A model generated the notes under the pieces. It saw only the letters and a list, made by a program, of their open reading frames with translations, did not search any database and was not told the DNA's origin. Below are positions 1 through 64,000 of a DNA stretch of 64,000 nucleotides, piece after piece. The position numbers and the translations under genes were made by a program. How positions within the stretch are numbered: position 1 is the stretch's first letter; the number at the start of each line of letters is the position of its first letter. The DNA comes from an uncultured bacterium (GTDB taxonomy: Bacteria; Myxococcota_A; CAZTSL01): positions 12,090 to 76,089 of the forward strand of contig CAZTSL010000002.1 in NCBI GenBank assembly GCA_964616915.1. The letters are read 5' to 3'.

Positions 1-2180
1 GGTTCCGTCTCGTGGGCCTCCGCCTCGGGGTGTTCGAGTTCGGAGAGCGTCGTCTCCCGGACGATCTCCCGTTTTTTCCCCGTCATCGGCTCGACCTGGT
101 AGTCGTAGCCCTGCGTCCTGGCGAGGGGCTCGATCCGGTCGAGGGGGGTGAGGGTGACGGTGTGCGCGCCGAGGAAGGGGTAGAGATCCACACCCCCGGG
201 GTTGGGTTCCTCGACCTCGATCGGGAGGAACTTCTTCACCGGGAGGTTCGCCGCGATCCTTCCAACCCCCTTTCGCCCATATCCCAGTGCGACGGCCACG
301 ACCCCCTCCGGCATGCCGGGCTCGATGCGGACGGGGAGTTCCACCCCTTTGCTCCCTGTCGCGAGGCGCACGACCCGTCCCTCCACGACACCGAGCCGCC
401 GCGCGCTCGCCGGCGAGATCGCGGCATGATTCCCCCAGGTCGTCCGGGCGATCGGGTCGGGGAGTTCCTGGAGCCAGGGGTTGTTCGCCTGCCGGCCGTC
501 TCCGAGCGCCACGCCGGCGAAGACGGCGAGTTCGAACCCCTCTGTCGTTGGAGCCTTCGGGCGCCGGATCCGGGCCACGGGGCGAAACTCGAAGGGCGCG
601 AGGGGAAGGCGTTCCCCTTCGAGGAGGAAGACGCCGTCGCGCACCGCGTTCGTCCAGAAGGTCTCGAAATCGGATGCTCCCCCCTTCCGACGGACGAAGA
701 GCTTCTCCCGCCAGACCTCGCGCAACGCATCGTAGGCCGTCGTCTCCACCCCGCTCCAGGCCAGCAGCGAGGTGATCGCCGAGCGCGTCTCGTAGAGGGG
801 GGCGATCGTCGGTTGAAAGAGCGTATACACCCCGAAATGGGGATGAGCGTCCCCCCAGCGCTCGAGGGGGTGGTCGTCGGGAGCCAGGAAGGTGCAGGCC
901 CCCGCAGTCTCCTCGCGTCGCCCCGCAAAGGAGAGGGTGAAGGGGATCCGTTCGAGTGCCCGCGCGATCCTTTCCCGCTCCGGATGGTCGTAGAGGGGAT
1001 TGGCGTCGAGGAAAAGCATCCCTCCGACCTCTCCACGCCCCATCTCCTCGATGAGCGCGCGCATCCGGTCGTCGTCCCCCTGGTACTGGAGGGAGGGCTG
1101 GCGAAGATCGATCGTTTCTCCGTAGTTGTCGAGGAGGTGGTTGACGGCGTTGACGAGGAGTTGCGTATCGACGTCGTTCACGCCGCACACCACGAGGCTG
1201 CGTCCCCGCGTTTCGAGGAGACGATCGATGGTTTTTTCGAGGATCTCTTCCTCCACGGGGCTCTTTCTCCCCTGGGGGAGCCACCGCTCTTCCCCGCGTC
1301 CCAGCTTCTTCGCGATCCGGTGGGCGATCGCCAGGAGGGTGTCGAAGATCTCCGAGGGGCGCAGCGGGACCCGGAGGTCCGCATTCGCTCCCGTCACCGA
1401 CATCCGCGGCTCGAACTGGGCGTGCCAGGAGAGCGTGGGATGGCGGGGATCGATCTTCCGGTTCTTGGCCCACCCCTTCGTGAACTCCACGGGAGAGAGC
1501 CACGTTCCGAGGAAATCGGCGTCGAAGGAGACGATCACCCTGGCCTTCTCGAAGCGGTACCACGGAACGACCCGGCGGCCATGGGTCCGGGCGTGCGCCT
1601 CGAGGATGCCGTGGGCCGAGAGGGGGTCGTAGATCACGTGCTCCGTGTTGGGATACGCACCCTTGAACCTCTCGATCGCGGAGAGGAGCGTAGGGCTCGT
1701 GATCGTCGTGGAGAGGATCACGAGCTTCTTGCCGCGCTCCTTCACCCCCTCGAGTTCCTTACGGACTTGCCGGTCGATCTCCTCCCAGGTGGCTTCCTTG
1801 CCCCCGATCCGGGGGCCCCGGAAACGCTCCGAATCGTAGAGGTCGAGCACCGAGGCCTGCCCCCGGGCGCAGAGCCCCCCGAGGGAGAGGGGGTGGAGGG
1901 GATTGCCTTCGAGCTTGATCGGACGCCCGTCCCGGTTCTTGACGAGGATCCCGCACGAGGCGGGACATGCCGCGCACGTCGAGGCGTACCAGAGGGAGAG
2001 TCCTGGCGTCACCTCCTCCGGTTGTTCGAGGAAGGGGACGATCTCCTCCCGGGGGGGACGAAAATCACAGCCGGCAAGGGAGAGCGCGGCGAAACTACCG
2101 CCGAGGATCTGGAGGAAGGTCCTCCGGTTCAAGGTGTCGATCCGATCCTGCACCCCTGCTTTCCGTTCATCGTGGGACAT
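1..2180 (-). CDS. Molybdopterin-oxidoreductase (MopB) superfamily large subunit, N-terminal 726 aa only; Tat signal; ACIII ActB / Qrc QrcB / PsrA-like. The gene continues beyond window position 1.
   Basis: Manual minus-strand translation from ATG at 2180, with an in-frame stop immediately upstream, gives MSHDERKAGVQDRIDTLNRRTFLQILGGSFAALSLAGC, a Tat motif (RR, TFL). It is followed by STCAACPASCGILVKNRDGRPIKLEGNPLHPLSLGGLCARG, a CxxCxxxC...C FS0 cluster motif typical of MopB enzymes. The frame stays open to position 1. It is absent from the ORF track because no stop lies in the window. The + ORF 12..2204 is its antisense shadow. Confidence 0.6.
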   Translation of the reverse strand, partial: MSHDERKAGVQDRIDTLNRRTFLQILGGSFAALSLAGCDFRPPREEIVPFLEQPEEVTPGLSLWYASTCAACPASCGILVKNRDGRPIKLEGNPLHPLSLGGLCARGQASVLDLYDSERFRGPRIGGKEATWEEIDRQVRKELEGVKERGKKLVILSTTITSPTLLSAIERFKGAYPNTEHVIYDPLSAHGILEAHARTHGRRVVPWYRFEKARVIVSFDADFLGTWLSPVEFTKGWAKNRKIDPRHPTLSWHAQFEPRMSVTGANADLRVPLRPSEIFDTLLAIAHRIAKKLGRGEERWLPQGRKSPVEEEILEKTIDRLLETRGRSLVVCGVNDVDTQLLVNAVNHLLDNYGETIDLRQPSLQYQGDDDRMRALIEEMGRGEVGGMLFLDANPLYDHPERERIARALERIPFTLSFAGRREETAGACTFLAPDDHPLERWGDAHPHFGVYTLFQPTIAPLYETRSAITSLLAWSGVETTAYDALREVWREKLFVRRKGGASDFETFWTNAVRDGVFLLEGERLPLAPFEFRPVARIRRPKAPTTEGFELAVFAGVALGDGRQANNPWLQELPDPIARTTWGNHAAISPASARRLGVVEGRVVRLATGSKGVELPVRIEPGMPEGVVAVALGYGRKGVGRIAANLPVKKFLPIEVEEPNPGGVDLYPFLGAHTVTLTPLDRIEPLARTQGYDYQVEPMTGKKREIVRETTLSELEHPEAEAHETE

Positions 2181-2194
2181 GGATCACGCGCCTC

Positions 2195-3307
2195 CTACTG
2201 GTGACAGATGTTGCAATCGGTGGATGCCTGGGAACGGAGCCAATGGGTCGGCACCTCCACCCCCTTCTTGCGGTGGCAGTTGACGCACCATCCCATCGAA
2301 AGATCGCTCACCTGGCGAATCCGTTCCATCTCCTGGACCGGTCCGTGACACTCCTGGCACGTGATCCCATTTCGGACATGTGCCTCGTGGGTAAAGTGGA
2401 CGAAGGCGGGGAGCCGATGGACACGTACCCACCGGATCGGTTTCGGCGTATCGCTCTTTCGGCTCTCCCAGGCGGCCCGGATCTTGGCGATCTCGGGGGA
2501 GGGATGCGCCTGCCCCCGGCGCCGATCGACGATCCGGTGGCAGTTCATACAGACCCCGACGGCGGGCACGCCCGCCACGGGTCCGCGCTCCGCGCCGCTG
2601 TGGCAGTAAAGACAGGAGATCTCCATCTCCCCGGCGTGCAGGGCATGCGAGAAGGCGATCGGCTGTTCGGGTTCGTATCCCTGGTCGTTGCCCCAGAGAT
2701 GGTGGTAGCGGTAACCGCCGAGGCTCCAGTAGAGGAGGAAGGCCGCCACGATCCCGAGCGTTCCGAGAAGACCGTTGTACCCGGCCCCCCAGGCCGCAAG
2801 GCCAAGGAGCACGACGACCCCGAGGGCCACGAGTCCTCCCCGATGGACCGGGCCTCGCGGACCGGGACCCGCGATGCGCCGATCCTTCTTCTCCGGGAGG
2901 AGCGGCCGGGGAATCTCCACGCCGCCGCCCCCCTCGCTCACCGTCTCGATATAGGCGATCATCGCCTCTGCCTCGGAGCGCGAGAGGCCGAGTTCCGCCA
3001 TTCGCACGCCGTTGTAGCGTTTGAGCAGCTGCTGGGCGATCGGATCGGTGTCGAGATAGCGTCCCGGCGCGGTGATGAAACCGATCAGCCAATCCCGTTT
3101 CCGTCGCTTCGTGACATCCTTGAGGTCGGGGCCCACCCGGTCCCCTTGACCGATCGTATGACACTTGCTGCACTGCTGCGCAAAGCGCGCGGCCTGCTTC
3201 TGGAAGGTGCCGTCATCCTCCCCGGCCTTCCCACTTCCCGCCAGGCAGAGCCAAACGCCCAGGCTGAGGAGGAGAAGGCGCATCGAGGATCGAAATCGGA
3301 AAGGCAT
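2195..3307 (-). CDS. Membrane-associated hexaheme cytochrome c (six CxxCH motifs; QrcA/ActA/NapC-like electron carrier)
   Basis: Heme-binding motifs CSKCH, CLYCH, CMNCH, CQECH, CVNCH and CNICH. Signal/anchor MPFRFRSSMRLLLLSLGVWLCLAGS when started at the internal Met (3307). Hydrophobic segment GLVALGVVVLLGLAAW. Sits 14 nt upstream of the MopB gene. Confidence 0.75.
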   Translation of the reverse strand: MPFRFRSSMRLLLLSLGVWLCLAGSGKAGEDDGTFQKQAARFAQQCSKCHTIGQGDRVGPDLKDVTKRRKRDWLIGFITAPGRYLDTDPIAQQLLKRYNGVRMAELGLSRSEAEAMIAYIETVSEGGGGVEIPRPLLPEKKDRRIAGPGPRGPVHRGGLVALGVVVLLGLAAWGAGYNGLLGTLGIVAAFLLYWSLGGYRYHHLWGNDQGYEPEQPIAFSHALHAGEMEISCLYCHSGAERGPVAGVPAVGVCMNCHRIVDRRRGQAHPSPEIAKIRAAWESRKSDTPKPIRWVRVHRLPAFVHFTHEAHVRNGITCQECHGPVQEMERIRQVSDLSMGWCVNCHRKKGVEVPTHWLRSQASTDCNICHQ

Positions 3308-3379
3308 GGTCACTCCTTCGTCACACGTTTGAAAACTTGCTCCATCGTCTTCCATTCGGAACGAGGTTCCGGGTCGTTG

Positions 3380-4036
3380 TCAGGATGTCGGGTCGGACCG
3401 GACGGTTTCGTCTGCTCGAACGCGACGCTCCGGAACGATCCGGATCGCCGAGGCGGGGCAGATCTGGGCACAGATCCCACACCCCGTGCAGCGGTCGTCG
3501 GAGACGGCGGCCTTCTGCCCCGGCGCGGTGAGCGTGATCGCCTTGGGCTTCTCGGGGCAGTGTTTCACGCAGTAGTCGCACGGCTGCCCTTGCGCCATGT
3601 AGCAATGCGCTTCCTCGACGACCGCCCGCCCCACGGTGAGGCGGGCTCCCGGAGCGGGAAAGGAGAGGGCCCCCGCCTCGCAGGCCGCGATGCAGGGCCA
3701 ATCCGCACAGAGGTGGCAGGGACTCTCATGGGGAATCATGATCGGAGAGCCGGCCAGCGCTGCGCCCAGTTCCGGTCCCGCCTTCCGGATCGCCCAATGG
3801 GGGCATGCCTTCACGCATTCGTCGCAGCGGGTGCAGGCGGCCAGGAACGCCTCCTCCGGCAGTGCGCCCGGGGGGCGGACGAAAAGGGGCCGCTGCGGCG
3901 TGGCGGCCCCTTCTCTGAGCGCCCTTTCGACTTCCCGCAACGGCGCGCGCACGCCCTGGACCACCTCGTCGAGGAGGCGAAAGGCCTCCGCAAATCCGAG
4001 GCGGAAGAATTCTTTCCTGCTGTAGCATTCCTTCAT
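3380..4036 (-). CDS. NapG/MauM-type 4Fe-4S ferredoxin (third paralogue, no clear Tat signal)
   Basis: Multiple CxxCxxCxxxCP motifs (CTRCDECVKACP, CHLCADWPCIAAC, CDYCVKHCP, CTGCGICAQICP). RPPGALPEEAFLAAC matches the block in the two Tat-NapG paralogues at 7.6-8.9 kb. Confidence 0.7.
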   Translation of the reverse strand: MKECYSRKEFFRLGFAEAFRLLDEVVQGVRAPLREVERALREGAATPQRPLFVRPPGALPEEAFLAACTRCDECVKACPHWAIRKAGPELGAALAGSPIMIPHESPCHLCADWPCIAACEAGALSFPAPGARLTVGRAVVEEAHCYMAQGQPCDYCVKHCPEKPKAITLTAPGQKAAVSDDRCTGCGICAQICPASAIRIVPERRVRADETVRSDPTS

Positions 4037-4129
4037 GCTCGTTCGTCTCGTTTCCTTACCGTTCGAGGTCCCGTGGCTACACCACTCCCCTGAAGAGGTC
4101 CCATGCGTCCTGGAGTTTCCGGATCTGGC

Positions 4130-5965
4130 TCACATCGCCGAAACCCGCATCTCCATCGGCTGGCGCAGCAGCCAGAGGCTGAAGGTGCTGAAGAGCACCA
4201 TCGCGATCAGCATGGGAAGTTGACAGAAGAATGCATCCCTACGGTTGGGAACCAACTTTCGTGTGGTTCGTTCTGTGATCCAGAGGCTGTAGACATGACC
4301 GATGAGGACGAAGAGGACCTGGATCCACCACAACCCCTCGAGCGAGATGAGCGGCGGAACGTTCCATCCCGCCGTCCCGAAGAGATTCCACCCCCGCCCC
4401 AGGGGGTCGGAGAGGAGGGCCACGATCTTCGGGCCTTCCATGAAGAAGTGCCCCGCGTTGTGCGCGAGATGATAGAAGAGCGCGATCGGCAGGAGCGCAT
4501 AGGCGTAGTGGAGGAAGAGCGCACGGGTACCGTGGGGAGCACTCCACCGTGCCGAGATCCGGGCGATCAGCGCAAAGAAGGCGATCGGCAGGAGGAGCAT
4601 CCCGAGCATGAGGAGGCCGAAGGAAAGCCCCGGGGCGATCCCGAGCGTCCTCTGAAGGGCCTCGTTCCACGCATGCCAGGCCGGCGTCATCGTCAGACCA
4701 TGAAACCCCGTCATCGAAAGGAGGATGATCGCAAGAAATGCCTCATCGGTCCGGGGTTTGCCCATCGCCGCCAGATCCGCCCCCCACGGCCGCGCGCGGA
4801 TCGCGATGTTGTCGTGCGGACAGGTCTTGAGACATTCCGTGCAGAGGATGCAGTAGGTGCTCTCCTTCATCACCCGGGGGAACTCGAAGGTCGGACATCC
4901 ATCCCCCCGATCGTTCCCCTTGAAACAGTCGTGCGTCTTGCAGGAACGGCAGACCGCCTCGTCCTCTGCCCGGAGTTCGAGACTCGAAAAGAGCGCATAG
5001 AGGCCCGAGACACGCCCCACCAGGCATCCATAGCGGCAGAACGACTTGCGGTCGAACACGAGCGCCGAGACGATCGCAAGGCCGAGGATGATGAGGGCGA
5101 CCCACGCCGTGGCCCGCGGGATCGACGTGATCCCCATCCCCAGCTCCACCCAGGTGAGGAGCACGAAGAGGATCACCGCGAACCAGATGTTGCGCATCCG
5201 CCGCGGCCAGGGGAGACGCAGCCCCAGTCCCGAGCGGCGGGGAGACTTTAGACTCAGCCGCTCGAGCCAGGTGGCGAGCGCGTCCCAGGGACAGACGTAG
5301 CACCACGCCTTCCCGAAGTAGAGGATGAGGAAGATCAACCCCGCCCACCAGATCGTCCACGTGAGGAGCGGCGCGATGTTCATCGTGGGGTTCTGGTTGC
5401 CGAAGAGGCCCGCGTAGATGATGAAGAGGAAGATCGCCACCATCATGAGACGGGCGCTCGTCTGAAATCCCGGCCGGCGCAGCAGGCGCCGCACCCCGGG
5501 ATGGGCCGTCAGCGGTTTCCGTGCAGCGATCGCAGGGACCACCGGTGCCCGCTTGCCGGCCCGCCAGGAGACGAACTCGAAGATGCCGAAAGAGAGAAGG
5601 AGCACGATCGCCACCGAAGCCTGGTACATCCAGGTCGGAAGCCCCTGCATCGTATGCCCTCCCCGCCGCGCCTGCGGGGCACGCATCCATCGCGCCGGAT
5701 CCTCCAGGAAGCGATCCCGGCAGCGCGTGCTGCAGAAATAGAAGGTCCGCGATCCGATCCGGAGGGGGTAGGCCGTGCGCGGCCGGACGTTCATCCCGCA
5801 CACGAGGTCGCGAACGCTCCCCACAGGGACATCCCCGGCAGGCGATACCGCGGCATTCGCCGGCAGCTCGATCACATCCCGCACCCGGCTCTGATCGAAA
5901 ACGATGATCCCCACGACGAGCGCAAGGAGGAACCATGGGAATGCCAGGGCGAACCGCCGATTCAT
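4130..5965 (-). CDS. NapH/MauN-type integral-membrane polyferredoxin with an N-terminal YHS/TRASH metal-binding domain
   Basis: Start MNRRFALAFPWFLL at 5965; the annotated 804 aa ORF has an implausible G/R-rich N-extension. YHS motif DLVCGMNVRP...YFCSTRCRDRFLEDP. NapH-like CYVCPWDA. Cys clusters CRYGC, CRSCKTHDC, CILCTECLKTCP. More than eight hydrophobic helices. Confidence 0.7.
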   Translation of the reverse strand: MNRRFALAFPWFLLALVVGIIVFDQSRVRDVIELPANAAVSPAGDVPVGSVRDLVCGMNVRPRTAYPLRIGSRTFYFCSTRCRDRFLEDPARWMRAPQARRGGHTMQGLPTWMYQASVAIVLLLSFGIFEFVSWRAGKRAPVVPAIAARKPLTAHPGVRRLLRRPGFQTSARLMMVAIFLFIIYAGLFGNQNPTMNIAPLLTWTIWWAGLIFLILYFGKAWCYVCPWDALATWLERLSLKSPRRSGLGLRLPWPRRMRNIWFAVILFVLLTWVELGMGITSIPRATAWVALIILGLAIVSALVFDRKSFCRYGCLVGRVSGLYALFSSLELRAEDEAVCRSCKTHDCFKGNDRGDGCPTFEFPRVMKESTYCILCTECLKTCPHDNIAIRARPWGADLAAMGKPRTDEAFLAIILLSMTGFHGLTMTPAWHAWNEALQRTLGIAPGLSFGLLMLGMLLLPIAFFALIARISARWSAPHGTRALFLHYAYALLPIALFYHLAHNAGHFFMEGPKIVALLSDPLGRGWNLFGTAGWNVPPLISLEGLWWIQVLFVLIGHVYSLWITERTTRKLVPNRRDAFFCQLPMLIAMVLFSTFSLWLLRQPMEMRVSAM

Positions 5966-6588
5966 ACCGCATCCTCCATCGAGTCGGTCGCGTCGGCCTG
6001 CCGGCGCCGTGCCATCTTGATCCGGGCGGCCCGGATCACGACGAGCAGGAAGGTGAGCCCGCCGCCGAAGGCGAGCAGCGGCGTCCAGGGGGAGCCAGGC
6101 TGCCCCACCACCATCGGAAAGCGGAGGGTCGAGACGACCTTCCCATCCTGGAAGGTGAGGACGACCTCGTAGTTCCCCTCCGCCGGGTAGACGGGGTAGA
6201 ACTTGAAGACGTTCTCGTCGAGCGTCGTCGTATCGGGTCCGAAGACGACCTTCTTCCCCCCGAAGATCCCCTGCTCCTGGATCGTGAGCGTCATCGGAAG
6301 ATCGTAGGGCGTCCGATCGAGACGGGAGACGACATAGACGTTGAGCTGCGTCCGCTCCCCGGGGGCGGGGTTGCCCGGATAGCTCGTCAACTGGAACTCC
6401 CAGTCGCCCACGTCCTCGAGGAGCTTGAGCACCGGCGCCTGGGGATAGTTCTCGTCGTAGGCGTAGTGGGGGATCCCCATGATGTGATGCGCGGCCGCGG
6501 CGGTGGGGAGGAGGAGCAGGAGAGAGGCCAGCGCCCCCCCCCACCCGCGCCAGGGAGGGATTCCCATTCCTTTCCGGTCACGCGACAT
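5962..6588 (-). CDS. Exported protein of unknown function embedded in the nap-like operon; signal peptide, His-rich N-terminus and C-terminal TM anchor
   Basis: Probable start at MSRDRKGMGIPPWRGWGGALASLLLLLPTAAAAHHIMGIPHYAYDENYPQ. C-terminal helix LLAFGGGLTFLLVVIRAARIKMARRR. Start codon uncertain, alternatives 6567-6693. Confidence 0.5.
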   Translation of the reverse strand: MSRDRKGMGIPPWRGWGGALASLLLLLPTAAAAHHIMGIPHYAYDENYPQAPVLKLLEDVGDWEFQLTSYPGNPAPGERTQLNVYVVSRLDRTPYDLPMTLTIQEQGIFGGKKVVFGPDTTTLDENVFKFYPVYPAEGNYEVVLTFQDGKVVSTLRFPMVVGQPGSPWTPLLAFGGGLTFLLVVIRAARIKMARRRQADATDSMEDAV

Positions 6589-7657
6589 CCCGAACCTCCT
6601 TCTCATGCCCGGGACTCGGATCTCCCTTCCCATCCTTCGCCGCAGGTCCCGGGATCCCGGAACTCGTCGTGGAGAGCGCGTACCCGATGGCATCGTCGGG
6701 ACAGACGTCGATACAGACGCCGCAGTTGTCGCACTCCATTCCGGTGCGGTCCGTCATCGGCAGGAGACCCCGAGGGCAGTGGACGTTACAGAGGGTACAG
6801 AGGGTGCAACGATCGACCTTCCGGCGAATCCGGAGGATCCGGTAGCGCCCGAGCGCGGAATAGATCGCCCCCCCGGGGCAGACCGAACGGCAGAAGAAAC
6901 GGGGCGCAAGGAAGATCTCTCCGAGCAGGAGCGCAAGGAAGAAGAGGGAGGCGCCCGAGAGCCCCCCCACGACGAAACGCACCCCGCCGTTTTCCGCCAC
7001 GTCGAAGAGGTTGAGCACGAAGGCGTGGATCTCCCGGCTCACGATCGCTGGCGGATAGATGTAGTCGAGCAGGGGAAGCCCCACCACGAGCGTGAAGAGG
7101 AGTCCCACACCGAGAAGGACGTATTTGTTTCCCCGCCAGATCCGGAGTGACGGAGGATGAATTTCGAGGAATTTCACGAAGGTTCGCACCTTCGCCGTCA
7201 TGTCGAAGAGGAAGCCTGCCGGACAGATCCATCCACAGAACACCCGTCCGAGAAGGAGGGTGAGGAGGAGGGGGAGGAGCAACCCCGTCCAGAAGGCCAC
7301 CGTAAAATTCCATGAGGCAACGAAGCTCTCCGCTCCCGCCAGCAGATCGGTCATCGAGACCCCGAAGAGGGTGATCGACCAGGGGGAACCGTAGAACTTC
7401 CGGGTCCGTTCGAGGATCGCCTTGCGGGGACGACGGGTCGGAACCCCCCCCTCCCCGTCCGGAATCCCGAGGCGGATGACCCGGTCGGTGGCAGCCAGGA
7501 GTTCCCCCTGCGTGCTCCCCCCCCACTTCTCGATCCGGTTGTCGAGCTGGCGCGCGGAGAGGTAGTGACTGTAGCGTGCCAGGATCGGCAGCGCGATCGT
7601 GAGGAGCAGGACGAGGAGTTGAATCGTGCGGCGCCAGGGCCAGATCTTCGTCTTCAT
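6578..7657 (-). CDS. NapH/MauN-type membrane polyferredoxin
   Basis: Start MKTKIWPWRRTIQLLVLLLTIALPIL at 7657. Motifs GRVFCGWICPAG, CRSVCPGGA, CTLCTLCNVHCP, CDNCGVCIDVCP. Four or more TM helices. Confidence 0.75.
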   Translation of the reverse strand: MKTKIWPWRRTIQLLVLLLTIALPILARYSHYLSARQLDNRIEKWGGSTQGELLAATDRVIRLGIPDGEGGVPTRRPRKAILERTRKFYGSPWSITLFGVSMTDLLAGAESFVASWNFTVAFWTGLLLPLLLTLLLGRVFCGWICPAGFLFDMTAKVRTFVKFLEIHPPSLRIWRGNKYVLLGVGLLFTLVVGLPLLDYIYPPAIVSREIHAFVLNLFDVAENGGVRFVVGGLSGASLFFLALLLGEIFLAPRFFCRSVCPGGAIYSALGRYRILRIRRKVDRCTLCTLCNVHCPRGLLPMTDRTGMECDNCGVCIDVCPDDAIGYALSTTSSGIPGPAAKDGKGDPSPGHEKEVRDVA

Positions 7658-8259
7658 GCGAACCTCCGCCGGGAAAAGACCCGGATCGCCTTGTTCTCCT
7701 TGACGATGCAGGCATCCTCGCAGAGACCACAGCCGACGCACTGCTCGGGATCGACCGTGGGACGGTTGTGCTGTCCCTGCCGGATCGCCCGTCCCTTCAA
7801 GGGACAGGCGGTGAAACAGGCGCCACAGATCCCGGAGCCGTTGTGGCTGACGCAGAGCCGTTCATCGACGACGGCGGTCCCCATCCGGGCCTCGGTCATC
7901 TCCGAGAGGGGTTCGATCGCTCCCGTGGGACACGCCGCCCCGCACGAGAGACAGAGCGTGCAGGCCGTCTCCTCGGGGAGGATGAAGGGGGTTCCCTGGT
8001 GTTTCCCGCTCCCCTTGCCGAAGAGGCGGATCGCACCGGCCTGGCAGACCTCGGCGCAGCGCGTGCAGCGGATGCACCTGGCCAGGAATGCCGTCTCCGC
8101 CACGGAACCGGGGGGGCGGATCAGTCCCCGACGATCCCATTCGGGAAGGAGGTAGTTCGGGCGTTCCTTTTCCACCCCCCCCATGAACCCCAGGAGGAGA
8201 CCGAACCCGAGCGCGCTCCCTGCCGTCTTCTTGAGAAACTGCCGTCGGTCCATCGTCAT
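7654..8259 (-). CDS. NapG/MauM-type periplasmic 4Fe-4S ferredoxin with Tat signal
   Basis: MTMDRRQFLKKTAGSALGFGLLLG (twin-arginine). CIRCTRCAEVCQ, CTLCLSCGAACP, CGACFTACP, CVGCGLCEDAC. 4-nt overlap with the downstream napH-like gene. Confidence 0.75.
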   Translation of the reverse strand: MTMDRRQFLKKTAGSALGFGLLLGFMGGVEKERPNYLLPEWDRRGLIRPPGSVAETAFLARCIRCTRCAEVCQAGAIRLFGKGSGKHQGTPFILPEETACTLCLSCGAACPTGAIEPLSEMTEARMGTAVVDERLCVSHNGSGICGACFTACPLKGRAIRQGQHNRPTVDPEQCVGCGLCEDACIVKENKAIRVFSRRRFA

Positions 8260-8882
8260 CCCCCCCGCTGCCGATCCGGGACGATCGAGATCGCCTGCGG
8301 ATAGCGGATACACGCCCGCTCGCACAGCCCACAACCGACACAGTAGGTGGGATCGAGGATCGGTTGTTCCATGAAGCCTGCGCGCAGCGCCTTCCCCTCG
8401 AAGGGACACGCCTTGACGCAGACCCCGCAGGAACTCCCCTGGTAGGAGTAACAGAGGTTCTCGTCGAGGGTGGAGACCCCCATCGAAACCTTCTCCTGGA
8501 TCGCCGCAGCGTCCTTTTCGACGGGAACGAGCGCGCCGGTGGGACAGGCCGCCGTACAGAGCAGCATCTTCCCCTGGTCCCCGCCGCAGAGGTTACAGGC
8601 TTGCAGGCGGGGGAAGATCACCGGGGTTCCGACCTCCGCCCGCCCCGGGGCCATGGAGAAGGGCCGCCCCGCTTCCCGGGTGAAGGGGCGGATCGCCTGG
8701 TTCGGACAGGCATCGCCACATTGGCCACAGCGGATACAACGGGCGAGGAATTCGTCCTCCGGGAGGGCCCCCGGCGGACGAAGCACGGCCCCCCCCGCTT
8801 CCGTGGGACGCAGGAAGCCGAAGCCCGCGGCCAGCGAGCCCGCCACCACCGTCACGTTCCGCAGGAAACCCCTGCGGCTCAT
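8256..8882 (-). CDS. NapG/MauM-type periplasmic 4Fe-4S ferredoxin with Tat signal (paralogue)
   Basis: MSRRGFLRNVTVVAGSLAAGFG (twin-arginine). CIRCGQCGDACP, CNLCGG...CTAACP, CGVCVKACP, CVGCGLCERAC. The start could be 8906. Confidence 0.75.
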   Translation of the reverse strand: MSRRGFLRNVTVVAGSLAAGFGFLRPTEAGGAVLRPPGALPEDEFLARCIRCGQCGDACPNQAIRPFTREAGRPFSMAPGRAEVGTPVIFPRLQACNLCGGDQGKMLLCTAACPTGALVPVEKDAAAIQEKVSMGVSTLDENLCYSYQGSSCGVCVKACPFEGKALRAGFMEQPILDPTYCVGCGLCERACIRYPQAISIVPDRQRGG

Positions 8883-8930
8883 CCGTCTGAACCAGGACGA
8901 TGCCATCCCCTCTGCTCCCCGGAACGCCGT

Positions 8931-11699
8931 TCAGATCTTCTCGATCCGGGCGGCGAGCTTCTTGTAGTCCGCCTGTCCCGACACCGGATCCCAGGCGCGG
9001 TGGCTCACCGCGTTGACGAGCCAGCGGTTCTTCTTCGGGTCGGCGCTGTCGGCCACCGAGAGGTTCCACGGGCTGAAGAGATAACCGGAGGGCACCTCGG
9101 AACGCGCCGGTTTGACGAGAGAATCGGTGCCGACCGAGACGCGGGCCTCGAAAGAGCCGCGCCGCGTCACCACCCGGACCTTTTCGCCATCCTCGAGACC
9201 GTAGCGCTCCGCGTCGTCCTCGTTGACCTCGACGTACTGCTCCGGCACGAGTTTGAGGGTCGTGGCCCCCCGGATCGTCTTCGAGGTGTGGAAGTGCTCG
9301 TAGACGATCCCGAGCCCGAGCCAGAAGGGATACTTGTTCTCCTTCTTCGCATCCTCGAGGCTCTTCGATTCGTCACGGAAGAAGTCGAGGTCGGGGAGTT
9401 CCGGAACGAGGGCGTTGTCCCGGGCGTGGACGAGGAGCGCGAGATGATCGATGAGGAAGGGCTGCTTCTCCGCCGCGGCCAGGATCTCCTTGTTCGAGGC
9501 CCCCTTGTGGACGAGTTCTCCGACGCTCTCCCCGAAGGTCATCAGCTTCGCACACGTCTCCTTCAGCGTGTCGTAGTTCTGCTCGCAGAGTTTGAAGTGC
9601 GCCTTTCCGTCCGGTTTGGGGAAGTTGCCGTACGGCTTGCCCGGCCAGTTCTCCTGTCCCATGTAGCGGCGCGCGACTCCTCCCTTCTTGGCGAGTTCGT
9701 AGGTCGGTGCGGGCCACTGGATGCCGCGCAGCCGGCGGAGCTGCTCGTAGGGGCTGATCCCATCCTTCTGCTCCACCTCGAGGATCCCGGTCAGGTCGGC
9801 GTCGGAGCCCTTGGAGGCCCGGATGATGTCGCGGAAGACCTCCTCCGGATCGTAGAACTTCTGGCCGTACTTGTTCGTGATCGTCTTCTTGTAGGGGAGG
9901 ATCTTATCGACGTCGAGGCCGAGCTTCCTGCCGATCGACCTGGCCTTGTCGATCGCAAGATCCATGTCGGGGCGGGCCTCCATGAGGACCTTCCCCTTGG
10001 CGTTGCGGCCAACCCCGACGCCGTCGTTGACGTAGAGCCGCCGTTCGCTCTGGATGTAGACACCGCCGCTCCATTCTCCCCATGTGATCGCCGGGAAGAC
10101 GACGTCGGCGTAGAGGAGGTTGGGGGCATGACGGTAGATGTCCTGGGCCACGGTGAAGGTCTTCATCATCGCGGGGCGAACGAGGGTCTGGACGTCGGGG
10201 AGATGGATGTGCGTCGTGTACATCCAGAACATCGCCTTGAGATCCCCTTTGAGGGCCCGTTCCATCATCCCGATCGCCATCGGGTTCTTCTGGCTCGCCG
10301 TGATGTTGAGCCGTCCCGCCGGCAGGCGCCAGCATTTGTTGATCCATCCGCGCCACTTCTCGTCGTTGAGCCCCTTGTTGAAGGGGAGACGGCCGGTCAA
10401 TCCTCCCATGAGGCGTTCGCTCATCGCGTTGGGCTGCCCCGTCTGGGAATGGGTGCCACAGCCGGGCCGCCCGATGTTTCCTGTCAGGAGGTGGAGGTTC
10501 ACGATCGAGATCGTGTTGTGCTGCCCGTGGAGCATCTGGTTGTAACCGATCCCCCAGAAGGTCAGCACGCCCCCCTTGCCCCGTTTTCGCCCCTTGATCG
10601 AGGCCTCGGCCCAGATCTTGGCGATCTTTTCGATCTGCTCGACGCTCACACGCCCCTGATCGATGATCTTGAGCCGCTCCACGACCTGTTGGGGCGAGTA
10701 GCGCGCCTTGATCCCCGCCACGTACTCCCGCCAGCCCGTCGTGTTCTCGTCGAGCCACTTCTCCGGCATCACGGCCTCGGGATACTTCGTGAGGATCACG
10801 TGCGCGATCGCGTTGAGGTAGGAGATGTCCCCGTTGATCGTCTGGAAATGGTACGAGTTGCGGGGGTTGACGTCCTCGAGGCCGGTGACGGTCCCGGTGC
10901 GCCGCGGGTCACTCACCAGCGTGGGAATATCCGTCTTCTTCTTGTGGTCCGCCACCCGCCAGAAGAGCACGGGGTGCGCCTCACGCGCATTGTGCCCCCA
11001 GAAGGTGATGAAGTCCGCCATCTCGATGTCGTCGTAGCTCGTGGGGGGGGTGTCGGAACCGAACGTCGCGAAATACCCCGTCACCGCCGAGGTCATGCAC
11101 ATCCGGGCGTTGGCCTCGATCGAGTTCGACGTGAGAATCCCCTTCATGAGGAGGTTCTCGATCCACTGGGCCTCCATCGTGAGCTGGCCCGAACCGCTCA
11201 GCCCCACGCTGTTGCCCCCGAACTTCTTCACGATCGCGGCGATCTTCTCCGCCACGATCTCTTCCGCCTCCTCGTAGCTCACCCGCCGGAAGACCGAATC
11301 GTCGAAACGCCCCTTGCTCTCGGAGACGTGTCCCGTCAACGGATCGGTCATGTCCTTCCGGACGAGGCAGTACTCGAGGCGATCCTGGTAGACCGGCTCG
11401 TTGGCGTTCAGCCCTTTGATGCACTGGATCCCCTTGTTCGTGGGGTGCGCCTTGTCGGGGACCATCCCTACGATCGTATCCCCCTCGACCTGGATCAGGG
11501 TCCCGCATCCCACCCCGCAATAGGGACACTGCGACTGAAGCTGCCGTCTCTTGGGTGTGGCCTTCCCCTCCGTCTCCGCCGCCATCACGAACTCGCCGGG
11601 GAAGAGCGACGAAACCCCTGCCGCCGCCGTCGTCACGCCGGAGATCTTCAGGAAATCCCGCCGCGATACCGGATGCTTCTCATCCTTCTTGCGTTTCAT
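8931..11699 (-). CDS. Tat-exported molybdopterin oxidoreductase catalytic subunit, NapA-like (periplasmic nitrate reductase-type), about 923 aa
   Basis: Start MKRKKDEKHPVSRRDFLKISGVTTAAAGVSSLF at 11699. N-terminal CPYCGVGCG ... NKGIQCIKG Fe-S motif, the NapA/Nas-type 'CIKG' signature. Length about 920 aa as in epsilonproteobacterial NapA. Followed by napG/napH-like genes. Confidence 0.8.
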   Translation of the reverse strand: MKRKKDEKHPVSRRDFLKISGVTTAAAGVSSLFPGEFVMAAETEGKATPKRRQLQSQCPYCGVGCGTLIQVEGDTIVGMVPDKAHPTNKGIQCIKGLNANEPVYQDRLEYCLVRKDMTDPLTGHVSESKGRFDDSVFRRVSYEEAEEIVAEKIAAIVKKFGGNSVGLSGSGQLTMEAQWIENLLMKGILTSNSIEANARMCMTSAVTGYFATFGSDTPPTSYDDIEMADFITFWGHNAREAHPVLFWRVADHKKKTDIPTLVSDPRRTGTVTGLEDVNPRNSYHFQTINGDISYLNAIAHVILTKYPEAVMPEKWLDENTTGWREYVAGIKARYSPQQVVERLKIIDQGRVSVEQIEKIAKIWAEASIKGRKRGKGGVLTFWGIGYNQMLHGQHNTISIVNLHLLTGNIGRPGCGTHSQTGQPNAMSERLMGGLTGRLPFNKGLNDEKWRGWINKCWRLPAGRLNITASQKNPMAIGMMERALKGDLKAMFWMYTTHIHLPDVQTLVRPAMMKTFTVAQDIYRHAPNLLYADVVFPAITWGEWSGGVYIQSERRLYVNDGVGVGRNAKGKVLMEARPDMDLAIDKARSIGRKLGLDVDKILPYKKTITNKYGQKFYDPEEVFRDIIRASKGSDADLTGILEVEQKDGISPYEQLRRLRGIQWPAPTYELAKKGGVARRYMGQENWPGKPYGNFPKPDGKAHFKLCEQNYDTLKETCAKLMTFGESVGELVHKGASNKEILAAAEKQPFLIDHLALLVHARDNALVPELPDLDFFRDESKSLEDAKKENKYPFWLGLGIVYEHFHTSKTIRGATTLKLVPEQYVEVNEDDAERYGLEDGEKVRVVTRRGSFEARVSVGTDSLVKPARSEVPSGYLFSPWNLSVADSADPKKNRWLVNAVSHRAWDPVSGQADYKKLAARIEKI

Positions 11700-11840
11700 C
11701 CATCTGCCTCCCAACAAAGAAGATCCACGGAAAGCCTGGCTCTTTGGACGCGGCTTGGAAAGCAAAATGAATACCACGCCCACGAGAAAAATCCTCCCTC
11801 TCCCAGAAAAAAGGACTGAATGGTATTTTTTCAGGATCGA

Positions 11841-11885
11841 GATCAGGATGGGGAGGGACCAACGTGAACCATCCCAACCTGATCC
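11841..11885. promoter_or_regulatory. Imperfect 12-13 bp inverted repeat (GATCAGGaTGGGg / cCCCAaCCTGATC) with 20-nt spacer in the AT-richer promoter region of the nap-like operon
   Basis: Read directly at 11841-11853 and 11873-11885. About 140 bp upstream of the NapA-like start, in the 300-bp intergenic region. Confidence 0.3.
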
Positions 11886-12001
11886 TCCCCCGAACCTGTT
11901 TCTTTTCACACAGAATTTTGCGGGATTTCACACAAAAGGAGAGGGGAGGATCGCCTGGTGGCACGATACACCCACACGAAGGGGGGAGGAGGGGACGACG
12001 A

Positions 12002-12949
12002 TCACCTGGCGGCGCTGCACGAGCCCCCGCCCAGAACGCAGAATTTCGCGCAGTGGGGATGATTGAGCTTCACGACGCCGGCGGCTTCCTCGAGGGTGCG
12101 GCCCATCTCGAAGCGTTCGTCGTAGGGGAGAAGGGTGCAGGAGAGGACCACGGGGTGGGGGGTCCCCTTCCGTTTCACGACCATACGGGAGGTCGCGCAC
12201 ATGACCGACCTGGGGTCGATGCCGAGGATCTCCCAGCACTTCGTCGTGATCTCCGGGACCTCGGCTCCTTCGTCCATCTCGGGGAAGAGGACGAGGCGGG
12301 TGGGGTCGCAGGGATCGATCGAGAGCCCGAGGGCGCGAAAGAGCGTCGCGAATCCCGCGCGCAGCTTCTCCTCCGGCTCGTCCCAACAGGTCCGTCCCGC
12401 CACGGAGAGGGAGAAGCCCTTTTCCGCCAGCCATCGGACCCCTTCGATCATCGGCGCCCACGACCGGGGGCCCCGCTCCTTCTCGTGACATTCCGGGGTG
12501 TAGTGGTCGATCGAGACGCGCAGTGTGAGGCGTTTCCCGAAGCGATCCCGGAGTTCGAGCAGGTCTTCCCTCTTCTTCTGCATCGGCCTCATCGCATTCG
12601 TGAGCACGAGGACCTCGAAGCCCCGCTCGAGCGCGCTTCGCAGGATCGCGACGATCTCGGGATTCATGAAGGGTTCGCCGCCGGTGAACCCGATCTGACG
12701 GGTGCCCAGGGCTTTGGCTTCGATCTCGTCGAGGTAGGTGGCGACCTCGTCACAGGTGAGGTAGACGAGTCGGTCGTTCGTGGGGGTCGATTCGATGTAG
12801 CAGTTGCGACAGGCGAGGTTGCACAGGGTTCCCGTATTGAACCAGAGGGTTTCGAGCCGTTCGAGGGGGACGAAGGCGCGGGGTTCCCCCTTGGCCGTGA
12901 TGTCGGGATGCTGGAATTTGCCATGGACGAGGGCTTCTGCTTCTTTCAT
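12002..12949 (-). CDS. Radical SAM protein with Cys-rich C-terminal tail (rSAM/Cys-rich domain family, ArsS-like architecture)
   Basis: CNLACRNCY (CxxxCxxC) near the N-terminus, GGEPF glycine motif, C-terminal HPHCAKFCVLGGGSCSAAR. Confidence 0.7.
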   Translation of the reverse strand: MKEAEALVHGKFQHPDITAKGEPRAFVPLERLETLWFNTGTLCNLACRNCYIESTPTNDRLVYLTCDEVATYLDEIEAKALGTRQIGFTGGEPFMNPEIVAILRSALERGFEVLVLTNAMRPMQKKREDLLELRDRFGKRLTLRVSIDHYTPECHEKERGPRSWAPMIEGVRWLAEKGFSLSVAGRTCWDEPEEKLRAGFATLFRALGLSIDPCDPTRLVLFPEMDEGAEVPEITTKCWEILGIDPRSVMCATSRMVVKRKGTPHPVVLSCTLLPYDERFEMGRTLEEAAGVVKLNHPHCAKFCVLGGGSCSAAR

Positions 12950-12994
12950 TCGGAACTCCTTATCTGTCCGGATGGGTTGGAAGCCGTCGGCTCG

Positions 12995-13828
12995 TCATGA
13001 GATGTCGAGGATCGCCAGGGTGGGTGGTTGTCCCAGGCGAAAGGGGAGGATGCTGTTGCCAAGGCCGGGGGAGACGTAGAGGCGGGAGGTCCCAAGGGGG
13101 TACCACCCCCGCACGAACCCGGCGCTGCCGGGGGGAAGGCGGAGCACGACCCCGAAGGGGGTGATCTGGCCCCCGTGGGTATGCCCCGAGAGGATCAACG
13201 TCGCGGACCCACGCCGCCGGGCGATCTCATGGGCGGTGGCGGGACAGTGGCTCAGCACGATCGTGGGGGTTCCCGGCTTTTCTTCCAGGAGGGCGTAGTC
13301 CGGCCGGCCGCCCAGGAGATCGTCGAGCCCCACGATCCTGATGGACCTCCCTGCGATCTTGCAGGTGCGACGTCCGTTGACGAGGAGTTCCACGCCGGCT
13401 GCTCCATAGGCCTCCGCAAGGCGATCGCGGTCGAGCCCCCCCCAGTACTCCCAGTTCCCGAGGATCGCGAACTTCCCCCCCCTTGCCCGCATCCCCCGGC
13501 AGATCTCCCCGATCAGCGCCTCCCGGTGAGGCGTATCGGCCATGTCGCCGAGGATGCAGAGGAAGTCGCACCCCGCCTCGTTGATCGCATCGATCAGTTC
13601 GGCAGTCTCGAAGGTGTAGTAGGGGGCGTGCAGATCGGTGACGATCCCGATCCGAAGGGGGGTGGGAAGGTTCCAGAGGCTGGCGCGTTCGTACACCACG
13701 CAGAGCCGGTTCGAACGCCAGGCGTAGGCCCCCGCCGGAAAACCGAGCAGCCCCGAGAGCGCAATCGTCCCCTTGAGGAAGCCACGACGGGTGGGGCGAG
13801 TTTTCCCCTTTCCAGCGGGCTCGTTCAT
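12995..13828 (-). CDS. Tat-exported calcineurin-like metallophosphoesterase
   Basis: MNEPAGKGKTRPTRRGFLKGTIALSGLLGFPAGAYA Tat signal. Phosphoesterase motifs GDMAD (GDxxD), GNWEY (GNHE-like) and GHTHGG. Confidence 0.7.
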   Translation of the reverse strand: MNEPAGKGKTRPTRRGFLKGTIALSGLLGFPAGAYAWRSNRLCVVYERASLWNLPTPLRIGIVTDLHAPYYTFETAELIDAINEAGCDFLCILGDMADTPHREALIGEICRGMRARGGKFAILGNWEYWGGLDRDRLAEAYGAAGVELLVNGRRTCKIAGRSIRIVGLDDLLGGRPDYALLEEKPGTPTIVLSHCPATAHEIARRRGSATLILSGHTHGGQITPFGVVLRLPPGSAGFVRGWYPLGTSRLYVSPGLGNSILPFRLGQPPTLAILDIS

Positions 13829-14370
13829 GGAATATTCTTCCCCTCGTCGTAGGTACCGTCGAAATCGGTATCGGTCTCGATCCGGATCGGCTTGATCCGT
13901 CCCGGCCGGTAGATCGACCGCTTGTCCGGTTTGCCGTCGAAGTTCGAATCGCGCTCGAGGAGTTTCCGGATCCCCTTCTCGTCGTAGGTGACCCACACGT
14001 CGGGCTTGCCATCGGCTTCGTTTCCAGGACCGTTGTAGTCGAAGACCGCTTTGCGGATCACGTCGTTGTAGTAATAATACCATTCATCGACGGTACCGTC
14101 GAGGTTGCGATCCGTCTCGAAGCGCGAGCGCAAGCCCTCCTCGTAGTAGGTCCATTCGTCCGCCTTTCCGTCGTGGTTGCGGTCGTTGACCTCCTCGAGG
14201 ATCTCCCCCCGCAGCCAATAGCTCCAGTGATCCGGACGTCCGTCCCCGTTTCGGTCCTCCACTTCGAGCCGCTTCACGAAGAGGAAACGGTAGCCGAGCA
14301 GGAAGAAGATCCCGAGGAGGATCACCAGGATGGCCAGTGAAAAATTCCGTCGTTTCGTCGATACGCCCAA
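13825..14370 (-). CDS. Membrane-anchored protein with six DxDxDG-type (EF-hand-like) calcium-binding repeats
   Basis: N-terminal TM LAILVILLGIFFLLGY, then repeats DRNGDGRPDHW, DRNHDGKADEW, DRNLDGTVDEW, GNEADGKPDVW, DSNFDGKPDKR, DTDFDGTYDEG. Confidence 0.6.
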   Translation of the reverse strand: MGVSTKRRNFSLAILVILLGIFFLLGYRFLFVKRLEVEDRNGDGRPDHWSYWLRGEILEEVNDRNHDGKADEWTYYEEGLRSRFETDRNLDGTVDEWYYYYNDVIRKAVFDYNGPGNEADGKPDVWVTYDEKGIRKLLERDSNFDGKPDKRSIYRPGRIKPIRIETDTDFDGTYDEGKNIP

Positions 14371-14429
14371 CTTCTTCCCTCACGCAAGCATGGATCGTTT
14401 CGGATTTCCGGTTCCTGGTTCCCGCGCCG

Positions 14430-14819
14430 TTACTCGATTCTCTCCCATTTCGAGGTTCCGCTGTCCCCGCTGCTGTCGCTCCAGGTACCCGTCATCTCCC
14501 GGCAGGTGAGGGAGATCTCGCACGTTTCACTCCCTGTGATCGAGGTGCCGACGTACTCGAAGTCGTAGTCGAAGGAGAAACGCTTCTGGGTTCCTTCCCC
14601 GATCCATTCGAGCGCCTGCCCCGCCACGCGGCCATGGACCTCGAAGCGGTCGTTCTCGATGGGGGTCACGGTCACGGCACCGACCCCCTGGCTTCCACTC
14701 TCACTCTCGTAGTGATAGCGCCACGTTCCTTCCACCGAGCAGGAGGTGTCCGGACAGGCGGGTGCCGGCAGGAGGAGGAGGAGAGGAAGGAGGAAGGTGG
14801 CCTGGATCATCTGTTTCAT
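14430..14819 (-). CDS. Small secreted/lipoprotein-like protein of unknown function
   Basis: Signal MKQMIQATFLLPLLLLLPAPACPD. Balanced amino-acid composition, 4-nt overlap with the upstream histidine-kinase gene. Confidence 0.5.
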   Translation of the reverse strand: MKQMIQATFLLPLLLLLPAPACPDTSCSVEGTWRYHYESESGSQGVGAVTVTPIENDRFEVHGRVAGQALEWIGEGTQKRFSFDYDFEYVGTSITGSETCEISLTCREMTGTWSDSSGDSGTSKWERIE

Positions 14820-16600
14820 CGGGGTTTCCTTCCATCTTCGTTGGGGGGAGCAAGGCGTGGGAAGCGGACGATCATCGTCGTTCCCGAAGGGGTGCTCTCC
14901 ACTTCGATCGTTCCTCCATGATCCTGGACGATCCGATGGGAAATTGCAAGTCCGAGTCCTGTCCCCTCCGGTTTCGTCGTGAAGTAGGGGGTGAAGATCT
15001 TCTCCCGCAAGGCCGGTGGAATCCCCGGGCCGCTGTCCCGGATCCGGAGTTCGACGACGTCTGCCTCCTGGAGCGTCTCGATCGAGAGTTCCCCTTCCCC
15101 CTCCATCGCCTCCACGGCATTCTTGAGGAGGTTGTGGAGCACCCGGTGGACGATGAGATCCCGATCGAGCGCCAGGGGGGGGAGCGTCCCGGCGAGCGCG
15201 AGACGCACGACGATCCGCGGGGCGCGCTCCGTCACGAAGGGAAGCGCGTCCCGCACGAGATCGTTCAGGTCGCAGGGTTGCTTCCGCGGCGCGGGGAGGC
15301 GGGCGAAGCGGGAGAACTCATCGATGATCCGCTCGAGGCTCTCCACCTCTTCGAGCACGATGCGTCCCGCCTCTTCGAGGATCTCCGGGAATTCGGGAAG
15401 ATTTCGTTCGTAAGCCTTCTGAAGGTTCTCCATGGAGGTCTGGATCGGAAAGAGGGGATTCTTGATCTCGTGGGCCATCCGGCGGGCGATCTCCTGCCAG
15501 GCGGCGATCCGTTCCGTGTACTGGAGCCGCCGGCGGTAACGTCGGAGGTCCCGGGTCATCTCGTTGAAGGCGGTGACGAGATCCCCGATCTCGTCACGGG
15601 TGGTCCGTTCCACCACGACCTCGAGGTCCCCCCCCGCCACCCGGCGCACCCCCTGAGCGAGCGAAAGGAGGGGTGCGGAGAGGGTGCGCCCCACCAGAAG
15701 CGTGGCCAGGAGGGCGACGACGAGCCCCAGGGAGCCGATGAAGGCGGCCACACTCTCGATGTAGTGGCGGAGATCCTCGCTCTCGCGTTCCGAGATGCCG
15801 AAGAGGAGGGCGCTCCCTCCCCCAGGGGGGAAGGTCGCAAGGGGCATGCGCCGAAGGGCGTAGGGTTCCCCCCCCACCGTGCCCCGAAGGGGGCGACCTC
15901 CCCTCCCCTCCACCAGGCCGATCCGTTCGGCGATCGTCCGCCACGCCTCCGGTGAGGGGGCCACCGTGACCCAGGCACCGGTCGAGCGGGAGAGCGCCCG
16001 GATGCTCTTGCGGTCGATCCGCCGTCCCACGGAGAGGATGAGGTCATGCCCTGCCACCCGGACCCGCTGGGCGACCCGGAAGTCGAGGCGATCCCCTTCC
16101 TCGCCCCCTTCCACGACGAAACGTCCCGCTCCGGCAAACGCCTCCACGAGACCGAGGGTATGCCGGTCGGGGAAGCCGAAGCGTTCCCGGGCAGGGCCGT
16201 AAGCCACGACGATCGTCCCATCCCGCTCGAGCACCTCCAGGCGGTCGAGTCCGTAGGCCTGGGCGGTCTGCTCCATTCGTTCGAAGAAGAGGGCGGGATC
16301 GAGCAGACCTCCCCCAAGCGCCCGCGCGATATCCTCGATGAGGGGGGAACGGTACGCGATCGTCTCGAGGGTTCGTTTCAGTTCCTCCTCCCATTGCCGG
16401 AACGCATCGGAGATCGTCCCTTCCACGGCCAGGAGGCGGCGCTGCGCGATCTCCCGGAAGTGTTGCGTGACGGCCTCGAGGATCGCCGCGATCGCCACGG
16501 TATAGGGGAGGACGACGAGGAGGGAGGTGACGAGGAGGAGTCGCGTCCGGATCCCCCACCTTCTGCCCGCCGACGGACGAGTCATCGCTTCGACCACCAT
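14816..16600 (-). CDS. Sensor histidine kinase (periplasmic sensor domain, HAMP, HisKA, HATPase_c); no cognate response regulator adjacent
   Basis: Two TM segments, HAMP-like region GDLVTAFNEMTRDLRRYRRRL, H-box AHEIKNPL, and N, G1 and G2 boxes (NLLKNAVEAM, DSGPGI, GTGLGLAI). Confidence 0.85.
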   Translation of the reverse strand: MVVEAMTRPSAGRRWGIRTRLLLVTSLLVVLPYTVAIAAILEAVTQHFREIAQRRLLAVEGTISDAFRQWEEELKRTLETIAYRSPLIEDIARALGGGLLDPALFFERMEQTAQAYGLDRLEVLERDGTIVVAYGPARERFGFPDRHTLGLVEAFAGAGRFVVEGGEEGDRLDFRVAQRVRVAGHDLILSVGRRIDRKSIRALSRSTGAWVTVAPSPEAWRTIAERIGLVEGRGGRPLRGTVGGEPYALRRMPLATFPPGGGSALLFGISERESEDLRHYIESVAAFIGSLGLVVALLATLLVGRTLSAPLLSLAQGVRRVAGGDLEVVVERTTRDEIGDLVTAFNEMTRDLRRYRRRLQYTERIAAWQEIARRMAHEIKNPLFPIQTSMENLQKAYERNLPEFPEILEEAGRIVLEEVESLERIIDEFSRFARLPAPRKQPCDLNDLVRDALPFVTERAPRIVVRLALAGTLPPLALDRDLIVHRVLHNLLKNAVEAMEGEGELSIETLQEADVVELRIRDSGPGIPPALREKIFTPYFTTKPEGTGLGLAISHRIVQDHGGTIEVESTPSGTTMIVRFPRLAPPNEDGRKPR

Positions 16601-18085
16601 GCATCGGCCAGAAGCGGGAGACCGCCGGGGGAGAAACGGATCCCTGTAAGCCTCCCTCCCCCCTCGAGCCCTACGACGGGGTGAAAGAGGAAGAGCACGG
16701 GAAGCGCCTCCCCGATCTCTTCCTCGATTCCAAAGAGAGCCTCCCAGCGGGCGGAGGGATCGGAAAGGGTGCTCAGACGGGGGACCCTCTGGCAGGCTTC
16801 CCCTGCTCCACCCGGGAGGAAACGGGCCGCATCCGCACAGAAATCCTCCAGCGCGAGAAAGGGGTCGGGGAAGGCCGCATGCCAGAAGAGGAGCGCCAGA
16901 TCGAACCTCCCCGCAGCCAGGCGCCGTTGGAGCGTCCTTTCTTCCAGGAACTCGATCCGGGCGTGCCAGCCGAGTTTCTCCTCGAGAAAGACCTCGATCC
17001 GCCGGGCAAGCCGTCGGACCGTCTCCCCCCCTTTGGGGACGAGGAAACGGATCTTGGGTCCTTCCGCCCTCGAAGGGGGGAAGGGGGGGGCTTGCGTCCC
17101 TTCGTGGCGGAGTGCGGCGTAGAAGACCGTCCGGTCGGGGAGGATCCCCCTCCCCGGCTCCGTGCCGGGTGCGAGATAGGTGCGAACGAGATCCCCCTTG
17201 TCGATCGCGGCACGCAGCGCGCGCTCCCCCTCTGCGATCGCCGCTTTCCCTCTGTTCCAGAGGAGGAGCGTGGTCGAAGCGGGGGGGAGGAAGCGCTCCT
17301 TTGCCTCGAGTTCCGGAAAGCGAGGCGCGGGATCGCGAAAGTGCAGATCGATCCGGCGCTCAGGCGTCCGATCCACCCGTTCCTCCACCACGACGATCCG
17401 GTCGAGGAAGGGGCGTCCCTCATGGTGCTGGGGGTTGGCGGCCAACACGATCCGTCCCTTCCGCGCCTCGATGAAGCGGAAGGGACCGCTTCCCACGGGG
17501 AGGGAGGACGCAAGCTTCCGGTGACGTGGCATCACCGCCGTGGCCGGGTGCGCCAGCCGCAGGGGAAGATCGGATACCGGCCGGGAGAAGGTGATCTCCA
17601 CGGTGAAGGGATCGGGCGCGACGATCCCCACCCGCGTCCCCTCCCCCCGATGAAACGCCTCTCCCCCCTCCACATCACGCAGAATCCACCAGTAGGGCGA
17701 ATCCACTCGGGGATCGAGGAGCCGACGCAACGAGGCGACCACATCGTGGGCCGTCAGCAACACGCCGTCGTGGAAGTGGAGGTCGGGAAGAAGGCGAAAG
17801 CGGAAGCGCCTTCCTTCCTCTACCTCCCACGATGCCCCGATCAGGAGATTGGGACGGGGCACGCCCCCCTCGTCGATGCGAAAGAGCGTCTCGTAGAGGT
17901 GCAGGTCGAGGAAGCGCGCAGCCGCCCCCTCGGCCAGAGGGGGGGGGACGACCTCGAGGGGCGGGGGAAGGGCGATCACGACCTCCCCTCCGTAGCGGGG
18001 CGCCGCCGCTCCAACGAAGAGAAGAAGGAGCAGGAGCAGGAGCAGGAAGAAAGGTCCCCCGACACTCGGGAAACGATGATTCACC
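16582..18085 (-). CDS. ABC-transporter solute-binding protein, family 5 (peptide/nickel/opine type), orphan (no permease or ATPase nearby)
   Basis: Signal FFLLLLLLLLLFVGAAAP after a probable GTG start near 18085; the annotated 692 aa ORF has an implausible N-extension. Size and composition fit SBP_bac_5. Start codon position approximate. Confidence 0.55.
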
Positions 18086-18398
18086 CCCTTCCCCCCGATC
18101 CGGACACCATCCGCTCCGGAGAGAGACGCAGGCGTTCCTTCAGTTCCTCGATATAGGCCCAGAGGACCTCGGGCTTCGCCTTGAAGAACCCATGCTGCCC
18201 CTCCCGGCGCACATCGAGCAATCCCGCGTCGGTCAGGATCTTGAGATGGTGGGAGACCGTCGATTGCCCGATCGGAAAACGCTCCGCCACCGCGCCGCAA
18301 GACATCTCCTCCGTTCCCGCGATGACCTCGAAGATCTCGAAGCGCCGGGGGTCGGCAAGCGCCTTTGCGATCCGGATGAATTGCTTGTCGTCCATCAC
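18081..18398 (-). CDS. ArsR/SmtB-family metalloregulatory transcription factor
   Basis: Winged HTH with DPRRFEIFEVIAG...MSCGAVAERFPIGQSTVSHHLKILTDAGLL, 105 aa. Confidence 0.8.
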   Translation of the reverse strand: MMDDKQFIRIAKALADPRRFEIFEVIAGTEEMSCGAVAERFPIGQSTVSHHLKILTDAGLLDVRREGQHGFFKAKPEVLWAYIEELKERLRLSPERMVSGSGGRG

Positions 18399-18804
18399 TC
18401 TTGTCTGGCCTCGATCTTTCGATCCATTTCGACAGATCGATGAAAAAAGTCAATCCTGCTGCTCTCGGGCGCACGATCGATCCATGAAATCCACCCGGAA
18501 CTTTTTCGCACTTCACCGCATTACGCCGGTGCGGCAGGAGGCAGACGGGCTGGAGGGAGGAGGGAGAGGCATGGAGCGTCCCATCCCCTTTGCGCTGCGC
18601 CCTTCCAGGGAGCATCGGTCCGGAAAGGAGATCGCTTACCGCCCTTCGCCCCTCTTCCACGAGCCCCTCCGCCTGCAGGAACCGATTCCCGATGCTTCGG
18701 TACCGATCATGCAGTCGCCTACCCGGGTAACTCCCTGAATCGTCTCATCTGACGGTATTTACGACAGTTGTGTGTGGTGAAACCCAACAATTGATATCTC
18801 GAAG

Positions 18805-21800
18805 ATGCGCTCCTGTGTTCGAAGGAACGACATGGACTCCCAGGCTCGATCTCTTGTGAACCCGACCTCCCCGAATTCCGGCAAGGATCCGATCGCGATC
18901 GTGGCAGTCGCGGCGGTCTCCCCGATCGGCAACGGCGCCGAGACGTTCTGGCGCAATACGTGCGGCAAGGCCGACGGGATCATCGAGGTGCCCCGGTCGC
19001 GCTGGAACCACGATCTCTACTACGACCCGGACCGCAAGGCCCCGAACAAGACCTATAGCAGGCTCGGTGGATTCGTCCTCGACGACGGCTTCGACCGCCG
19101 GGACCTCGGCGTCAATCCGATGGACGCCAGGGCGATGGATATCGTGATCCGGATGGCCCTGGCCGCGGCCTACGAACTCTTCTCGCAAAGCGGTTACCTG
19201 AAACGGGACTTCGACCGCTCGCGCTGCGCGGTGATCCTGGGCAACGCCAAGGGCGGGGTCGGCGTCCGGGACAACACGATCCGACAGGTCTACTTCCACG
19301 CGGCCTACGATGCGCTGCGCAGGAACGAACACTTCCGCAGACTCGCCCCCGATCTCCAGGAGGCGATCCTCGGCACCTGGCCGAAGGAGGCCCTGGCAGG
19401 GTGTACGCCGGTCCATGACGGATCGATGACCGGATGGCTCGGGAACGTCGTGGCAGGGCAGATCGCTCGCTATCTCGACCTCTCCGGTCCCAGCTTCACG
19501 ACCCATGCGGCCTGCGCGAGCGCGGTGGCCGCGCTCGCCTGCGCGGTCGATGGCTTGCAACGGGGAGAATTCGACCTGGCCGTGAGTGGAGGCGCATCGA
19601 GCTGCATGTCCCCCGCGGTCTTCGTGGAGTTCTCGAAGATCAACGCGCTCTCCCCCGACGGCAGCCGCCCCTTCGACGTGACGCGAAACGGCTTCGTGAT
19701 GGCCGAGGGGGCAGCCCTCCTCCTCCTCAAGCGCTATCACGACGCCGTGCGGGACGGCGACCGGATCATCGCGGTGATCCGGGGGATCGGAGCGGCAAGC
19801 GACGGGCGGAGCAAATCCCCGACCGCCCCCAGGGAGACGGGCCAGATTCTGGCGATCCGCCGGGCCCTCCAAGCCGCGGGGTGCGAACGCTCCGGCATCG
19901 GCCTCGTCGAGGCGCATGGCACCGCCACCCCCGTAGGGGATCGCACCGAGGTTCGCTCCCTCCAGAGGGTCCTCGGCCACCCCGCAAGCGACCTGCCGAT
20001 CCACCTCACCTCCGGCAAATCGCAGATCGGGCACACCCTCGGCGCGGCCGGCGCCTTCGGCGTGCTGCGGGCCGCCCTGGCGATCGAGACGGGCACGATC
20101 CCCCCTTCGATCCATTGCGAACGCCCCGATCCGGTGATCACCCCACCCTTCCAGGTCGCAACCGAACCGATCCCCTGGAAGGGGAAGGGTCCACGACGGG
20201 CGCTCGTCAACTCGTTTGGCTTCGGCGGTACCGATTTCTCGGTCGTCCTCGAAGAACCGGGCCCCTCTGGAACGCACGTGACGGTACGCGCAGATCTCCA
20301 GCAAAGCAAAGGAAACGATTCCACCCCCGCACCCGAGAGAGGATCCACGATGAACGCGGCGTTGCGCCCCCATGGAAGTCGTCTCGCTTTTCTCTTCCCC
20401 GGTCAGGGCTCCCAGTACGTGGGAATGGGCAAACCCCTCTACGACCGCTACGCCATCGTGCGGGAGACCTTCGAGGAAGCGGACGACGTGCTCCACAAAC
20501 CCCTCACGAAGCTGATCTTCGAGGGACCGGAGGAGGACCTCAAGGATACGAAGAACCTGCAACCCGCGCTCATCACGATCAGCGTGGCCTATTTCCGCCT
20601 CCTGGCCTCGCTGGGCATCCGTCCCGACCTGGTGGCGGGACACAGCCTCGGGGAATACGCCGCACTCGTGGCCGCCGAGGTCCTCGATTTCGCCGACATC
20701 CTCAAGATCGTGGCGCTGCGGGGAGAGTTCATGTCCCTGGCGCCGGGGAAGATGGCCGCGATCATGGCCGAAGAAGAGAAGATCGTCGCGGTGATCGAGA
20801 CGATCCCCGAAGTCTGGATCGCCAACCGGAACTCTCCGCGACAGTTCGTGATCTCCGGCTCCGTGGCGGGGATCGATCTTGCTTGCAAGAAACTGCGGGA
20901 GGCGGGGGTCAAACGGGTCTATCCCCTCCCCGTCTCCGCGCCGTTTCACTGCCCCCTCCAGCAGGGATTCTCCGACCGCTTCGCCGAGATCCTGGAAGGC
21001 TACGATTTCCGCCCCCCCACGATTCCGATCCTGACGAACGTCACAGGGGGCTTCCACAGCAACGACCCCGCCGAGATCCGCCGCCGGATGGTCGAGCAGT
21101 GCTACAGCTCCGTGAACTGGGTCGCCAACATGGAGACCGTCGAGGCCTTCGGCGTCCGCACCGTGGTCGAAACGGGTCCGGGCATCGTGCTCTGCGGCCT
21201 GGGCAACGTCATCTGGGATGGACGCATCGAAACGCTCGCCTTCCAGGACAACAAGCGCAACATCATCTTCGATGAACTCGTCGAAAAGCTTCAATGGGCC
21301 GTTGATCCTGGGATGCGCCACCCCGAGACGGATACCTCGGGGAAGGGGGTGACGCCGGGCCCGAAACCGGCGCGCGCGATCGAAACCACCCATACCGCGG
21401 AAGCGCCGCAGCGAAAAACCCCCACGGAGGGGGGGAGAAGGGAGAATGGCGGAATGGAGGAACGCAACGAACGATTCGTCTCACATCTCCTCGAGGACGA
21501 TACCCTCGAGCTGGCGAATGATTTCGCATTCTCCGCCTTCGCCCGCAGGCACCGGGAGATGATCAACGGGATGATCCGTCACCTCTACGAGACGGAACGA
21601 GCCTCCCGGCCGCAGGTCGTCGTGACCGGCGTCAACCTCGGTCTTCCCGGAAAAGCCCGCGCGGTCTTCGGCGAGGAGAACTGGAAGAGACTCGTCCAGG
21701 GAGAAAACCGTATCGATCCCCTCGATGAGGAGACGCAGCGGCGCATCCTCGAGAAGAACATCATCCGGACGCTCAAGAGCCCTACCGGTGGACTCCCGGT

Positions 21801-24800
21801 CGATGTCCCGGTCCGCAAGCTCTCCGAGGTGATCCACCTCGCCGGACAGCTCGGCGAGTTCGACCTGCGCAAGGACTACGGCATCGAGGAGCGTCTCGAC
21901 GAGACGCTCGACATCTCCTTCCGCCTCTCGCTCGCCTCGACGATCGAGGCGCTGCGCGATGCCTGCATCCCCCTGATCCCCCATTACGAGACGCTTGCGA
22001 ACGGGAAGCGCCGCTTCACGAAGTTCGCGCTTCCCCCCGAGATCGGAGACCGGACCTCGGTCTGGTTCGGCTGCGCCTTCCCCGGCCTGGAAAACATCCT
22101 CGACGAGGTCTCGAAGATGCTCGCCTGGCGTTTCACCTCCCTCAACCAGGGTGTCTTCGAGGAACTCGAACGGATCTACGGCGAACTCCTCGACGTCGTC
22201 GAAGATCCGGCCCATCGTTCGCAACTCTACCGGTGGTACGCGGAGGCTTTCTCGAAGCTCCGTGCCCATACCCCCAAGGAAGCGCCGGTCTATCGGTTCA
22301 ACCGCAAATTTCTCTTCCGGATCCTCGGGAGCATGGGGGCCTCCCAGATCGCCCAGTTCATCGGTGCAAGAGGGCTTGCGATCCAGTCGAACAACGCCTG
22401 CGCATCGACCGCGATCGCCAAGAGCCTCGGCGCGATGCTGATCCGGCAGGGGGAAGCCGATTGCGTGATCGTCACCGGCTCCGACGCCGTGACCGCCAGA
22501 CAGAGCATCGAGTACATCGGGGCCGGATTCCTCGCCTCCGGGGCGGCCACCACGGAGAAGATCGTGGAACGTGCGGCGAAACCCTTCGACCGGGATCGCA
22601 ACGGCATGATCCTCGGCGCCGGCGTGGGCACGGTGATCCTCGAGAAGGAATCCCTCCCCGAACGCCGGGGGGTCGTCCCCAAAGCGCTCTTCATCGCCGG
22701 GAAGATGGCCAACAGCGCCTTCCATGCCACCCGTCTCCACCCCCAGCACATCGCAGAGGTGATGCAGGATCTCTTCCGCGATCTCGAGCGTGACTACGGG
22801 ATCACTCCGCAGGAGATCGCCAGGGAGACGGTCTTCGTCTCGCACGAGACCTACACCCCGGCGCGAGGGGGGAGCGCCCAGGCGGAGATCCGCGCCCTGC
22901 GGGAGACCTTCGGCCCGGCGGCCAACCAGGTCCTCATCACGAACACGAAGGGTTTCACCGGCCATGCAATGGGCGCCGGGATCGAGGACGCCGCCTCCGT
23001 CGAGATCCTCGACACGGGTGAGGTCCCCCCCGTGGCCAACCTCGAAAATCCCGACCCCGAACTGGGAGACCTCCGGCTGAGCCGCGGCGAAAAGGCCGAT
23101 CCGAAATATGCCCTGCGCCTGGCCGCCGGCTTCGGCTCCCAGATCTGCATCACCTTCGAGGCCGCGGTTCCCGGTCCGAGCGGCCTGCGCGACGAAGCCC
23201 GACACGCGCGTTTCCTCGCCGAAGTCACCGGGATCGAACACCCCGAGACCGAGATCGTCCACCGGACCTACCGGGTGAAACTCCCCCCCAAGGACCAGGC
23301 CGTCCTCGAACGGATGCAACGCGCGCGCGCCAAGGAGAAACCCGTCACACCCGCTGCGGCTACGCCGGGGAAGCCCACCGCCACCCCTACGAGAGAATCG
23401 AGGGGAACGCCACCCGCCGCAAGCCCCACGACGACCACGGCCGGCAAGCCCGCCACCCCCACGCTCACGGAAACGGCCTCCCCCCTCTCCGCCAGCGATA
23501 TCACCGAGCGGGTTCTCGAAGAGGTCTGCGCGTTCACGGGGTATGAGCGCGACGAGGTCGATCCGAAGGCCCACATCGAGGACGATCTGGGGATCGACTC
23601 CAACAAGGCCCCCGAACTCATCGACTTCATCGAAGAGAAACTCGGCGTCGAGATCCCCAACGAGGTGGCCAGCCGCATCGAGACGATCGAGCAGATCGTC
23701 GAAGCCGTCTCCCAGAGGGGCAGCATCCCCACCCCACAGCCGACGCCGGACGCCGCCAAGGGGCATGCAGAGCCCCTCTCTCCGATTTCTTCTCCCCCCG
23801 CCCCCGATTCCGCTCCCAAGGGAGATCTCGTCTCCCGCGTGATCGAGGCGGTCTGCGCGTTCACGGGGTATGAGCGCGACGAGGTCGATCCGAAGGCCCA
23901 CATCGAGGACGATCTGGGGATCGACTCCAACAAGGCCCCCGAACTCATCGACTTCATCGAAGAGAAACTCGGCGTCGAGATCCCCAACGAGGTGGCCAGC
24001 CGCATCGAGACGATCGAACAGATCGTCGAAGCCGTCGCAAAGAACGGCAACCTTCCGGGCGCCTTCCGCCACCTCTTGCCCGCAGAGAAAGAAACCCCCA
24101 CAGAGACGCGTGCCCCGAACAGCGAAGCGGCCTCGATCGCCGAACGCGTGATCGAGGCGGTCTGCGCGTTCACGGGGTATGAGCGCGACGAGGTCGATCC
24201 GAAGGCCCACATCGAGGACGATCTGGGGATCGACTCCAACAAGGCCCCCGAACTCATCGACTTCATCGAAGAGCAACTCGGCGTCGAGATCCCCAATGAA
24301 GCAGCCAGCGCGATCCAGACCATCGAGGAGATCGTCGAGACGATCGAATCGGGACGAGAGAAGCGTGAACCGGCACCCCCGGCTGCCAGGGCAGGGGATG
24401 AAAGCGCTCCTCCCCAGGCGCCCCCCTCTCCGCCCTCCGGCGACAGGGGAACCCTCGAGGCCGCTCAGACCCCCCCCCCCACAGCGGAGGCGTCGTACGG
24501 CGAGATCCTCGAGGCAGTGATCCGGCATGTCTGCGCGTTCACGGGGTATGAGCGCGACGAGGTCGATCCGAAGGCCCACATCGAGGACGATCTGGGGATC
24601 GACTCCAACAAGGCCCCCGAACTCATCGATTACATCGAAGCGCAAATGGGCGTCGAGATCTCCAACGAAGAGGCGACCGAACTCGAACGAATCGAAGAGA
24701 TCGCCCGGATCGTCTTCGAGAAACGGAGCGCTTCCCCTCGCGTGGATCAGAGCCAGCCAGCCGCCTCACCCCCCGCCGAGACGACACACGAAGCCCGGCT

Positions 24801-27800
24801 CGAGCGGCGGATCGTGACCTGGCAGGAAATCGAGGGGGAGGGATCCGACGCCGCGTTCAGACAGATTTCCGATCTCCCGATCGCCCTGGTCGGCGCCCTT
24901 TCGGCGCTCACCCCCTTCCTCGAAGAAGCGCACGTCATCCCCTTCGACTTCGAGCAGCCGGACGAAGCATGGCGGGAGCGGGTCGCCGCAACCGGTCCCT
25001 TCGCTGGGCTCTGCTACCTCCACGGCGCTTCGGCCCAAAGGGTTCACACGGAGCACCTGGCCCGGCTCGCCACCCTGATCGCGGAACTTCCGATGCGCAA
25101 AGGCGCCTTCCTCCTGGCCCTTACCCCGGAACAGAGGAACGACGATCCCGAATTCGAGGCGGTCTGCGGCCTTTTCGCCTCGATCCAGCACGAACGATCG
25201 GAGGCGGTCGTCGTGCGGATCGCCTCCGGCATCTCCCTCGACGATCCCCTTCGCACCGTCGCCGAGCGTGTCCTCCGGGCACCGGGAGGGATGGAGATCC
25301 GTTTCTCGCAGGATCGCATCCTCACCCCGATCGTAACCAGCGCACCGCCCCTCGGTCCATGCCTCGATCTCACCCCCAGCGACACGGTCCTCCTCACCGG
25401 CGGTGCCCGCGGGATCACGGCCGGGATCTCGAAGGAGATCGCCCGGCGTCATCACTGCCGGATCGCGCTGATCGGAAGGACGCCGTTGCCGCAGGATCTC
25501 CCCGAGCATCTCCACGATCTCCATCCCCGGATGTCGCAGGAGGAATTGCGAGCCAAGATCCGGGAGCGGCTGAAAGAGCGTGGGGCTTCCGTGCGTCCCA
25601 CCGATGTGGCCCGGGAGATCGAACGGATGCGCGCCAGTCACGAGGCGGCCGAGAATATCGGCGCGATCTCGGAAGCAGGGGCAGAGGTCGTCTACTTCCC
25701 CTGTGACATCACGGATCGAAACGCCCTTGCCCGCACGATCGAGGAGATCGACGCGCGCTTCGGGCGAATCACCGGCATCGTTCACGGGGCGGGGATCAAA
25801 TGGGATGCTCCCCTCGAGAAGCTCACCCCCCGGCACTGGGAAGCCGTCTTTGCGCCCAAGGTCGGCGCGGTCGAAAGCCTGAGCGCCCTGATCGATCCCG
25901 ATTCCCTCCGCTTCTTCGTGGTCCTCTCCTCGATCGCCGCCCTCTACGGCAACGCCACGCAGGGGAACTACGCGGCGGCCAACCGCGCGGTCGTGGCCCT
26001 GATGCGAAACCTCCACGAAGCGCACGGTGTGCTCGCCAAGGCGATCTACTGCCCACCGATCAGCGGGGTGGGGATGGCCGCCGACCCCGGAATCCTCCGT
26101 CACCTGGCACAGCTCGGGATCGACTACGGCACACCCGAAGCGTTGGCCGCCTTCGTGGCCGAGGAGATCGCCGTCGCCGATCCCGAGGTCGCGGTCGCCT
26201 GGCATGGGCGGGTCGGCGCGCTGGCCCGTTACTTCGCGCAAGCCCCTTCAGGGGGGGATCCCGGCCGCTCCGGAGGGGGAAACGGCACCCGCCAGCCAAC
26301 GCCCCTCTCCCCGGCGGAAGGGAGTGATTCCTTCTTCGACCGCGTCCTCGAACACCAACCCAACGAGCGGATCGTGCTCGAAAAGACGTTCGACGTCGAA
26401 CGGGACATCACCCTCCTCGACCATGCGATCGAGGGAACACCGGTCGTTCCCGCCATCCGCGGAATCGAGGTCTTCCTCGCGGCCGCCTCGCGGCTCTTTC
26501 CCGGCAAACGGATCGAATCGCTCAAGGATCTGCGCTTCCTCAAGTGGCTCAAGCTCGAAGGGGGGAAACCCCTCACCGTCCGGGTGAAGGCGGAGGGGAC
26601 GCCCGAGGCGTGCAAGGTCTATATCGAACAGGAGATTCGCTCCCCCCGGGGCGCGCAGCCGGGGAGCTACCGGATCCACTTCTCCGGAACGGTCGTTTTC
26701 GCCGATCAGACGAGCGCCGCTTCAGGGCTCTTCTCCCTCGAGGGGCTTGAGGAGGCCGGGGTGTCTCCCAAGGAAATCTACCGTCCCGACCGTTTCTTCC
26801 ACGGCCCCGAGTTCCAGGTCCTCGGGGGAGTGAGCCGGTGGGGGATCGAGGGGGCGGAGGGAGAATACGCCCCACCGAAAACGATTCCGGGAGGCAATCA
26901 CCTTCCCCGTGGGATCCACCCCGAACACTTCCTCGTCCTCGAGGCACTCGAACAGCTCGCCGGGATCTTCGATATGCGCTTCCATGGAACCTTCGCGCTG
27001 CCGGCGGCATTCTCCCAGCTTCGCTTCATCGCCGCGCCGGTGGGTCCGATCCGGCTTCGCGTCATGGAAGTCGGCGGGGGGGCCAAGGAGCGCCGCTTCG
27101 ACCTCCTCGCCCTCGATCGTGCCAACCGGCCCGTGGTGAGCGCACGCGGTTTCACCCTCAAGGTGATCCGAACCCTTGTTCCCTCCGCCCGATTCCCCGA
27201 GGATACGCCGCCTGTCCCCCCCGTGCCGGGAAGCTCGAGCATGATCAACTCCCCCCTCCCCGGTGATGGGGGGAATACGCAGATGGCCATCGCCGAGGTA
27301 CCCCTCGATCGGCTCGAAGCCGCGATCCGCGAAAATCCAGCCCTGATCGAGGCATTCCTCGGAGAGGAAGAGATGGAGGCACTCCTGGCGATGCGCCACC
27401 GCCGCCGCCGCCTGGAGCGAATCGGAGGCACGATCGCCGCAAAGAAGGCCTTCCTGCGCTATTGCGCCAGGATCGAAGGGAGAACGCCTGCGCTCACTTC
27501 CCTCACCCTGCGGCATCGCAAGAGCGGAAAGCCCTATCTTTGCGTGGATGGCGACCCATACCCCGTGGCCCTCTCGATCGCCCACTCCGGCAAGCGGGCC
27601 GTCGCGCTCGTCGGAAGAAAAACCGCCGGCATCGACCTCGTCGATCTCTCCTCCTTCGGCTCCGAGGCGTTCAAGCGACGGGTCTATACGCTGCGCGAAC
27701 GGATCCTGGCCAGCTCGATCGCCAAGGCGGCGGAGATCGAGCACTTCTTCCAGGCCGGCGCGCCCCACCAGCTCACTTCCCCCCTGCCTGAGAGCGCCCT

Positions 27801-28026
27801 CATCGATGAGGATACGGCCCTCGCCCAGATCTGGGCGGCCAAGGAGTCGTTCGTGAAAGCGCTCGGCACCGGGTTCCGGGGACTCGACTTCCGGCAGATC
27901 GAGGTCAAGGAGATCCGGCCCGACGGCCGTGTCCTCCTCGATTTCCACCGCAACACCCTCCCCCCCTATCTCACCCGCGTCACGAAGAAGGAAGGCTACG
28001 TCCAGGCCACGACCCTCTTCGGATGA
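18805..28026 (+). CDS. PUFA-synthase-like iterative type I PKS/FAS megasynthase: KS - AT - second KS-like domain - 4 tandem ACP - KR - FabA-like DH - C-terminal Sfp-type phosphopantetheinyl transferase (3073 aa)
   Basis: KS1: TTHAACASAV, EAHGTATPVGD, KSQIGHTLGAAG. AT: GQGSQYVGMG, GHSLGEYAAL. KS2-like: QSNNACASTAIA, TNTKGFTGHAMGAG. Four ACPs: DLGIDSNKAPELI repeated four times. KR: LLTGGARGITAGISK. DH: LLDHAIEGTPVVPAI. PPTase: GIDLVDL and KESFVKALGTG. Confidence 0.9.
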   Translation: MRSCVRRNDMDSQARSLVNPTSPNSGKDPIAIVAVAAVSPIGNGAETFWRNTCGKADGIIEVPRSRWNHDLYYDPDRKAPNKTYSRLGGFVLDDGFDRRDLGVNPMDARAMDIVIRMALAAAYELFSQSGYLKRDFDRSRCAVILGNAKGGVGVRDNTIRQVYFHAAYDALRRNEHFRRLAPDLQEAILGTWPKEALAGCTPVHDGSMTGWLGNVVAGQIARYLDLSGPSFTTHAACASAVAALACAVDGLQRGEFDLAVSGGASSCMSPAVFVEFSKINALSPDGSRPFDVTRNGFVMAEGAALLLLKRYHDAVRDGDRIIAVIRGIGAASDGRSKSPTAPRETGQILAIRRALQAAGCERSGIGLVEAHGTATPVGDRTEVRSLQRVLGHPASDLPIHLTSGKSQIGHTLGAAGAFGVLRAALAIETGTIPPSIHCERPDPVITPPFQVATEPIPWKGKGPRRALVNSFGFGGTDFSVVLEEPGPSGTHVTVRADLQQSKGNDSTPAPERGSTMNAALRPHGSRLAFLFPGQGSQYVGMGKPLYDRYAIVRETFEEADDVLHKPLTKLIFEGPEEDLKDTKNLQPALITISVAYFRLLASLGIRPDLVAGHSLGEYAALVAAEVLDFADILKIVALRGEFMSLAPGKMAAIMAEEEKIVAVIETIPEVWIANRNSPRQFVISGSVAGIDLACKKLREAGVKRVYPLPVSAPFHCPLQQGFSDRFAEILEGYDFRPPTIPILTNVTGGFHSNDPAEIRRRMVEQCYSSVNWVANMETVEAFGVRTVVETGPGIVLCGLGNVIWDGRIETLAFQDNKRNIIFDELVEKLQWAVDPGMRHPETDTSGKGVTPGPKPARAIETTHTAEAPQRKTPTEGGRRENGGMEERNERFVSHLLEDDTLELANDFAFSAFARRHREMINGMIRHLYETERASRPQVVVTGVNLGLPGKARAVFGEENWKRLVQGENRIDPLDEETQRRILEKNIIRTLKSPTGGLPVDVPVRKLSEVIHLAGQLGEFDLRKDYGIEERLDETLDISFRLSLASTIEALRDACIPLIPHYETLANGKRRFTKFALPPEIGDRTSVWFGCAFPGLENILDEVSKMLAWRFTSLNQGVFEELERIYGELLDVVEDPAHRSQLYRWYAEAFSKLRAHTPKEAPVYRFNRKFLFRILGSMGASQIAQFIGARGLAIQSNNACASTAIAKSLGAMLIRQGEADCVIVTGSDAVTARQSIEYIGAGFLASGAATTEKIVERAAKPFDRDRNGMILGAGVGTVILEKESLPERRGVVPKALFIAGKMANSAFHATRLHPQHIAEVMQDLFRDLERDYGITPQEIARETVFVSHETYTPARGGSAQAEIRALRETFGPAANQVLITNTKGFTGHAMGAGIEDAASVEILDTGEVPPVANLENPDPELGDLRLSRGEKADPKYALRLAAGFGSQICITFEAAVPGPSGLRDEARHARFLAEVTGIEHPETEIVHRTYRVKLPPKDQAVLERMQRARAKEKPVTPAAATPGKPTATPTRESRGTPPAASPTTTTAGKPATPTLTETASPLSASDITERVLEEVCAFTGYERDEVDPKAHIEDDLGIDSNKAPELIDFIEEKLGVEIPNEVASRIETIEQIVEAVSQRGSIPTPQPTPDAAKGHAEPLSPISSPPAPDSAPKGDLVSRVIEAVCAFTGYERDEVDPKAHIEDDLGIDSNKAPELIDFIEEKLGVEIPNEVASRIETIEQIVEAVAKNGNLPGAFRHLLPAEKETPTETRAPNSEAASIAERVIEAVCAFTGYERDEVDPKAHIEDDLGIDSNKAPELIDFIEEQLGVEIPNEAASAIQTIEEIVETIESGREKREPAPPAARAGDESAPPQAPPSPPSGDRGTLEAAQTPPPTAEASYGEILEAVIRHVCAFTGYERDEVDPKAHIEDDLGIDSNKAPELIDYIEAQMGVEISNEEATELERIEEIARIVFEKRSASPRVDQSQPAASPPAETTHEARLERRIVTWQEIEGEGSDAAFRQISDLPIALVGALSALTPFLEEAHVIPFDFEQPDEAWRERVAATGPFAGLCYLHGASAQRVHTEHLARLATLIAELPMRKGAFLLALTPEQRNDDPEFEAVCGLFASIQHERSEAVVVRIASGISLDDPLRTVAERVLRAPGGMEIRFSQDRILTPIVTSAPPLGPCLDLTPSDTVLLTGGARGITAGISKEIARRHHCRIALIGRTPLPQDLPEHLHDLHPRMSQEELRAKIRERLKERGASVRPTDVAREIERMRASHEAAENIGAISEAGAEVVYFPCDITDRNALARTIEEIDARFGRITGIVHGAGIKWDAPLEKLTPRHWEAVFAPKVGAVESLSALIDPDSLRFFVVLSSIAALYGNATQGNYAAANRAVVALMRNLHEAHGVLAKAIYCPPISGVGMAADPGILRHLAQLGIDYGTPEALAAFVAEEIAVADPEVAVAWHGRVGALARYFAQAPSGGDPGRSGGGNGTRQPTPLSPAEGSDSFFDRVLEHQPNERIVLEKTFDVERDITLLDHAIEGTPVVPAIRGIEVFLAAASRLFPGKRIESLKDLRFLKWLKLEGGKPLTVRVKAEGTPEACKVYIEQEIRSPRGAQPGSYRIHFSGTVVFADQTSAASGLFSLEGLEEAGVSPKEIYRPDRFFHGPEFQVLGGVSRWGIEGAEGEYAPPKTIPGGNHLPRGIHPEHFLVLEALEQLAGIFDMRFHGTFALPAAFSQLRFIAAPVGPIRLRVMEVGGGAKERRFDLLALDRANRPVVSARGFTLKVIRTLVPSARFPEDTPPVPPVPGSSSMINSPLPGDGGNTQMAIAEVPLDRLEAAIRENPALIEAFLGEEEMEALLAMRHRRRRLERIGGTIAAKKAFLRYCARIEGRTPALTSLTLRHRKSGKPYLCVDGDPYPVALSIAHSGKRAVALVGRKTAGIDLVDLSSFGSEAFKRRVYTLRERILASSIAKAAEIEHFFQAGAPHQLTSPLPESALIDEDTALAQIWAAKESFVKALGTGFRGLDFRQIEVKEIRPDGRVLLDFHRNTLPPYLTRVTKKEGYVQATTLFG
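23500..24720 (+). repeat. Four tandem about 310-360 bp direct repeats, near-identical at nucleotide level, encoding the ACP domains of the megasynthase
   Basis: Repeat unit gtctgcgcgttcacggggtatgagcgcgacgaggtcgatccgaaggcccacatcgaggacgatctggggatcgactccaacaaggcc... seen starting near 23524, 23851, 24160 and 24531. The repeats also appear as repeated peptides in the antisense ORFs. Confidence 0.9.
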
Positions 28027-28214
28027 GGAACGATCCACTTGCTTTGTTGCGCTCCCTCTGGTAATTCCCGAAGAGAGCCTCCGCAAGAACGACCCGTTGG
28101 GTCGTGAAGCCGCGAGGCATCTCCTTCGACGACGATCCCCTCGCGGATCCGGGAAACGACTTCCCTGCTCGAGGAAGGCTGAGGAGATCGTCGTAGGGAT
28201 CTCCGGAGGGTACC

Positions 28215-29150
28215 ATGAGAAAGAAGATCGTCCTCCCGCTGGCCTGCGTCGTACTCCTTTGCCCCCTTCCGCTTCGAGGGGAGGAGCCCTTCTACGTGGG
28301 GGTGACGACGCACGCCTATTATTCGTGGGTGGCCAACGTGGCCCAGGGGACACCCGTGGTGATCGTCCCCCTGGTGCCGCCGAACGCAGACCTGCACCAC
28401 TTCGAGCCGAAGGTGGAGGACCTGCGGAAACTGGAACGATTGCAGGCCCTCGTGGCCAACGGTCTGGGACACGATCCCTTCGTCGATCGGCTCCTGGCTG
28501 CTGCCGGCAAGACCGGGATTCCACGGATCGATCTTCACCGGGGAGTGCCCCTCATCCCTTACGCGCGTGGGGTTTCCCACCACCATGGCAATGAACCCCG
28601 GAAGCCCGAACCGTCGGGAAAGACCGCCTACAACCCCCACACCTTCATTTCCCTCACGACCGCGATCCAGCAGATCTACAACATCGAGCAATGGCTCTCC
28701 TCCCTCCTTCCCGGATACCGGGAGGTTTTTCATCGGAATACCCGGGCCTACACGAAGCGGCTGCGCAGACTCAAGGCCAATGCGGCCAAACGCCTGGCCG
28801 AAACGAAGCCCCGTCGGGTCGCCACGGTTCATGACGGCTACGCCTATCTCCTCCAGGAGTTCGGCATTCCGATCGTGACCGTGATCCAACCGAGACACGG
28901 CATCGAACCCTCCGCCCGGGAATTGGCGGAGACGATCGAGACGATCAAGGAGAACGGCGTAGAGGTGATCTTCAGCGAACGCGACTTCCCGAAACCCTAC
29001 GTCGATCTCATCCGCAAGGAGACGGGCTGCAGAATCTACGCCCTCAGCCACATCGGAAGGGGTCCCTACCGACCCGAGACCTTCGAGGAGGAGATCGCCC
29101 GGAACCTCGAGACGATCGTGCGGGCGATGGCAGGAGAAGCGGCCCCATGA
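28215..29150 (+). CDS. Metal ABC-transporter substrate-binding protein (ZnuA/TroA, cluster 9 family) with His-rich loop; orphan
   Basis: Signal MRKKIVLPLACVVLLCPLPLRG, flexible loop GVSHHHGNEPRKPEPSG, typical TroA fold length (311 aa). No znuB/znuC nearby. Confidence 0.7.
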   Translation: MRKKIVLPLACVVLLCPLPLRGEEPFYVGVTTHAYYSWVANVAQGTPVVIVPLVPPNADLHHFEPKVEDLRKLERLQALVANGLGHDPFVDRLLAAAGKTGIPRIDLHRGVPLIPYARGVSHHHGNEPRKPEPSGKTAYNPHTFISLTTAIQQIYNIEQWLSSLLPGYREVFHRNTRAYTKRLRRLKANAAKRLAETKPRRVATVHDGYAYLLQEFGIPIVTVIQPRHGIEPSARELAETIETIKENGVEVIFSERDFPKPYVDLIRKETGCRIYALSHIGRGPYRPETFEEEIARNLETIVRAMAGEAAP

Positions 29151-29262
29151 TCTCACCGGCGCCAGGCGCGGTGGCTCGTGGAGGCGGATCCCCAACCCGC
29201 ATACTTCCCGATCGACCTGCGAAGCGGGCAGGAACGATCCGAACAGAAAGGAACCGACCAGG

Positions 29263-30978
29263 ATGAACGAACACGACCGTGCCACGATCCAGGAATTCTA
29301 CGCCCTCGTCGAAGCCGAATGGGAGCGGGGGTTGCGGGAACACCCCGAGCGAGCCACCTATCTTGGTGACCCTCGCTACAACGACCGCTTCACGGACCAT
29401 TCCCCGGAGGCGATCGAGGCGCGGATGCGCCGGGAGAAGGAAGTTCTCACCCGTCTCGAAGCGATCGATGCCACCCGATGGCCCGAGGAGGATCGGCTCA
29501 ACTACGACCTCTTCCGCAAGGAATACGAGGTTGCGGTGGCCGGGCATCCCTTCCCCGCCCATCTCCTTGCCGTAAGCCCCCTCTACGGCCCTCAGGTGGC
29601 ATTGCCGCAGCTCATGGCGGTCACCCCCTTCCAGACACGGAAGGACTACGAGGACGCGCTGGCCCGGATGGCCGCCTTCCCCCGCCTCGTCGATCAGACG
29701 ATCGACCTCCTTACCCTCGGGATCGAAAGGGGATGGACCCTGCCGGCCGTGACGCTGCGGGGGGTGCCGGACCAGATCGAGGCGCATCTTCGTTCCGCGC
29801 CGGAGGATACCCCCTTCTTCAAACCCTTCGCGAGCTTCCCCCCTACGATCGAACCCTCCCACGGAACGCGGCTGCAAGAGGCGGCCCTCGAACGGATCCG
29901 TGAGGCGCTCCAGCCCGCCTACCGGAAACTCGCCGACTTCCTCGTGAAAGTCTACCTTCCCGCCACGATCGAGACGGTCGGGATGCACGCTCTGCCCGAT
30001 GGCCGGGAGTATTACGACTACTGCTGCCGGCTCTACACGACCACCCCGCTCACCCCCCAGGAGATCCACGAGATCGGCAAAGAGGAGGTCAAGCGGATTC
30101 TTGGAGAGAAGAAGGCGTTGATCGAAGAGATCGGATTCGCGGGGGATCACGCGGCCTTTCTCGAATTCCTCCGCACCGACCCCCGCTTCTATTACGAGGA
30201 TGCGCAGACTTATCTGCGGGACTACCGCGACATCTGCAAGCGGATCGATCCGATGCTCCCGAAGCTCTTCAAGACGCTCCCCCGGATCCCCTATGGCGTG
30301 ATCCCGGTTCCCGACTATGCCGCACCCTCCTCTCCCGGCGCTTACTATCAGCCCCCGGCACCCGATGGTTCCCGCCCCGGCTACTTCTTCGCGAACACCT
30401 ACGATCTGCCCTCCCGTCCGAAGTACGAGATGGAGGTGCTCGCCCTCCACGAGACCGTGCCGGGCCATCATCTCCAGATGGCGCTGGCACTCGAGCGGAC
30501 CGACCTCCCCCCCTTCCGGAAGCACGGCTTCCATACGGCCTTCATCGAGGGGTGGGGGCTCTACGCGGAAGGGCTCGGTGAAACACTCGGCCTCTACACC
30601 GATCCCTACTCGAAGTTCGGCCGGCTCTCCAACGAGATCTGGCGCGCCTGCCGCCTCGTCGTCGATACCGGGCTTCACGCCTTTCAGTGGCGCAGAGAAG
30701 ATGCGATCGCCTACATGAAGGCGCATACGGCCAACACGGATCACGACATCGAAGTCGAGGTCGATCGTTACCTCGTGATGCCAGGACAGGCGCTCGCCTA
30801 CAAGATCGGGGAGATCCGGATCCGCCGGCTCGTGGAGAAGGCCCGCGAATCCCTCGGAACTCACTTCGACATCCGCGATTTCCACGACCTCCTCCTGCGA
30901 AACGGGCCACTGCCCCTCGATCTTCTCGAGGCCCAGGTCGATGGCTACCTCGAGGCTCATCCCACGACCCGCGGATGA
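29263..30978 (+). CDS. DUF885-family protein (predicted metallopeptidase-like)
   Basis: HETVPGHHLQ zinc-binding-like motif and overall DUF885 composition, 571 aa. Confidence 0.6.
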   Translation: MNEHDRATIQEFYALVEAEWERGLREHPERATYLGDPRYNDRFTDHSPEAIEARMRREKEVLTRLEAIDATRWPEEDRLNYDLFRKEYEVAVAGHPFPAHLLAVSPLYGPQVALPQLMAVTPFQTRKDYEDALARMAAFPRLVDQTIDLLTLGIERGWTLPAVTLRGVPDQIEAHLRSAPEDTPFFKPFASFPPTIEPSHGTRLQEAALERIREALQPAYRKLADFLVKVYLPATIETVGMHALPDGREYYDYCCRLYTTTPLTPQEIHEIGKEEVKRILGEKKALIEEIGFAGDHAAFLEFLRTDPRFYYEDAQTYLRDYRDICKRIDPMLPKLFKTLPRIPYGVIPVPDYAAPSSPGAYYQPPAPDGSRPGYFFANTYDLPSRPKYEMEVLALHETVPGHHLQMALALERTDLPPFRKHGFHTAFIEGWGLYAEGLGETLGLYTDPYSKFGRLSNEIWRACRLVVDTGLHAFQWRREDAIAYMKAHTANTDHDIEVEVDRYLVMPGQALAYKIGEIRIRRLVEKARESLGTHFDIRDFHDLLLRNGPLPLDLLEAQVDGYLEAHPTTRG

Positions 30979-31340
30979 ACTTTCTTTCCCCTCCAGGCGA
31001 AAAAAGTTCCAGGCTCCGGCATTTCTTTGGCGCTTCCCCTCGAGGTCGGCGTTTCCTCTGCCGATATTGTTGGAGTTGCCGACGCCCCCTGTCGTCAAAC
31101 TCCACAGGGAACACACCGGGTGGGGATGTCCCTCTTTACAGGAAAAGGAAAGCGATCGAAGGGAATCTTTGGGGAAAGGTGGATATCTGCTGCGAATCTG
31201 CCCCGATTCCTGGGGAAAGAGCGTTGATGGTATAGGACTTGCTTTCTCTTCCGTTGTCCGTTCCACGATGCGGATGACCACTCCAAAACCGTGCGGTCTG
31301 CCCCTGGGGGCAAGTCAGGGTCTTTGGAGGAGGGTGTCCC

Positions 31341-31363
31341 AATGTTGTACAATGTTGTACAAT
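31341..31363. promoter_or_regulatory. Tandem perfect palindrome TTGTACAA-TG-TTGTACAA (operator-like) about 95 bp upstream of the first small-peptide gene
   Basis: aaTGTTGTACAATGTTGTACAATcg read at 31341-31363. The two 8-bp palindromes are offset by 10 bp (31345-31352 and 31355-31362), one helical turn, in an AT-richer region. Confidence 0.4.
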
Positions 31364-31456
31364 CGCCGCACACGGACAAGGCGGTTTCTTCACGGCACGG
31401 GGCTTCGCCCCGCTCGTGAGACAACGCAACCCTCAAACCCTTTTGGAGGAAGTCGG

Positions 31457-31753
31457 ATGAAACGGATTCTTTGCATGTTGACCCTCGCGATCATGGGTCT
31501 CTCCCTCGTCGGCGCCTCGGCGCCCATGAACGTGGACAACACGTGCAACATCGAGGCGGTGAACTACACCCCCGCCGACATGGATGCCCTCGGCATCGGT
31601 GACGGCAGCGTCATCAAGGATCTCTGCAACCGCGCCTGCGAGGCGGGCCGCGAGAAGTGCGTCGCCCAGGACCAGGGCCGTGGCATCATCGAAAATCTCT
31701 GCAACAAGATCTTCGATGCCTGCTCGGCCAAGTGCGATTCGATCGGCGGCTGA
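31457..31753 (+). CDS. Small secreted cysteine-rich peptide (98 aa precursor, six Cys in mature part), copy 1
   Basis: MKRILCMLTLAIMGLSLVGASAPMNVDNTCNIEAVNYTPADMDALGIGDGSVIKDLCNRACEAGREKCVAQDQGRGIIENLCNKIFDACSAKCDSIGG. Sec signal peptide, ends GG. Confidence 0.7.
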   Translation: MKRILCMLTLAIMGLSLVGASAPMNVDNTCNIEAVNYTPADMDALGIGDGSVIKDLCNRACEAGREKCVAQDQGRGIIENLCNKIFDACSAKCDSIGG

Positions 31754-31823
31754 ACCCCGGCTTCATCGCTCGCAAGGTCGATTCCCTGAATTCCAAGCCT
31801 GAATGGAAACCATGGAGTGAATC

Positions 31824-32123
31824 ATGAAGAAAGTCATTACCGTCCTGAGTCTCTCCCTCATCCTTGGCCTCTCCCTCGTCGGCGCCTCGGCGCCCATGAA
31901 CGTGGACAACACGTGCAACATCGAGGCGGTGAACTACACCCCCGCCGACATGGATGCCCTCGGCATCGGTGACGGCAGCGTCATCAAGGATCTCTGCAAC
32001 CGCGCCTGCGAGGCGGGCCGCGAGAAGTGCGTCGCCCAGGACCAGGGCCGCGGCATCATCGAGGGACTCTGCAACAAGATCTTCGACGCCTGCTCGGCGA
32101 AGTGTGAGTCGATCGGCGGCTGA
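31824..32123 (+). CDS. Small secreted cysteine-rich peptide, copy 2 (tandem paralogue)
   Basis: MKKVITVLSLSLILGLSLVGASAPMNVDNTC...CESIGG. The mature part is about 97 % identical to copy 1, with about 190 nt identical at DNA level. Different signal peptide. Own RBS-like ggagtgaatcATG. Confidence 0.7.
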   Translation: MKKVITVLSLSLILGLSLVGASAPMNVDNTCNIEAVNYTPADMDALGIGDGSVIKDLCNRACEAGREKCVAQDQGRGIIEGLCNKIFDACSAKCESIGG

Positions 32124-32401
32124 TCGCAAGGATCCCTTTCCGACCGGACCTCCCGGAAGGATCTGGTCCACGCATCGCGTCGAAAGGACCTTCTGGGGTG
32201 CCGGTCACCGGCCGGCACGGCCCAGTTCCGGTCCACGGAACGAGACGAGAGGACGCTTCATCGAGGGTGTCCTCTCGTCTTCGCTTTTGAGGGGGAGTGC
32301 CCTCTCCTACGCTCCCCCCCGCAAATGCGGATGCCGGAATGTTTCAAAGGGGCGCCGACGGAGGGACGGTGTGCCCCCGCGGCGCTCCTCCCTCCCGGGA
32401 G

Positions 32402-32596
32402 ATGCGAATGCCGGAATTCACGAAGCTCATGAAGCTCATCGTCATGATCCTGCTCGGTAGTCTTCTCTTCGCCCTCTTGCTCCGAAGACTGGCCACCCTT
32501 CCCATCGAGCCGAAGTTCGAGGAGGGTCGAGGTGCCGCCTATCGAGTGATCTCACCGGCCCACGGTTCTCCGAGCCCTGCTGCGATGCGGGCGTAG
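32402..32596 (+). CDS. Possible small single-TM protein (64 aa); overlaps the 3' end of convergent ansA, doubtful
   Basis: MRMPEFTKLMKLIVMILLGSLLFALLLRRLATLPIEPKFEEGRG... GC3-rich codons, but 58-nt convergent overlap with ansA. Confidence 0.2.
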   Translation: MRMPEFTKLMKLIVMILLGSLLFALLLRRLATLPIEPKFEEGRGAAYRVISPAHGSPSPAAMRA

Positions 32597-33531
32597 TCCC
32601 CCCCTGTTCTTGCGATCAGGCACTTGAGCTTGAGGAGCGCCGCCTCGCTCGTCATGTCTCCGGCCGAGAGGGCTCCCGCCTGCGCCGCTGCTTCTCCACA
32701 CGCATAGAGGGAGAGATCGACGCCGCCGTAGAGACACTGGCTCGTGATCACGACCGGGATTCCCTTTCCGGTGCACCGGGCGATCAACTCGAGGAAACCG
32801 CCCGATTCGACCGGGATGTTCCCCGCCCCGAAGGCCTCGAGGACGATCCCCTCGATTCCGCACTCGAGCACCCGTTCGATCGCGGTCGTGCGCATGCCGG
32901 GGAAGAGCTTGATGAAGGCCACGTTCGTGGAGAGTTCCGTGTGGAGCGCGGGCGCGCCCGAGGGCTTCAGGATATGGTCCGAAAGCTCGATATCGAGACC
33001 GATCTGCGCCAGTGGCGGGCAGTTCGGACTCGCAAAGGCGTCGTAGTGCCAGAGATCGATCTTCGTGCTCCGGTTGCCGCGCAGGGCCTGGTCCCCGAAA
33101 CAGATCACGACCTCCGGGATCTCCATCGTGGCGAGAATCGAAGCGGTGACGAGGTTGCTGCGCGCGTCGCTGCGCAATTCCGCCAGGGGGCGTTGGGAAC
33201 CGGTGAGGATCACCGGCTTGGGAAGGTTGCGGAGCATGAAGGAGAGGGCTGTGGCCGTGTAGGCCATCGTATCCGTGCCGTGGAGGACGACGAAGCCGTC
33301 GAAGTGGTCGAGCGCCTCGAAGATCCGGCCGGCAAGGCGGCGCCAATGGGGGGGGCCGATGTTCGAGGAGTCGGTATTGCAGAGGATCTCGAGTTCGATC
33401 TCCGCGATCTGACGGAGTTCCGGCACGATCGAGAGGATCTCGTGGGTGTAGGTGGAAGGGGAGAGGGGACGCGGCCTTCGGGCCTCCATTCCCAGGGTCC
33501 CTCCCGTATGAAGGAAGAGGAGCCGTTTCAT
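32539..33531 (-). CDS. ansA: L-asparaginase, type I
   Basis: N-terminal HTGGTLGM signature, GTDTMAYTA, 330 aa. Confidence 0.85.
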   Translation of the reverse strand: MKRLLFLHTGGTLGMEARRPRPLSPSTYTHEILSIVPELRQIAEIELEILCNTDSSNIGPPHWRRLAGRIFEALDHFDGFVVLHGTDTMAYTATALSFMLRNLPKPVILTGSQRPLAELRSDARSNLVTASILATMEIPEVVICFGDQALRGNRSTKIDLWHYDAFASPNCPPLAQIGLDIELSDHILKPSGAPALHTELSTNVAFIKLFPGMRTTAIERVLECGIEGIVLEAFGAGNIPVESGGFLELIARCTGKGIPVVITSQCLYGGVDLSLYACGEAAAQAGALSAGDMTSEAALLKLKCLIARTGGDYARIAAGLGEPWAGEITR

Positions 33532-33564
33532 CGTCGCCTCCGGCGGGGTCGATCCCCCTTTCGG

Positions 33565-34476
33565 TCACGAAGCCGAAGGGGAGCGGTCCCGCGCATGGGG
33601 GAGGACCTCCCGTTCATACCGCTCGACGCGTTCGAGGACACGGGCACGCGTCGCGATCCCGGAGACACCCGCAGCGCAGACGGCGAAGGACGCCGCGCAT
33701 GTGGCAAAGATCGCCGCTTCCCTGGTATTCCTCCCCTCGGCGAAGGCCACGAGGAAGGCCGCCATGAAGACATCCCCTGCGCCGGTCGGATCGATCGCCT
33801 CGACGGGGAAGGCCGGCAGGTCGATACACGATTCACCCGAGATCACGCGGACCCCTCTGGCACCGCGCGTGAGGAGGAGGATCGGAACCTCTCCGGCGAG
33901 TTCTTCCACGATCTCCGGAAAGGGTGCCACATCCTCCTCCGAGAGGGAGAGGACCGAGATCCGGTCGCGCCAGGCCGATGGGATCCCTTCCCACGCCACG
34001 GCTTCGACACGCCCCCCGCCGGGAGGCCATCGCCGCATGAACCCCTGCGGGGAGAGCCCGATCAATCCCTGGGGGAAGGCTTCGATCACCTCGAGATCGA
34101 CCTCCCGGGCGATCGGGGCGAGATGGACGATCCGGCTCTCCCGTACCGCCTCGGGAAGCGCCGAGACGATCTCCTTCGAGAGGGGGGCGGCCCATGCGTG
34201 AAGCCATTGGGCCCGGCGTCCCGAAACGGGGTCGTAGCGGTTCTCGAAGGTCGTCGTTGCCGGGGCGGGGTGAACGAAGAGATCCACCCCCGCTCCCTCC
34301 AAGAGGGCACGGAAAGCGAAATCCGGCCCGACACGCGTCACGACCGTCACATCTCCTTCGGAAAGGAGCGCGCGCGCCGCAAGTGCAGCGTAGAGCGCCG
34401 CGCCGCCGGGATGGATCCCCTCCGGCACACGGTCGTGACAGAGATGACCGATCGTAAGAAACGCGGGGGGCCTCAA
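33565..34476 (-). CDS. PfkB-family carbohydrate/nucleoside kinase (ribokinase-like)
   Basis: DPTGAGDVFMAAFL (PfkB signature 2), 303 aa. Confidence 0.75.
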   Translation of the reverse strand: MRPPAFLTIGHLCHDRVPEGIHPGGAALYAALAARALLSEGDVTVVTRVGPDFAFRALLEGAGVDLFVHPAPATTTFENRYDPVSGRRAQWLHAWAAPLSKEIVSALPEAVRESRIVHLAPIAREVDLEVIEAFPQGLIGLSPQGFMRRWPPGGGRVEAVAWEGIPSAWRDRISVLSLSEEDVAPFPEIVEELAGEVPILLLTRGARGVRVISGESCIDLPAFPVEAIDPTGAGDVFMAAFLVAFAEGRNTREAAIFATCAASFAVCAAGVSGIATRARVLERVERYEREVLPHARDRSPSAS

Positions 34477-35777
34477 AGCGTTCCCACCATGGAGCGTGTG
34501 GCATGAAACTCGTGGAAGCGACGCTCGATCCGATCCGCGAGGGCGGCGGTCGTCCGATAGCGCACCCGAACCCCCTCTTCCTCGAACGCCTCTTCCAGGA
34601 TCCGGGCCATCTCCCGGATCTCCCGTACGAACCCTTGCTCCTCGTAGCGCAGCCGCAACGAACGATCGACCATCCCCCGCTCGAAGAAGGTGAAGATCTG
34701 GCGCTCGAGCGTTTCGATCCCCTCCCCCGTCTCGCCGGAGACGCAGATCCCGTCGGGGAAACGGCGGCGCAAGAGGTTGAAGAGCGCCGGATCCGTCACC
34801 CGATCGATCTTGTTGAAGACGTGGAGACGTGGGGTTCCCTGCAAGCCGAGATCGCTCAGGATCCGATCGGTCGTGGCGATCTGCTGCGCAAAGGCGGGGT
34901 GGGAGAGATCGACGACGTGAAGGAGGAGGTCCGCCTCCGCCACCTCCTCGAGCGTGCTCTTGAAGGAGGCCACCAGGTGCGGGGGGAGCTTCTTGATGAA
35001 GCCGACGGTATCGATGAGCAAGACGGGGGGGCGAAGTTCGTTGGGCAGGCGACTCACCTTGGCATCGAGCGTGGCAAAGAGCCGGTCCGCGACCAGGACT
35101 TCGGAATCGGTCAAGGCGCGCAGGAGCGTCGATTTCCCCGCATTCGTGTAGCCTACGAGGGCTACGGTGAAGCAGTTGCGCCGTCTCTTGCGCCGCGTCT
35201 CACGGCGGGCGCGGATCACCGCCAGTTCCCGCTCCAGTTTCTGGATCCGTTCCCGCACGATTCGCCGGTCGAGTTCGATCTGCGATTCTCCGGCTTCCCG
35301 AAGACCGATCCCCCCCCGTTGCCGGTGCAGGTGGCCCCAGCGCCGGGCCAGCCGGGGAAGGAGGTAGGAGAGGCGGGCGATCTCCACCTGGATCGCCGCT
35401 TCCTTCGTGCGGGCGTTACGCGCGAAGATCTCGAGGATCAACTCGGTGCGGTCGAGGATCCGTCGCTCGATGACCCGCTCCAGGTTTCGGGCCTGAGCCG
35501 GGGAGAGATCGTCGTCGAAAATCACCGTATCGGCATCGAGCGCCCTGGCCTGCGCTGCGATCTCCCGAACTTTCCCCTCCCCCACGAAGTAGGTCGCATC
35601 GATCGCCTCCCGCCGTTGGGTGATCCGACCGACCGTCGTGATCTGTGCGGTCTGTGCCAGCCGGGAGAGTTCATCGAGGGCCTCCGTGAGTTCGTCCGCG
35701 CCTTGCGCGGGATGGCGTACCCCCACCAGGAGAGCTTTCTCGGATGTTTCTTTCTGAAGCGTATCGCGATTTCTCAA
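34473..35777 (-). CDS. hflX: GTPase HflX
   Basis: HflX N-domain, G-domain motifs GYTNAGKST (G1), DTVGF (G3) and NKID (G4). 4-nt overlap with the pfkB-like gene. Confidence 0.85.
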   Translation of the reverse strand: MRNRDTLQKETSEKALLVGVRHPAQGADELTEALDELSRLAQTAQITTVGRITQRREAIDATYFVGEGKVREIAAQARALDADTVIFDDDLSPAQARNLERVIERRILDRTELILEIFARNARTKEAAIQVEIARLSYLLPRLARRWGHLHRQRGGIGLREAGESQIELDRRIVRERIQKLERELAVIRARRETRRKRRRNCFTVALVGYTNAGKSTLLRALTDSEVLVADRLFATLDAKVSRLPNELRPPVLLIDTVGFIKKLPPHLVASFKSTLEEVAEADLLLHVVDLSHPAFAQQIATTDRILSDLGLQGTPRLHVFNKIDRVTDPALFNLLRRRFPDGICVSGETGEGIETLERQIFTFFERGMVDRSLRLRYEEQGFVREIREMARILEEAFEEEGVRVRYRTTAALADRIERRFHEFHATRSMVGTL

Positions 35778-36240
35778 GGTCGTTTCGAGCTTTCTCCTCT
35801 GTTGTGTACGGCTCGTTCTTCCCGGCGCTTTCTCCCTGCGCTCCCCCCTTCTATCATTCTAGGAACTCCGAGCGGCCTTGTCAAGGGAAAGGCTTCATTG
35901 GACACCCGACCCGGATTCCTCGATGGCGACGCCCGACTTGACAAGGAGATCTTTTTTCCATAGATTCACGGATGATCCGGAAGGGGAGAACCTCGGAGAG
36001 GAACGGGGGCCCCTTCCTGCCGGACCGGATGACGTGATCCACTCTTCCCGCACACCGTGGAGCGGGAGAGATTCGGGGTGGAGGCCCCCCTGTTTCGCCG
36101 GTCGTCCACCCCGATCTTGCTTTGCCGGACCTGCCTTCTTCCCCTGCTGCACGACCCCACGCCGTCCCCCTTCATCCCCCGGAAGAAATCGGGATGGAAA
36201 CCGAAAAGCGGCCTCTCCAAGGGGAGCCGCCGATCGGAGA

Positions 36241-36263
36241 AATCACCGGTGAAACCGGTGATT
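36241..36263. promoter_or_regulatory. Perfect 10-bp-stem palindrome AATCACCGGT-GAA-ACCGGTGATT about 80 bp upstream of sat/cysC in the hflX-sat divergent region
   Basis: Read directly at 36241-36263. Candidate operator or 5'-UTR hairpin. Confidence 0.35.
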
Positions 36264-36339
36264 CATCCTGGATGCCCTGCGAGATGTCGGGAAGACGGGT
36301 AGATCTCCCGCAAACCAGAAAACCGAAAAAGGAGAAAAG

Positions 36340-38049
36340 ATGTCTGAACTGATCCAGCCGCACGGTGGCGAACTCAAGGAACTTTGCGTCCGGGGACCGG
36401 AACTCGAAGCACTCAAGAAGGAAGCGCTCGAGTTGCCTTCGATCACGCTGACGGAGCGGCAGCTCTGTGATATCGAACTCCTCCTCAACGGCGGCTTCTC
36501 CCCCCTCACAGGATTCATGAACCGGGAGACCTACGAGCGCGTCGTCTCGGAGATGCGATTGCCCGACGGAACGCTCTGGCCGATGCCGATCACGCTCGAC
36601 CTGCCGGCGGAGCGGGCGGAGACCCTCTCGAAGGGGGACCGGGTGGCACTCCGTGAGCCGGAGGGGATGCTCCTTGCGGTGATGACGGTGGACGAGGTCT
36701 GGGAACCGGACAAGACGCGCGAAGCCCAGCTCGTCTTCGGGACCGAGGACGATACGCACCCCGCGGTCGATTACCTGATGCACACGGCGGGGAGCCACTA
36801 CGTGGGAGGAACACTCCAGGGCGTGCAGCTCCCCCACCACTACGACTTCCTGCGGCTGCGGCACACGCCGGCGGAACTGCGCGAGCATTTCCGGAAGCTG
36901 GGGTGGCGCAGGGTCGTGGCCTTCCAGACGCGCAACCCGATGCACCGCGCCCACAAGGAGCTGACCGTCCGTGCCGCCAAGGAGGTGGAGGCCAACCTTC
37001 TCATTCACCCCGTGGTCGGGATGACGAAGCCGGGGGATGTCGATCATTTCACGCGGGTGCGCTGTTACGAGAAGATCATGCCGAAGTATCCGCACGGAAC
37101 CGCGATGTTGAGCCTTCTCCCCCTGGCGATGCGGATGGCCGGCCCGCGAGAGGCGCTCTGGCATGCGATCATCCGCAAGAACTACGGATGCACCCACTTC
37201 ATCGTCGGACGCGACCATGCTGGCCCCGGCAACGACAGGAACGGAAAACCCTTCTACGGGCCCTACGACGCGCAGGAGATGGTCGCCCGCTACGCCGACG
37301 AACTCGGTGTCCAGATGGTCCCCTTCAAGCTGATGGTCTACGTGGAGGACCGTGCGGAGTACATGCCGATCGATGAGGTACCGCCGGAGAGCCGGACCCT
37401 GACGATCTCCGGCACGGAGCTGCGCCGCCGCCTCAACGAAGGGCTCGATATTCCGGAGTGGTTCACCTATCCCGAGGTCGTCGAGGAGCTGCACGTCTCG
37501 CATCCGCCGCGCAGCAAGCAGGGCTTCACCGTCTTCTTCACCGGCCTCTCCGGCTCCGGGAAATCGACGATCGCCAACGCCCTCATGGTCGCCTTCCTCG
37601 AGGAGGGACGCCGTCCCGTGACCCTCCTCGACGGGGACATCGTGCGCACGAATCTTTCGAGTGAACTCGGCTTCTCCAAGGAGCACCGTGACCTCAACAT
37701 CCGCCGGATCGCCTTCGTGGCCAGCGAGATCACGAAGAACCACGGGATCGCGATCTGCGCCCCGATCGCGCCCTACGCCGAGGCCCGCCGCTACGCCCGC
37801 AAGCTGATCGAGCAGTACGGCGGCTTCATCGAGGTTCACATCTCGACCGATATCTCCGTGTGCGAACAGCGGGATCGCAAGGGGCTCTACGCCAAGGCGC
37901 GTCAGGGTCTCATCAAGGGGTTCACCGGCATCGATGACCCCTATGAGGTTCCGGAGAATCCGGAACTCCGCATCGATACCGCCGAGGTGAGCGTCACCGA
38001 GGCGGTCCAGCGGATCCTCCTCCACCTCGAGAAGGAAGGCTACATCTGA
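36340..38049 (+). CDS. sat: Bifunctional sulfate adenylyltransferase (ATP sulfurylase) / adenylylsulfate (APS) kinase
   Basis: N-terminal ATP-sulfurylase domain ([21 protein letters not shown]) fused to APS kinase ([18 protein letters not shown]-loop). RBS aaaggagaaaagATG. Confidence 0.9.
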
Positions 38050-38053
38050 TCCG

Positions 38054-38758
38054 TCAGTAACGCGGTGTTCCGGAGAAATCGAAGAGCTCCGGCGCCCGTT
38101 TGAGCCCGACGACCATCTCCTCGATCGCATGCTGGACGCTCTCCTCCACGAGGGGGTCGAAGAGATGGTCGTCCTGGGCCCCCTCGGGGGGGAAGGTGTC
38201 GAACTGGCGGCTCGTGATCTTCTGGCGCCAGATCGGCCGGTGCCCCAGATCGTAGAAGGTCACTTCGAGTTCGAGGAGGACGTCCCCCTTGATGCTCACG
38301 AGTTCCTTCTCCGGCGTTTCGCCCCCTCCCTGCGGATCCTTCCGGTAGAAGAAGACCACATCGAGCGTATTGCGGAGAATTTCGACGGTGAGGATCCCAT
38401 CGAGCTTCTTCTTGCGTGCTTCCTGGAGGTTGCGAACCTGGGTGGCAAACTCGAAGGCGATCTGTGCCGCGGGCTCCATCATTGCGGCAATGGCCCGTCC
38501 CACGGCGTAATGATAGACGGGGGCCTTCTTCTGCTTCTCCTCGTTTCCCTGAAACCGCGCCTGGCCGGAAAGGATGTGGCGACGCACCTCACTGGGAACG
38601 ACCACGCCAACGGTCAGCGGGATCTCCATCGTGGAGTACATCGTGGAGAAGCGGTTGTCCAGTGTCTCCGAGAGGCGGGTGGAACGGACGAATGCGCTAC
38701 ACCCCACCGTCGAGGGGAGGAGAAAGAGGCCGAGGACCAGAGCGAGGCTGCGTTTCAT
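38054..38758 (-). CDS. Lipoprotein of unknown function
   Basis: MKRSLALVLGLFLLPSTVGCSAF lipobox. Start at internal Met; the upstream extension is G/R/S-rich. Confidence 0.5.
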   Translation of the reverse strand: MKRSLALVLGLFLLPSTVGCSAFVRSTRLSETLDNRFSTMYSTMEIPLTVGVVVPSEVRRHILSGQARFQGNEEKQKKAPVYHYAVGRAIAAMMEPAAQIAFEFATQVRNLQEARKKKLDGILTVEILRNTLDVVFFYRKDPQGGGETPEKELVSIKGDVLLELEVTFYDLGHRPIWRQKITSRQFDTFPPEGAQDDHLFDPLVEESVQHAIEEMVVGLKRAPELFDFSGTPRY

Positions 38759-38810
38759 CTCCCTTCCTTTCCAGAACTTCCCCGTCGATGGCGCCCGACC
38801 CCTCTGCGCC

Positions 38811-39545
38811 TCAGATCCCGAAGAGCTTGATCGCCACCCCGGAGAGGGCGATCGCCACGCCGGCCAGGGTATTCGCGTAGCGTTCCAGCGGACCAAAGAG
38901 GGAGACCTGCAAGGCGTAGTACCCCAAGGTCACGAGAAGGAGCATCGTGCCGATCGTCACCGTCCCGAAGACGAGCGCGACCCAGAAGGTCCCCCAGGCC
39001 CCCATCGTGGCCGCAGGCACCATGAGGAGGGGAATGAGCGGCTCGCAGGGGCCGAGCACGAAGATGATGAAGAGCCCCCAGAAGGTCAGTTGCTTTCCGG
39101 AGAGCGTCGAAGCATCGTGAAGATGAGCGTGGTGATGGGGGTGGTGAGGGTCGTGGGGGTGGACATGGACGTGCCCATCGTGTTCGTGGATGTGACGGTA
39201 GGCTCGCCGCTGACGGGCAAAGGACCACCCCGCGTACGCCAGCCCGAAGACGATGAGGAGCCAGGCCGAAAGGGAACCCCGACTCGCCTCGATCGTGGTG
39301 AGCTTGGAGAGACCGATCCCAAGACCGATGCCAATGGCGCCGAGCACCACCGAGGAGAGGACGTGACCGAGACCACAGAGCGCGGTGATCGCAAGCACCT
39401 TGGTCAGCGACCACTTCCGGGCCCGGCCGAGCACCACGAAGGGGAGCGTGTGATCGATCCCGATCGCGGTGTGAAGGAGGGCGACACTCGTCGCCGTCGT
39501 CAGAAGTACGAGCAGTGTGGGTTCATTCATCGAGGAGACCTCCAT
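38811..39545 (-). CDS. NicO/NiCoT-like nickel/cobalt transporter membrane protein with His-rich loop
   Basis: Six to eight TM helices. LLHTAIGIDHTLPF (Hx5DH-type motif). Cytoplasmic loop HIHEHDGHVHVHPHDPHHPHHHAHLH. Overlaps the sodX 3' end, forming an operon with sodN-sodX. Confidence 0.65.
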   Translation of the reverse strand: MEVSSMNEPTLLVLLTTATSVALLHTAIGIDHTLPFVVLGRARKWSLTKVLAITALCGLGHVLSSVVLGAIGIGLGIGLSKLTTIEASRGSLSAWLLIVFGLAYAGWSFARQRRAYRHIHEHDGHVHVHPHDPHHPHHHAHLHDASTLSGKQLTFWGLFIIFVLGPCEPLIPLLMVPAATMGAWGTFWVALVFGTVTIGTMLLLVTLGYYALQVSLFGPLERYANTLAGVAIALSGVAIKLFGI

Positions 39546-39838
39546 GCATCCAAAGGCCCGGAACGGGGGATCCTGGCCGTGACTCTTCCGAGAAGCCGGC
39601 TCAGGGGGATCGAACCGAAGCTGCGGCTGTCGGTGCTCTCCCTCGGGTTGTCCCCGAGGAGGTGGAGACGATCCCCCCGAACCGCGGCAACCCGTTTGAC
39701 GAGCCGTACCCCGCGGCGGAAGGGATGAAGAAAGACGACGATCTCACCGGGCCGGGGCGCGCGGCGGCGATAGCAGCGGGGATCGACGAGGACGATCTCT
39801 CCCCCTTCGAGCGTGGGCGACATCGAATCACCCGACAC
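39527..39838 (-). CDS. sodX: Ni-SOD maturation peptidase SodX (truncated S26 signal-peptidase-like)
   Basis: GDSMSPTL (S24/S26 catalytic Ser box) and GDNPRESTDSR. About 100 aa, immediately downstream of sodN. Probable GTG start. Confidence 0.75.
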   Translation of the reverse strand: MSGDSMSPTLEGGEIVLVDPRCYRRRAPRPGEIVVFLHPFRRGVRLVKRVAAVRGDRLHLLGDNPRESTDSRSFGSIPLSRLLGRVTARIPRSGPLDAWRSPR

Positions 39839-39925
39839 CCGGAAGCGCCACCGCCGGCCGAGGAGCCAGAGGAGGTACTCCTTGAGATCGGCGCGCGCTA
39901 CCCGCCCGGCCGCCCGATCGGCGTC

Positions 39926-40399
39926 TCACCCCGCGGTATACCAGGCGACCTCGCGCCCCTTCGTGGCCCAGAAGATCTCATGGATCTTCTTGATCGTGTC
40001 GAGCAGTTCCTGCGCATGTTCGAGGCTGACTTCCACCTTGACCGCGGAGCAGAGTTTGGCGGCCTTCCAGAAGATGTCGTGCAGATCGGGGTACTGCTGC
40101 AGGTGGGGCGGCTTGAAGTAGTCGGTCCAGAGGACGAGGAGTTCCGTCTTGGCCAGGTGCGCCTGCGCCTCCTTGATCGCGATGTAGCGCGAGAGCGTGT
40201 TGTGGTAGGCCACGAGCGCCTTGGCATCCCCCGGATCGGGGGGCGTGAGATCGAGGATCTTCTTCGTCATCGAGAGGACCGCTTCCGCGGCGATTCTCGC
40301 CGAGGCGGGGTCGTAGACCCCACAGGGACCGTCACAGTGCGCCTCCACACGTTCCGCGGGAAGCCGATGCAGGAGTCTCTCCGTCAATTTCTCGAGCAT
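39926..40399 (-). CDS. sodN: Nickel-containing superoxide dismutase precursor
   Basis: Leader MLEKLTERLLHRLPAERVEA followed by Ni-hook HCDGPCGVYDP. Four-helix-bundle length of 157 aa. RBS GAGGAG. Confidence 0.9.
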   Translation of the reverse strand: MLEKLTERLLHRLPAERVEAHCDGPCGVYDPASARIAAEAVLSMTKKILDLTPPDPGDAKALVAYHNTLSRYIAIKEAQAHLAKTELLVLWTDYFKPPHLQQYPDLHDIFWKAAKLCSAVKVEVSLEHAQELLDTIKKIHEIFWATKGREVAWYTAG

Positions 40400-41272
40400 G
40401 GTCGATTCTCCTCTCTTGCAGGGGTAAGGACGATCACGACCTCCGCCCGGAGCGGAAAGGGAAGATGCGCGTCATTGGCCACACAGCCACGGAACCGACG
40501 GCCACGCGGTGAAGTCTCCATCCCCATCCCTCCATGAGGGAGGCGTGGTGCAATTCCTGGAAAGAACGCCCAATTCTAGTCGAGATCCCCGGTATTGTCA
40601 ACCAGCCCGAATCTCATCGCCCAGGGCAATCGCATCAAATTTCCCGATAAGATCTGCAATCCCGTAGGATCTCGAAAGCAAGGGAGTTCCCACATGACAG
40701 TCGCCGCTCTCCACGGCGTCTGGTCGGTAATGCGTTCCACCCCTTTCGTGCCCGATGCTCCGATACCATGCGGATTCCGCGAATCATGAGGATTTTCAAT
40801 GCGATTGCCCTGCCGCCTCATCAAAAAAACCTTGACCGCTCCGATCGAAGCATGCTATCGTAACCTTCCGTCGCTCCCAGGGGAAGGGCATGACGAGGGG
40901 AGCAGGACGAAAGGGAGCGACTCGAGCAGGACGAAAGGGGACGACTCGAGCCTCGCCTCGGAAGGGGAGCCGACAGAACGAGGCGGCACAAGGGAAGGGG
41001 GAAATGCACGCAACGTCGGAGAAGGATGACAGGAAAAGGGGAGAGGAGGAGCACTTCCGGAGACGGCCGGGATGGGGTTGGCGCCATCCCCGCCTCAAGG
41101 CCACCCTCGCCTTCCTTACGCTCCTCTTTGCCGTCCATCTCCTCTTTCTCCTCCACTTCCTCCTCTCCCGCCACAGTACCCCTGTTCCGACTCCCCTCTC
41201 CGCTTCCCCCCTCTCCCTGATGCAGGGACGCGGGTAGCGCCGGCATCCTTACCGCGGGAGGAAGAGCGTTTC

Positions 41273-43618
41273 ATGCACGTCCGGATACGCAACCTTTGGG
41301 CTCTGGGGTGCGGTGTGCTCCTCTTTTTCTTTTTCGCTGCCGGCGAACTTCGGGCCCAGGGGCAACCCCACCAGACGATCCTCCTCCTCGATCATTCGAA
41401 GAGCATGAAGGGGAACGATCCCTTCTTCCTGAACCACTTCGCCGCCCACCTCCTCGTCGATCTGGCGGCCCCCCGTGACGAGATCGGCATCTTCGACTTG
41501 CAATCCTCCGTCGTTCCGATGGATCCGGTCGCGGGGAGGAAAGAGGCGCTCCATGCCGCCATCGACCACCTCTCCTATGGGGGGAAAACCCCCTGCGCGA
41601 CCCCCCTTTCCCGCGCCCTTACGGAACTGAAGGAGAAACAACGGCCGGAGGCGCTTGCGAGTATCGTCTTCCTCACCGATGGGGTCTGCGACGAGGACGA
41701 TCCGATCGAGAAAGCGCTTCCCGCGCTGCAAGCGGCCAGGATCCCGGTCTTCACGATCGCGCTGGGGAAAGAGACGGAACATCGCCGGCAGTTGCAGCGG
41801 CTCGCCGAGCAGACGGGAGGAATCCCCTTCGCCGTGACGGACGCGGCGGATCTACCGGAGGTCTTCGCGAAACTCGCCGGCCGTCTCCATGGGGCGGAGT
41901 ACCAAAGCGGCATGCTCGCCCGTGGAGAACAGATCTTCGCCGCCGCCCCCTACCTCGAACGGATCGTGCTCCTCGCCGCGGGGAAGGTCGAGACGGCCCG
42001 TTTCTTCGGGCTCCATTCCCCCACCGGTCCGGTGGCCCTCGATGGGAAGAACGCCCGCATCCGCTCCTTTGCGAACCACCGTCATCCCAACGCCCCCGAG
42101 GTCTATACGATCGTGGAGATTCCGGAACCGCCCCCCGGAGAGTGGCGCTACGAGGTGGAAGGGAAAGAAGAGAAATTCTCCGTGGCCGTGATCCAGATCT
42201 TCGACCTCGTCCTCTCCCTGGAAGGGCATCCGCAACGGGTCGAGGGGAAGGAAACCGTGGAACTCGTGGCCCGGCTGGCAACCTCCCGGGGAAGAGTGCC
42301 CGATCCCGCGTTCCTGCGGCAGGTTTCGGTGACCCTCCATCACCGCCCCCCCGGCGGCGATTTTCAGCGTTGGGGTCCCCTCCCCTTCGACGGGAAAGGG
42401 GCGTTCCGCACCCGTCTTTCCCTTCCGGAACCGGGGGAACACGTCTTCTACGCCGTGGCGCGCTACCAGCAGCATCTGAACCGCCGCAGTCCGCTTCGCT
42501 CGATCGAACGCCTGGAGCCCCCCCCCGAAGGGTGCCGCCTTCGCTTCCTCGAGGCCGAGGCGTGCCATCGGAAGGGGGATGTCCCCTTCCCCGTGAGCGT
42601 GCGCCTCGAATGCGCCCCTCCCCAGACCCTCTCCGCGGCCTACCAGGAAAGCTGCACCGGCCGCCTCTTTGCCCAGTCCCCCGGGGGAGAGGGCTTTGGC
42701 GAGGTCGCATCCTTCTCGTCGGAGCCGGGAGGACGCTACACGGCCCTCGTAACGCTGCCCGAGGAGGGGCATCACCGGCTCCAGGCCCGCCTCGAGTGTC
42801 CGAACACCCGTTTCGTCTCCGGAACGAGTGATCTTTTCGTGGGGGAACTCCCCCCCCTTCTCCCGCTCGATTTCGGAACACCGGAGGGGGGGAGCGTGGC
42901 GACCCGAGGGATCGATCTTTCCCCCTGGCGTCCCTTCCTTCCCCTCGACATCACGTTCCGGCCGGAAGCGCTCACCGGCCCTTCGGCCGCATCGATCGCG
43001 GTCGATGCCGACGGAGCCGGTGGACTCCTCGCCACGCTGAAGATCGCGGGGTGCCGCTCCGAGGGGGAAGGGAACGGGGCGATCGCGATCGTCCCGAAGG
43101 GGTGTCTCTCTCCCGTCGCGCTTCCCGTCTCCTACACGGTCCACCCCACCCCCTTTCTCGCCTGCTATCGGCGGATCTATCTCGGGACGCTGGCGCTGCT
43201 CGGGGGCGCTTTCCTCCTCTACGGATTCCTCTCCCCCCCGGCATTCTCCCCCCGCCGAACGATCTGCTGGAGTGCCTCCCGGCAGGGGTGCGTGGAAAGG
43301 GACCCCACCGCCGCCACGGAGGTGCTCTTCGGGGCGTTGCATGGCCACGGGAAGGGGCGGCGTCGCTGGTATACCCCCGCCCGCCTCTACTTCGGCGGTC
43401 CCGACGACTTCCTCGGACCCAAGGGGGAAACGCCCGTGGCCTGGCTCGAAGCCACCCGCTCCGGAATCCTCCTCGTCACCCTCCAGCCGGGACAGACCTT
43501 CCTGTGCACCGAGGGGGGAGGAGAAGAACCGATCACGATGCAGGCGACCCCCCTCCATTACGGCACCGTCTACCGCGTCGATATCGGGGGTGAACACCGC
43601 TATTTCGAAATCCACTGA
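41273..43618 (+). CDS. Membrane-spanning von Willebrand factor A (vWA/MIDAS) domain protein, 781 aa; first gene of the vWA-tubulin-like cluster
   Basis: Start MHVRIRNLWALGCGVLLFFFFAAGELRAQG (signal/anchor). MIDAS LLLDHSKSM (DxSxS) plus VFLTDG. Second TM IYLGTLALLGGAFLLYGFL near residue 700. C-terminal about 130 aa tail. Confidence 0.8.
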   Translation: MHVRIRNLWALGCGVLLFFFFAAGELRAQGQPHQTILLLDHSKSMKGNDPFFLNHFAAHLLVDLAAPRDEIGIFDLQSSVVPMDPVAGRKEALHAAIDHLSYGGKTPCATPLSRALTELKEKQRPEALASIVFLTDGVCDEDDPIEKALPALQAARIPVFTIALGKETEHRRQLQRLAEQTGGIPFAVTDAADLPEVFAKLAGRLHGAEYQSGMLARGEQIFAAAPYLERIVLLAAGKVETARFFGLHSPTGPVALDGKNARIRSFANHRHPNAPEVYTIVEIPEPPPGEWRYEVEGKEEKFSVAVIQIFDLVLSLEGHPQRVEGKETVELVARLATSRGRVPDPAFLRQVSVTLHHRPPGGDFQRWGPLPFDGKGAFRTRLSLPEPGEHVFYAVARYQQHLNRRSPLRSIERLEPPPEGCRLRFLEAEACHRKGDVPFPVSVRLECAPPQTLSAAYQESCTGRLFAQSPGGEGFGEVASFSSEPGGRYTALVTLPEEGHHRLQARLECPNTRFVSGTSDLFVGELPPLLPLDFGTPEGGSVATRGIDLSPWRPFLPLDITFRPEALTGPSAASIAVDADGAGGLLATLKIAGCRSEGEGNGAIAIVPKGCLSPVALPVSYTVHPTPFLACYRRIYLGTLALLGGAFLLYGFLSPPAFSPRRTICWSASRQGCVERDPTAATEVLFGALHGHGKGRRRWYTPARLYFGGPDDFLGPKGETPVAWLEATRSGILLVTLQPGQTFLCTEGGGEEPITMQATPLHYGTVYRVDIGGEHRYFEIH

Positions 43619-43742
43619 AAGGCAATGGGGGCAATGGAGAGAGCCACCATGCAAGACGCACCGGGGAGAGCCAACGAACGAGATCTCCATCGCAACGCGG
43701 GGAGCATCCTTTTCCCACGGCAGCCATCAGGAGGAATACGCC

Positions 43743-46700
43743 ATGGCCGATCAGATCTACCCGACCTTCTTCATCGGACTGGGGGGAACCGGGGGTAAGA
43801 CGGTAAACCGGATCGCCAGGAAGTTCAAGACGAACTGGAACTACGAGACGCTGCGCAACTCCGTCGCCTTCTTCACCTTCGACACCGACCGTAGCGATCT
43901 CGAAGGGTTCAGCGACATCCCCAAGGAAAACCGTTTTCTCCTCCACATCCCCCGCAAGAAGGAGTTCGTGGATCGCGTGCGGGGCGCGGGCTACCTCGAC
44001 CCCGATCCCTTCTACACGAGCTGGATGCACCCCGACTACGGCTTCCACATCGAAGGAGGAAAGGGCGCCGGGCAGATCCGGATCGAATCACGCCTCACCT
44101 TCACCTACCGGATCGAGCATCCCGACCTGCAGCTTGGACATCGGGACATCCTCCGCGCTTTCCAGGACGCGATCGGCAGGGCACTCGATCCGGACAACAA
44201 CGCCACGAGGCGGCAGCCCGCCTACTTCCAGATCTTCTGCTTCGGTTCGATCGCCGGGGGGACGGGGAGCGGATCGTTCCTCCCCCTCGCCTATACCCTT
44301 CAACACCTCCTCCAGGAGCGAGGATGGGAAACGATCACCGCTCTTTGCCTCTTCGATCCGGAGGTCTTCGAGCCGGAGGTCCAGAACGCGCTCAAAAAGG
44401 ACATCCAGGCCAACGGCTACGCTGCGCTCATGGAGACGGACCACTTCATGCGCCTTTCGGCCGAGGGGGGACATCACTCCCTCCCGAAGAAGATCCGGTT
44501 CCATACACGGAAGGCATGGCCCCGTCTCGTCGATCGCGCCCCGGCCACGATCGTGTACCTCTGCGGAATCCCGAAACATTTCTCGATGGAGAAGATCGCC
44601 TCGATGATCAATGCCGTGGCCGATGCGAGCTACTTCCAGGTCTTCTCTCCCCTCCTCGGTCTCCAGGAGGCCGAATCGGTCAACTTCGTTCGACATCAGC
44701 TCGGGCTCGTGCAGCAGGTCTTCTCCGCCCACTACGGCGCCTTCGGCTGCTGCCTCCTTCACGTTCCGGATGAAGACATCCTCCTCTACTGCGGCCTCCG
44801 TTTCGCCGAGACGGCCCTGCGCCGCTACGTCCTCCTCGAAGGAGAGGTCGAACTCCTCGAGGGAGAGGGGGAAGAGAACCTCTCCGAGGAGGAGAAGGCC
44901 GACGCCGAAGACGAGCGCTTCTGCTTCTGGATCGACCGGAAGGCGGAAGAGGAAGTACGGGATCGAAAGAGGGAGGGCATCTTCCAGAAGATCCGGGGGG
45001 GGCGCCTCCCATCGGGAGAAACCCTCCAGGAAGTGATCGAAGCCGCGGTCGCCGAAACCCTCCAGGAGATCCCCCAGGCGATCCGCCTCAGCCGTCTCTC
45101 CACGAACGACCTCTCGGAATACCGCTACGGCCTCGATCCCTACCGGAACCGACTCGTCGAAGAACTCGCGGAATCGAAGGCCCGACTCCAACGCCATCTG
45201 CGCACCGTCACCTACGACATCGCCAACGGAACCTTCCTCGGCCGCATCTTCAAGGGCTGTCAGGCCGATCCCTTCATGCAGCGCTATGCCCTCATCGATC
45301 TCAAACGGAGACTCAGAACGGCGATCTCCGATGGACAGGAGCCCAGGAATCCCGACGACCCCACCGCATCCGCGGTCATCGATCGGCTCCGCTCCTGGGA
45401 GGACGAACTGGCCCGAACCGCACCCTATACGATGAAGGAGCGTCTCTTCCAGCGAGAGAACCGCGACTTCATCGAGACGAGGGAGCAGGCGGTCGCCGAC
45501 TTCAACCGCGTCGTCGAGGCGAATCAGCGGGCCATGGAAGCCCATGCGAAACGGGAGATCGAGGAGGCCCTCTTCCACCAGGTCATGGAACGACTCCGTG
45601 CCTTCCGTACCCTCATGTCGCTGGGCAAGGCGCTCGTGGAGGAACTGGAAGAGGAAGCCGACCGCTTCCAGCGCTCGGGCGTGCCCCCGGAGGGAGAATC
45701 GCAGGCCAACGCCTTCTTCCTCGACGAGGAGGCGCTCCAGGACCTCGAGGGCAACCGCCTCTGGAAGACCTTCTACGAAGCGGAGATCGTCCCCAAGGAG
45801 GTCGAACTCTTCCAGCCCGCCGAAATCTTCGCCGCCATCGAGGAAGCCTCCGCCCCCCGCCTCGATCCCCGGGGAAGAACCCAATCCCCCACACCAGAAG
45901 AGGTCCGCCGCGCCCTCAAGGCGAAACTCGTCCAGCTCGGGTGCAAACGCTTGCGCCCCCGGATCGTCGGCATGGAAAGGAATGTCGCCCCCCGCGATCA
46001 ACAGGGCCTCCTCATCGACGAAGCCCTCCTCCTCGAAGCGAGGTTCGTCCTCGAAAAGCGCCAGAAGGCCGGCGAAATCCTCTCCTTCGGCCCCGATGAG
46101 ATCGCCGCGTACATCCGGGAGAAGCTCGGCCATGCGAAACGGAGAAGCGGGCATCTGGCCAAGATCGAGAATCTGGAGGACCCCGAGGTGAAGCCCTGCC
46201 CGATCTCGCTCGTGGCCTTCCACGAATGCTACCAGGAGGCCCTTCCCCACCAGAACGGCTCCCTGGCCGATCATCTCCGCGAGATCTCTCCCGAAGGACG
46301 CTGGGTCGAAAACTGGCACGACCGCAAGCGGATCGTCTTCTACCAGGCCACCCTCGGCGTCCCCCTCTTCTATTTCCCCTACGTCCGAAAGACGCTGCGT
46401 CAGGCATACGAGGAACTCGACGCCAAGGGGGTCAAGGAGCGAGGCTATCCCCTCCATATCGACGCCGCCTTCGAGAAGCGGCTCTGCCCCCTCACCCCCG
46501 AAAGACTCCAGGAGTTCCTCGCCCGCAGCCTCGAGGAACGCGTCGCCCCCCGCTTCGTCCTCGGTACCCTCGCCGGCATCGTCTCCCACCAGGACGGCGC
46601 ATACCACTGGAAATTCGGCGAAAGATGGGGGGACACGCTCGGAAGTGATCTCTCCCAGGCCCTCCGGACCTACGACGCACTCGAGCCCGCGATCGCCGAA

Positions 46701-46925
46701 CGGATCTCCCGCAAACTCGAAGAGACCGAAAGGCGTCTCAAGAGCGATCCACAGCTCCGCACCGCCCTCGAAGCCCTTCGCACCACCTACGAAGAAGCGA
46801 TCCTCGACCGGAAATTCCCGAAACGACAGCTACAGGACGCCCAGACGGCCCGGATCGACGAGATCCCCATCCTCGAGAAACTCAAGAGCGCCTGTGAGGA
46901 TCTCCTCCAGAGCACGAGCGCGTAG
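43743..46925 (+). CDS. FtsZ/tubulin-superfamily GTPase with about 700 aa C-terminal extension (1060 aa); not a canonical cell-division FtsZ
   Basis: T1 loop YPTFFIGLGGTGGKTVNRIARKF (compare FtsZ GGGGxNAVNRM). T4 / tubulin signature FCFGSIAGGTGSGSFLPLA (GGTGSG). Charged, coiled-coil-like E/R-rich C-terminal region. Confidence 0.8.
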   Translation: MADQIYPTFFIGLGGTGGKTVNRIARKFKTNWNYETLRNSVAFFTFDTDRSDLEGFSDIPKENRFLLHIPRKKEFVDRVRGAGYLDPDPFYTSWMHPDYGFHIEGGKGAGQIRIESRLTFTYRIEHPDLQLGHRDILRAFQDAIGRALDPDNNATRRQPAYFQIFCFGSIAGGTGSGSFLPLAYTLQHLLQERGWETITALCLFDPEVFEPEVQNALKKDIQANGYAALMETDHFMRLSAEGGHHSLPKKIRFHTRKAWPRLVDRAPATIVYLCGIPKHFSMEKIASMINAVADASYFQVFSPLLGLQEAESVNFVRHQLGLVQQVFSAHYGAFGCCLLHVPDEDILLYCGLRFAETALRRYVLLEGEVELLEGEGEENLSEEEKADAEDERFCFWIDRKAEEEVRDRKREGIFQKIRGGRLPSGETLQEVIEAAVAETLQEIPQAIRLSRLSTNDLSEYRYGLDPYRNRLVEELAESKARLQRHLRTVTYDIANGTFLGRIFKGCQADPFMQRYALIDLKRRLRTAISDGQEPRNPDDPTASAVIDRLRSWEDELARTAPYTMKERLFQRENRDFIETREQAVADFNRVVEANQRAMEAHAKREIEEALFHQVMERLRAFRTLMSLGKALVEELEEEADRFQRSGVPPEGESQANAFFLDEEALQDLEGNRLWKTFYEAEIVPKEVELFQPAEIFAAIEEASAPRLDPRGRTQSPTPEEVRRALKAKLVQLGCKRLRPRIVGMERNVAPRDQQGLLIDEALLLEARFVLEKRQKAGEILSFGPDEIAAYIREKLGHAKRRSGHLAKIENLEDPEVKPCPISLVAFHECYQEALPHQNGSLADHLREISPEGRWVENWHDRKRIVFYQATLGVPLFYFPYVRKTLRQAYEELDAKGVKERGYPLHIDAAFEKRLCPLTPERLQEFLARSLEERVAPRFVLGTLAGIVSHQDGAYHWKFGERWGDTLGSDLSQALRTYDALEPAIAERISRKLEETERRLKSDPQLRTALEALRTTYEEAILDRKFPKRQLQDAQTARIDEIPILEKLKSACEDLLQSTSA

Positions 46926-46963
46926 GGACGGCCAGCAGGGCGCCATGGCCCATCGAGTCTGGA

Positions 46964-49450
46964 ATGGAGCACCTCTTCATGATTCCGAACCCCACCCTCC
47001 TGATCGCCGGAGGAACGATCGGTAGAGACGTCACCGAGGTGATCGAAGCAGAGATCGAACGCCTCGCCCACTTCGGCCTGATCGAAGGACGTGAACGCTT
47101 CGACACCTTCCTCCCCGAACCGAATGGAGCGATCACCGAGGGTCTGCGCCAGCGCCTCGATCTGAACCTGAGACGCTGGGATGTACAGTTCCGAGAGCGT
47201 CCCAGCGACCGCCAACAGATCGATCTCTTCTTCGTGGCCGACCTGGCCGACCCGGAGATCACCCGGGCCTGGATGACGGCGGTGATCGAGGGGATCGAGG
47301 GATTTCTCGAGAGCATCCCCCGCCTGATCGAGGGGGGGTGCGACGTCCTCCTCCTTCCGATCCTCGTGCTCCCCCTTCTCCGCAAGCGTGGGGACCTCGA
47401 AGCCGCCGTTCCCCTCCTTTCGTTCCGCGACCGGCGCAGGGGCTGCGCCCCCATCTTCCTCATCGAGAACCAGAGCGCGAAGTTCACGATGCGTCCCGAG
47501 GAACAGGCGGATCTCGTGGCGACCTTCATCCGTCTCCTCGTCTTCGGAAACCTCCGGTATCACGAAGGGTTGCGGCGGATCTTCGAGCATCGTAGCGGGG
47601 ATCCCTTCGGGACGTTCATGATCGAGAGCGCCGAGCTTCCCACGGTCGAGGCCTTCGCCTACTGTGCGGACCGGTATGCCTGCGAGATCCTCGCCCGCGT
47701 CTCTCCGGTCAAGACCGCGGAGGGGGGAGATCTGTCGGTAACCGCGCCCTCGGGCCTCTCCCGCCCCGACCCCGCCACCCTCCACGAGGCCCTCGTGCGG
47801 CAACGGGAATGGGGGTCGCTCGAGGCACATCTGCGGGATTTCTGCGCAAGACTCCTCCCCGAGTTCCGCTTCCGCCCCGTAGGCCTCCTCGAGCCTCGGG
47901 AACGCGTCGCCGCCTTCTATACCCCCCACTGGCACGAAGCCAACCTCGAACGCCTCGACACCGCGCTCGATCGGAGCGAATACCTCCTGATCGACGAGAG
48001 CATCGCGGTCGTCGAAAAACGGGGCATCGCCACCCTCCTCGATGCGGTTCGCGATCTCGCCGCAACGATCGACCGGCGAATCGGCGTGCGAGAGGAGGGC
48101 GCAGGCGCACGGAAGCCGAAAGAGGCGCCGGAACCGGATGAAGGGGTCCATCGCTGCCGCAAACGGGTCGAACGCTTCGCCAGGGAGATCGCCGCGGAGA
48201 AGGGTTCGGCGCATCGCCGTCTCGAGCGCTTCCCCCCCCGCCCCCGCTGGGAGGCCTACCGGCAGGGCTACGAGGAACTCTGCGATGCGATCGCGGCCAA
48301 ACCCCGTTTCTCCACCCTCTGCTTCTTCGGCCTCCCCCTGGCGTTCCTGACGACCCTCTTCTCCGCTCCCCTCCTGGCGCCCCTCTTCGAGCGTTTCTCC
48401 GCTGCACTCGGGATTGAGCGTTCCTTCCTCTCCCATACGGCGGCTGCGCTCCTCACCCTTCTCCTCCTTGGCTATCTCGGGCATCTCGTCCTCGAATGGG
48501 GATGCGCCCCCCTCTACGACCTGATCGGTGATGGTTCTTCGCTGACCCAGAGGAAGGCTCCCGGCCGTCTCGGCACGATCCTCCAGAGGAGTGTCCTCTC
48601 GAAGGGGGGGGGACTCCTGGGCCATATCTGGCACCGCGTCTCCTTTGCCCGGGACCTCTGGATCATCCGGATCGAGGGGGCGCTCGAACGGCGGGTGCTG
48701 CGGGAGCGGGACGCCCTCGAACACCTGGAGCGCAGCGCGATCCGCCAGGGAGAGGGAATGCGCCGCAGGCTCGAGGAACGCGGCGCGCGCCATCTCGAGG
48801 GAGGCGCCTTCGATCCCACCGGTATCCGGCTTCCCGAAACGACGCTCCGGAGGTTCCTCTGTCCCCCCCGCTTCTTTCCCCGTCTCTACGAGGGGGACGA
48901 TCCTCCGGACCCGATCGAGGGGGAACGCGAGTTCCGGCGGGAATTCTTCTCCCCGCAATGGCGCCATTTCCCCCCCTATGCCGATCCCGGTCTCCTCGAT
49001 GCGTTCGCCCGGCGTCCCTTCCGTTCCGTCGTGACCGGTGAACGTTTCTCCCTCGACCCAGAGATCAAGCGCCATGTCGCTGCGGCGTTCGAGACCTTCT
49101 GTAACGAGACGCAGCGTCTCTCCCTCCCCCTCGAAATCGTCGAACACCGCGACCCGGATGGTTTCCGGGGGATCGAGGTCACGCTCATCCCCCCCGCCTT
49201 CTCTTCATTCTCGGAGCGCGGAACGGCGCGGGAGGAAATTTCGATCGAGGAGCCGAATCGTACCTATCGACTCACCGTCGTCTATGACATCGATGAGGCG
49301 GCATTGCCGGTCGAAGGGGGAGGAGAGACCGCTTCCCTTCCAGGAGGCGCGAGGAGGGATGCCGCGGAGGGTCGATCCGCAGGGGAAGGGGGAGAGATCC
49401 CCCCGGCCAAGGGGGGAGGGCCGATTCCTCTCCGGAGGAAGGAATCGTGA
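46964..49450 (+). CDS. Large uncharacterised protein (828 aa) with two central TM helices; N-terminus possibly a degenerate second tubulin/FtsZ-like fold
   Basis: MIPNPTLLIAGGTIGRDV (GxGGxG-like) ... GGCDVLLLPILVLPL. TM segments FSTLCFFGLPLAFLTTLFSAPLLAPLF and AALLTLLLLGYLGHLVL. 38-nt gap after the tubulin-like gene. Confidence 0.5.
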   Translation: MEHLFMIPNPTLLIAGGTIGRDVTEVIEAEIERLAHFGLIEGRERFDTFLPEPNGAITEGLRQRLDLNLRRWDVQFRERPSDRQQIDLFFVADLADPEITRAWMTAVIEGIEGFLESIPRLIEGGCDVLLLPILVLPLLRKRGDLEAAVPLLSFRDRRRGCAPIFLIENQSAKFTMRPEEQADLVATFIRLLVFGNLRYHEGLRRIFEHRSGDPFGTFMIESAELPTVEAFAYCADRYACEILARVSPVKTAEGGDLSVTAPSGLSRPDPATLHEALVRQREWGSLEAHLRDFCARLLPEFRFRPVGLLEPRERVAAFYTPHWHEANLERLDTALDRSEYLLIDESIAVVEKRGIATLLDAVRDLAATIDRRIGVREEGAGARKPKEAPEPDEGVHRCRKRVERFAREIAAEKGSAHRRLERFPPRPRWEAYRQGYEELCDAIAAKPRFSTLCFFGLPLAFLTTLFSAPLLAPLFERFSAALGIERSFLSHTAAALLTLLLLGYLGHLVLEWGCAPLYDLIGDGSSLTQRKAPGRLGTILQRSVLSKGGGLLGHIWHRVSFARDLWIIRIEGALERRVLRERDALEHLERSAIRQGEGMRRRLEERGARHLEGGAFDPTGIRLPETTLRRFLCPPRFFPRLYEGDDPPDPIEGEREFRREFFSPQWRHFPPYADPGLLDAFARRPFRSVVTGERFSLDPEIKRHVAAAFETFCNETQRLSLPLEIVEHRDPDGFRGIEVTLIPPAFSSFSERGTAREEISIEEPNRTYRLTVVYDIDEAALPVEGGGETASLPGGARRDAAEGRSAGEGGEIPPAKGGGPIPLRRKES

Positions 49451-52290
49451 AGGAACTCCTCGAAACCTTCCTGGCCTGGTTCGTCGCTTTGACGATGAGC
49501 GGCACGTTCGGTTTCGTGCTCGCCTTCGGCGGCGGGCTGCTGGGCGCCCTGCTCCTCGTCGGCCTGGTCTGGCTCCCCTCCCGCGGGCGCACGCGCCCGG
49601 CCGGCGGGATCGCCTGGGCGCTGGGCACCGTCTCTTTCCTCGGGATCTTCCTCCTCGGCCTCCTCGTCGATCTCCTCCTGGGGGGGGAACTCGAAATCCG
49701 GACGATCGGGCGCCTCCCCGTGCTCGCGAAACTCGTTCCCCTGGCCCACGTTCCCCGGGTTGCCCTCCCCCTCTACCAGGCCCTCTTCCTCCTCGTCGAT
49801 CTCCTCATCGTCTGGGGGGTGTGGCGGATCGTCTGCGCGGCCGATCACCGGGGGGCCTTCGCCGGTCACCCCTCGATCGGGCTCACCGGTCGTCTCGATC
49901 CGTGGCGGATCGATCCCTCCTTCCGGCGGTGGTTCCGCTTCGTGGCGTGGGGGTGGAGTCTCGTGGTCGTGATCGCCTTCGTGGGGATCGTGCGCAAGAG
50001 TTTCCCCCTCTCCCCAGCCTCCTGGGTGGCGGGGGAGATCTTCGCCCTGGGGGCCCTGGCCACCCTCTACGCCCGGGGGAAGGCCCCGGTCGAGGCCGAG
50101 GCCGAGGAACCGGAGGAGGATACGGAGCAAGCTCCGGCCGTCCCCTCCCCCCTCGACAAGCTCGAGCGCCTCCTCGACGAGGCGGGCTACGAGATCCGGG
50201 AGCCCCGACGCGAACTCGATCCCCAACGGGGTGTCGAGGGGCGGGTTCCCTTCACCTCCCCCCTCCTCCAGGAGTTCTCCCCTCTCCTCTTCGGCGGTCC
50301 TCCCTGGCAGCACCAGGAGGCCGGGGTCGCGCGCCTCGCCGGGATGCTCGCCGAAATGCACGACACCCCCCAACGGGAAGCGGCGCTGCTCCTGCAGGGG
50401 GCCTACGGGAGCGGACGCAGCACCCTCCTCTTCGCCCTGGCGCTCACCGTGGCCCTGGAGGTGAACCGGAACGTCCTCTTCATCGAGCCGGATCGGACGC
50501 GGGCAGCGGGACGATTCAAGCGCTTCGACACGGTCGTCCGGCGTTCGAGCCTCCGATGGAGCCTCCCCCGCTCGCTCGATTCAGCGCTCGAAGAGGCTGG
50601 CGCCGGCAAAGGGGTCGATCTCTTCGCCGAGGGGCGCATGCCCCTTCTGCGTCTCACGACCCCTCGGGAACTCGAACACGATCTTTCCGAGGCAACACGG
50701 GGGGACCCACAGCAGACCGCCCGGCTACGCCGCGCCTTCCACGAGGCCCTCTCCCTCGTCGTCGTCGATGACGTGGATGGCTATGCCCCGGAAGCGTTGG
50801 CGGAACTCGGGCTCCTCCTCCACCGCCTGCGGCTTCGCGTTCGGCAGGAACAAGCGCGGCAGATGTCACTCGTGGTCGCGCTTTCGGCCAGGGCCGGTTT
50901 CGGGGTGGATGCGGTCCGGATCTTGACGGGGATGGAGCGGATCGAGATGCTCCCCTGCACCGCTGCGCCGCAGTGCAAGCGGCGGATTCGATTCCTCTTC
51001 CCCACCCGTCCCGATCCGCACCCCCTCTCCCGACTTCCCTTCCACGAGGCGGGGATCCGGACCTATGCGACCTGGGATCTCGACGCGCCCGCCCCCTTCT
51101 CCTTTCCGGAGCGTCACCCCCCCGTGGGTACCCTCTTCGAATCCCCCCCTTCGCTGCAGCCTCCCCCCCCGGTCTCGGAGGGGAGTGCTGCGGGGGCCTG
51201 TGATCCCCTCCGCGCAGAGGTCACCTTTCTGACGGGCGGTTTTCCCCTCTTCGATGTCGTGGAAGGGGAGAGCCGGCACTTCGGGAGCGTATCGGGGAAG
51301 AAGATGCACGGGGTCTTCCACCTCGTCTCCCCCGATCCCCTCTCCGAGGCGCTCCTCGATATCGATATCCCACGGGTGGCGCGGACCTTCCGCCCCTTCC
51401 CCTTCGACGAGGCGCGGGTCACGAAACACCTTCGCCGCTGCGAGCCCGCCGCGGCTTCCACCCTCCGGGAGATCTTTGGGGAGGCGCGCGTCGCGGCGTT
51501 CCTCGAGCGCTTCCCCGCCGCAAAGGTTCGGGAATTCTGGGATCTTCGGGAGGATCGTCTCGTGCGGGACACCTGGATCGATCCAACCCTCCTCCCGCCC
51601 GAAAGGGGGGGAGAAGGGGAACCTTGGACGCGCGGCCTCGAGGGCGTGATCGCGCATCCCCCCGAGGGGATCGCCCCCCTCCTCGTGCCGGGGCGGATCG
51701 TCGGCAAAGGGCGGGAGGCCTTCCTCCTCGAGGAGGCGGGACGGCTCACCCCGCACCCGACCCCCACCTTCACCCGGCCGATACGCAGCGTCTCCCTCCA
51801 CGACGCGGAGGTCCTCTGGCGAAAGACCCTCACGCTCCGCCTCGAGGAAGAGGAGGTGACGCTCACCGCGGCGGAGGTGGTGGGGGAGATCGAAGAGCAG
51901 ATCTTCGGGATGCGCCGTCACAGCGCGGATGGCGTACGTCTGGGGGAAGAGCGCTTCGAGTCGCCGATCCCCTTCCGCAGACGGGGACATGCCCTCCAGC
52001 TCGAAATGCCGGTCAAGGGGGTTCGCTCGGCCACGGCCTTCTCGCTTGCGCTTTCCCTCCTCTCCCCCCTCTCCGAAGATCTTCTCGATGCCGCCTTCAT
52101 CCCGGGGGGGGTCCTCCTCTTTGGCCGGGTTTCCCTCGACCTCCTGGCCCCCTGGCGGAGCACCGAGGCCCTCCGGGAACTCGTCGCCCTTTCACGCTGG
52201 TTGACCGAACGGGCGGTCAGGGCACTCGACGATTTCGCCAAGGACCTTCCCCACTCCCCAGACGAAGCCCGGGACCGGTCTCAGGAATAG
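49447..52290 (+). CDS. Membrane-anchored protein (4 N-terminal TM) with atypical P-loop NTPase-like domain (947 aa)
   Basis: GTG start overlapping the upstream stop (translational coupling). Four hydrophobic helices. Walker-A-like [18 protein letters not shown] (Arg in place of Lys). Walker-B-like [11 protein letters not shown]. Confidence 0.55.
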
Positions 52291-53087
52291 CTGTGTTCCT
52301 CCCCCGGGAAGGCCCCCTCCTTGACCTCTTCCACGTAGTGCCGGACCGCCTTGGTGATCACCTCACTCAGGTTCGCGTAGCGCTTGACGAATTTCGGGGT
52401 GAAGCCATCGAACATGCCGACGAGATCGTGGAAGACGAGCACCTGGCCGTCGCAGTGGAGCCCGGCACCGATCCCGATCGTGGGGATCGAGAGGCTCTCG
52501 GTGATCTCCCGGGCAAGGTCGCCAGGCATCCCCTCGAGGACGACGGAGAAGGCGCCGGCTTCCTCCACGGCCCTGGCATCCTCGAGGAGGCGTTGCCGGG
52601 CCCCGTTGCTCCGTCCCTGCACCCGGAACCCACCGAAGCGGTGGATCGATTGGGGGGTGAGCCCGATGTGCCCCATCACCGGCACATCCATGTCGGTGAT
52701 CGCGGCGATCGTGGAGGCCACGTTCCGCCCCCCCTCGAGCTTGACCGCCTGGGCTCCCGATTCCTTGATGAGGCGAAAGGCGCTGCGCTTCCCCTCCTCC
52801 ACGGAGTTCTGGTAGGAGCCAAAGGGCATGTCCGCCACCACGAAGGCCCGCGTCACACCGCGACAGACCGCCTTCGTGTGATAGATGATCTCATCGAGCG
52901 TGACGGGGAGGGTATTCTCCAGCCCCTGGATGACCATGCCGAGCGAATCGCCCACGAGAAGCATATCGACGCCACAGGCATCGAGAATCCGTGCCGTCGG
53001 GTAGTCGTATGCCGTAATCATCGAGATCTTCTCACCTTCTCGCTTCATCTTGCCGAAGTCGAGGATGGTTCTTCGTTTTTGCTGCAT
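52281..53087 (-). CDS. panB: 3-methyl-2-oxobutanoate hydroxymethyltransferase (ketopantoate hydroxymethyltransferase)
   Basis: [32 protein letters not shown]..., [24 protein letters not shown]. Start at internal Met 53087. Confidence 0.85.
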
Positions 53088-53677
53088 CTGTCCTTCCTTC
53101 TCCCCTTGCCCCGCCGGCGCTGTGCGGAGACACCGGAAAGGGGCAGGGGGAATCCGGTCGTTACCGTTCACCCCTTCGGGATTCGCTTCCCGCAAACCGG
53201 GATCGCGATGACGAAGGTGTTCTCCTCCCCCCTTCCCCCCGTCCCACCCGGGACGACGGCCCTGAAACGCACCGGTGGGAGGAGATGCGCGCTTTCAACT
53301 GTGCGTTTCTCGACAAGGCATGATAACCCAAGGGGGAGGGAACGATCAAGTACCCGCAGGCGCTACCGGTCCAACCCCGTGCAGTCCATCTCCTTGCCCG
53401 GAGATCCGGGTATCCCCCGATCCCCGATCCGCCGTGATCGTTCATGGAGGCAACACCGACGGGGGGTAACAGCCGGGTACGGTTAACAGGGGCAACCCCG
53501 CTCGGGGAGGAAAGATCGAGGAATGCCGAGAGAAAGAAGAGGGAACGGAAGTTGCTTTTCCCTTGTCGAGAAAGGGGAATGCTCGGAGAAACGAAGCACC
53601 CCGAGCAGGGATGAACGGATCCTCGAGGGCCAAATCCCTCCCCTGACGCCACGATCACGAACTTCAGGAGGCATAGA

Positions 53678-53766
53678 TGAAGGATATCCTGACACTCCTG
53701 GCCATCTTCGGGGGGTGGCTCTTCCTCCAACTCTGGCTCTTCCCCCGCCTCGGGGTTCCGACCTGA
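53678..53766 (+). CDS. Small hydrophobic peptide (29 aa) with strong RBS; below the ORF-track size cut-off
   Basis: caggaggcatagATG; MKDILTLLAIFGGWLFLQLWLFPRLGVPT*. Confidence 0.35.
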
Positions 53767-53870
53767 GCGGTCCCCCACCCCCGCCGGTCGGCGGAATCGA
53801 CACCCGGAAACGATCGAACCCACGACGAGAGCGTCTGCGGCTCCCCCGCAGGCAGCAAGGAGGAGACACG

Positions 53871-54260
53871 ATGAAGAACTATGGCATCCGAAAGACCGTC
53901 CAGATGAGCTACGAGGAAGCCCTCGCCAAGGTTCCCGAAGCGCTCCAGAAGCAGGGATTCGGCATCCTGACCGAAATCGATGTGAAGGAGACGTTGAAGA
54001 AGAAACTCGACGTCGATTTCCGGAAATACAAGATCCTCGGCGCCTGCAATCCCCCCCTTGCGCACAAGGCGCTCTCCACGAACCTCGAGATCGGCCTCCT
54101 GCTCCCCTGCAACGTGATCGTCTACGAGGGGGACGGAGGGGAAACGGTCGTCTCCGCCATCGATCCGATCGAGATGATCGCCGGAGAGGGGGACCCCACC
54201 CTCGAGGAGGTGGCCCGCACGGCACGCGAGAAGCTCATGGCCGCACTCGAAATCCTCTGA
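53871..54260 (+). CDS. DUF302-family protein
   Basis: RBS aaggaggagacacgATG; MKNYGIRKTVQMSYEEALAKVPEALQKQGFGILTEIDV..., about 129 aa. Confidence 0.65.
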   Translation: MKNYGIRKTVQMSYEEALAKVPEALQKQGFGILTEIDVKETLKKKLDVDFRKYKILGACNPPLAHKALSTNLEIGLLLPCNVIVYEGDGGETVVSAIDPIEMIAGEGDPTLEEVARTAREKLMAALEIL

Positions 54261-54670
54261 ACGCCCCTCCCTCCCCCTCCGCCCCCTGTTCGAAATCCCG
54301 CAGTTCGTGCTTCAAATGGAGCATGTTCCCGATGTCGCAATCCCGGTATCGGCGACTTCCCCCCCTCCTCGGCCCTCCTTTCGAGGTTCTCCTCCCCCTT
54401 TCTCGGGAGGAACCGACCAACCGGAAAGATCCTGTCCCTTCTGGTATGGCTGTTGCAGAGTTGCGTCGTGCATGAATCTGAATCCGATACCGGCGGGGAG
54501 CGATCGTGGCGGAATTCCCGGGGACATCGAGGGGGGCGGTTCCAGCCGATCGGCAAGTCGAAGCGTCGATCGGTAGGGGGCCACGCCCCCATGAGGCTCG
54601 ACCGGGAAAGTGGAGGAGATCCCTCCGATCGTGCCTCGTCCGGAACGAAAGGGAACGAGGAGCGTCAGGG

Positions 54671-55138
54671 ATGCAGGAACGGAAAGACAAATGGAGCGTG
54701 GGGGCGTGGATGACGCCGAATCCTTTCTCGATCTCTCCGGACGACTCGGTGCGTTCCGCCTTCTTCCGGATGCGCAGGGAGGGAGTGCGTCATCTCATCG
54801 TGGAGGAGGAGGGAAAACTCGTCGGCATCGTGACCGACCGCGATCTTCGGCGGCCCGACATCACCGAGGAACCAGATGGCTGGGACGACTACTACCGCCT
54901 CGACGAGGACTACGAGGTGCGCTACGTGATGACGACCGCGGTCAAGACGCTTCGGCCGGGCGATCCGCTCGAGAAGGCGCTCAAGCTCTTCCTTGCGCAC
55001 AAGTTCGGCGCCATCCCGGTCATCGACAAGAAGGGGAGCGTGATCGGCATCCTCTCCACGCACGACGCGCTTGCAGCGTTCGCGGAACTGCTCGCCACCG
55101 AAGGGGAGAGACTGCACAAGGGGACGAAGAAGCCCTGA
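54671..55138 (+). CDS. CBS-domain pair protein
   Basis: Start MQERKDKWSVGAWMTPNPFSISPDDSV. Two CBS motifs (HLIVEEEGKLVGIVTDRDL; GAIPVIDKKGSVIGILSTHD). Confidence 0.7.
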   Translation: MQERKDKWSVGAWMTPNPFSISPDDSVRSAFFRMRREGVRHLIVEEEGKLVGIVTDRDLRRPDITEEPDGWDDYYRLDEDYEVRYVMTTAVKTLRPGDPLEKALKLFLAHKFGAIPVIDKKGSVIGILSTHDALAAFAELLATEGERLHKGTKKP

Positions 55139-55170
55139 GCCGAAGTTCCCCCTCCCCTCACGATCCCACC

Positions 55171-55281
55171 GGTGTCAGGCCGCGGGCTTCCGTTTCGCAG
55201 GGGGCAGGGGAGCGTTCCGCGTTCATCCGATCGATGCCGGCCAGGTGTCAGGCCGCGGGCTTCCGTTTCGTAGGGGGCAGG
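55171..55281. repeat. 38-bp direct repeat (two copies, about 35 bp apart) duplicating the 3' coding end of the FHA-histidine-kinase gene into the intergenic region
   Basis: ggtgtcaggccgcgggcttccgtttcg(c/t)agggggcagg at 55171-55208 and 55244-55281. Copy 2 encodes the C-terminal ...LPLLPPTKRKPAA of the kinase. Confidence 0.7.
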
Positions 55282-56933
55282 AGCGGCAGGAAGAGGGTGA
55301 AGGTCGATCCCTTGCCCGGACGGGAGCGAACTTCGATCGAGCCCTTGTGCTCCTTGACGATCTTCTGCGTCACGGGAAGCCCAAGGCCCGTTCCGCGTGA
55401 GCCCTTCGTGCTCATGAACATGTTGAAGATCCGGGGGAGATCGGAGGCGGGGATCCCCACGCCGTTGTCCTCCACACAGACCCGTACCCCCTGCCGCTGC
55501 GGATCGTGACAGGTGGTGACCCGCACGCATGCCTCGGGACGCTCCTCCACCGCATCGAGGGCGTTCGTCACGAGGTTGAGGATCGCGCGGTGGATCCCCA
55601 CCCTGTCGATCTCGATGGCGGGAAGGTGGGGATCGAGTTCCTGGACGAGTGCGATCTTCGACTCGGCGGCGCGGTCACGGAGCAGCTCGACGACGGAGGA
55701 GACGATCTCGTTGAGATCGGCCGACACGTATTCCGGCTCCCGTTCCTTGGCGTAGTCGAGCATGTTCATGACCATGTCGGAGATCTTCCCCAGGCTCCGC
55801 TGGAGTACCTGCCAGCCGACCTCGACGTCCTCCATCTTGCCACTCTCGATCCCGAGTCTGATGAGGGAGGATCCCCCGTTGATGCCGTTCAGAATGTTCT
55901 TGACGTAGTGGGCGAGTCCCGCAACGGTCTGTCCGATGCCGGCCAGGCGCTCGTTGCGGAGGTTCTCCGCCATCAAGGCCACGTTCTCCACGGCAACCCC
56001 CGCCTCGAAGCCGATGATCGTCAGGAGCTGGAGATCTTCCTTCGTGTAGCGGGAATAGCCGTAATCGTCGAGATGGATGATGCCGAGGATCTTCGTGCGG
56101 CTGCGCAACGGGACGCACATCGCCGAGCGGATCTGGTAGTTGAGGACGCTCTTGCCCTCCTGGAAGCGCTGGTCGTGCATCGCATCGTTGGTGATCACCG
56201 ACTCCCCGCTCTCCAGGACGTGGTTGATGATCGTCTTGCTCAGCGTGATCGAGCGCTTCCCCTCCTTGCCTTCGCCCGGTTCGAGCACTTCCTCCTTTTT
56301 CCCCTGGCGCACGGCCTTGGGGATCAGTTCCCCCGTCTCCTCCTCGAGGAGCATGATGAAACCGCGGTCGGCCCCGATCACCTCGAAGATGAGATCGAGA
56401 ATCCGGTCGAAGAGGTCCTCGATGCTGAACTCCTGCATCAACCGGTTGATCTCGTAGATCGTCATCAGGTTCTTGTGCGCCTTCTGGAGCGTCTCGAGAT
56501 CCCCTTCGGGGAGGGTCCTGTCGAGAAGCGCCTTGGCTTCGAGGCTCGATACGGAGAGCTGGATGTCCGAATCGGGATCGCGGTCGTCGCTGACGACCCG
56601 GACATCGGGGTAGCGTTTCCCCCTGTCCGTGCCCCCCGGCTCCTCCCACTCCCGATGGAACTCGAGCTGAATGCCCCCCATCGTGATCCGGTCGCCGTGC
56701 TCGAGGCGTTTTTCCGAGATCTTCTCGCCGTTTACGTAGGTCCCGTTCGAGGAATTGAGGTCCTTGATGTAGCAGATGCCGTTCTTGCGGACGATGACCG
56801 CGTGATGCCGGGAGACTTTCTGCCCCTCGAGACAGAGCGTGTTGGAAGGATCCCGGCCCACCGTCGTCTTCGGCTGGTCGAGCGGAAAACCGAAGCCCTC
56901 CCGCGGACCATGGATGATCGTCAGAAAGTCCAA
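55248..56933 (-). CDS. FHA-GAF-histidine kinase (cytoplasmic sensor kinase); no adjacent response regulator
   Basis: FHA: TTVGRDPSNTLCLEGQKVSRHHAVI...NGTYVNG. GAF region. HisKA and HATPase boxes (LAHYVKNILNGI, NLVTNALDAV, DNGVGI, GTGLGLPV). Confidence 0.85.
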   Translation of the reverse strand: MDFLTIIHGPREGFGFPLDQPKTTVGRDPSNTLCLEGQKVSRHHAVIVRKNGICYIKDLNSSNGTYVNGEKISEKRLEHGDRITMGGIQLEFHREWEEPGGTDRGKRYPDVRVVSDDRDPDSDIQLSVSSLEAKALLDRTLPEGDLETLQKAHKNLMTIYEINRLMQEFSIEDLFDRILDLIFEVIGADRGFIMLLEEETGELIPKAVRQGKKEEVLEPGEGKEGKRSITLSKTIINHVLESGESVITNDAMHDQRFQEGKSVLNYQIRSAMCVPLRSRTKILGIIHLDDYGYSRYTKEDLQLLTIIGFEAGVAVENVALMAENLRNERLAGIGQTVAGLAHYVKNILNGINGGSSLIRLGIESGKMEDVEVGWQVLQRSLGKISDMVMNMLDYAKEREPEYVSADLNEIVSSVVELLRDRAAESKIALVQELDPHLPAIEIDRVGIHRAILNLVTNALDAVEERPEACVRVTTCHDPQRQGVRVCVEDNGVGIPASDLPRIFNMFMSTKGSRGTGLGLPVTQKIVKEHKGSIEVRSRPGKGSTFTLFLPLLPPTKRKPAA

Positions 56934-57252
56934 GAGATTCTCCTTCCCGCACCCGTTGTCCTATCCCCTTCTCCTATTCTACGGAGGGAATGCCGAAGAC
57001 GCAACCCTCCCCGCGAGGCGCCCCCCCCTTCCCGGAGAAGTGGCTTGAAATTCCCCGGCAGCGTGCTACGATGCCTCCGTGGCTTCTCGAAGTGCGGAAT
57101 CGGGGAGGATCGCCAGGAGCGGGACGATCGAGCGTGGCGCTCCCCCCGTGCGGGCATTCCCCCGATCGGTCCGGTGAAAACGGTTTTCTTGGGATCGACG
57201 AAAGAACGAGGAGGCACGACGCGACAACCCCGAAACGAAGGAGCTTCCAACG

Positions 57253-58713
57253 ATGAATCGTTCTTCCCTCTCCCTTCGAGACCCCCTGCGGGTGCTCTCC
57301 TTGCTCGTCCCCACCCTCCTGCTCTTGCCCTTGACACTCCATGCGACGGAAGATCCCGACGTGGCCACGCTCGAGCGAACCTCGAAGGCATTCGCCCGGG
57401 TGGCCAAGAGAGCGATCCCCGGGGTGGTCTTCATCAAGGTGGAGAAGAAGGTCACGCCGGGATGGCGCCGCTCCCCCCGATACTCCAACGATCCCTTCGA
57501 CATGTTCGCGGAGGAGTTCTTCGAGCGCTTCTTCCGCCACCGCCTCCCCCGGCGCCAGGACGAACGCTACGTCGAGATCGGGCAGGGTTCCGGTTTCATC
57601 GTCTCCCCGAAGGGGTATATCCTCACGAACCACCACGTCGTGGGGGAAGGAGACCGCTTCCAGGTCATCCTCTACGACGGACGCAAATTCTCCGCAACCT
57701 TCATCGGCAGCGATCCGGAGTCGGACGTGGCCGTCATCCAGATCGATGGGAAGGATCTCCCCGTCCTGCCGATGGGTGACTCCGACCGGCTCGAGGTCGG
57801 GGAGTGGGTGATCGCCATCGGCAACCCCTTCGGGCTCTCCCACACGATCACGGTCGGCGTGGTGAGCGCCAAGGGGAGGAGCGGAATGGGGATCAACGAC
57901 TACGAAGACTTCATCCAGACCGATGCGGCGATCAATCCCGGGAACTCCGGAGGCCCCCTCATCAACATCCGCGGAGAGGCCGTCGGAATCAGTACCGCGA
58001 TCTTCTCGAAGAGCGGCGGTTACATGGGGATCGGCTTCGCCATCCCGATCAATATGGCCCGCGTGATCGAACGCCAGATCGTCAACGCCGGTGGCGTCAC
58101 CCGCGGCTACCTCGGCGTCACGATCCAGGAACTCACCAGCGAGATCGCCGCCTCCCTCGGCCTCGACACGAATGAAGGCGTCCTCATCGTCGAGGTCGTC
58201 CCCGATTCCCCGGCGGACGAGGCCGGACTCCGTCGCGGTGATGTCGTCCTCGCCTACGGCGGAAAACGGGTGGAGAGCCCGGCCCACTTCCGGAACATGG
58301 TTGCGCTCTCCGAACCGGACAAGCCGGTCGAGATCGTCGTCTTCCGGGATGGAAAGCGGATCAGGAAACGGGTTCGTCCCTCCCCCCTCGAAGAACCCTA
58401 CGAGCCGACCGCGCGCCAGATCGAGATGATGGAACACCTCGGCTTCATGGTCACCGACCTCACGAAACCACTCGCCGATCGCCTCGGCTACGACACCGCC
58501 GGTGGGGTCGTCGTCTCCGAGGTCTATCGCGGAACCCTCGCACACGTCAACGGACTTCGCCCCGGGATGCTCATCCGGGAACTCAACCGCAAACCGGTCC
58601 CCGACACGAAGACCTTCTTCGAGTTGCTCGAAGAGGCGATCTCGGGTCGTGCGATCCTCCTCCTCGTCCAGGATGGGTCCTTCACGAAGTACGTCGTGCT
58701 GAAGCTCCGGTGA
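57253..58713 (+). CDS. htrA: Periplasmic serine endoprotease DegP/HtrA (Do family, two PDZ domains)
   Basis: Signal peptide. Catalytic triad context TNHHVV (His), D in DVAVIQI, and GNSGGPL (Ser). Two PDZ-like segments. Confidence 0.9.
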   Translation: MNRSSLSLRDPLRVLSLLVPTLLLLPLTLHATEDPDVATLERTSKAFARVAKRAIPGVVFIKVEKKVTPGWRRSPRYSNDPFDMFAEEFFERFFRHRLPRRQDERYVEIGQGSGFIVSPKGYILTNHHVVGEGDRFQVILYDGRKFSATFIGSDPESDVAVIQIDGKDLPVLPMGDSDRLEVGEWVIAIGNPFGLSHTITVGVVSAKGRSGMGINDYEDFIQTDAAINPGNSGGPLINIRGEAVGISTAIFSKSGGYMGIGFAIPINMARVIERQIVNAGGVTRGYLGVTIQELTSEIAASLGLDTNEGVLIVEVVPDSPADEAGLRRGDVVLAYGGKRVESPAHFRNMVALSEPDKPVEIVVFRDGKRIRKRVRPSPLEEPYEPTARQIEMMEHLGFMVTDLTKPLADRLGYDTAGGVVVSEVYRGTLAHVNGLRPGMLIRELNRKPVPDTKTFFELLEEAISGRAILLLVQDGSFTKYVVLKLR

Positions 58714-58733
58714 TCGGGAAGATCCCCCCCACG

Positions 58734-61700
58734 ATGCAACGTGCCGTCACGGCATTCCTTTGCACGGGCCTCCTCTTTTGCTGTGCCTGCGTGAAGCGGA
58801 GGGGGGATCTCGTCACCACCGATGAGGGGGAAGGAGGGGGGAGCGGTGTTTCCTCCGGCCCCCTCGCCAGACCGCGCCGGGTCACGACGAGCCCGGAGAA
58901 CGAGTTCCTCCCCGCCCTCTCGCCCGATGGCCGACGTCTCGCCTACGTCTCGGATCGCTCCGGCAACCTCGACATCTGGCTCGAATCCCTCGATCCGGGT
59001 GTGCGAAGGGGGGCACGGCGGCTCACCTTCAGCGCGGCCACCGATACGGAGCCCGCCTTCTCCCCCGATGGGGAGCGCCTCCTCTTCACCTCGATGCGCG
59101 AGGACGTTCTGGGGGATATCTACGAGGCCCGCATCACCCGGGTCTCCGGACGCTCCGAGCCGGAACTCCGACGACTCACCTCGGCCGGACGCGCGGAACG
59201 TTCGCCGGTCTATGCGCCCGACGGAGCATCGTGCTTCTTCACCGCCGGGCAGGGGGAAAGACGAAGGATCATGCGGATGAAGCTGGCAACCCGCCAGGTC
59301 GAGCCGGTCGGACCGCCAGGGGGGGGACAACCCGCCCCCTCCCCCGATGGACGCTACCTCGCCTTCACCCGCTTCCGAATGGGACAGGGGGAACGCTCCG
59401 GCGGGGTCGTCGCGCTCCTCGATCTCGAAACGGGCATCTTCGTGGACGTGACGGATCGGCTCGACGCCTTCCCCCACTGGGGGAACGGGGGCAAGCGCCT
59501 CTTCTTCACCCGCTACGCGGACGACACGAACCTCGACGGAACGATCGACCTCTTCGACCGTCCCTCGGTGTGGCGGATCCCCTTTCGTTCCGAATATCTC
59601 GAAGGCACCCCTCCCCCTCCCGCGGAACCGGTCACCGACTCGGGGGAAGGGGTCTTTTTCCCCACGCTCGGCGGCGGGGATCTCTACTTCACGCGCTTCG
59701 ACAGGATCGGCGCCGACATCTGGCGACTGGCCGGAAACGATCTGGCGTTGCGCTTCCCCACGCCGGAACGACTCTTCGCGCGGGCGGAAGCGACCCGGGA
59801 GCCCTACCGGGCGATCCACCTCTACCGGCTCGTCGCAGGAGGCAACGCGGCACACTTTCTCCGCCCGGCCCGGGATCCCACGACGCTGGCCGCCCGCGCA
59901 CGCCTGGCGATGGCCCGGCGTTTCGAGGAACTCGGCGACCAGAAACGCGCGCTCGAGATCCTCTCGGAGATCATCCAGCAGATCCCCCAGACGCAGACGG
60001 CGGGTCTGGCAAGGGTCATGGAGATCCGACTCCGCCATGGCGTGACGAGCCAGGCGGTCGGCCGGCGGGATCTCTCTCCCGAAGCGGGGAGCGCGGCACT
60101 CGAAGCCCTCTCCGCGCTGATCGCCGCTTCCCCCTTCCCACGGGTGAAGGCGGCGGCTCAACTCGCCAAGGGGGAGACGAGACGCGCGATGAACGACGAC
60201 GCCGGTGCGCTCGCCGACTACGAGGCCGTGCTCCCCTATGCGTCCGATGCGCCGGACGAGGCAGCGGCCGCCCGTCTGGCCCGGGGGGACATCTTCCGCC
60301 TCGTCGGCGACGAAGCCCAGCTTACGGCGACCTATCTCGGGATCATCCGCGACTACGCGGCCTCCCCGGAATGGTGCCGGGCCGCCGCCCGGCGGCTCGT
60401 GGCCCTCGCCGATCTCTCCGAGCGCTTCGAGGAGCGTCTCGCCAGATTGCGGGAATTCGTCTCCCTCCAGGCGGATCTGCCGATCCTCCCGGCCCTGGCG
60501 CAAAACGAGATCGGCAACCTCTATGCGGCCACGGGACGCCTTGCAGAGGCGAAACGTGCCTACCAGGCCACGATCTCCAACTTCCCCTCCGAAACGGAGG
60601 AGGCCGCGGACGCTTACTTCAAACTCGCCGAGATCCTGGCCCGGGAGGGGAACGACCGCGAGCGGATGGCCCTCTACCGCCGGATGTACGAGGCGGGAGA
60701 CTTCCCGGAGGAGATCCGGCAACGCGCAAGGCAAGGCTACATCGATGCGGCGCTCGCCGCCGCGGAGAAGGAACGCAACCTCCGGGAGTGGGGACGCGCG
60801 GCCAGAATCTATCGCGAACTGATCGCCTTCGACGACCGGATCGTGGCGGCACACCGCGGCATCGTCGCCTGCGCGGTCCCCCGGCACAAACAGAGGGAAA
60901 CCCTTGCCGAATACCGGCGCCTTGCGGCGCAACACCCCGAAAACCCCGCTTTCCGCTACACGATCGGCCTCCTGATGACCTACGATCCCGCCATCGAAGG
61001 GGATGCGGATCCCAAGGCAGCCCTTGCCGCGATCGACCGGGCGATCGCAGAGGTGACGCATGCGATCCGTCTCGACCCCCTCTCCCCCTTTCCCCACCAG
61101 ACGCTCGGATGGCTCCTCGAACAGAAGGACCGGCTGGCCCGTACGATCGCGGAGCGGGAGAACCGCTTTTTCGGCTACGCTCGCCTCCTCCTGGGGATGG
61201 CGCTCGATCTCTTCGAGAAGGAACCCCCCGCTCCGACGCTCGAACAGGCGCTCGAATCGTATGCCCGGGCGCTCGTCCTCCTCGGTGATGCTCCCCGTCC
61301 CCGGGATGCGGCCGATCTCTACCTCAACATGGGCAACGGTTACTTCCGCCTCGAGGCCTACCGGCGGGCCTACCACTACTATCACCGCCGACTGGCCTCC
61401 GGCGTCCCCTTCCTCGATCCCCGGCGGGAATTCGCCTTCTACCGGAAATTCGGCCGGGTGGCCTTCCACCTCGAACGCTACGACGAGGCCGCCGCCTACT
61501 TCAAGCGGGCGATCGAATACGCGGAAGCCAACGAACCGATCGGGGAGCAGATCGTCCTCTACACCCGACTGGCGCTCAACGAGCAGGATGCGGGACGCTA
61601 CCCCGAGGCGATCGAGTACTTCCGTAAGGCCTTCCAGCTCAACCGGAAACTCGGACGCCACGACCTCGAGGCGCAGGCGCTTCGCAACATCGCGATCAAT

Positions 61701-64000
61701 GAGTACTTCGCAGGCACGCGCGATCGGGACGCGGAGCGCTTCACCGCAGCGCTCGATCACTTCTTCGAAAGCCGCGATGCCCTCACCGCCTATGGGATCA
61801 AGGCCCAGGCACGCAAAGGGGGACGCTTCGACATCGAAACCACGGTCACGGGCAGCGACACGACCGCAGCCTCCGAGGCCGCCGAGGGGTTCGACGAACG
61901 GGGGGAACTGGCCCTCGTCTTCACCTTCATCGGAAACATCTACAAGAGCTTCGAGGACTACGAGAACGCCCAGAAATTTCTGAGGGAGAAACTCCGCCTC
62001 CTCGACCGGAAGCTCGAAAGCCACCCGAAGGCGCGGAGGTTTCTGGCGAAACGTCTTTCGATCCGGAACGCCGGTGCCATCGATACGGAGGATCTGGCGA
62101 TCCTCACCCAACGCGCACGGATCCTCAACAACCTCGGCGTTCTGGCCGATCAGCTCCACGACTTCGCCACGGCCCGTACCGATTTCCTCGCCTCGCTCGA
62201 CCTCTGCCGGCAGCTCGAAAACGTCCGCGGAATCCTCGTCAATACGGTCAACCTCGGCAAAATTGCGCTGCAAGACCCGACGGTGGACCTTGCCACACTC
62301 CAGGAGACGATCGCCCGCCAGGAGGAGGCCCTGGAATTCCTCTCCCCCGGCTCGAAGTCCGGCTTTGCGATGGGGGCGGAGAGCACGCGCTCCCCCATTC
62401 CCCCCCTCGATCGAATCGCGATCGAAAACAACCTTGGCGGCCTCTTCGTCCGTCTCGCCGAACGATGGCAGGGAATGCCCCGGCAGGCGCCCCCCCACGA
62501 GGGGAGAAGCGGGGAAGACCTCGCAGCGGCCGTCACGGCCGCCCTCCGCGAACTCGAAACGGAAATGGCGCGTCTGAGAGAGGAGCGGGAAGCGTTCCTC
62601 GCCGAAGCCCGGAACCATTTCGAGCGGGCATTGGCGCTCGCGCGCCAACAGGGCGCAGCGCCGGCGGCAGAGGCCGCCCTCCTGATGAACCGCGCGCTCC
62701 TCACGGCCCGGCAAGGCCCCCTCTCCGACGAGGCGAAGACGCGGATCGTTTCCGACCTCGAAGCCGCCCTCGATCTTGCAAGGACGTGGCATCTGCCCCA
62801 CCTGCGATGGAAGGTCGAGGTTCAGCTGGCCCGCTTCCTCCCTGCCGACGTCGCTCGGAAACACCTCTCCGCGGCGGTGCGAGCGCTGGAGTTCTATCCC
62901 CCGTCCCTGGTCCTCCCGAGAACGGCATGGCGAGATCGGACACGGATCCGCGAACTCTACGAACGTCTCGTCGCTGTGCTCTGGCCTGCATCACCGGAAA
63001 ATGCCTTTTGGGCCTCGGAACTCCATCTCGCCCGTGAGATCGTCTTCGCGCTTCGAGAGTCCGATCTATCCTTTGCCGATCCTGAGCTACGGGCCCTCTT
63101 CCGGGAGGGGCGGGCGCGGGAGCGGGACGTGGCGAAGGCGCTCGCCCGCCTCCACCGCGCCGGTTCGGCAGAGGGGGAGGCCCGGGCCGGGGCGGAGGCG
63201 GCCCTTTCGGCGTATCACGCCTTCCTCGAGGCACTTCCAGAGCGGGCGCCGGCACTCCTCCCCTTCCTCTCGGGAGAGGCCGCGGGGAGTGGGGAGATTC
63301 GGGCGCTCCTTCCGGAGCGAACGGCGCTCGTCAAGTTCTTCCTCCTCTCCGATCGGATCCTCGTCTGGTTCCTGACGAGGGAGCAACGCTTCACATACGT
63401 CGTCGAGGTTCCGATCGAAGGGGTGCTCCATGCGCGGGCACCCGGAGACCTCCTCTTCGGTCCCGTTGCAGAGGTTCTGGCCGGGATCGAACGGCTCTAC
63501 GTCGTTCCCGATCGGGCGCTCTGGCGCCTCGACTTTCCACGTCTTCCGGTAAGGGGCAAGCCCCTGGGGGAGGGACGGGGCGTGGTCCATCTCCCGAGCG
63601 CGACCCTTCTCGTCGCGGCGAACCGGGCCAGGAACATCAACCGGAGTCCCTTCCTCCTCTTCGCCGTTTCCGATGCGTTGCGCAAGCCACTCCCCTCCGG
63701 GTACGTCGAGGCCCTGGGGCGAGTGCTCCCCCTCTCCGAGGCGGTGACCGGACCCGGCACGGGAAAGGGAATCTTTCGGGAGCGGGTGGCAGAGGCAGGG
63801 ATCGCTCAGATCGAGATGCCGCTCTCCCTGCATCCGGTCTTCCCCGCGAAGTCGGCGTTGCGCTTTCCCGACAACGGGCGGGGCACCTCGGATCTCCAGG
63901 CGTGGGAGTTCCCCGCCCTCTCGCTGCGCTCCCACCTCCTCCTCTTCTCCGATGTCATCGCTCCGGAAGGGGACGACGCCCGGGCTCGTGATCTCCTCCT
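58734..64000 (+). CDS. Giant lipoprotein (more than 1750 aa, 3' end beyond window) with TolB/PD40-type beta-propeller, TPR repeats and C-terminal CHAT (caspase-like) domain
   Basis: Manual frame-0 translation from ATG 58734: MQRAVTAFLCTGLLFCCAC (lipobox). PD40 repeats LSPDGRRLAYVSDRSGNLDIW, PAFSPDGERLLFTS, PSPDGRYLAFTR. TPR-like YFKRAIEYAE.../AIEYFRKAFQLNRKLG. CHAT-like LYVVPDRALWRLDFPRLP...GVVHLPSATLLVAA. No stop to the window end, hence missing from the ORF track. The minus ORF 58524..62864 is its antisense shadow. Confidence 0.65.
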   Translation, partial: MQRAVTAFLCTGLLFCCACVKRRGDLVTTDEGEGGGSGVSSGPLARPRRVTTSPENEFLPALSPDGRRLAYVSDRSGNLDIWLESLDPGVRRGARRLTFSAATDTEPAFSPDGERLLFTSMREDVLGDIYEARITRVSGRSEPELRRLTSAGRAERSPVYAPDGASCFFTAGQGERRRIMRMKLATRQVEPVGPPGGGQPAPSPDGRYLAFTRFRMGQGERSGGVVALLDLETGIFVDVTDRLDAFPHWGNGGKRLFFTRYADDTNLDGTIDLFDRPSVWRIPFRSEYLEGTPPPPAEPVTDSGEGVFFPTLGGGDLYFTRFDRIGADIWRLAGNDLALRFPTPERLFARAEATREPYRAIHLYRLVAGGNAAHFLRPARDPTTLAARARLAMARRFEELGDQKRALEILSEIIQQIPQTQTAGLARVMEIRLRHGVTSQAVGRRDLSPEAGSAALEALSALIAASPFPRVKAAAQLAKGETRRAMNDDAGALADYEAVLPYASDAPDEAAAARLARGDIFRLVGDEAQLTATYLGIIRDYAASPEWCRAAARRLVALADLSERFEERLARLREFVSLQADLPILPALAQNEIGNLYAATGRLAEAKRAYQATISNFPSETEEAADAYFKLAEILAREGNDRERMALYRRMYEAGDFPEEIRQRARQGYIDAALAAAEKERNLREWGRAARIYRELIAFDDRIVAAHRGIVACAVPRHKQRETLAEYRRLAAQHPENPAFRYTIGLLMTYDPAIEGDADPKAALAAIDRAIAEVTHAIRLDPLSPFPHQTLGWLLEQKDRLARTIAERENRFFGYARLLLGMALDLFEKEPPAPTLEQALESYARALVLLGDAPRPRDAADLYLNMGNGYFRLEAYRRAYHYYHRRLASGVPFLDPRREFAFYRKFGRVAFHLERYDEAAAYFKRAIEYAEANEPIGEQIVLYTRLALNEQDAGRYPEAIEYFRKAFQLNRKLGRHDLEAQALRNIAINEYFAGTRDRDAERFTAALDHFFESRDALTAYGIKAQARKGGRFDIETTVTGSDTTAASEAAEGFDERGELALVFTFIGNIYKSFEDYENAQKFLREKLRLLDRKLESHPKARRFLAKRLSIRNAGAIDTEDLAILTQRARILNNLGVLADQLHDFATARTDFLASLDLCRQLENVRGILVNTVNLGKIALQDPTVDLATLQETIARQEEALEFLSPGSKSGFAMGAESTRSPIPPLDRIAIENNLGGLFVRLAERWQGMPRQAPPHEGRSGEDLAAAVTAALRELETEMARLREEREAFLAEARNHFERALALARQQGAAPAAEAALLMNRALLTARQGPLSDEAKTRIVSDLEAALDLARTWHLPHLRWKVEVQLARFLPADVARKHLSAAVRALEFYPPSLVLPRTAWRDRTRIRELYERLVAVLWPASPENAFWASELHLAREIVFALRESDLSFADPELRALFREGRARERDVAKALARLHRAGSAEGEARAGAEAALSAYHAFLEALPERAPALLPFLSGEAAGSGEIRALLPERTALVKFFLLSDRILVWFLTREQRFTYVVEVPIEGVLHARAPGDLLFGPVAEVLAGIERLYVVPDRALWRLDFPRLPVRGKPLGEGRGVVHLPSATLLVAANRARNINRSPFLLFAVSDALRKPLPSGYVEALGRVLPLSEAVTGPGTGKGIFRERVAEAGIAQIEMPLSLHPVFPAKSALRFPDNGRGTSDLQAWEFPALSLRSHLLLFSDVIAPEGDDARARDLL

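Follow-up and report, generated by a model that had tools for sequence, protein, structure and literature searches.

Few branches of the tubulin/FtsZ superfamily are as divergent as the FtsZl1 proteins, and YprA/MrfA-type helicases lie at the heart of the DISARM, Druantia and Dpd systems. The location of FtsZl1 genes beside vWA genes was reported by Makarova & Koonin in 2010 (PMC2875224). The FtsZl1 partner families of that paper are a GTPase, an OmpA-like protein and families A1-A2 and B1-B9, with archaeal, actinobacterial, clostridial and cyanobacterial genes as their typical members. In Plesiocystis pacifica (Additional file 5 of the same paper), a vWA gene and an FtsZl1 gene are followed by an unlabelled hypothetical protein of ~900 aa. 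The T6-H7 polymerisation elements of FtsZl1 escaped identification in that work; therefore, filament formation by FtsZl1 is unproven. In 2020, Kaur, Burroughs, Iyer & Aravind (PMC7159879) recast tubulin and vWA systems from Firmicutes and Actinobacteria as systems of biological conflict. According to these authors, such GAP1-N2 tubulin systems are restricted to the two phyla. No experimental study of any FtsZl1 system since 2010 was found in the searchable literature.

The cluster studied here lies on the chromosome, in a stretch of 64 kb (the window). An earlier note, made from the DNA letters, had described an operon-like unit of four co-directional genes at 41273-52290, and the ORF coordinates and gaps of 124 and 38 nt were confirmed. 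The features are as follows.

40832..40861, plus strand: weak sigma-70-like promoter candidate from a consensus scan (TTGACC-18-TATCGT, TG-extended), in the sodN-gene 1 spacer
41273-43618, plus strand: gene 1, predicted exported bitopic vWA protein, 781 aa
43743-46925, plus strand: gene 2, FtsZl1/Tubulin_2 putative GTPase, 1060 aa
46964-49450, plus strand: gene 3, membrane-anchored pseudo-tubulin, 828 aa
49447-52290, plus strand: gene 4, degenerate YprA/MrfA-type SF2 helicase with a polytopic membrane part, 947 aa
55248..56933, minus strand: FHA-GAF-HisKA-HATPase sensor kinase (Pfam), possible linked regulator, ~3 kb downstream of the cluster

Gene 4 begins with a GTG that overlaps the gene 3 stop codon (GTGA), Shine-Dalgarno-like GGAGG/AGGAGG sequences lie 5' of genes 1, 2 and 4, and GC3 is 0.77-0.83 across all four frames. 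Genes called independently on a Logan contig from this organism gave proteins of 781, 1060, 823 and 947 aa, the start of gene 3 being placed 5 codons later. The motifs quoted in the earlier note were all found (DHSKSM, GLGGTGGKTVNRI, AGGTGSGSF, IAGGTIGRDV and GSGRST), the Walker B reading VVVDDVD. The Ni-SOD gene (39926-40399, minus strand) is indeed divergent from the cluster, with a spacer of 873 nt to gene 1. This spacer also contains a 24-nt tandem repeat at 40900-40951. An Rfam scan of the whole window gave 0 matches, and thus no riboswitch was found in the long leader. On the other side lies panB (minus strand; 52281-53195, taking the longest ORF), convergent with gene 4 and sharing 10 nt with it. 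The surroundings in the window are housekeeping genes (sodN, sat/cysC, panB, htrA). Homologues of the sensor kinase occupy the same relative position in the four loci with the closest gene 2 (L003, L004, L043 and L058), and an FHA-GAF-HD protein takes this position in L082. From these positions we infer a possible link of the kinase to the four-gene cluster.

Gene 2 is an FtsZl1-family (Tubulin_2/PF13809) protein. The Pfam Tubulin_2 match (E 4.8e-43, 148.2 bits against a gathering score of 27) spans profile positions 2-355 of 356 and places the tubulin-like domain at aa 10-359 (43770-44819). The top 50 Foldseek matches in the PDB all belong to the tubulin superfamily (CetZ2, TubZ, alpha/beta/gamma-tubulin, BtubA). 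Together, the profile score and these matches establish the tubulin/FtsZ fold that had been read from the GTP-binding loops. The AF2 model (pLDDT 85.7) displays a tubulin domain at 8-363 and long helices, for example 574-645. A long helical/coiled-coil region thus follows the tubulin domain and leads to a C-terminal domain of alpha/beta type; no part of the protein is predicted to cross the membrane. The T1 (GLGGTG), T3 (GAGQIRIESR) and T4 (AGGTGSG) loops are intact, and G12, G14, G15, G17 and A171-G177 are invariant across 35 relatives, so the GTPase is apparently active, as judged from these motifs. At position 275 the window protein has Gly where 34/35 relatives have Asp; should this Asp take part in catalysis, the window copy could be impaired. 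Neither gene 2 nor gene 3 showed a conserved T7-like catalytic acid. The homologues of gene 2 number 463, many of them full-length.

The degenerate second tubulin-like fold suspected in gene 3 was also found. Gene 3 is a membrane-anchored "dead" tubulin paralogue, whose tubulin-fold domain occupies aa ~9-246 (46988-47701); its structure model was built with only 14 homologues. Behind this domain come a helical stalk, a hairpin of TM helices (aa 449-521, 48308-48526) and a C-terminal domain predicted to be cytoplasmic. As in the families of genes 1 and 4, the predicted topology recurs among the relatives. A T1-like AGGTIG loop is present, and ADLADPE stands in place of the T4 signature; none of 52 family members has GGGTG[ST]G at this position. 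Gene 3 is thus probably devoid of the nucleotide-binding loop and, since T4 is lost, probably cannot bind GTP. No tubulin shares more than 15% sequence identity with gene 3. Genes 2 and 3 did not match each other in plain BLASTP, and their relationship is visible only with profiles and structure. An over-iterated gene 3 HMM pulled in all gene 2 ORFs; therefore a clean profile was rebuilt and domain-wise controls were used. The helical part of gene 3 also bears a weak likeness to alpha-pore-forming toxins.

As in alpha/beta-tubulin, BtubA/B and Asgard AtubA/B, the cluster thus encodes adjacent paralogous tubulin folds of unequal nucleotide chemistry. Unlike heteromeric tubulins and gamma-tubulin caps, gene 3 is an integral membrane protein and has lost T4, so that it probably lacks a loop for nucleotide rather than holding a non-exchangeable GTP. 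In bacterial dynamin-like proteins (BDLP), a GTPase head is joined to an extended helical stalk and to a hydrophobic hairpin that enters the membrane. Gene 3 recalls this layout by analogy only, not by homology: its fold is that of tubulin, not dynamin/TRAFAC, and its head is predicted to be inactive.

Gene 1 was correctly described as a bitopic vWA protein with an intact MIDAS. Hydropathy places an N-terminal signal or anchor sequence at aa 5-23 and a TM helix at aa 635-653 (43175-43231). The vWA domain (aa 35-200, 41375-41872; Pfam VWA E 2.3e-11) carries the MIDAS DHSKS, and the family alignment shows little or no variation at the MIDAS Asp and Ser, at T106 and at D136. A long region predicted to be extracytoplasmic, with the family-invariant Cys594 and Cys631, precedes the TM helix; a conserved, predicted cytoplasmic tail of ~128 aa (43232-43615) follows it. 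The window protein matches a leave-one-out family HMM at E 8e-76. A signal sequence was detected in 28/37 family members, and one TM helix with a tail of 115-128 aa in 33/37. The signal sequence, the conserved cysteines and the single TM helix all point to export of the vWA/MIDAS domain. An FHA-like fold was considered for the cytoplasmic tail and rejected, as the window protein and 36 relatives gave 0 Pfam FHA matches (E 0.1 and 0.01).

Gene 4 is a membrane-anchored homologue of YprA/MrfA-family SF2 helicases with eroded catalytic motifs. About five TM segments lie in aa 1-215 (49447-50091), and this N-terminal domain is present in 42/42 family members. The helicase-like region (aa ~290-870, 50314-52056) contains motif I GSGRST at 50407-50424, with Arg for Lys, and motif II DDVD at 50767-50778, in place of the catalytic GxGK[ST] and DExH. 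The window protein alone gave no Pfam DEAD or MZB match. It joins its family at E 8e-37 with an HMM built without it, and MZB was matched in 24/42 and DEAD in 16/42 members. The family profile matched PDB 6ZNP (YprA/MrfA) at E 1.3e-22, the alignment covering motif II/RRL and the MZB domain; the RecA/KaiC-like or SIMIBI fold expected earlier is thus replaced by an SF2 helicase. A match to nSTAND5, sub-threshold and limited to the P-loop, was set aside in favour of YprA/MrfA. The Arg-for-Lys Walker A is not confined to this protein, GxGRT being fixed throughout a subclade: the Lys is kept in only 1/42 relatives, the others having GxGRT or an unrecognisable motif. The MZB-like C-terminal region of gene 4 has no Cys in its last 75 residues, where many relatives have the Cys cluster of the four-cysteine Zn site.

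The YprA/MrfA family takes in DrmA/B, DruE, DpdJ and ARMADA as well as B. subtilis MrfA (6ZNP), and the gene 4 family profile aligns with MrfA in motif II-RRL and in the MZB (DUF1998) domain, including PGG.G and CxC..GC..C. It differs from YprA/MrfA helicases in its TM domain, in a motif II that is not DExH and in having no associated nuclease. The text of the 2025 YprA census does not mention the gene 4 clade.

A helicase-derived protein beside tubulins might suggest a function in DNA handling like that of TubZ or PhuZ, in which gene 4 would allow a tubulin-like filament to place DNA at the membrane or tether it there. TubZ and PhuZ are indeed among the structural matches of the tubulin-like proteins of the cluster, and the MZB domain is kept in the 24 relatives mentioned above. 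Yet the helicase motifs are eroded, the exported vWA protein would have no obvious role, and the genes are chromosomal rather than on a plasmid or phage. A TubZRC type III partition system would further call for a TubR-like adaptor; no small HTH gene was found in the operon and no centromere repeats beside the genes. We regard this explanation as very unlikely.

The conservation of the cluster was analysed in 80 related loci fetched through gene 2. Homologues of genes 3 and 4 were recovered only by iterated HMMs on these loci; word-indexed searches returned nothing or only the query itself, and 5.8 billion proteins held almost no matches. Identity within the gene 3 and gene 4 families is 13-24%. 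The order gene 2-3-4 is kept in more than 80% of cases. Gene 3 adjoins gene 2 in 54/64 loci (58/64 counting the divergent cluster 22), gene 4 lies downstream in 47/57 (~18% are without it), and a vWA gene is directly upstream in 41/69 (~40% have no adjacent vWA). All three partners are present in 33/52 loci, and independent gene calls with Pfam gave the same gene order in L083 and L084. Only genes 2 and 3 are thus near-obligate partners. vWA genes occur in tandem, in up to four copies. Ser/Thr kinases (STK) are found in 26 loci, PP2C in 14 and FHA proteins in 13; the recurrent neighbour clusters, in the representatives scanned, are STK, PP2C, FHA, Big_5 or unassigned. The spread is patchy, with at least 503 matches among 185,579 species genomes. 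Most members of the subtype come from Myxococcota and related MAGs, and others from Acidobacteriota and Chromatiaceae. With 4 plasmid records and 1 phage contig, the system is nearly absent from both.

The gene-order check that had been proposed therefore speaks against chance adjacency, since the arrangement recurs in dozens of genomes of several phyla. That gene 2 might be the organism's sole, divergent division FtsZ would fit with the absence of dcw genes, which we confirmed, and of a second ftsZ-like match elsewhere, the search having covered the 64-kb window. However, division FtsZ is a protein of ~350-450 aa encoded in a dcw/ftsA context; gene 2 has 1060 aa and no dcw genes nearby, reaches only 17.7 bits with PF00091 (threshold 33) and lacks FtsZ_C; it is a Tubulin_2 protein. 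Its relatives occur in myxobacteria, which possess canonical FtsZ. FtsZl1, moreover, typically co-occurs with conventional FtsZ (PMC2875224). Chance adjacency or a sole division FtsZ is hardly credible.

The cluster is a member of the FtsZl1 (Tubulin_2)/vWA systems. Gene 2 has the FtsZl1 architecture (N-terminal divergent tubulin domain with GGTGSG, coiled-coil, helical C-domain, ~1050 aa), and gene 1 is the adjacent membrane-associated vWA protein (COG2304) with intact MIDAS, 124 nt upstream. As in FtsZl1 operons, lineage-specific membrane proteins lie downstream, and Ser/Thr kinases and FHA proteins accompany the relatives. Membership in the divergent FtsZ-like families linked to membrane proteins, as the earlier note supposed, is thereby borne out. 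The same note held the combination of tubulin, vWA and an R-for-K P-loop to be undescribed, yet tubulin with vWA is the defining context of FtsZl1 (PMC2875224). The core of the present subtype comprises one or more vWA proteins, a tubulin-like GTPase, a membrane pseudo-tubulin and a membrane-anchored YprA/MrfA-like pseudo-helicase. The FtsZl1-type partner GTPase and OmpA genes are absent from the window cluster. Conversely, the gene 3 family is unlabelled in PMC2875224 and its tubulin paralogy was not recognised there, and no helicase or COG1205 partner appears in the tables of that paper. The literature searched held no description of the four-part make-up (vWA, FtsZl1, pseudo-tubulin, helicase relic), nor any paper joining DUF1998, tubulin and vWA, or tubulin, von Willebrand and anti-phage. 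Thus, the FtsZl1/vWA kind has been known since 2010; what is new, within this literature, is the pseudo-tubulin and helicase-relic make-up.

With the GAP1-N2 systems (PMC7159879) the cluster shares a tubulin-domain protein with a C-terminal coiled-coil/helical domain and a membrane vWA protein with an extracellular vWA domain, for which membrane-proximal action is predicted. The Firmicutes version has two tubulin genes, as here, and both the GAP1-N2 systems and the present clade are enriched in social/multicellular bacteria. The GAP1-N2 hallmarks, namely the DO-type TRAFAC GTPase with N-terminal zinc ribbons, GAP1 and FNIII-repeat proteins, are missing here by Pfam analysis of the four proteins and their flanks; elsewhere in the window, HflX is the only GTPase gene, ~5.5 kb upstream of gene 1 and on the opposite strand. 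GAP1-N2 systems in turn include no YprA-type helicase, and the second tubulin here is a TM-anchored pseudo-GTPase. The vWA-based ternary system suggested earlier is discarded, because no AAA+/MoxR match lies in or beside the cluster.

These likenesses raise the question of an anti-invader system, in which the vWA protein or the helicase relic would detect attaching phage, or DNA arriving at the envelope. Tubulin would then assemble in an NTP-dependent way and either stop the infection or harm the membrane, a task for which the hydrophobic hairpin of gene 3 and its helical bundle might serve. The link of tubulin/membrane-vWA conflict systems to multicellular and social bacteria (PMC7159879) suits a clade dominated by Myxococcota. 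The very fast evolution of genes 3 and 4, the tandem vWA expansion, the toxin-like helical part of gene 3, weak matches of 3/42 gene 4 relatives to DruE models and an Mrr-ResIII gene adjoining the Pyxidicoccus operon are also consistent with defence. On the other hand, PADLOC v2 gave no defence match for the four proteins (none for genes 1-3; only mad8 at E 0.013 for gene 4). The flanks of 59 related loci showed no defence-island signature in a test without a matched control set: only kinases matched PADLOC, and the Pfam content was heterogeneous housekeeping. The housekeeping context in the window, the near absence from plasmids and phages and the absence of the GAP1/DO-GTPase core argue in the same direction; the cluster encodes no nuclease, protease or NADase effector, and its helicase motifs are degenerate, not active. 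Such a function is possible, but we do not consider it probable.

The same context is compatible with a housekeeping or developmental cytoskeleton, whose tubulin-like scaffold would shape the membrane, vesicles or envelope, the vWA protein serving as extracellular adhesion or anchor. STK/PP2C/FHA gating is typical of myxobacterial developmental signalling and would fit such a function, as would a chromosomal location with heterogeneous flanks, three of four proteins predicted to be membrane-embedded and the BDLP-like layout of gene 3. Membrane remodelling was also the original comparative-genomic prediction of Makarova & Koonin (PMC2875224). However, it leaves the YprA-type helicase relic without a role, no lipid-binding or vesicle-associated domains were identified, and neither the patchy distribution nor the rapid divergence of the partners is what a housekeeping function would suggest. 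We hold this explanation, too, as a tentative one.

Altogether, the predicted function is most likely an envelope-spanning, GTP-driven membrane assembly. The four proteins would form one complex across the envelope. The exported vWA/MIDAS domain of gene 1 may show metal-dependent binding to a ligand outside the cytoplasm or to a component of the envelope, and the gene's conserved ~120-aa tail may report to the cytoplasmic side. The soluble gene 2, with its intact T1, T3 and T4, would then assemble in a GTP-dependent manner onto gene 3. Because gene 3 is anchored by its hairpin and has lost T4, it is proposed to act at the membrane as a seed or partner without catalysis of its own, a role formally comparable to that of a gamma-tubulin cap or of the inert subunit in alpha/beta-tubulin. 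Gene 4, translationally coupled to gene 3 by the GTGA overlap, would add a second membrane anchor. Its helicase core probably still binds nucleotide or nucleic acid and hydrolyses poorly (Arg for Lys), and would act as a switch, sensor or tether, not as a motor. The role of gene 4 is the weakest part of this explanation, the window copy having neither the canonical Lys nor the Zn-binding cysteines. In relatives, Ser/Thr kinase, PP2C and FHA proteins may gate the assembly; here, the nearby FHA-GAF histidine kinase may be the gate.

The output would be a localised membrane or envelope assembly upon an external cue, and is the least certain part; cell-envelope remodelling and invader/conflict sensing are about equally probable as its purpose. 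Taken jointly, the FtsZl1/vWA identity, a single envelope-spanning complex and a cue-triggered membrane or envelope assembly seem to us rather probable. That the cluster represents a new tubulin-based class of immune or surveillance systems in social bacteria, in which an active FtsZl1 and the membrane-embedded pseudo-tubulin co-assemble as a heteromeric pair and act with an extracellular vWA receptor and a membrane-tethered, silenced YprA helicase that senses DNA entry across the membrane, is doubtful.

In a large clade, FtsZl1 is thus partnered by an adjacently encoded membrane pseudo-tubulin and a membrane-tethered helicase relic, which joins two literatures, on membrane remodelling and on conflict systems. 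As Pyxidicoccus parkwayensis, Enhygromyxa salina and Lamprocystis purpurea are carriers available in culture, the questions are open to experiment. The cluster offers testable hypotheses for this family: heteromeric assembly at the membrane, and partners that may bind nucleotide without hydrolysing it.

The four genes of the cluster form a real operon that is conserved across genomes. The window has a GC content of about 65%, and genes 1-4 are the four long forward-strand ORFs that carry a coding-type signal (GC3 0.77-0.83). Every motif that the earlier note had quoted for them was found in the translations, and the spacing it claimed was exact: gene 2 follows gene 1 after 124 nt, gene 3 follows gene 2 after 38 nt, and genes 3 and 4 overlap by a GTGA start/stop. 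Good Shine-Dalgarno sequences were present ahead of genes 1, 2 and 4. The same DNA occurs in a Logan contig and, under the name "Deltaproteobacteria bacterium" (locus tags D6795_*), in MAG fragments at NCBI; the four genes were independently called there at 781, 1060, 823 and 947 aa. As noted earlier, the cluster is divergent from a Ni-SOD gene; its other boundary is a convergent panB.

Cluster genes and neighbouring features (window positions)
38054-38896, reverse strand: unannotated 280-aa ORF, after Ni-SOD on the same strand
38811-39545, reverse strand: DsbD_2-like membrane protein, after Ni-SOD on the same strand
39926-40399, reverse strand: Ni-SOD gene
40900-40951: 24-nt tandem repeat (2.2 copies, 92% match) in the sodN-gene 1 spacer
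41121-41174: CT-rich tract in the sodN-gene 1 spacer
41273-43618, forward strand: gene 1, vWA protein
43743-46925, forward strand: gene 2, tubulin-like GTPase
46964-49450, forward strand: gene 3, membrane protein
49447-52290, forward strand: gene 4, membrane protein
55248-56933, reverse strand: FHA-GAF-HisKA-HATPase sensor kinase, about 3 kb downstream of the cluster

The spacer between sodN and gene 1 (40400-41272) is unusually long at 873 nt; read in the frame of gene 1, it codes for a proline-rich extension, probably an untranslated one. Rfam gave no match in this spacer or elsewhere in the window, and no tRNAs were found in the window. The Ni-SOD group (38054-40399, reverse strand) contained no clear match to the SodX peptidase. 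At the other end, the 3' ends of gene 4 (forward) and panB (reverse) overlap by 10 nt (52281-52290), and the calls show no terminator-like hairpin there. Beyond the cluster, the window is ordinary chromosomal DNA, with sat/cysC, HflX, ZnuA, asparaginase, molybdoenzyme and HtrA genes and a PfaA-like polyketide/PUFA synthase of 3073 aa (18805-28026, forward strand). The latter comprises KS-AT, four tandem ACP (PP-binding), KR and DH domains and a C-terminal 4'-phosphopantetheinyl transferase (ACPS), fused into the same polypeptide.

Gene 2 matched Pfam Tubulin_2 (PF13809) with an E-value of 4.8e-43, a model that the "FtsZ-like" proteins described by Makarova & Koonin in 2010 (PMC2875224) also carry. 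These proteins of about 1050 aa have an N-terminal divergent tubulin domain followed by a coiled-coil and a helical C-domain, and the majority of their genes lie in predicted operons with an intact-MIDAS vWA protein; further partners are kinases, a novel GTPase, OmpA-like proteins and lineage-specific membrane proteins, and the role proposed was membrane remodelling (PMC2875224). The top 50 PDB matches found by Foldseek for the AF2 model of gene 2 (pLDDT 85.7) belonged only to the tubulin superfamily (CetZ2, TubZ, alpha/beta/gamma-tubulin and BtubA), so the objection anticipated in the earlier note, that gene 2 might not have a tubulin fold, falls. Searches detected 463 homologues, among them many full-length ones with an identity of 28-36%. 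The T1, T3 (GAGQIRIESR) and T4 loops, invariant in 35 full-length relatives, are present in the window protein. Residue 275 (44565-44567), within a conserved Y-L-x-D-[KR]-P, is Gly instead of the Asp found in 34 of these 35 relatives, and the next Lys/Arg is replaced by Ile; all GTP-binding loops are intact. As judged from the window, the part of the MAG inspected, it is effectively excluded that gene 2 is the organism's sole division FtsZ. Megaplasmids of Thermus and Meiothermus (NC_019387, NC_014213 and NZ_CP021131) likewise encode Tubulin_2 proteins, annotated there as "tubulin-like doman-containing protein", and so does one 9.8-kb "Bacteriophage sp." contig without annotation (MT836542). 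For the system as a whole, a role in DNA positioning is unlikely.

Gene 3 had no match in Pfam, NCBIfam or PADLOC, and a complete scan by HMMER against 1.84 billion representatives returned only 15 matches. Its clean family profile matched five gene 2 ORFs and nothing else. Aligning the gene 3 and gene 2 families by hhalign gave a probability of 94.5% (E 7.7e-8) along the entire Tubulin_2 domain, against at most 1% for eight other domain pairings used as a control, which bears out the degenerate tubulin fold suspected from the sequence; Foldseek agreed qualitatively, below significance. A T1-like P[TS]hLhGLGxFG motif is retained in most of the 52 family members. At the T4 position, none of the 52 has GGTGSG (the window protein has ADLADPE), and nearly all carry one or two hydrophobic helices near residues 430-540, seen in the model as a helical hairpin at 449-521. 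Therefore, gene 3 is read as a membrane pseudo-tubulin, that is, a paralogue of gene 2 lacking the T4 nucleotide-binding loop and fixed in the membrane, with both ends presumably cytoplasmic. Weak Foldseek matches to the ClyA-family alpha-pore-forming toxins AhlB, SmhB and MakA were obtained for the helical bundle/hairpin at residues ~320-600 (47900-48750), with a probability of 0.2-0.6 and very high rmsd; they may represent generic long-helix similarity only.

The window gene 4 on its own gave one sub-threshold P-loop match. Across its family, Pfam detected MZB (the MrfA Zn-binding domain, formerly DUF1998) in 24 of 42 members and DEAD in 16, and the family profile matched B. subtilis YprA/MrfA (PDB 6ZNP) with an E-value of 1.3e-22, over the motif II-RRL segment and the C-terminal PGGxG...CxC..GC..C module. 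The predicted fold is therefore that of an SF2 helicase; the RecA/KaiC-like or SIMIBI fold expected in the earlier note was rejected on this profile match. An N-terminal block of three to seven hydrophobic segments (median 5) is present in all 42 members. The catalytic motifs are eroded: they read GxGR[ST]T and DD[VLA]D in the subclade to which the window protein belongs and DLPDPTE or DxCGQxE in other subclades, and the P-loop Lys is kept in a single sequence of the 42 in the motif table. Arg for Lys in the P-loop is thus a lineage trait, since the whole subclade shares it. The window protein has also lost the zinc cysteines. Taken together, these features identify gene 4 as a membrane-anchored relic of a YprA/MrfA helicase.

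Gene 1 encodes a signal-like N-terminus and a vWA domain whose MIDAS residues are invariant or nearly so. According to the predicted topology, about 430 extracytoplasmic residues with two invariant cysteines follow, before a single TM helix and a conserved tail, whose length is 115-128 aa in 33 of the 37 aligned members. Together, these features speak for export of the vWA domain and for a folded tail in the cytoplasm, which would contact the partners there.

Conservation of the neighbourhood was assayed in relatives collected by scanning a single genome of each GTDB species for a pattern; at least 503 were found and 80 loci were kept, and counts were restricted to loci with sufficient flank.

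Neighbourhood of gene 2 homologues
Gene 3-type gene adjoining gene 2: 54/64 loci
Gene 4-type gene downstream: 47/57 loci
vWA gene directly upstream: 41/69 loci
Gene 3, gene 4 and vWA all present: 33/52 loci

The order recurs, and counting a divergent subfamily (hhalign 97.3%) brings gene 3 adjacency to 58/64. Plain phmmer with genes 3 and 4 gave few matches, each immediately downstream of a tubulin gene, and iterated HMMs converged at one match per locus with constant strand and order. Profiles built without the window sequences recovered gene 1 (E 8e-76), gene 3 (8e-52) and gene 4 (8e-37). Chance adjacency of the cluster genes is effectively excluded. Independent calls with precomputed Pfam in a deltaproteobacterial MAG show Tubulin_2, a 792-aa protein and a 962-aa DEAD/MZB protein in succession. 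In the complete genome of Pyxidicoccus parkwayensis, the series runs FHA, vWA-FHA, PP2C, two unassigned proteins (739 and 695 aa), Tubulin_2, proteins of 789 aa and 920 aa (the latter with MZB) and two Ser/Thr kinases. In this one case, a restriction-like Mrr_cat-ResIII-DEAD-Helicase_C gene adjoins the 10-gene FtsZl1 operon (locus L084, 22907-23225; CP071090). Enhygromyxa salina is another cultured carrier of the system. Ser/Thr kinases (26 loci), PP2C (14) and FHA proteins (13) recur as accessory genes. The vWA gene frequently occurs as 2-4 tandem paralogues; four of the gene 1 type lie upstream of the tubulin gene in the Acidobacteriota/Thermoanaerobaculia loci L052, L054, L064 and L067 (~700-9950), where two more conserved unannotated genes (clusters 5 and 12) follow gene 4.

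A Bradymonadales-type layout, unlike that of the window, is seen in L003, L004, L043 and L058, the four loci with the closest gene 2 relatives (Bradymonadales-like MAGs), and in L082: a Big_5 Ig-like protein lies upstream, gene 3 is shorter (~620-655 aa), gene 4 is missing, and a vWA gene and a Ser/Thr kinase lie downstream, with a MoeA gene inserted in L082. Like the window, these loci have an FHA-GAF sensor protein downstream. Homologues of the sensor kinase occupy an equal relative position in the first four loci, and an FHA-GAF-HD protein takes this place in L082. The sensor kinase may regulate the system.

The anatomy of the four proteins speaks for an envelope-spanning assembly, in which gene 1 would be the external MIDAS receptor, gene 2 the soluble, GTP-competent tubulin homologue, gene 3 its non-catalytic membrane partner and gene 4 a helicase module, motor-dead yet possibly binding nucleotide or nucleic acid; in many relatives, phospho-signalling would gate it. 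Membrane remodelling and a role in conflict are about equally probable. Kaur et al. 2020 reread tubulin + vWA operons of Firmicutes and Actinobacteria as GAP1-N2 GTPase-centric conflict systems (PMC7159879). A role in conflict is favoured by this reclassification of sister systems, by the defence background of YprA helicases, by the rapid evolution of genes 3 and 4 and by the vWA paralogue arrays. However, PADLOC matched none of the four proteins, no effector is recognisable, and the system is almost absent from plasmids and phages. Moreover, the flanks in 59 loci are housekeeping and heterogeneous, with no defence-island pattern in 110 sampled flank ORFs.

The earlier claim that the combination is undescribed was too strong, because the cluster belongs to a kind, FtsZl1 with vWA, described in 2010. 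An FtsZl1-helicase association is not mentioned in the 2010 neighbourhood tables (PMC2875224) or in the text of a 2025 YprA census, and no paper in the literature searched brings together DUF1998, tubulin and vWA. Relative to the literature examined, the membrane pseudo-tubulin paralogue and the membrane-tethered YprA/MrfA relic are new partner identities, and they define a distinct variant of FtsZl1 systems. The evidence on the system is computational throughout; its structure is intriguing, and it lends itself to experiments.

Follow-up and report, generated by a model that had tools for sequence, protein, structure and literature searches.

The gene at positions 43,743–46,925 (forward strand) of the window, as we call the whole 64,000-nucleotide stretch of DNA analysed here, codes for a divergent protein of the FtsZ-like 1 family (FtsZl1; Pfam Tubulin_2), which is a branch of the tubulin/FtsZ superfamily. 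The reading that best explains the observations jointly, with a probability of roughly 0.6, is that of a probably GTP-binding protein of this branch, distinct from the cell-division FtsZ, which sits in a conserved four-gene membrane-linked operon and would be hetero-paired with a pseudo-tubulin encoded next to it. The protein type is not novel, as the FtsZl1 family has been known since 2010.

The gene, first noticed in the initial annotation, is real. It runs from ATG to stop in an unbroken frame of 3183 nt coding for 1060 aa, has a normal GC3 (0.80) and is preceded by the SD sequence AGGAGG 8 nt 5′ of the ATG at 43,743. We rejected the GTG at 43,272 as the start, since the homologues and the Pfam domain start at Met 43,743, which has a good SD, and the 157 upstream codons are rich in Pro and Arg and partly coincide with the 3′ end of the preceding vWA gene. 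Against Pfam Tubulin_2 (PF13809), whose gathering cut-off is 27 bits, the protein scored 148.2 bits (E = 4.8e-43), and the domain, residues 10–359 (43,770–44,819, forward strand), spans positions 2–355 of the 356 positions of the profile. A homologue search resulted in 463 homologues, with the top matches 1053–1090 aa long and covering 87–100 % of the query; all those listed carry PF13809, and the nearest is only 36 % identical. More than 416 FtsZl1 loci are present among the GTDB species genomes. No NCBIfam or PADLOC model matched the protein, and among PDB sequences there were no more than marginal matches (amphiphysin, E = 0.056; CetZ1, E = 0.67). In the literature searched we found no experimental study of any family member.

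The family, whose domain Tubulin_2 has been equated with the FtsZ-like family (PMC9871819), was described by Makarova & Koonin (2010, Biol Direct 5:33; PMC2875224) as proteins of about 1050 aa with a helical tail, encoded in operons with vWA proteins. The protein in the window resembles this description (PMC2875224) in its diverged N-terminal tubulin/FtsZ domain with GGxGG (T1), GGTGSG (T4) and family-specific inserts between T1 and T4, in its long helical middle and C-terminal region without FtsZ_C or Tubulin_C, and in an operon shared with a membrane-associated, MIDAS-intact vWA protein and other membrane proteins. The published neighbourhood of Plesiocystis pacifica, vWA-FtsZl1-hypothetical protein of about 900 aa, has the same order as the window (PMC2875224). 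[quoted passage not shown] The protein had been called a "giant" FtsZ/tubulin; the size was read correctly but is not unusual, being the defining architecture of the published family.

The C-terminal region (44,838–46,922, forward strand) comprises 695 aa, residues 366–1060. It is E/R-rich and family-typical, so the charged extension of about 700 aa in the initial annotation stands, but the proposed coiled-coil arm fits the AlphaFold model poorly. This AF2 model is very confident and contains the two-domain tubulin/FtsZ fold; the core, residues 1 to about 365, is predicted to be a near-complete tubulin fold. The tail is mostly helical with some beta-containing subdomains and looks like a set of folded helical and alpha/beta domains, and the high pTM indicates that it packs on the core. 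These statements, like all structural ones on the proteins of the cassette, rest on AlphaFold models.

Three glycine-rich loops of the nucleotide pocket are intact. The T1 loop GLGGTGG (43,776–43,796, forward strand; residues 12–18) aligns with GVGGGGG of FtsZ, and all 97 aligned sequences share its G12, G14, G15 and G17. The T3-like loop GAGQIRIESR (44,064–44,093, forward strand; residues 108–117), in which G108, A109, G110, Q111, R113, E115 and R117 are invariant in the same 97-sequence alignment, corresponds to GLGAGA of FtsZ. The T4 signature AGGTGSG (44,253–44,273, forward strand; residues 171–177) lies in invariant columns and aligns with GGGTG(T/S)G of FtsZ and CetZ. The DTD motif, likewise invariant in the family, is intact as well. 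The T1 and T4 signatures had thus been recognised correctly, and loops T1–T4 with the GTP-contacting residues, proposed as a check, proved to be conserved. As the T1, T3 and T4 motifs are all intact, the protein probably binds GTP.

Regarding T7, the situation was less clear. T6-H7 in FtsZl1 could not be identified by Makarova & Koonin (PMC2875224), and an FtsZ-type T7 (NxDxxD; NxDxxE in alpha-tubulin) could not be aligned confidently to our protein using hhalign. The comparison with a single FtsZ sequence reached a probability of 15 %, and that with a profile of 10 FtsZ sequences from plasmid or chromid records 65 % (E = 6e-5), which is reliable only for T1, S2, T3, T4, S5 and H5; in the low-confidence part beyond H5 the AVADA..SPLL helix fell on H9 of FtsZ, not on H7. 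The best T7/H8 candidate is a conserved block after predicted helix H7, SPLLGLQEAESVNFVRHQ (44,646–44,699, forward strand; residues 302–319), which is aberrant in the query; the family consensus is SPLLGAQAGEYDNYEKHQ. We place it after H7 according to how the secondary-structure elements succeed one another in the AlphaFold model, and its location with respect to the nucleotide pocket is putative. Asparagine 314 is present in 97/97 sequences and an acidic residue at 316 in 77/97, while D313 occurs in all 96 other family members, with the query as the sole exception among 97. Where the family has YDNYEK the query reads SVNFVR (S312, V313, F315 and V316), and its codons tcg gtc aac ttc gtt correspond to several independent substitutions. 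Since the acidic residues of this block are replaced, the query copy may bind GTP and yet be poor in polymer-stimulated hydrolysis, and it may lack trans-acting catalytic residues. The query is also divergent elsewhere, with mismatches at 10 of 106 highly conserved family columns (≥90 %), whereas the family median is 2. Among these changes are R102H and D313V, both unique to the query, and D275G, and the copy could be decaying or have shifted in function. More divergent members of the family have 14–19 such mismatches.

The gene lies in a cassette of four genes, all on the forward strand, which encode a vWA protein, FtsZl1, the pseudo-tubulin partner and a P-loop membrane protein and are separated by gaps of 124 nt and 38 nt and then joined by a 4-nt overlap. 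It is flanked by housekeeping genes in convergent or divergent orientation (Ni-SOD, panB), the genes for ATP sulfurylase and HflX are further housekeeping genes around it, and no shift in composition was seen. An Rfam search of the window gave no match. The four-gene operon recurs across Myxococcota, Acidobacteriota and Chromatiaceae, and its components are constant, not variable, between genomes. Archangium gephyra, Enhygromyxa salina and Pyxidicoccus are among the cultured bacteria with such a locus. In related loci FHA, PP2C and Ser/Thr kinase genes are added.

Directly upstream of FtsZl1 is the gene for an exported or membrane-anchored, MIDAS-intact and TM-bearing vWA-domain protein (41,273–43,618, forward strand; Pfam VWA, E = 2.6e-11, ORF residues 103–266). 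The ORF opens at 41,072, but the probable start is the ATG at 41,273 (Met68 of the ORF). The MIDAS residues DHSKS...T...D (DxSxS motif) are readable in the translation, and a hydropathy scan shows a hydrophobic N-terminal signal or TM segment at ORF residues 72–95 and one TM segment at 702–720, beyond which lies a tail of some 128 aa. The C-terminal region 660–848 is the part most often conserved. In 37 of 71 related loci a homologue of the vWA protein is encoded no more than 400 nt upstream of the FtsZl1 gene; direct adjacency is limited to 52 % of loci.

The gene immediately downstream of FtsZl1 (46,964–49,450, forward strand) encodes a protein of 828 aa, listed as "hypothetical protein" in the neighbourhood table of Makarova & Koonin (PMC2875224), which profile comparisons identify as a degenerate, membrane-anchored protein that is paralogous to the tubulin-like domain of FtsZl1 and has lost the GTP motifs. 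In the literature searched it was not identified as a tubulin paralogue. A k-mer-seeded homologue search with the 828-aa protein found nothing, and we gathered its family from the neighbours of FtsZl1 in 83 loci and with an exhaustive phmmer search, which gave 15 matches. The comparison of this family with FtsZl1 by hhalign gave a probability of 96.9 % (E = 1.7e-10) and was collinear, 7–251 against 4–367. The iterative partner profile had drawn in FtsZl1 proteins in rounds 3–4, which were removed before this test; repeating it with an independent alignment (A3), not built iteratively, gave 97.1 % (E = 6.5e-11), and the control, the p947 family against FtsZl1, 0.1 %. The partner family has the N-terminal consensus PTxLxGLGxFG; its T3 region has been deleted, and it has lost T4 as well. 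A TM hairpin was found at residues 449–475 and 488–510 (hydropathy scan). The AF2 model of the partner, built from 15 sequences, is of moderate quality (pLDDT 77), and most of its top 50 Foldseek matches are tubulins or CetZ, with probabilities of about 0.8–0.99 and weak E-values (0.015–0.15). There were also weak matches to AhlB, SmhB and MakA, components of tripartite alpha-pore-forming toxins (probability 0.2–0.6, very high rmsd). The partner gene directly follows FtsZl1 in 59 of 67 loci, and the window copy is homologous to those of other loci with E = 1e-26.

The start of the fourth gene (49,447–52,290, forward strand) overlaps the partner stop by 4 nt. It encodes a polytopic membrane protein of 947 aa with a degenerate DEAD/SF2-like P-loop domain; there are about five TM segments in residues 1–190 (hydropathy scan), weak P-loop matches at residues 303–360, a Walker A GSGRST with Arg in place of Lys, and a Walker B VVVDDVD. 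The GSGR-type Walker A is typical of the whole clade and not private to the window copy. In 48 of 59 loci a homologue comes after the partner gene, and the homology of the window copy to the fourth genes of other loci is detected at E = 1e-5. Among nine homologues checked, MZB (PF09369) was found in eight and DEAD above the cut-off in two; the window copy has no C-terminal Cys cluster or MZB Zn-ribbon. The motifs suggest a membrane-anchored, largely inactivated P-loop module of DEAD/MZB type. In the literature searched we found no paper linking tubulin-like proteins with DUF1998/MZB.

Several known systems were compared with this locus. The canonical cell-division FtsZ was rejected: PF00091 reached 17.7 bits against a cut-off of 33, at residues 10–65 only, and FtsZ_C (PF12327) is missing, whereas true FtsZ proteins carry both. 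The early opinion that this is not a Z-ring protein is borne out by these results together with the lack of Tubulin_C and the membrane-linked operon. CetZ, the archaeal cell-shape proteins (PDB 3zid and 4b45), are about 340–390 aa long with a canonical T7 and C-terminal domain, share only 15–17 % identity with our protein and have no 700-aa tail, vWA operon or pseudo-paralogue partner. TubZ, one of the TubZ/RepX/PhuZ proteins, works with TubR/tubC on plasmids, while the window protein is chromosomal and three times larger. A TubZ-type (type III) partition system was rejected on the housekeeping flanks and the lack of an adjacent small DNA-binding partner gene; the neighbours are instead the 848-aa vWA gene and the gene for the 828-aa membrane protein, and the spaces between them and FtsZl1 measure only 124 nt and 38 nt. 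With alpha/beta-tubulin, BtubA/BtubB and Asgard AtubA/B the locus shares adjacent paralogous tubulin-fold genes, in which the nucleotide chemistry of one partner is compromised, suggesting an obligate hetero-pair. It differs in that the window partner has lost T3 and T4 entirely and has a TM hairpin, and the pairing is read here only from gene adjacency (59/67 loci) and homology.

We propose that FtsZl1, soluble and probably GTP-binding, would pair with the pseudo-tubulin paralogue anchored in the membrane, one partner being active and the other inactive as in alpha/beta-tubulin or BtubA/B. At the inner membrane, on its cytoplasmic side, the two would assemble under the control of GTP and be coupled to the TM P-loop protein and to the vWA protein; the latter is predicted to face the periplasm, with a single TM helix and a cytoplasmic tail that is conserved. 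The cassette might serve in membrane remodelling or transmembrane signalling. We infer GTP binding, heterodimerisation, assembly and membrane function from the features described above. A more specific version, which we put forward only tentatively, is that of an obligate heterodimer with one subunit nucleotide-dead and embedded in the membrane by its TM hairpin, in which GTP-dependent assembly triggered by the vWA protein would lead to membrane remodelling or, in a conflict setting, to permeabilisation.

The initial annotation favoured a filament-forming protein with a scaffold or adaptor arm. Spelt out, this would be a self-polymerising, GTP-hydrolysing cytomotive filament like FtsZ, TubZ or CetZ, assembled head-to-tail so that T7 completes the active site of the neighbour, with the 700-aa tail as the arm. 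Against this, D313 and the acidic residue 316 are both Val in the query, D275 is Gly, no NxDxxD motif could be aligned, T6-H7 also escaped the earlier authors (PMC2875224), and the tail packed on the core in the model might occupy the polymer interfaces. Moreover, a conserved inactive paralogue adjoins FtsZl1 and therefore hetero-assembly is favoured over a homopolymer, which we consider unlikely. Another possibility is that the query copy no longer catalyses or is decaying, as a remnant that serves as a structural protein, GTP-binding or even inert, and has lost the ancestral FtsZl1 activity. This would account for the excess of conserved-column mismatches, including R102H, D313V and D275G, the low identity to the nearest homologue, and the missing MZB Zn-ribbon and the Lys to Arg change in the fourth protein. 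We give it little credence, as the frame of 3183 nt is unbroken, its GC3 is normal and its SD good, all glycine-rich nucleotide loops are preserved, the model of FtsZl1 is very confident, and none of the four genes is disrupted, their spacing being tight and two of them having the 4-nt overlap; relatives with 14–19 mismatches are presumably functional, and the GSGR-type Walker A is shared by the whole clade.

The cassette could also be an NTP-dependent conflict system (anti-phage or abortive-infection type) such as Kaur, Burroughs, Iyer and Aravind (2020) proposed for neighbourhoods combining tubulin, vWA and GTPase genes, with the vWA or P-loop protein as sensor, the tubulin-like pair multimerising as a threshold switch and the helical/TM-hairpin part of the partner as membrane-active effector. 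Such predicted systems, the DO-GTPase/GAP1-N2 tubulin systems (Kaur et al. 2020, eLife 9:e52696; PMC7159879), contain tubulin domains with coiled-coil or alpha-helical C-termini linked to membrane vWA proteins; they were reported from Firmicutes and Actinobacteria, and the Firmicute versions have two tubulin-domain genes. The added FHA, PP2C and Ser/Thr kinase genes and the weak toxin matches of the partner model point in the same direction, the latter at very high rmsd. So does the presence of MZB/DUF1998 and DEAD in the family of the fourth gene. MZB/DUF1998 and DEAD domains also occur in defence helicases. However, PADLOC (PADLOC-DB v2) gave no significant match in the four proteins (none for three, and mad8 at E = 0.013 as the best for the fourth), Pfam, NCBIfam and PADLOC gave no TRAFAC GTPase match in any of them, the P-loop module is mostly inactivated, and the locus lies among housekeeping genes without composition shift and with components that are constant between genomes. 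A DO-GTPase/GAP1 system in particular was rejected: there is no GTPase match in the operon, whose sole P-loop is DEAD-like, and we deduce the absence of GAP1 solely from there being no additional gene. The operon has no recognisable DO-GTPase, FNIII or HSP70 component, and TM pseudo-tubulin and TM-DEAD/MZB genes are not among the components described for those systems. A conflict function therefore seems rather improbable to us, and the hetero-paired, membrane-linked FtsZl1 protein remains the preferred reading.

Within the tubulin/FtsZ superfamily, FtsZl1 is described as the branch whose structure has diverged most, and it is widespread, with more than 400 loci among species-representative genomes, and whether its members form filaments is a question posed explicitly since 2010. 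The nucleotide-dead, membrane-inserted paralogue directly downstream points to a hetero-pair, and the tubulin-fold core, the folded tail, the pseudo-tubulin partner and the inactivated DEAD/MZB module are now sharper targets for tests. The natural D313V/E316V variant in this MAG may be used as a built-in "T7-mutant" comparison in the biochemistry of the family. If the obligate heterodimer suggested tentatively above is true, FtsZl1 and the pseudo-tubulin would be a bacterial analogue of alpha/beta-tubulin whose assembly would be triggered from outside the cell.

The ORF at 43272..46925 (+) spans the gene for FtsZ-like protein 1 (FtsZl1), and its third-position GC of 0.80 indicates that the frame is coding. 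AGGAGG is located at −8 from the ATG at 43743, which is the biologically sensible start and gives a product of 1060 aa with the N-terminus MADQIYPTFFIGLGGTGGKTVNRIARKF. The initial annotation placed the gene at 43743-46925, which agrees exactly with these limits. The T1 and T4 motifs it quoted are present at residues 14-28 and 172-177, and the tail (residues 366-1060) is indeed charged and E/R-rich, with 18.6 % D+E and 15.5 % K+R (E 13.2 %, R 10.8 %). We rejected the upstream extension 43272-43742 (+), whose 157 codons overlap the 3′ end of a vWA gene and give a Pro/Arg/Gly-rich translation typical of 65 % GC DNA, as well as long antisense ORFs over the gene (e.g. 44088-46607, 839 aa), a chance product of the 65 % GC. 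This organism also has an earlier, fragmented assembly in public databases, GCA_003694725.1 (a MAG under the name 'Deltaproteobacteria bacterium', with locus tags D6795_), where the FtsZl1 gene is in three 'hypothetical protein' pieces (437, 245 and 358 aa) and the next gene, here called the partner, is cut off at the contig end.

Residues 10-359 matched Pfam Tubulin_2 (PF13809) with E=4.8e-43 and 148 bits (cut-off 27). PF00091 (Tubulin/FtsZ) remained sub-threshold (17.7 bits, cut-off 33), and neither FtsZ_C nor Tubulin_C was matched in the Pfam search. According to PMC9871819, Tubulin_2 corresponds to the 'FtsZ-like' group that Makarova & Koonin described in 2010 (PMC2875224). They defined FtsZl1 from an archaeal protein of 1051 aa, counted 113 bacterial and 8 archaeal members, and listed vWA proteins, kinases, a diverged GTPase and membrane proteins as operon neighbours. 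The large size that was first annotated, three times that of FtsZ for a tubulin-like GTPase, is thus no oddity but part of the architecture that defines the family. Searching 5.8 billion proteins recovered 463 matches, the closest with only 36 % identity to the query; the best 87 of them are 1053-1104 aa long with 87-100 % query coverage. Species-representative genomes contain more than 416 FtsZl1 loci, the nearest in Bradymonadales and Myxococcota, followed by Acidobacteriota and Chromatiaceae. As the family, its architecture and its vWA linkage are already published and the family has a Pfam model, the window protein adds a divergent new member to an established kind.

In the FtsZl1 family alignment (A1, 97 sequences), the invariant positions include G12, G14, G15 and G17 of T1, D47 and T48 of the strand-2 NTD/DTD motif, G108, A109, G110, Q111, R113, E115 and R117 of the T3-like region, A171, G172, G173, T174, G175 and G177 of T4, A223, Y226 and E231 of the helix taken as H5, and N314. 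The query retains every one. When FtsZl1 was aligned by profile with FtsZ, represented either by the single E. coli sequence or by a profile of 10 sequences from plasmid/chromid records, T1, S2, T3, S4-T4-H4, S5/T5 and H5 matched. Past H5 the alignment lost confidence (E=6e-5, probability 65 %), reproducing the 2010 statement that there is no reliable alignment beyond this helix (PMC2875224).

The core of the AF2 model matched CetZ (3zid_B, 21.3, 308/342), CetZ2 (4b45_A, 18.5, 292/334 at 3.2 Å), TubZ (3m8k_A, 17.3, 303/393), P. aeruginosa FtsZ (2vaw_A, 17.0, 257/315) and BtubA (2bto_A, 15.9, 320/413). The predicted elements are S1 (8-13), H1 (14-29), S2 (41-47), S3 (64-66), T3 (108-111), H3 (112-125), S4 (161-169), T4, H4 (173-192), S5 (196-204), a long helix (215-239), a sixth strand (270-274), helices 285-301 and 304-319, a strand (331-340) and a helix (343-363). 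Residues 270-274 would be S6, as the six-stranded sheet is thereby complete. Topology and conservation suggest that 285-301 corresponds to H7 (AVADAxYLQIF vs AANDVLxxAV in FtsZ) and 302-319 to T7/H8; a low-confidence hhalign stretch sets the 'SPLL' of FtsZl1 against FtsZ H9 instead. The 695-aa tail had been considered probably coiled-coil. The model argues against this: it predicts helical bundles, one helix being 72 residues long (574-645), together with subdomains that contain beta strands (819-873 and 947-967), and shows no extended two-stranded coiled coil. Only 466-499 and 577-604 were flagged when heptads were scanned for by a crude method. Comparison of the tail with the PDB gave no specific match. 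The predicted combination of a near-complete tubulin core with a folded, non-coiled-coil tail is modestly new.

The block after the putative H7, SPLLGAQAGEYDNYEKHQK, is among the best conserved in the family. D313 occurs in 96/96 other members, N314 in 97/97, E/D316 in 77/97 and K317 in 84/97, and N314-x-E316 is similar to the N-x-D of FtsZ/tubulin T7. The window copy reads SPLLGLQEAESVNFVRHQL; it has Val at 316 and lacks Asp313, a loss seen in no other of the 97 sequences. Its codons here (tcg gtc aac ttc gtt) point to several independent substitutions rather than one error. It differs at 10 of 106 columns conserved at ≥90 % (family median 2), with R102H, R155T and D275G among the changes. 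The initial annotation had made polymerisation and GTPase function depend on the T7 and GTP-contacting residues; the GTP-contacting loops are conserved, but no canonical T7 could be demonstrated. If 302-319 is the T7 equivalent, the window copy would lack its acidic residues while keeping the GTP loops, which suggests that GTP is bound but that its polymer-stimulated hydrolysis is impaired or absent. This unique loss of Asp313 is modestly new.

Four same-strand genes (41273-52290, +) form a tight unit between genes for Ni-superoxide dismutase (39926-40399, −) and panB (−). Further out are genes for an ATP sulfurylase/APS kinase fusion (36340-38049, +), HflX and an HtrA-like protease. The fusion, the dismutase and a molybdopterin oxidoreductase of 992 aa that carries a Tat signal and an Fe4S4 domain (8931-11909, −) confirm an ordinary chromosomal context. 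The Rfam scan of the full 64 kb gave no RNA family match. At 18805-28026 (+) lies a gene for a 3073-aa PfaA-like synthase with KS-AT, four ACP (PP-binding), KR, DH and a C-terminal 4′-phosphopantetheinyl transferase domain, whose make-up resembles that of a PUFA or polyketide synthase.

The first gene of the unit (41273-43618, +) encodes a vWA protein with an intact MIDAS (DHSKS..T..D), an N-terminal signal/TM segment and one TM at ORF residues 702-720; its C-terminal tail of ~128 aa is the portion most often conserved at other loci. FtsZl1 is followed by the partner (46964-49450, +; 828 aa, TM hairpin at 449-510), which has no match in Pfam, NCBIfam or PADLOC, and by the fourth gene (49447-52290, +; 947 aa), overlapping the partner gene by 4 nt. 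We compared 83 related loci. Of the 67 with enough flank, 59 have a partner homologue directly 3′ of FtsZl1; a fourth-gene homologue follows in 48/59, and a vWA-family gene ends <400 nt 5′ of FtsZl1 in 37/71, while elsewhere it often lies at a distance of a few kb. A gene for an FHA-GAF-HisKA-HATPase sensor kinase (55248-56933, −) is located about 3 kb beyond the 3′ end of the cassette. At a similar distance, an FHA-GAF-HD protein (13442-15379, −) is encoded at L001, which contains a close FtsZl1 homologue, and the Pyxidicoccus locus (L003) includes FHA, vWA-FHA, PP2C and two Ser/Thr kinases within the same gene string. This FHA/phospho-signalling link may be recurrent or a coincidence.

Regarding the partner, its N-terminal consensus PTxLxGLGxFGxxV echoes PTLFIGLGGTGGxIV of FtsZl1. 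Profile-profile comparison of the two families gave probabilities of 95.8-96.9 % (E=8e-9 to 1.7e-10), collinear between partner residues 7-251 and FtsZl1 residues 4-367, with the T3 region deleted and the T4 glycines absent in the partner; an unrelated control family reached 0.1 %. Because the iterative partner profile began attracting FtsZl1 sequences, we repeated the test with an alignment of single-sequence phmmer matches only (A3), and obtained 97.1 % (E=6.5e-11). The partner AF2 model (pLDDT 77, pTM 0.67) has the same beta-alpha order, and its Foldseek matches are mostly alpha/beta/gamma-tubulin and CetZ (probability ~0.8-0.99, E 0.015-0.15). From profile comparison and predicted structure, the partner is a degenerate FtsZl1 paralogue. 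Its helical residues ~260-720, with the hairpin, weakly matched the tripartite alpha pore-forming toxins AhlB, SmhB and MakA (probability 0.2-0.6, very high rmsd), a likeness that may reflect just long helices and a hydrophobic hairpin. The equivalent Plesiocystis gene is a 'hypothetical protein' in the table of Makarova & Koonin (PMC2875224), and recognising this conserved downstream gene as a putative TM-anchored pseudo-tubulin is modestly new.

The fourth protein has ~5 TM segments near its N-terminus, together with a P-loop domain (Walker A GSGRST, Walker B VVVDDVD). Among nine homologues tested, MZB (PF09369, formerly DUF1998) was matched in eight and DEAD above threshold in two. A few members have GKT as Walker A; the window copy and the Nannocystaceae/Polyangia-like clade nearest to it have GSGR(T/S)T, and in the Archangium/Myxococcaceae group, where the P-loop is gone, DLPDPTE stands in its place. 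These sequences indicate stepwise decay of the P-loop across clades. Most homologues have the C-terminal MZB Zn-ribbon; the window clade lacks it and the window copy lacks its cysteines. In our literature search, no publication connected tubulin-like proteins to DUF1998/MZB, and the assignment as a putative TM-DEAD/MZB protein is modestly new.

Kaur et al. 2020 (PMC7159879) offer one reading of the cassette output, a thresholded conflict response. This specific assignment is weakened by the housekeeping context and the constant cassette composition, and because no operon gene matched a GTPase and PADLOC gave no matches; judged by gene content alone, the operon also has no extra gene that could encode GAP1. 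The other proposed output is membrane remodelling (Makarova & Koonin, PMC2875224). The best-supported picture of the four-gene cassette is a membrane-associated module. In such a module the vWA protein would be oriented towards the periplasm and extend a tail into the cytoplasm, and the fourth protein, polytopic and with its SF2/MZB module mostly inactivated, would likely have a structural role. FtsZl1 would be the soluble, putative GTP-binding component, probably pairing with the membrane-inserted, nucleotide-dead partner in a manner resembling the active/inactive logic of alpha/beta-tubulin and BtubA/B.

What the first reader, a model, noticed from the sequence alone, without database searches (positions are those of the whole stretch)
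49447..52290. Membrane-anchored P-loop protein with Arg replacing the Walker-A lysine
[12 protein letters not shown] has the spacing of a Walker A motif but carries Arg instead of the invariant Lys. A classic Walker B (LVVVDDVDG) follows about 100 residues later. The protein is either a regulatory pseudo-ATPase or an unusual NTPase. It is translationally coupled to the upstream gene.
Basis: seen in the sequence. Interest (0 to 1): 0.5.

Follow-up and report, generated by a model that had tools for sequence, protein, structure and literature searches.

The report
Membrane-anchored degenerate helicase beside bacterial tubulin
This gene encodes a membrane-anchored protein whose nucleotide-binding domain is a decayed helicase domain (arginine where the catalytic lysine should be), and it is always found as the last gene of a rare four-gene cluster built around a bacterial tubulin-like protein, which points to a nucleotide-binding adaptor rather than a working helicase.

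Summary
ORF 49447-52290 (+) encodes a 947-aa protein with 4-6 N-terminal hydrophobic helices, GAYGSGRST (Arg324, codon CGC), LVVVDDVDG 117 residues later, and a 4-nt GTGA overlap with the upstream gene.

The family is very rare: 4 relatives among 1.84 billion representative proteins, 18 after targeted scans. The 'invariant lysine' position varies: R 10, K 5, V 2, A 1, with at least 3 K/R switches. The Arg also occurs in Lys-rich relatives, so it is not GC drift. The F..Q motif, glycine loop, Ser/Thr and Walker-B Asp are conserved. No second helicase lobe or DUF1998 module is detectable.

In 12 of 13 loci with upstream DNA the gene is fourth in a module: exported vWA protein, FtsZl1/Tubulin_2, TM-hairpin protein, this protein. 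Genes 3 and 4 overlap in all 12.

Best reading: an ATP-binding, hydrolysis-impaired pseudo-helicase adaptor of a membrane-bound tubulin-like machine. This is inferred, not shown. It is a new variant of known kinds and of moderate interest.

The parts
40832..40861 (+). sigma-70-like promoter match upstream of gene A (possible operon promoter)
   Evidence: TTGACC-18-TATCGT, 9/12 matches with TG. Consensus match only, so weak evidence.
41273..43618 (+). Gene A: exported vWA-domain protein (781 aa) with an N-terminal signal-like hydrophobic segment, an intact MIDAS DxSxS (D40-H-S-K-S44), one C-terminal TM segment (aa ~635-653) and a ~130-aa tail
   Evidence: Pfam VWA E 2.3e-11; gene call in L001; hydrophobic segments; MIDAS read from the translation.
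43743..46925 (+). Gene B: FtsZl1 / Tubulin_2 (PF13809) tubulin-like GTPase, 1060 aa, no TM segment, T1 (GLGGTGGK) and T4 (AGGTGSG) loops present
   Evidence: Pfam Tubulin_2 E 5e-43. Tubulin_2 equals the FtsZ-like family of Makarova & Koonin (PMC9871819). Invariant G/T columns in A4.
46979..49450 (+). Gene C: 823-aa orphan protein with a central pair of hydrophobic segments (aa ~449-512); its stop overlaps the start of gene D
   Evidence: No Pfam/NCBIfam/PADLOC hit and no homologue. Proteins of the same position, size and central TM hairpin occur in all 12 syntenic loci. Sequence link to those proteins not demonstrable.
49433..49450 (+). Shine-Dalgarno-like GGAGGAAGGAA plus the GTGA start/stop overlap between genes C and D (translational coupling)
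   Evidence: C/D overlap is present in all 12 syntenic loci and is exactly 4 nt in 7 of them.
49447..52290 (+). Gene D (the finding): 947-aa membrane-anchored SF2-helicase-like P-loop protein
   Evidence: RME55556.1, 'hypothetical protein', Deltaproteobacteria MAG.
49447..50076 (+). N-terminal membrane domain of D (aa 1-210): 4-6 hydrophobic helices. Arg-rich loops at aa 46-52 and 134-163 suggest that the C-terminal domains face the cytoplasm (inference).
   Evidence: Hydropathy; helices H2-41, H53-77, H103-134, H157-185, H193-210 in the model. All 18 family members have 4-7 N-terminal hydrophobic segments.
50260..50967 (+). SF2 helicase lobe-1 (RecA1)-like domain of D (aa 272-507)
50290..50316 (+). 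Q-motif-like FGGPPWQHQ (F282...Q290), the family signature FGGxPTxxQ
   Evidence: F in 14/14 and Q in 13/14 non-redundant members.
50398..50424 (+). Motif I / Walker [10 protein letters not shown]; Arg324 (CGC, 50416-50418) replaces the canonical Lys
50473..50511 (+). Motif Ia-like [13 protein letters not shown] (family consensus VLFxVPDxxR; Asp where SF2 helicases have the nucleic-acid-contacting Thr of 'PT')
   Evidence: aligned to the LYLFPTKALAQ of YprA.
50755..50781 (+). Motif II / Walker [10 protein letters not shown] (DD in place of DExH/DEAD), followed by the helix aligned to the family signature R[SA]HLPF[LVF][LI]DKxRL (divergent in the window protein: [11 protein letters not shown])
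   Evidence: First Asp 17/18, second Asp 15/18. Aligned to [25 protein letters not shown] of YprA.
50968..52290 (+). C-terminal 440 residues of D: orphan region with no recognisable domain. Only aa ~508-537 align to the closest relative P0002.
   Evidence: No family hit. HMMER matches of relatives stop near aa 525. BLAST to L002_D ends at aa 537. hhalign to the downstream modules of the long subfamily gives probability 0.06%. Poorly modelled but with a normal coding signal.

Best explanation
Gene D encodes a polytopic inner-membrane protein. Its cytoplasmic part begins with a domain derived from lobe 1 (RecA1) of an SF2 DExH/DEAD-type helicase, closest to MrfA/YprA. In this family the positions that recognise and hold a nucleotide are under selection: the F..Q adenine-recognition-like motif, the glycine-rich loop, the Ser/Thr after it and the first Walker-B Asp. 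The positions that perform hydrolysis are not. The Walker-A Lys is Arg here and R/K/V/A across the family. The catalytic Glu of DExH is Asp. No SAT motif and no second RecA lobe with an arginine finger can be detected. The most likely function is therefore a pseudo-helicase: a domain that binds ATP (or another nucleotide or phosphate ligand) but hydrolyses it slowly or not at all, and works as a nucleotide-gated adaptor or scaffold rather than a nucleic-acid motor. It is made in fixed ratio with the TM-hairpin protein C through overlapping genes. With C it probably forms the membrane platform that links the exported, MIDAS-bearing vWA protein (gene A) to the cytoplasmic tubulin-like GTPase FtsZl1 (gene B). 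SHOWN: the motifs, membrane segments and gene overlap; the SF2 lobe-1 fold assignment (on a predicted model); the K/R/V/A variability; the conserved four-gene synteny. INFERRED: loss of hydrolysis, retained nucleotide binding, the cytoplasmic orientation, and any physical interaction with A, B or C.
Confidence: 0.55

Rival explanations
1. It is an active, unusual membrane-tethered SF2 NTPase or translocase. Arg324 would substitute functionally for Lys (or Lys-bearing relatives are fast and Arg-bearing ones slow). The enzyme would act on nucleic acid at the membrane, for example as the sensor or motor of an anti-phage system in which incoming DNA triggers the tubulin-like protein.
For: [quoted passage not shown] Five of 18 members keep GKT, and L009 keeps GKT plus DE. 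Positive charge is kept in 15/18 members. The glycine loop, Ser/Thr, Asp and F..Q motif are all conserved. The patchy, rare and fast-diverging distribution (Deltaproteobacteria, Planctomycetota and Hyphomicrobiaceae MAGs, lake metagenomes) resembles accessory or conflict systems.
Against: No second RecA lobe, arginine finger, nuclease or other effector is detectable. The catalytic Glu is Asp in 16/18 members, and three members have Val or Ala at the Lys position. Motif Ia has Asp where helicases use Thr to contact the backbone. There is no PADLOC hit for B, C or D, no relatives on phages or plasmids, and the neighbours in the window are housekeeping genes. K->R in a related SF2 helicase abolishes ATPase (PMC4504706).
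Confidence: 0.25
2. It is a STAND-type (nSTAND5-like) signalling NTPase: an AAA+-like switch that oligomerises on ligand binding.
For: The best single Pfam hit of the window protein is nSTAND_NTPase5 (E 3.8e-6 full length; 32.5 bits for the core alone), and 11/14 member cores hit it at E<=0.01. AAA_16 hits occur in 8/14. An hhhhDD Walker B is typical of STAND proteins (my own knowledge).
Confidence: 0.07
3. It is the diverged P-loop GTPase that Makarova & Koonin found in vWA/FtsZl1 operons, here in a membrane-anchored form.
For: It sits in the same operon type. The archaeal operons carry a 'membrane associated GTPase' (PMC2875224). DVDG can be read as a DxxG G3 motif. Weak profile hits to FlhF and SRP54.
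Against: The protein has no [NT]KxD motif anywhere, and none is conserved in the family. The DxxG reading is not conserved, since most members have DDF/DDL without a Gly. The FlhF/SRP hits cover only the P-loop and the next strand. Fold searches give SF2 helicases, not GTPases.
Confidence: 0.03
4. The Arg is an artefact: GC-driven Lys-to-Arg drift, a sequencing error, or a decaying pseudogene.
For: The protein has only 1.7% Lys against 10% Arg. GxxxxGR[ST] occurs 10 times by chance in the window.
Against: An independent near-identical copy keeps the Arg. Lys-rich relatives also have Arg. Arg is encoded by CGN in most members. Other P-loop enzymes in the same window keep Lys. The 947-codon frame is intact with strong codon periodicity. 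Synteny and gene overlap are conserved.
Confidence: 0.02

Closest known systems
MrfA / YprA (DUF1998) DExH-box DNA helicases (B. subtilis MrfA, PDB 6znp/6zns/6znq; the family includes DrmA, DpdE/J-type and DruE helicases)
   Different: No second RecA lobe, wHTH, OB or DUF1998/Zn module is detectable. Catalytic residues are altered (K->R/V/A, DExH->DD). A polytopic N-terminal membrane domain is present. The operon is different: no MrfB exonuclease, methylase or nuclease partners. The 2025 survey of the YprA family mentions no tubulin, vWA, FtsZ or transmembrane association.
Deinococcus-Thermus PriA 'pseudohelicase' (PMC4504706)
   Same: It is an SF2 helicase scaffold with a natural GKT->GRT change and a degenerate Walker B. 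Experiments show that it has lost ATPase and unwinding while keeping binding functions. It is the best functional analogy for what an Arg-bearing SF2 lobe does.
   Different: It belongs to a different SF2 family (PriA). It is soluble, acts in replication restart, and keeps both RecA lobes and its DNA-binding domains. In PriA the Arg state is fixed in one phylum, whereas here K, R, V and A alternate within a small family.
vWA/FtsZl1 operons ('FtsZ-like 1', Pfam Tubulin_2 PF13809), predicted membrane-remodelling systems (Makarova & Koonin 2010, PMC2875224)
   Same: The window carries the defining pair: a vWA protein with an intact MIDAS next to an FtsZl1/Tubulin_2 gene (E 5e-43), plus lineage-specific membrane proteins.
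   Different: The published operons list a GTPase, Ser/Thr kinases, OmpA-like proteins and uncharacterised families A1-A2 and B1-B9, and no helicase-like component. This variant has a fixed four-gene order ending in a TM-hairpin protein and a membrane-anchored SF2-like protein. I could not test whether 'B3, large membrane-associated protein' (cgR_2625) is related.
nSTAND_NTPase5 (Pfam PF25199)
   Same: It is the strongest single Pfam signal for the window protein around the P-loop.
   Different: The hit is below threshold, covers the P-loop only, and has the wrong Walker A-B spacing and the wrong predicted fold.
[not shown]
   Different: They are eukaryotic, soluble, nucleic-acid-associated machines with both lobes retained.

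Membership tests
SF2 helicase superfamily (lobe 1 / DEAD-like domain) | Collinear motifs Q, I, Ia, Ib/Ic, II with about 100-120 residues between motifs I and II | tested here: met
   FGGxPTxxQ, GxGSG[RK][ST]T, VLFxVPD, [GA]T[PL]xxxE, hhhhDD; spacing 104-119 aa in 14/14 members.
SF2 helicase superfamily (lobe 1 / DEAD-like domain) | RecA-like lobe-1 fold closest to SF2 helicases | tested here: met
   [not shown]
SF2 helicase superfamily (lobe 1 / DEAD-like domain) | Pfam DEAD (PF00270) or ResIII above the curated threshold | tested here: inconclusive
   The window protein has no DEAD hit. Ten of 14 member cores match DEAD at E<=0.01 (best 3.7e-9) and 4/14 match ResIII. Full-length relatives score 17-23 bits against a cut-off of 26.
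SF2 helicase superfamily (lobe 1 / DEAD-like domain) | Catalytic residues: motif I Lys, motif II Asp-Glu, motif III SAT | tested here: not met
   The window protein has Arg324, DD and SAR. Across the family the positions read R10/K5/V2/A1, with DE in 1/18 members and motif III not conserved.
SF2 helicase superfamily (lobe 1 / DEAD-like domain) | Second RecA lobe with motifs IV-VI (arginine finger) | tested here: not met
   No helicase match for the full-length or downstream profiles. The window C-terminus is unrelated to them. This was a sequence-level test only; the structure was not modelled.
YprA/MrfA (DUF1998) helicase family | C-terminal DUF1998 / Zn-binding module (with wHTH and OB domains) | tested here: not met
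   No Pfam DUF1998 hit. The C-terminal profile A8 matched only designed proteins in the PDB. hhalign probability 0.06%.
YprA/MrfA (DUF1998) helicase family | Lobe 1 more similar to YprA than to other SF2 families | tested here: inconclusive
   [not shown]
Diverged GTPase of vWA/FtsZl1 operons (Makarova & Koonin 2010) | [NT]KxD (TxKD) guanine-specificity motif in addition to Walker A and B | tested here: not met
   No [NT]KxD in the protein, and none conserved in alignment A9.
Diverged GTPase of vWA/FtsZl1 operons (Makarova & Koonin 2010) | Encoded in a vWA/FtsZl1 operon | tested here: met
STAND NTPases (nSTAND_NTPase5, PF25199) | Score above the gathering threshold over the whole NTPase model, including Walker B | tested here: not met
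   27.2 bits (full length) and 32.5 bits (core) against a cut-off of 34; only profile positions 31-90 of 145 are matched.
STAND NTPases (nSTAND_NTPase5, PF25199) | AAA+-like core followed by helical and winged-helix domains | tested here: not met
   [not shown]
vWA/FtsZl1 (Tubulin_2) membrane-associated system | FtsZl1/Tubulin_2 gene next to a vWA gene with MIDAS, plus membrane proteins in one operon | tested here: met
   Tubulin_2 E 5e-43; VWA E 2.3e-11 with DHSKS. All four genes are on one strand with gaps of 124 nt (A-B), 53 nt (B-C) and -4 nt (C-D) on the called gene coordinates. The same order occurs in 12 loci.
Pseudohelicase (functional class, e.g. D. radiodurans PriA) | Helicase ancestry with a natural loss of the Walker-A Lys | tested here: met
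Pseudohelicase (functional class, e.g. D. radiodurans PriA) | Experimentally shown absence of NTP hydrolysis with retained binding function | not testable with these tools
   Requires purified protein.

The most novel reading that the evidence does not exclude
The four genes would encode a previously unrecognised transmembrane machine. An extracellular vWA/MIDAS receptor would be coupled, through a TM-hairpin protein and a helicase-derived ATP-binding pseudo-enzyme, to polymerisation of a tubulin-like GTPase on the cytoplasmic face. That would be a prokaryotic analogue of integrin-to-cytoskeleton 'outside-in' coupling or, alternatively, a new envelope-triggered anti-phage or membrane-repair system. 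The helicase lobe would have been exapted as a nucleotide-gated tether or regulator of a tubulin homologue, a role not known for any SF2 domain.
Probability: 0.2. Interest if true: 0.8.

Novelty: new variant of a known kind. Interest (0 to 1): 0.55.

Why it matters
FtsZl1/Tubulin_2 proteins are the most divergent branch of the tubulin/FtsZ superfamily. In the literature I could search, no member has an assigned function or an experimentally defined partner. This finding defines a compact, strictly ordered four-gene version of the FtsZl1 operon. It identifies the last gene as a helicase-derived nucleotide-binding domain bolted to the membrane, with a natural K/R/V/A series at the catalytic lysine. 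That yields concrete, testable hypotheses: a C-D membrane platform for a tubulin-like polymer, and ATP binding without turnover. It also provides a natural mutational series for asking what an SF2 lobe does once it stops being a motor. In addition, it shows that conserved non-canonical Walker-A motifs can mark a whole family rather than a defective gene, which matters for automated annotation; the protein is currently labelled 'hypothetical protein'.

Tried and rejected
1. Word-seeded homology searches with D, with C and with the 5-sequence profile gave nothing beyond self. The family was reached only through the exhaustive HMMER scan.
2. The GTDB genome scan with the window's tubulin-like protein found no relative. 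The 5-sequence alignment was too divergent for the locus finder.
3. Idea: gene C is a second, degenerate tubulin (N-terminal NPTLLIAGGTIG against PTFFIGLGGTGG). hhalign gave probability 0.2%. Rejected for lack of support.
4. Idea recalled from memory: a MrfA-like 'helicase + DUF1998' architecture. The downstream and C-terminal profiles hit only de-novo designed proteins, and the full-length profile hit nothing significant. Rejected.
5. Homology of the window's C-terminal 446 aa to the long subfamily's downstream modules: hhalign probability 0.06%. Rejected.
6. GC-driven Lys->Arg drift. Rejected on the basis.
7. Compensating residue (WNK-like relocation of the Lys): no column co-varies with the K/R state.
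8. Phage or plasmid origin: no plasmid tblastn hit, no viral contig relative, viral structures fit worse than cellular helicases, and there is no tRNA in the window.
9. Defence-system membership: no significant PADLOC hit (mad8 at E 0.013 is noise).
10. The window's C and L002's C could not be joined to the C family of the other loci.
The full-length AlphaFold model was too poor to use outside the core (pLDDT 38).
Full report
1. THE OBSERVATION

ORF 49447-52290 (+) is a 947-codon frame starting with GTG. [12 protein letters not shown] lies at aa 318-329 and LVVVDDVDG at aa 437-445, with 117 residues between Arg324 and Asp441. The start overlaps the stop of the upstream ORF in GTGA, and a GGAGGAAGGAA run lies 4-14 nt upstream. 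The first 210 residues contain four to six strongly hydrophobic segments, modelled as helices. Codon-position GC is about 0.75/0.49/0.83 overall, with GC3 of 0.81-0.90 in the membrane, core and C-terminal parts, so the whole frame is coding. NCBI holds a near-identical copy: RME55556.1, 'hypothetical protein', from a Deltaproteobacteria MAG. It differs at 9 residues, all outside the core, and keeps GSGRS and DDVDG.

The bare pattern is not rare here. GxxxxGR[ST] occurs 10 times in long stop-free segments of this Arg-rich window, against 3 for GxxxxGK[ST]. What makes this site real is homology and fold.

2. WHAT THE DOMAIN IS

Curated libraries give nothing above threshold. The hits are nSTAND_NTPase5 at 27 bits (cut-off 34) over the P-loop only, P-loop-only hits in NCBIfam, noise in PADLOC, and no PDB sequence match.

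Read directly, the sequence follows the SF2 helicase lobe-1 order:
- PPWQHQ (Q-like motif)
- GAYGSGRST (motif I)
- [13 protein letters not shown] (motif Ia)
- [14 protein letters not shown] (motif Ib/Ic)
- LVVVDDVDG (motif II)
- VVALSARAG (motif III position)

Three independent tests agree with this reading:
- A profile of the five-member core alignment has YprA/MrfA as its best PDB match (E 8.7e-5). The alignment runs from motif I through motif II and the helix after it. XPD, DDX47, RecG, PriA and Mfd are also listed.
- An AlphaFold model of aa 271-510 (pLDDT 77, pTM 0.81) gives MrfA as the top Foldseek hit (TM 0.62-0.64), then PriA, Hel308 and Pol theta. KaiC and RAD51 reach only TM 0.3-0.4.

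The Walker A to Walker B distance is 104-119 residues in all 14 non-redundant members, and the model places two strand-helix units between them. This fits SF2 and does not fit STAND/AAA+.

There is no [NT]KxD motif, so the protein is not the diverged GTPase reported in FtsZl1 operons (PMC2875224).

Pfam votes over the 14 cores are split below threshold: nSTAND5 11, DEAD 10, AAA_16 8, ResIII 4. The nSTAND5 matches never extend beyond the strand after the P-loop.

3. HOW RARE IT IS, AND THE K/R QUESTION

Word-seeded searches found only the protein itself. An exhaustive HMMER scan of 1.84 billion representatives found four relatives (E 5e-11 to 2.8e-4). All match only the core, and all have hydrophobic N-termini. 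Targeted scans added two planctomycete MAG loci and twelve metagenomic loci, giving 18 proteins, 14 of them non-redundant.

At the Walker-A 'lysine' position the family reads R 10, K 5, V 2, A 1. In the non-redundant set it reads R 7, K 5, other 2.

K and R are interleaved on a neighbour-joining tree. The window protein (R) pairs with L002 (K). L006 (R) pairs with L015 (K) at 58% core identity. L008 (R) sits among Lys forms. That implies at least three switches.

The Arg is not compositional:
- Relatives with about 5% Lys carry GSGRT or GSGRS.
- Six of the ten Arg codons are CGN, two steps from Lys.
- The window's APS-kinase-type and HflX-type P-loops keep GK[ST].

By contrast, several positions are conserved: F (14/14) and Q (13/14) of FGGxPTxxQ, the glycines of the loop, the Ser/Thr after it and the first Walker-B Asp.

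Motif II is DD in most members (15/18). It is DE only in L009, which also has GKT. The two Val variants have DG. No other column tracks the K/R state.

So nucleotide-holding positions are selected and hydrolytic positions are not.

4. WHAT IS NOT THERE

Profiles of the whole protein, of the ~330 residues after the core (12 sequences) and of the C-terminal module (10 sequences) find no helicase lobe 2, no DUF1998 and no other solved relative. They match only de-novo designed alpha/beta or helical proteins.

The window protein's own C-terminal 446 residues are unrelated to those modules by hhalign. Apart from about 30 residues shared with P0002, they have no relative in 1.84 billion representatives.

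The long subfamily's post-core region looks alpha/beta and has an invariant HLRSxxRF. A very divergent second lobe therefore cannot be excluded, and I had no structure-prediction slots left to test it.

5. CONTEXT

In the window, four co-directional genes precede the convergent panB:
- A: 41273-43618, with a signal-like N-terminus, a vWA domain with MIDAS DHSKS, one C-terminal TM segment and a ~130-aa tail.
- B: 43743-46925, Tubulin_2/FtsZl1, E 5e-43, no TM segment.
- C: 46979-49450, an orphan with a central TM hairpin.
- D: 49447-52290, the finding.

The same order is found for P0002, P0003 and P0005, in both planctomycete MAGs and in the metagenomic loci. All 12 loci with enough upstream DNA carry a Tubulin_2-like gene upstream of D. 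Each has a C-position protein of 700-1200 aa with a central hydrophobic hairpin. Each has a C/D overlap, which is 4 nt in seven of them.

The C proteins of the long subfamily are mutually homologous. Those of the window and of L002 cannot be linked to them by sequence.

Every A protein whose N-terminus is on the contig has a vWA domain, often with PKD domains.

One locus (L006) is an exception: D follows a divergent TPR/PQQ gene.

This is the vWA/FtsZl1 operon type of Makarova & Koonin (PMC2875224), and Pfam Tubulin_2 is that family (PMC9871819). Their list of associated families contains no helicase-like component. A 2025 survey of YprA-family helicases mentions no tubulin, vWA, FtsZ or transmembrane link.

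There is no relative on plasmids or viral contigs, and viral structures fit worse. The window has no tRNA, and the flanking genes are housekeeping genes.

6. MECHANISM

Best-supported reading (0.55): D is a membrane-anchored pseudo-helicase. It has an SF2 lobe 1 that still binds a nucleotide but has lost efficient hydrolysis. It is co-produced with C, and it serves as a nucleotide-gated adaptor between the membrane and vWA part of the system and the cytoplasmic tubulin-like GTPase.

The experimental precedent is Deinococcus-Thermus PriA. It carries a natural GKT->GRT change, has no ATPase or unwinding activity, and retains DNA and DnaB binding. E. coli PriA K230R loses ATPase and helicase activity (PMC4504706).

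Loss of hydrolysis, retained binding, cytoplasmic orientation and all protein contacts are inferences.

Rivals:
- An active, unusual membrane-tethered motor or DNA sensor, possibly defensive (0.25).
- A STAND switch (0.07).
- The FtsZl1-operon GTPase (0.03).
- An artefact (0.02).

7. NOVELTY AND VERDICT

The parts belong to known kinds: the SF2 fold, pseudohelicases and vWA/FtsZl1 operons. Three things were not described in anything I could search:
- An SF2 lobe fused to a polytopic membrane domain.
- Its fixed place as the fourth, overlapping gene of a vWA-FtsZl1-C-D module.
- The natural R/K/V/A series at the catalytic lysine.

I rate it a new variant of a known kind, interest 0.55. The tools add the helicase identity, the family-wide variability of the 'invariant' lysine and the tubulin-linked operon.

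Noticed in passing
window 46979-47040 (start of gene C); L002 ~6400-6480: Gene C begins MIPNPTLLIAGGTIGRDV, and its counterpart in L002 has NPVIFVGVGG. Both resemble the T1-loop start of the neighbouring tubulin-like gene (YPTFFIGLGGTGGK). A second, degenerate tubulin-like partner would be interesting, but hhalign gave only a 17-column match with probability 0.2%.
   Followed up: partly
window 52281-52290: The 3' end of gene D overlaps by 10 nt the 3' end of the convergently transcribed panB (52281-53195, -). This leaves no room for a terminator between them.
   Followed up: no
window ~19800 (+ strand), stop-free segment of at least 3081 aa: A giant open frame contains ...GAASDGRSKSPTAP..., which from my own knowledge resembles a ketosynthase motif. 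This is probably a polyketide or hybrid megasynthase gene elsewhere in the window (seen).
   Followed up: no
L003, L006, L008, L009, L011-L022: N-termini of the D proteins: The long subfamily has an invariant cytoplasmic N-terminal motif LG(R/P)WSSHP(S/D)(W/F) before the first TM helix. It is absent from the window protein and from P0002, which form a separate subfamily.
   Followed up: no
L021 7498-11430; L022 965-4912; L014 435-5078: Three members have Val or Ala at the Walker-A Lys position (GAGVTT, GAGAST). The two Val forms also changed Walker B from DD to DG. Both motifs therefore degenerated together in one clade while the rest of the core stayed conserved.
   Followed up: partly
L006 3-2966 (-) and 3346-6270 (+): This is the one family member not preceded by the tubulin-like and C genes. 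Its upstream neighbour is a divergently transcribed TPR + PQQ/BamB-like beta-propeller protein. The contig is short (6.5 kb), so the other genes could lie elsewhere.
   Followed up: partly
window 43272-43742 and high-GC antisense frames across 43-52 kb: Many long ORFs (up to 839 aa) lie on other frames and on the opposite strand of genes A-D. They have Arg/Gly/Pro-rich translations and are typical high-GC shadow ORFs, not genes. The mechanical ORF for gene B starts 471 nt upstream of the likely true start (MADQIYPTFF at 43743).
   Followed up: partly
window 43234-43618 (C-terminal tail of gene A, aa ~654-781): After its single C-terminal TM segment, the vWA protein has a ~130-residue predicted cytoplasmic tail with no recognisable domain. 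It is a candidate contact point for the cytoplasmic components.
   Followed up: no
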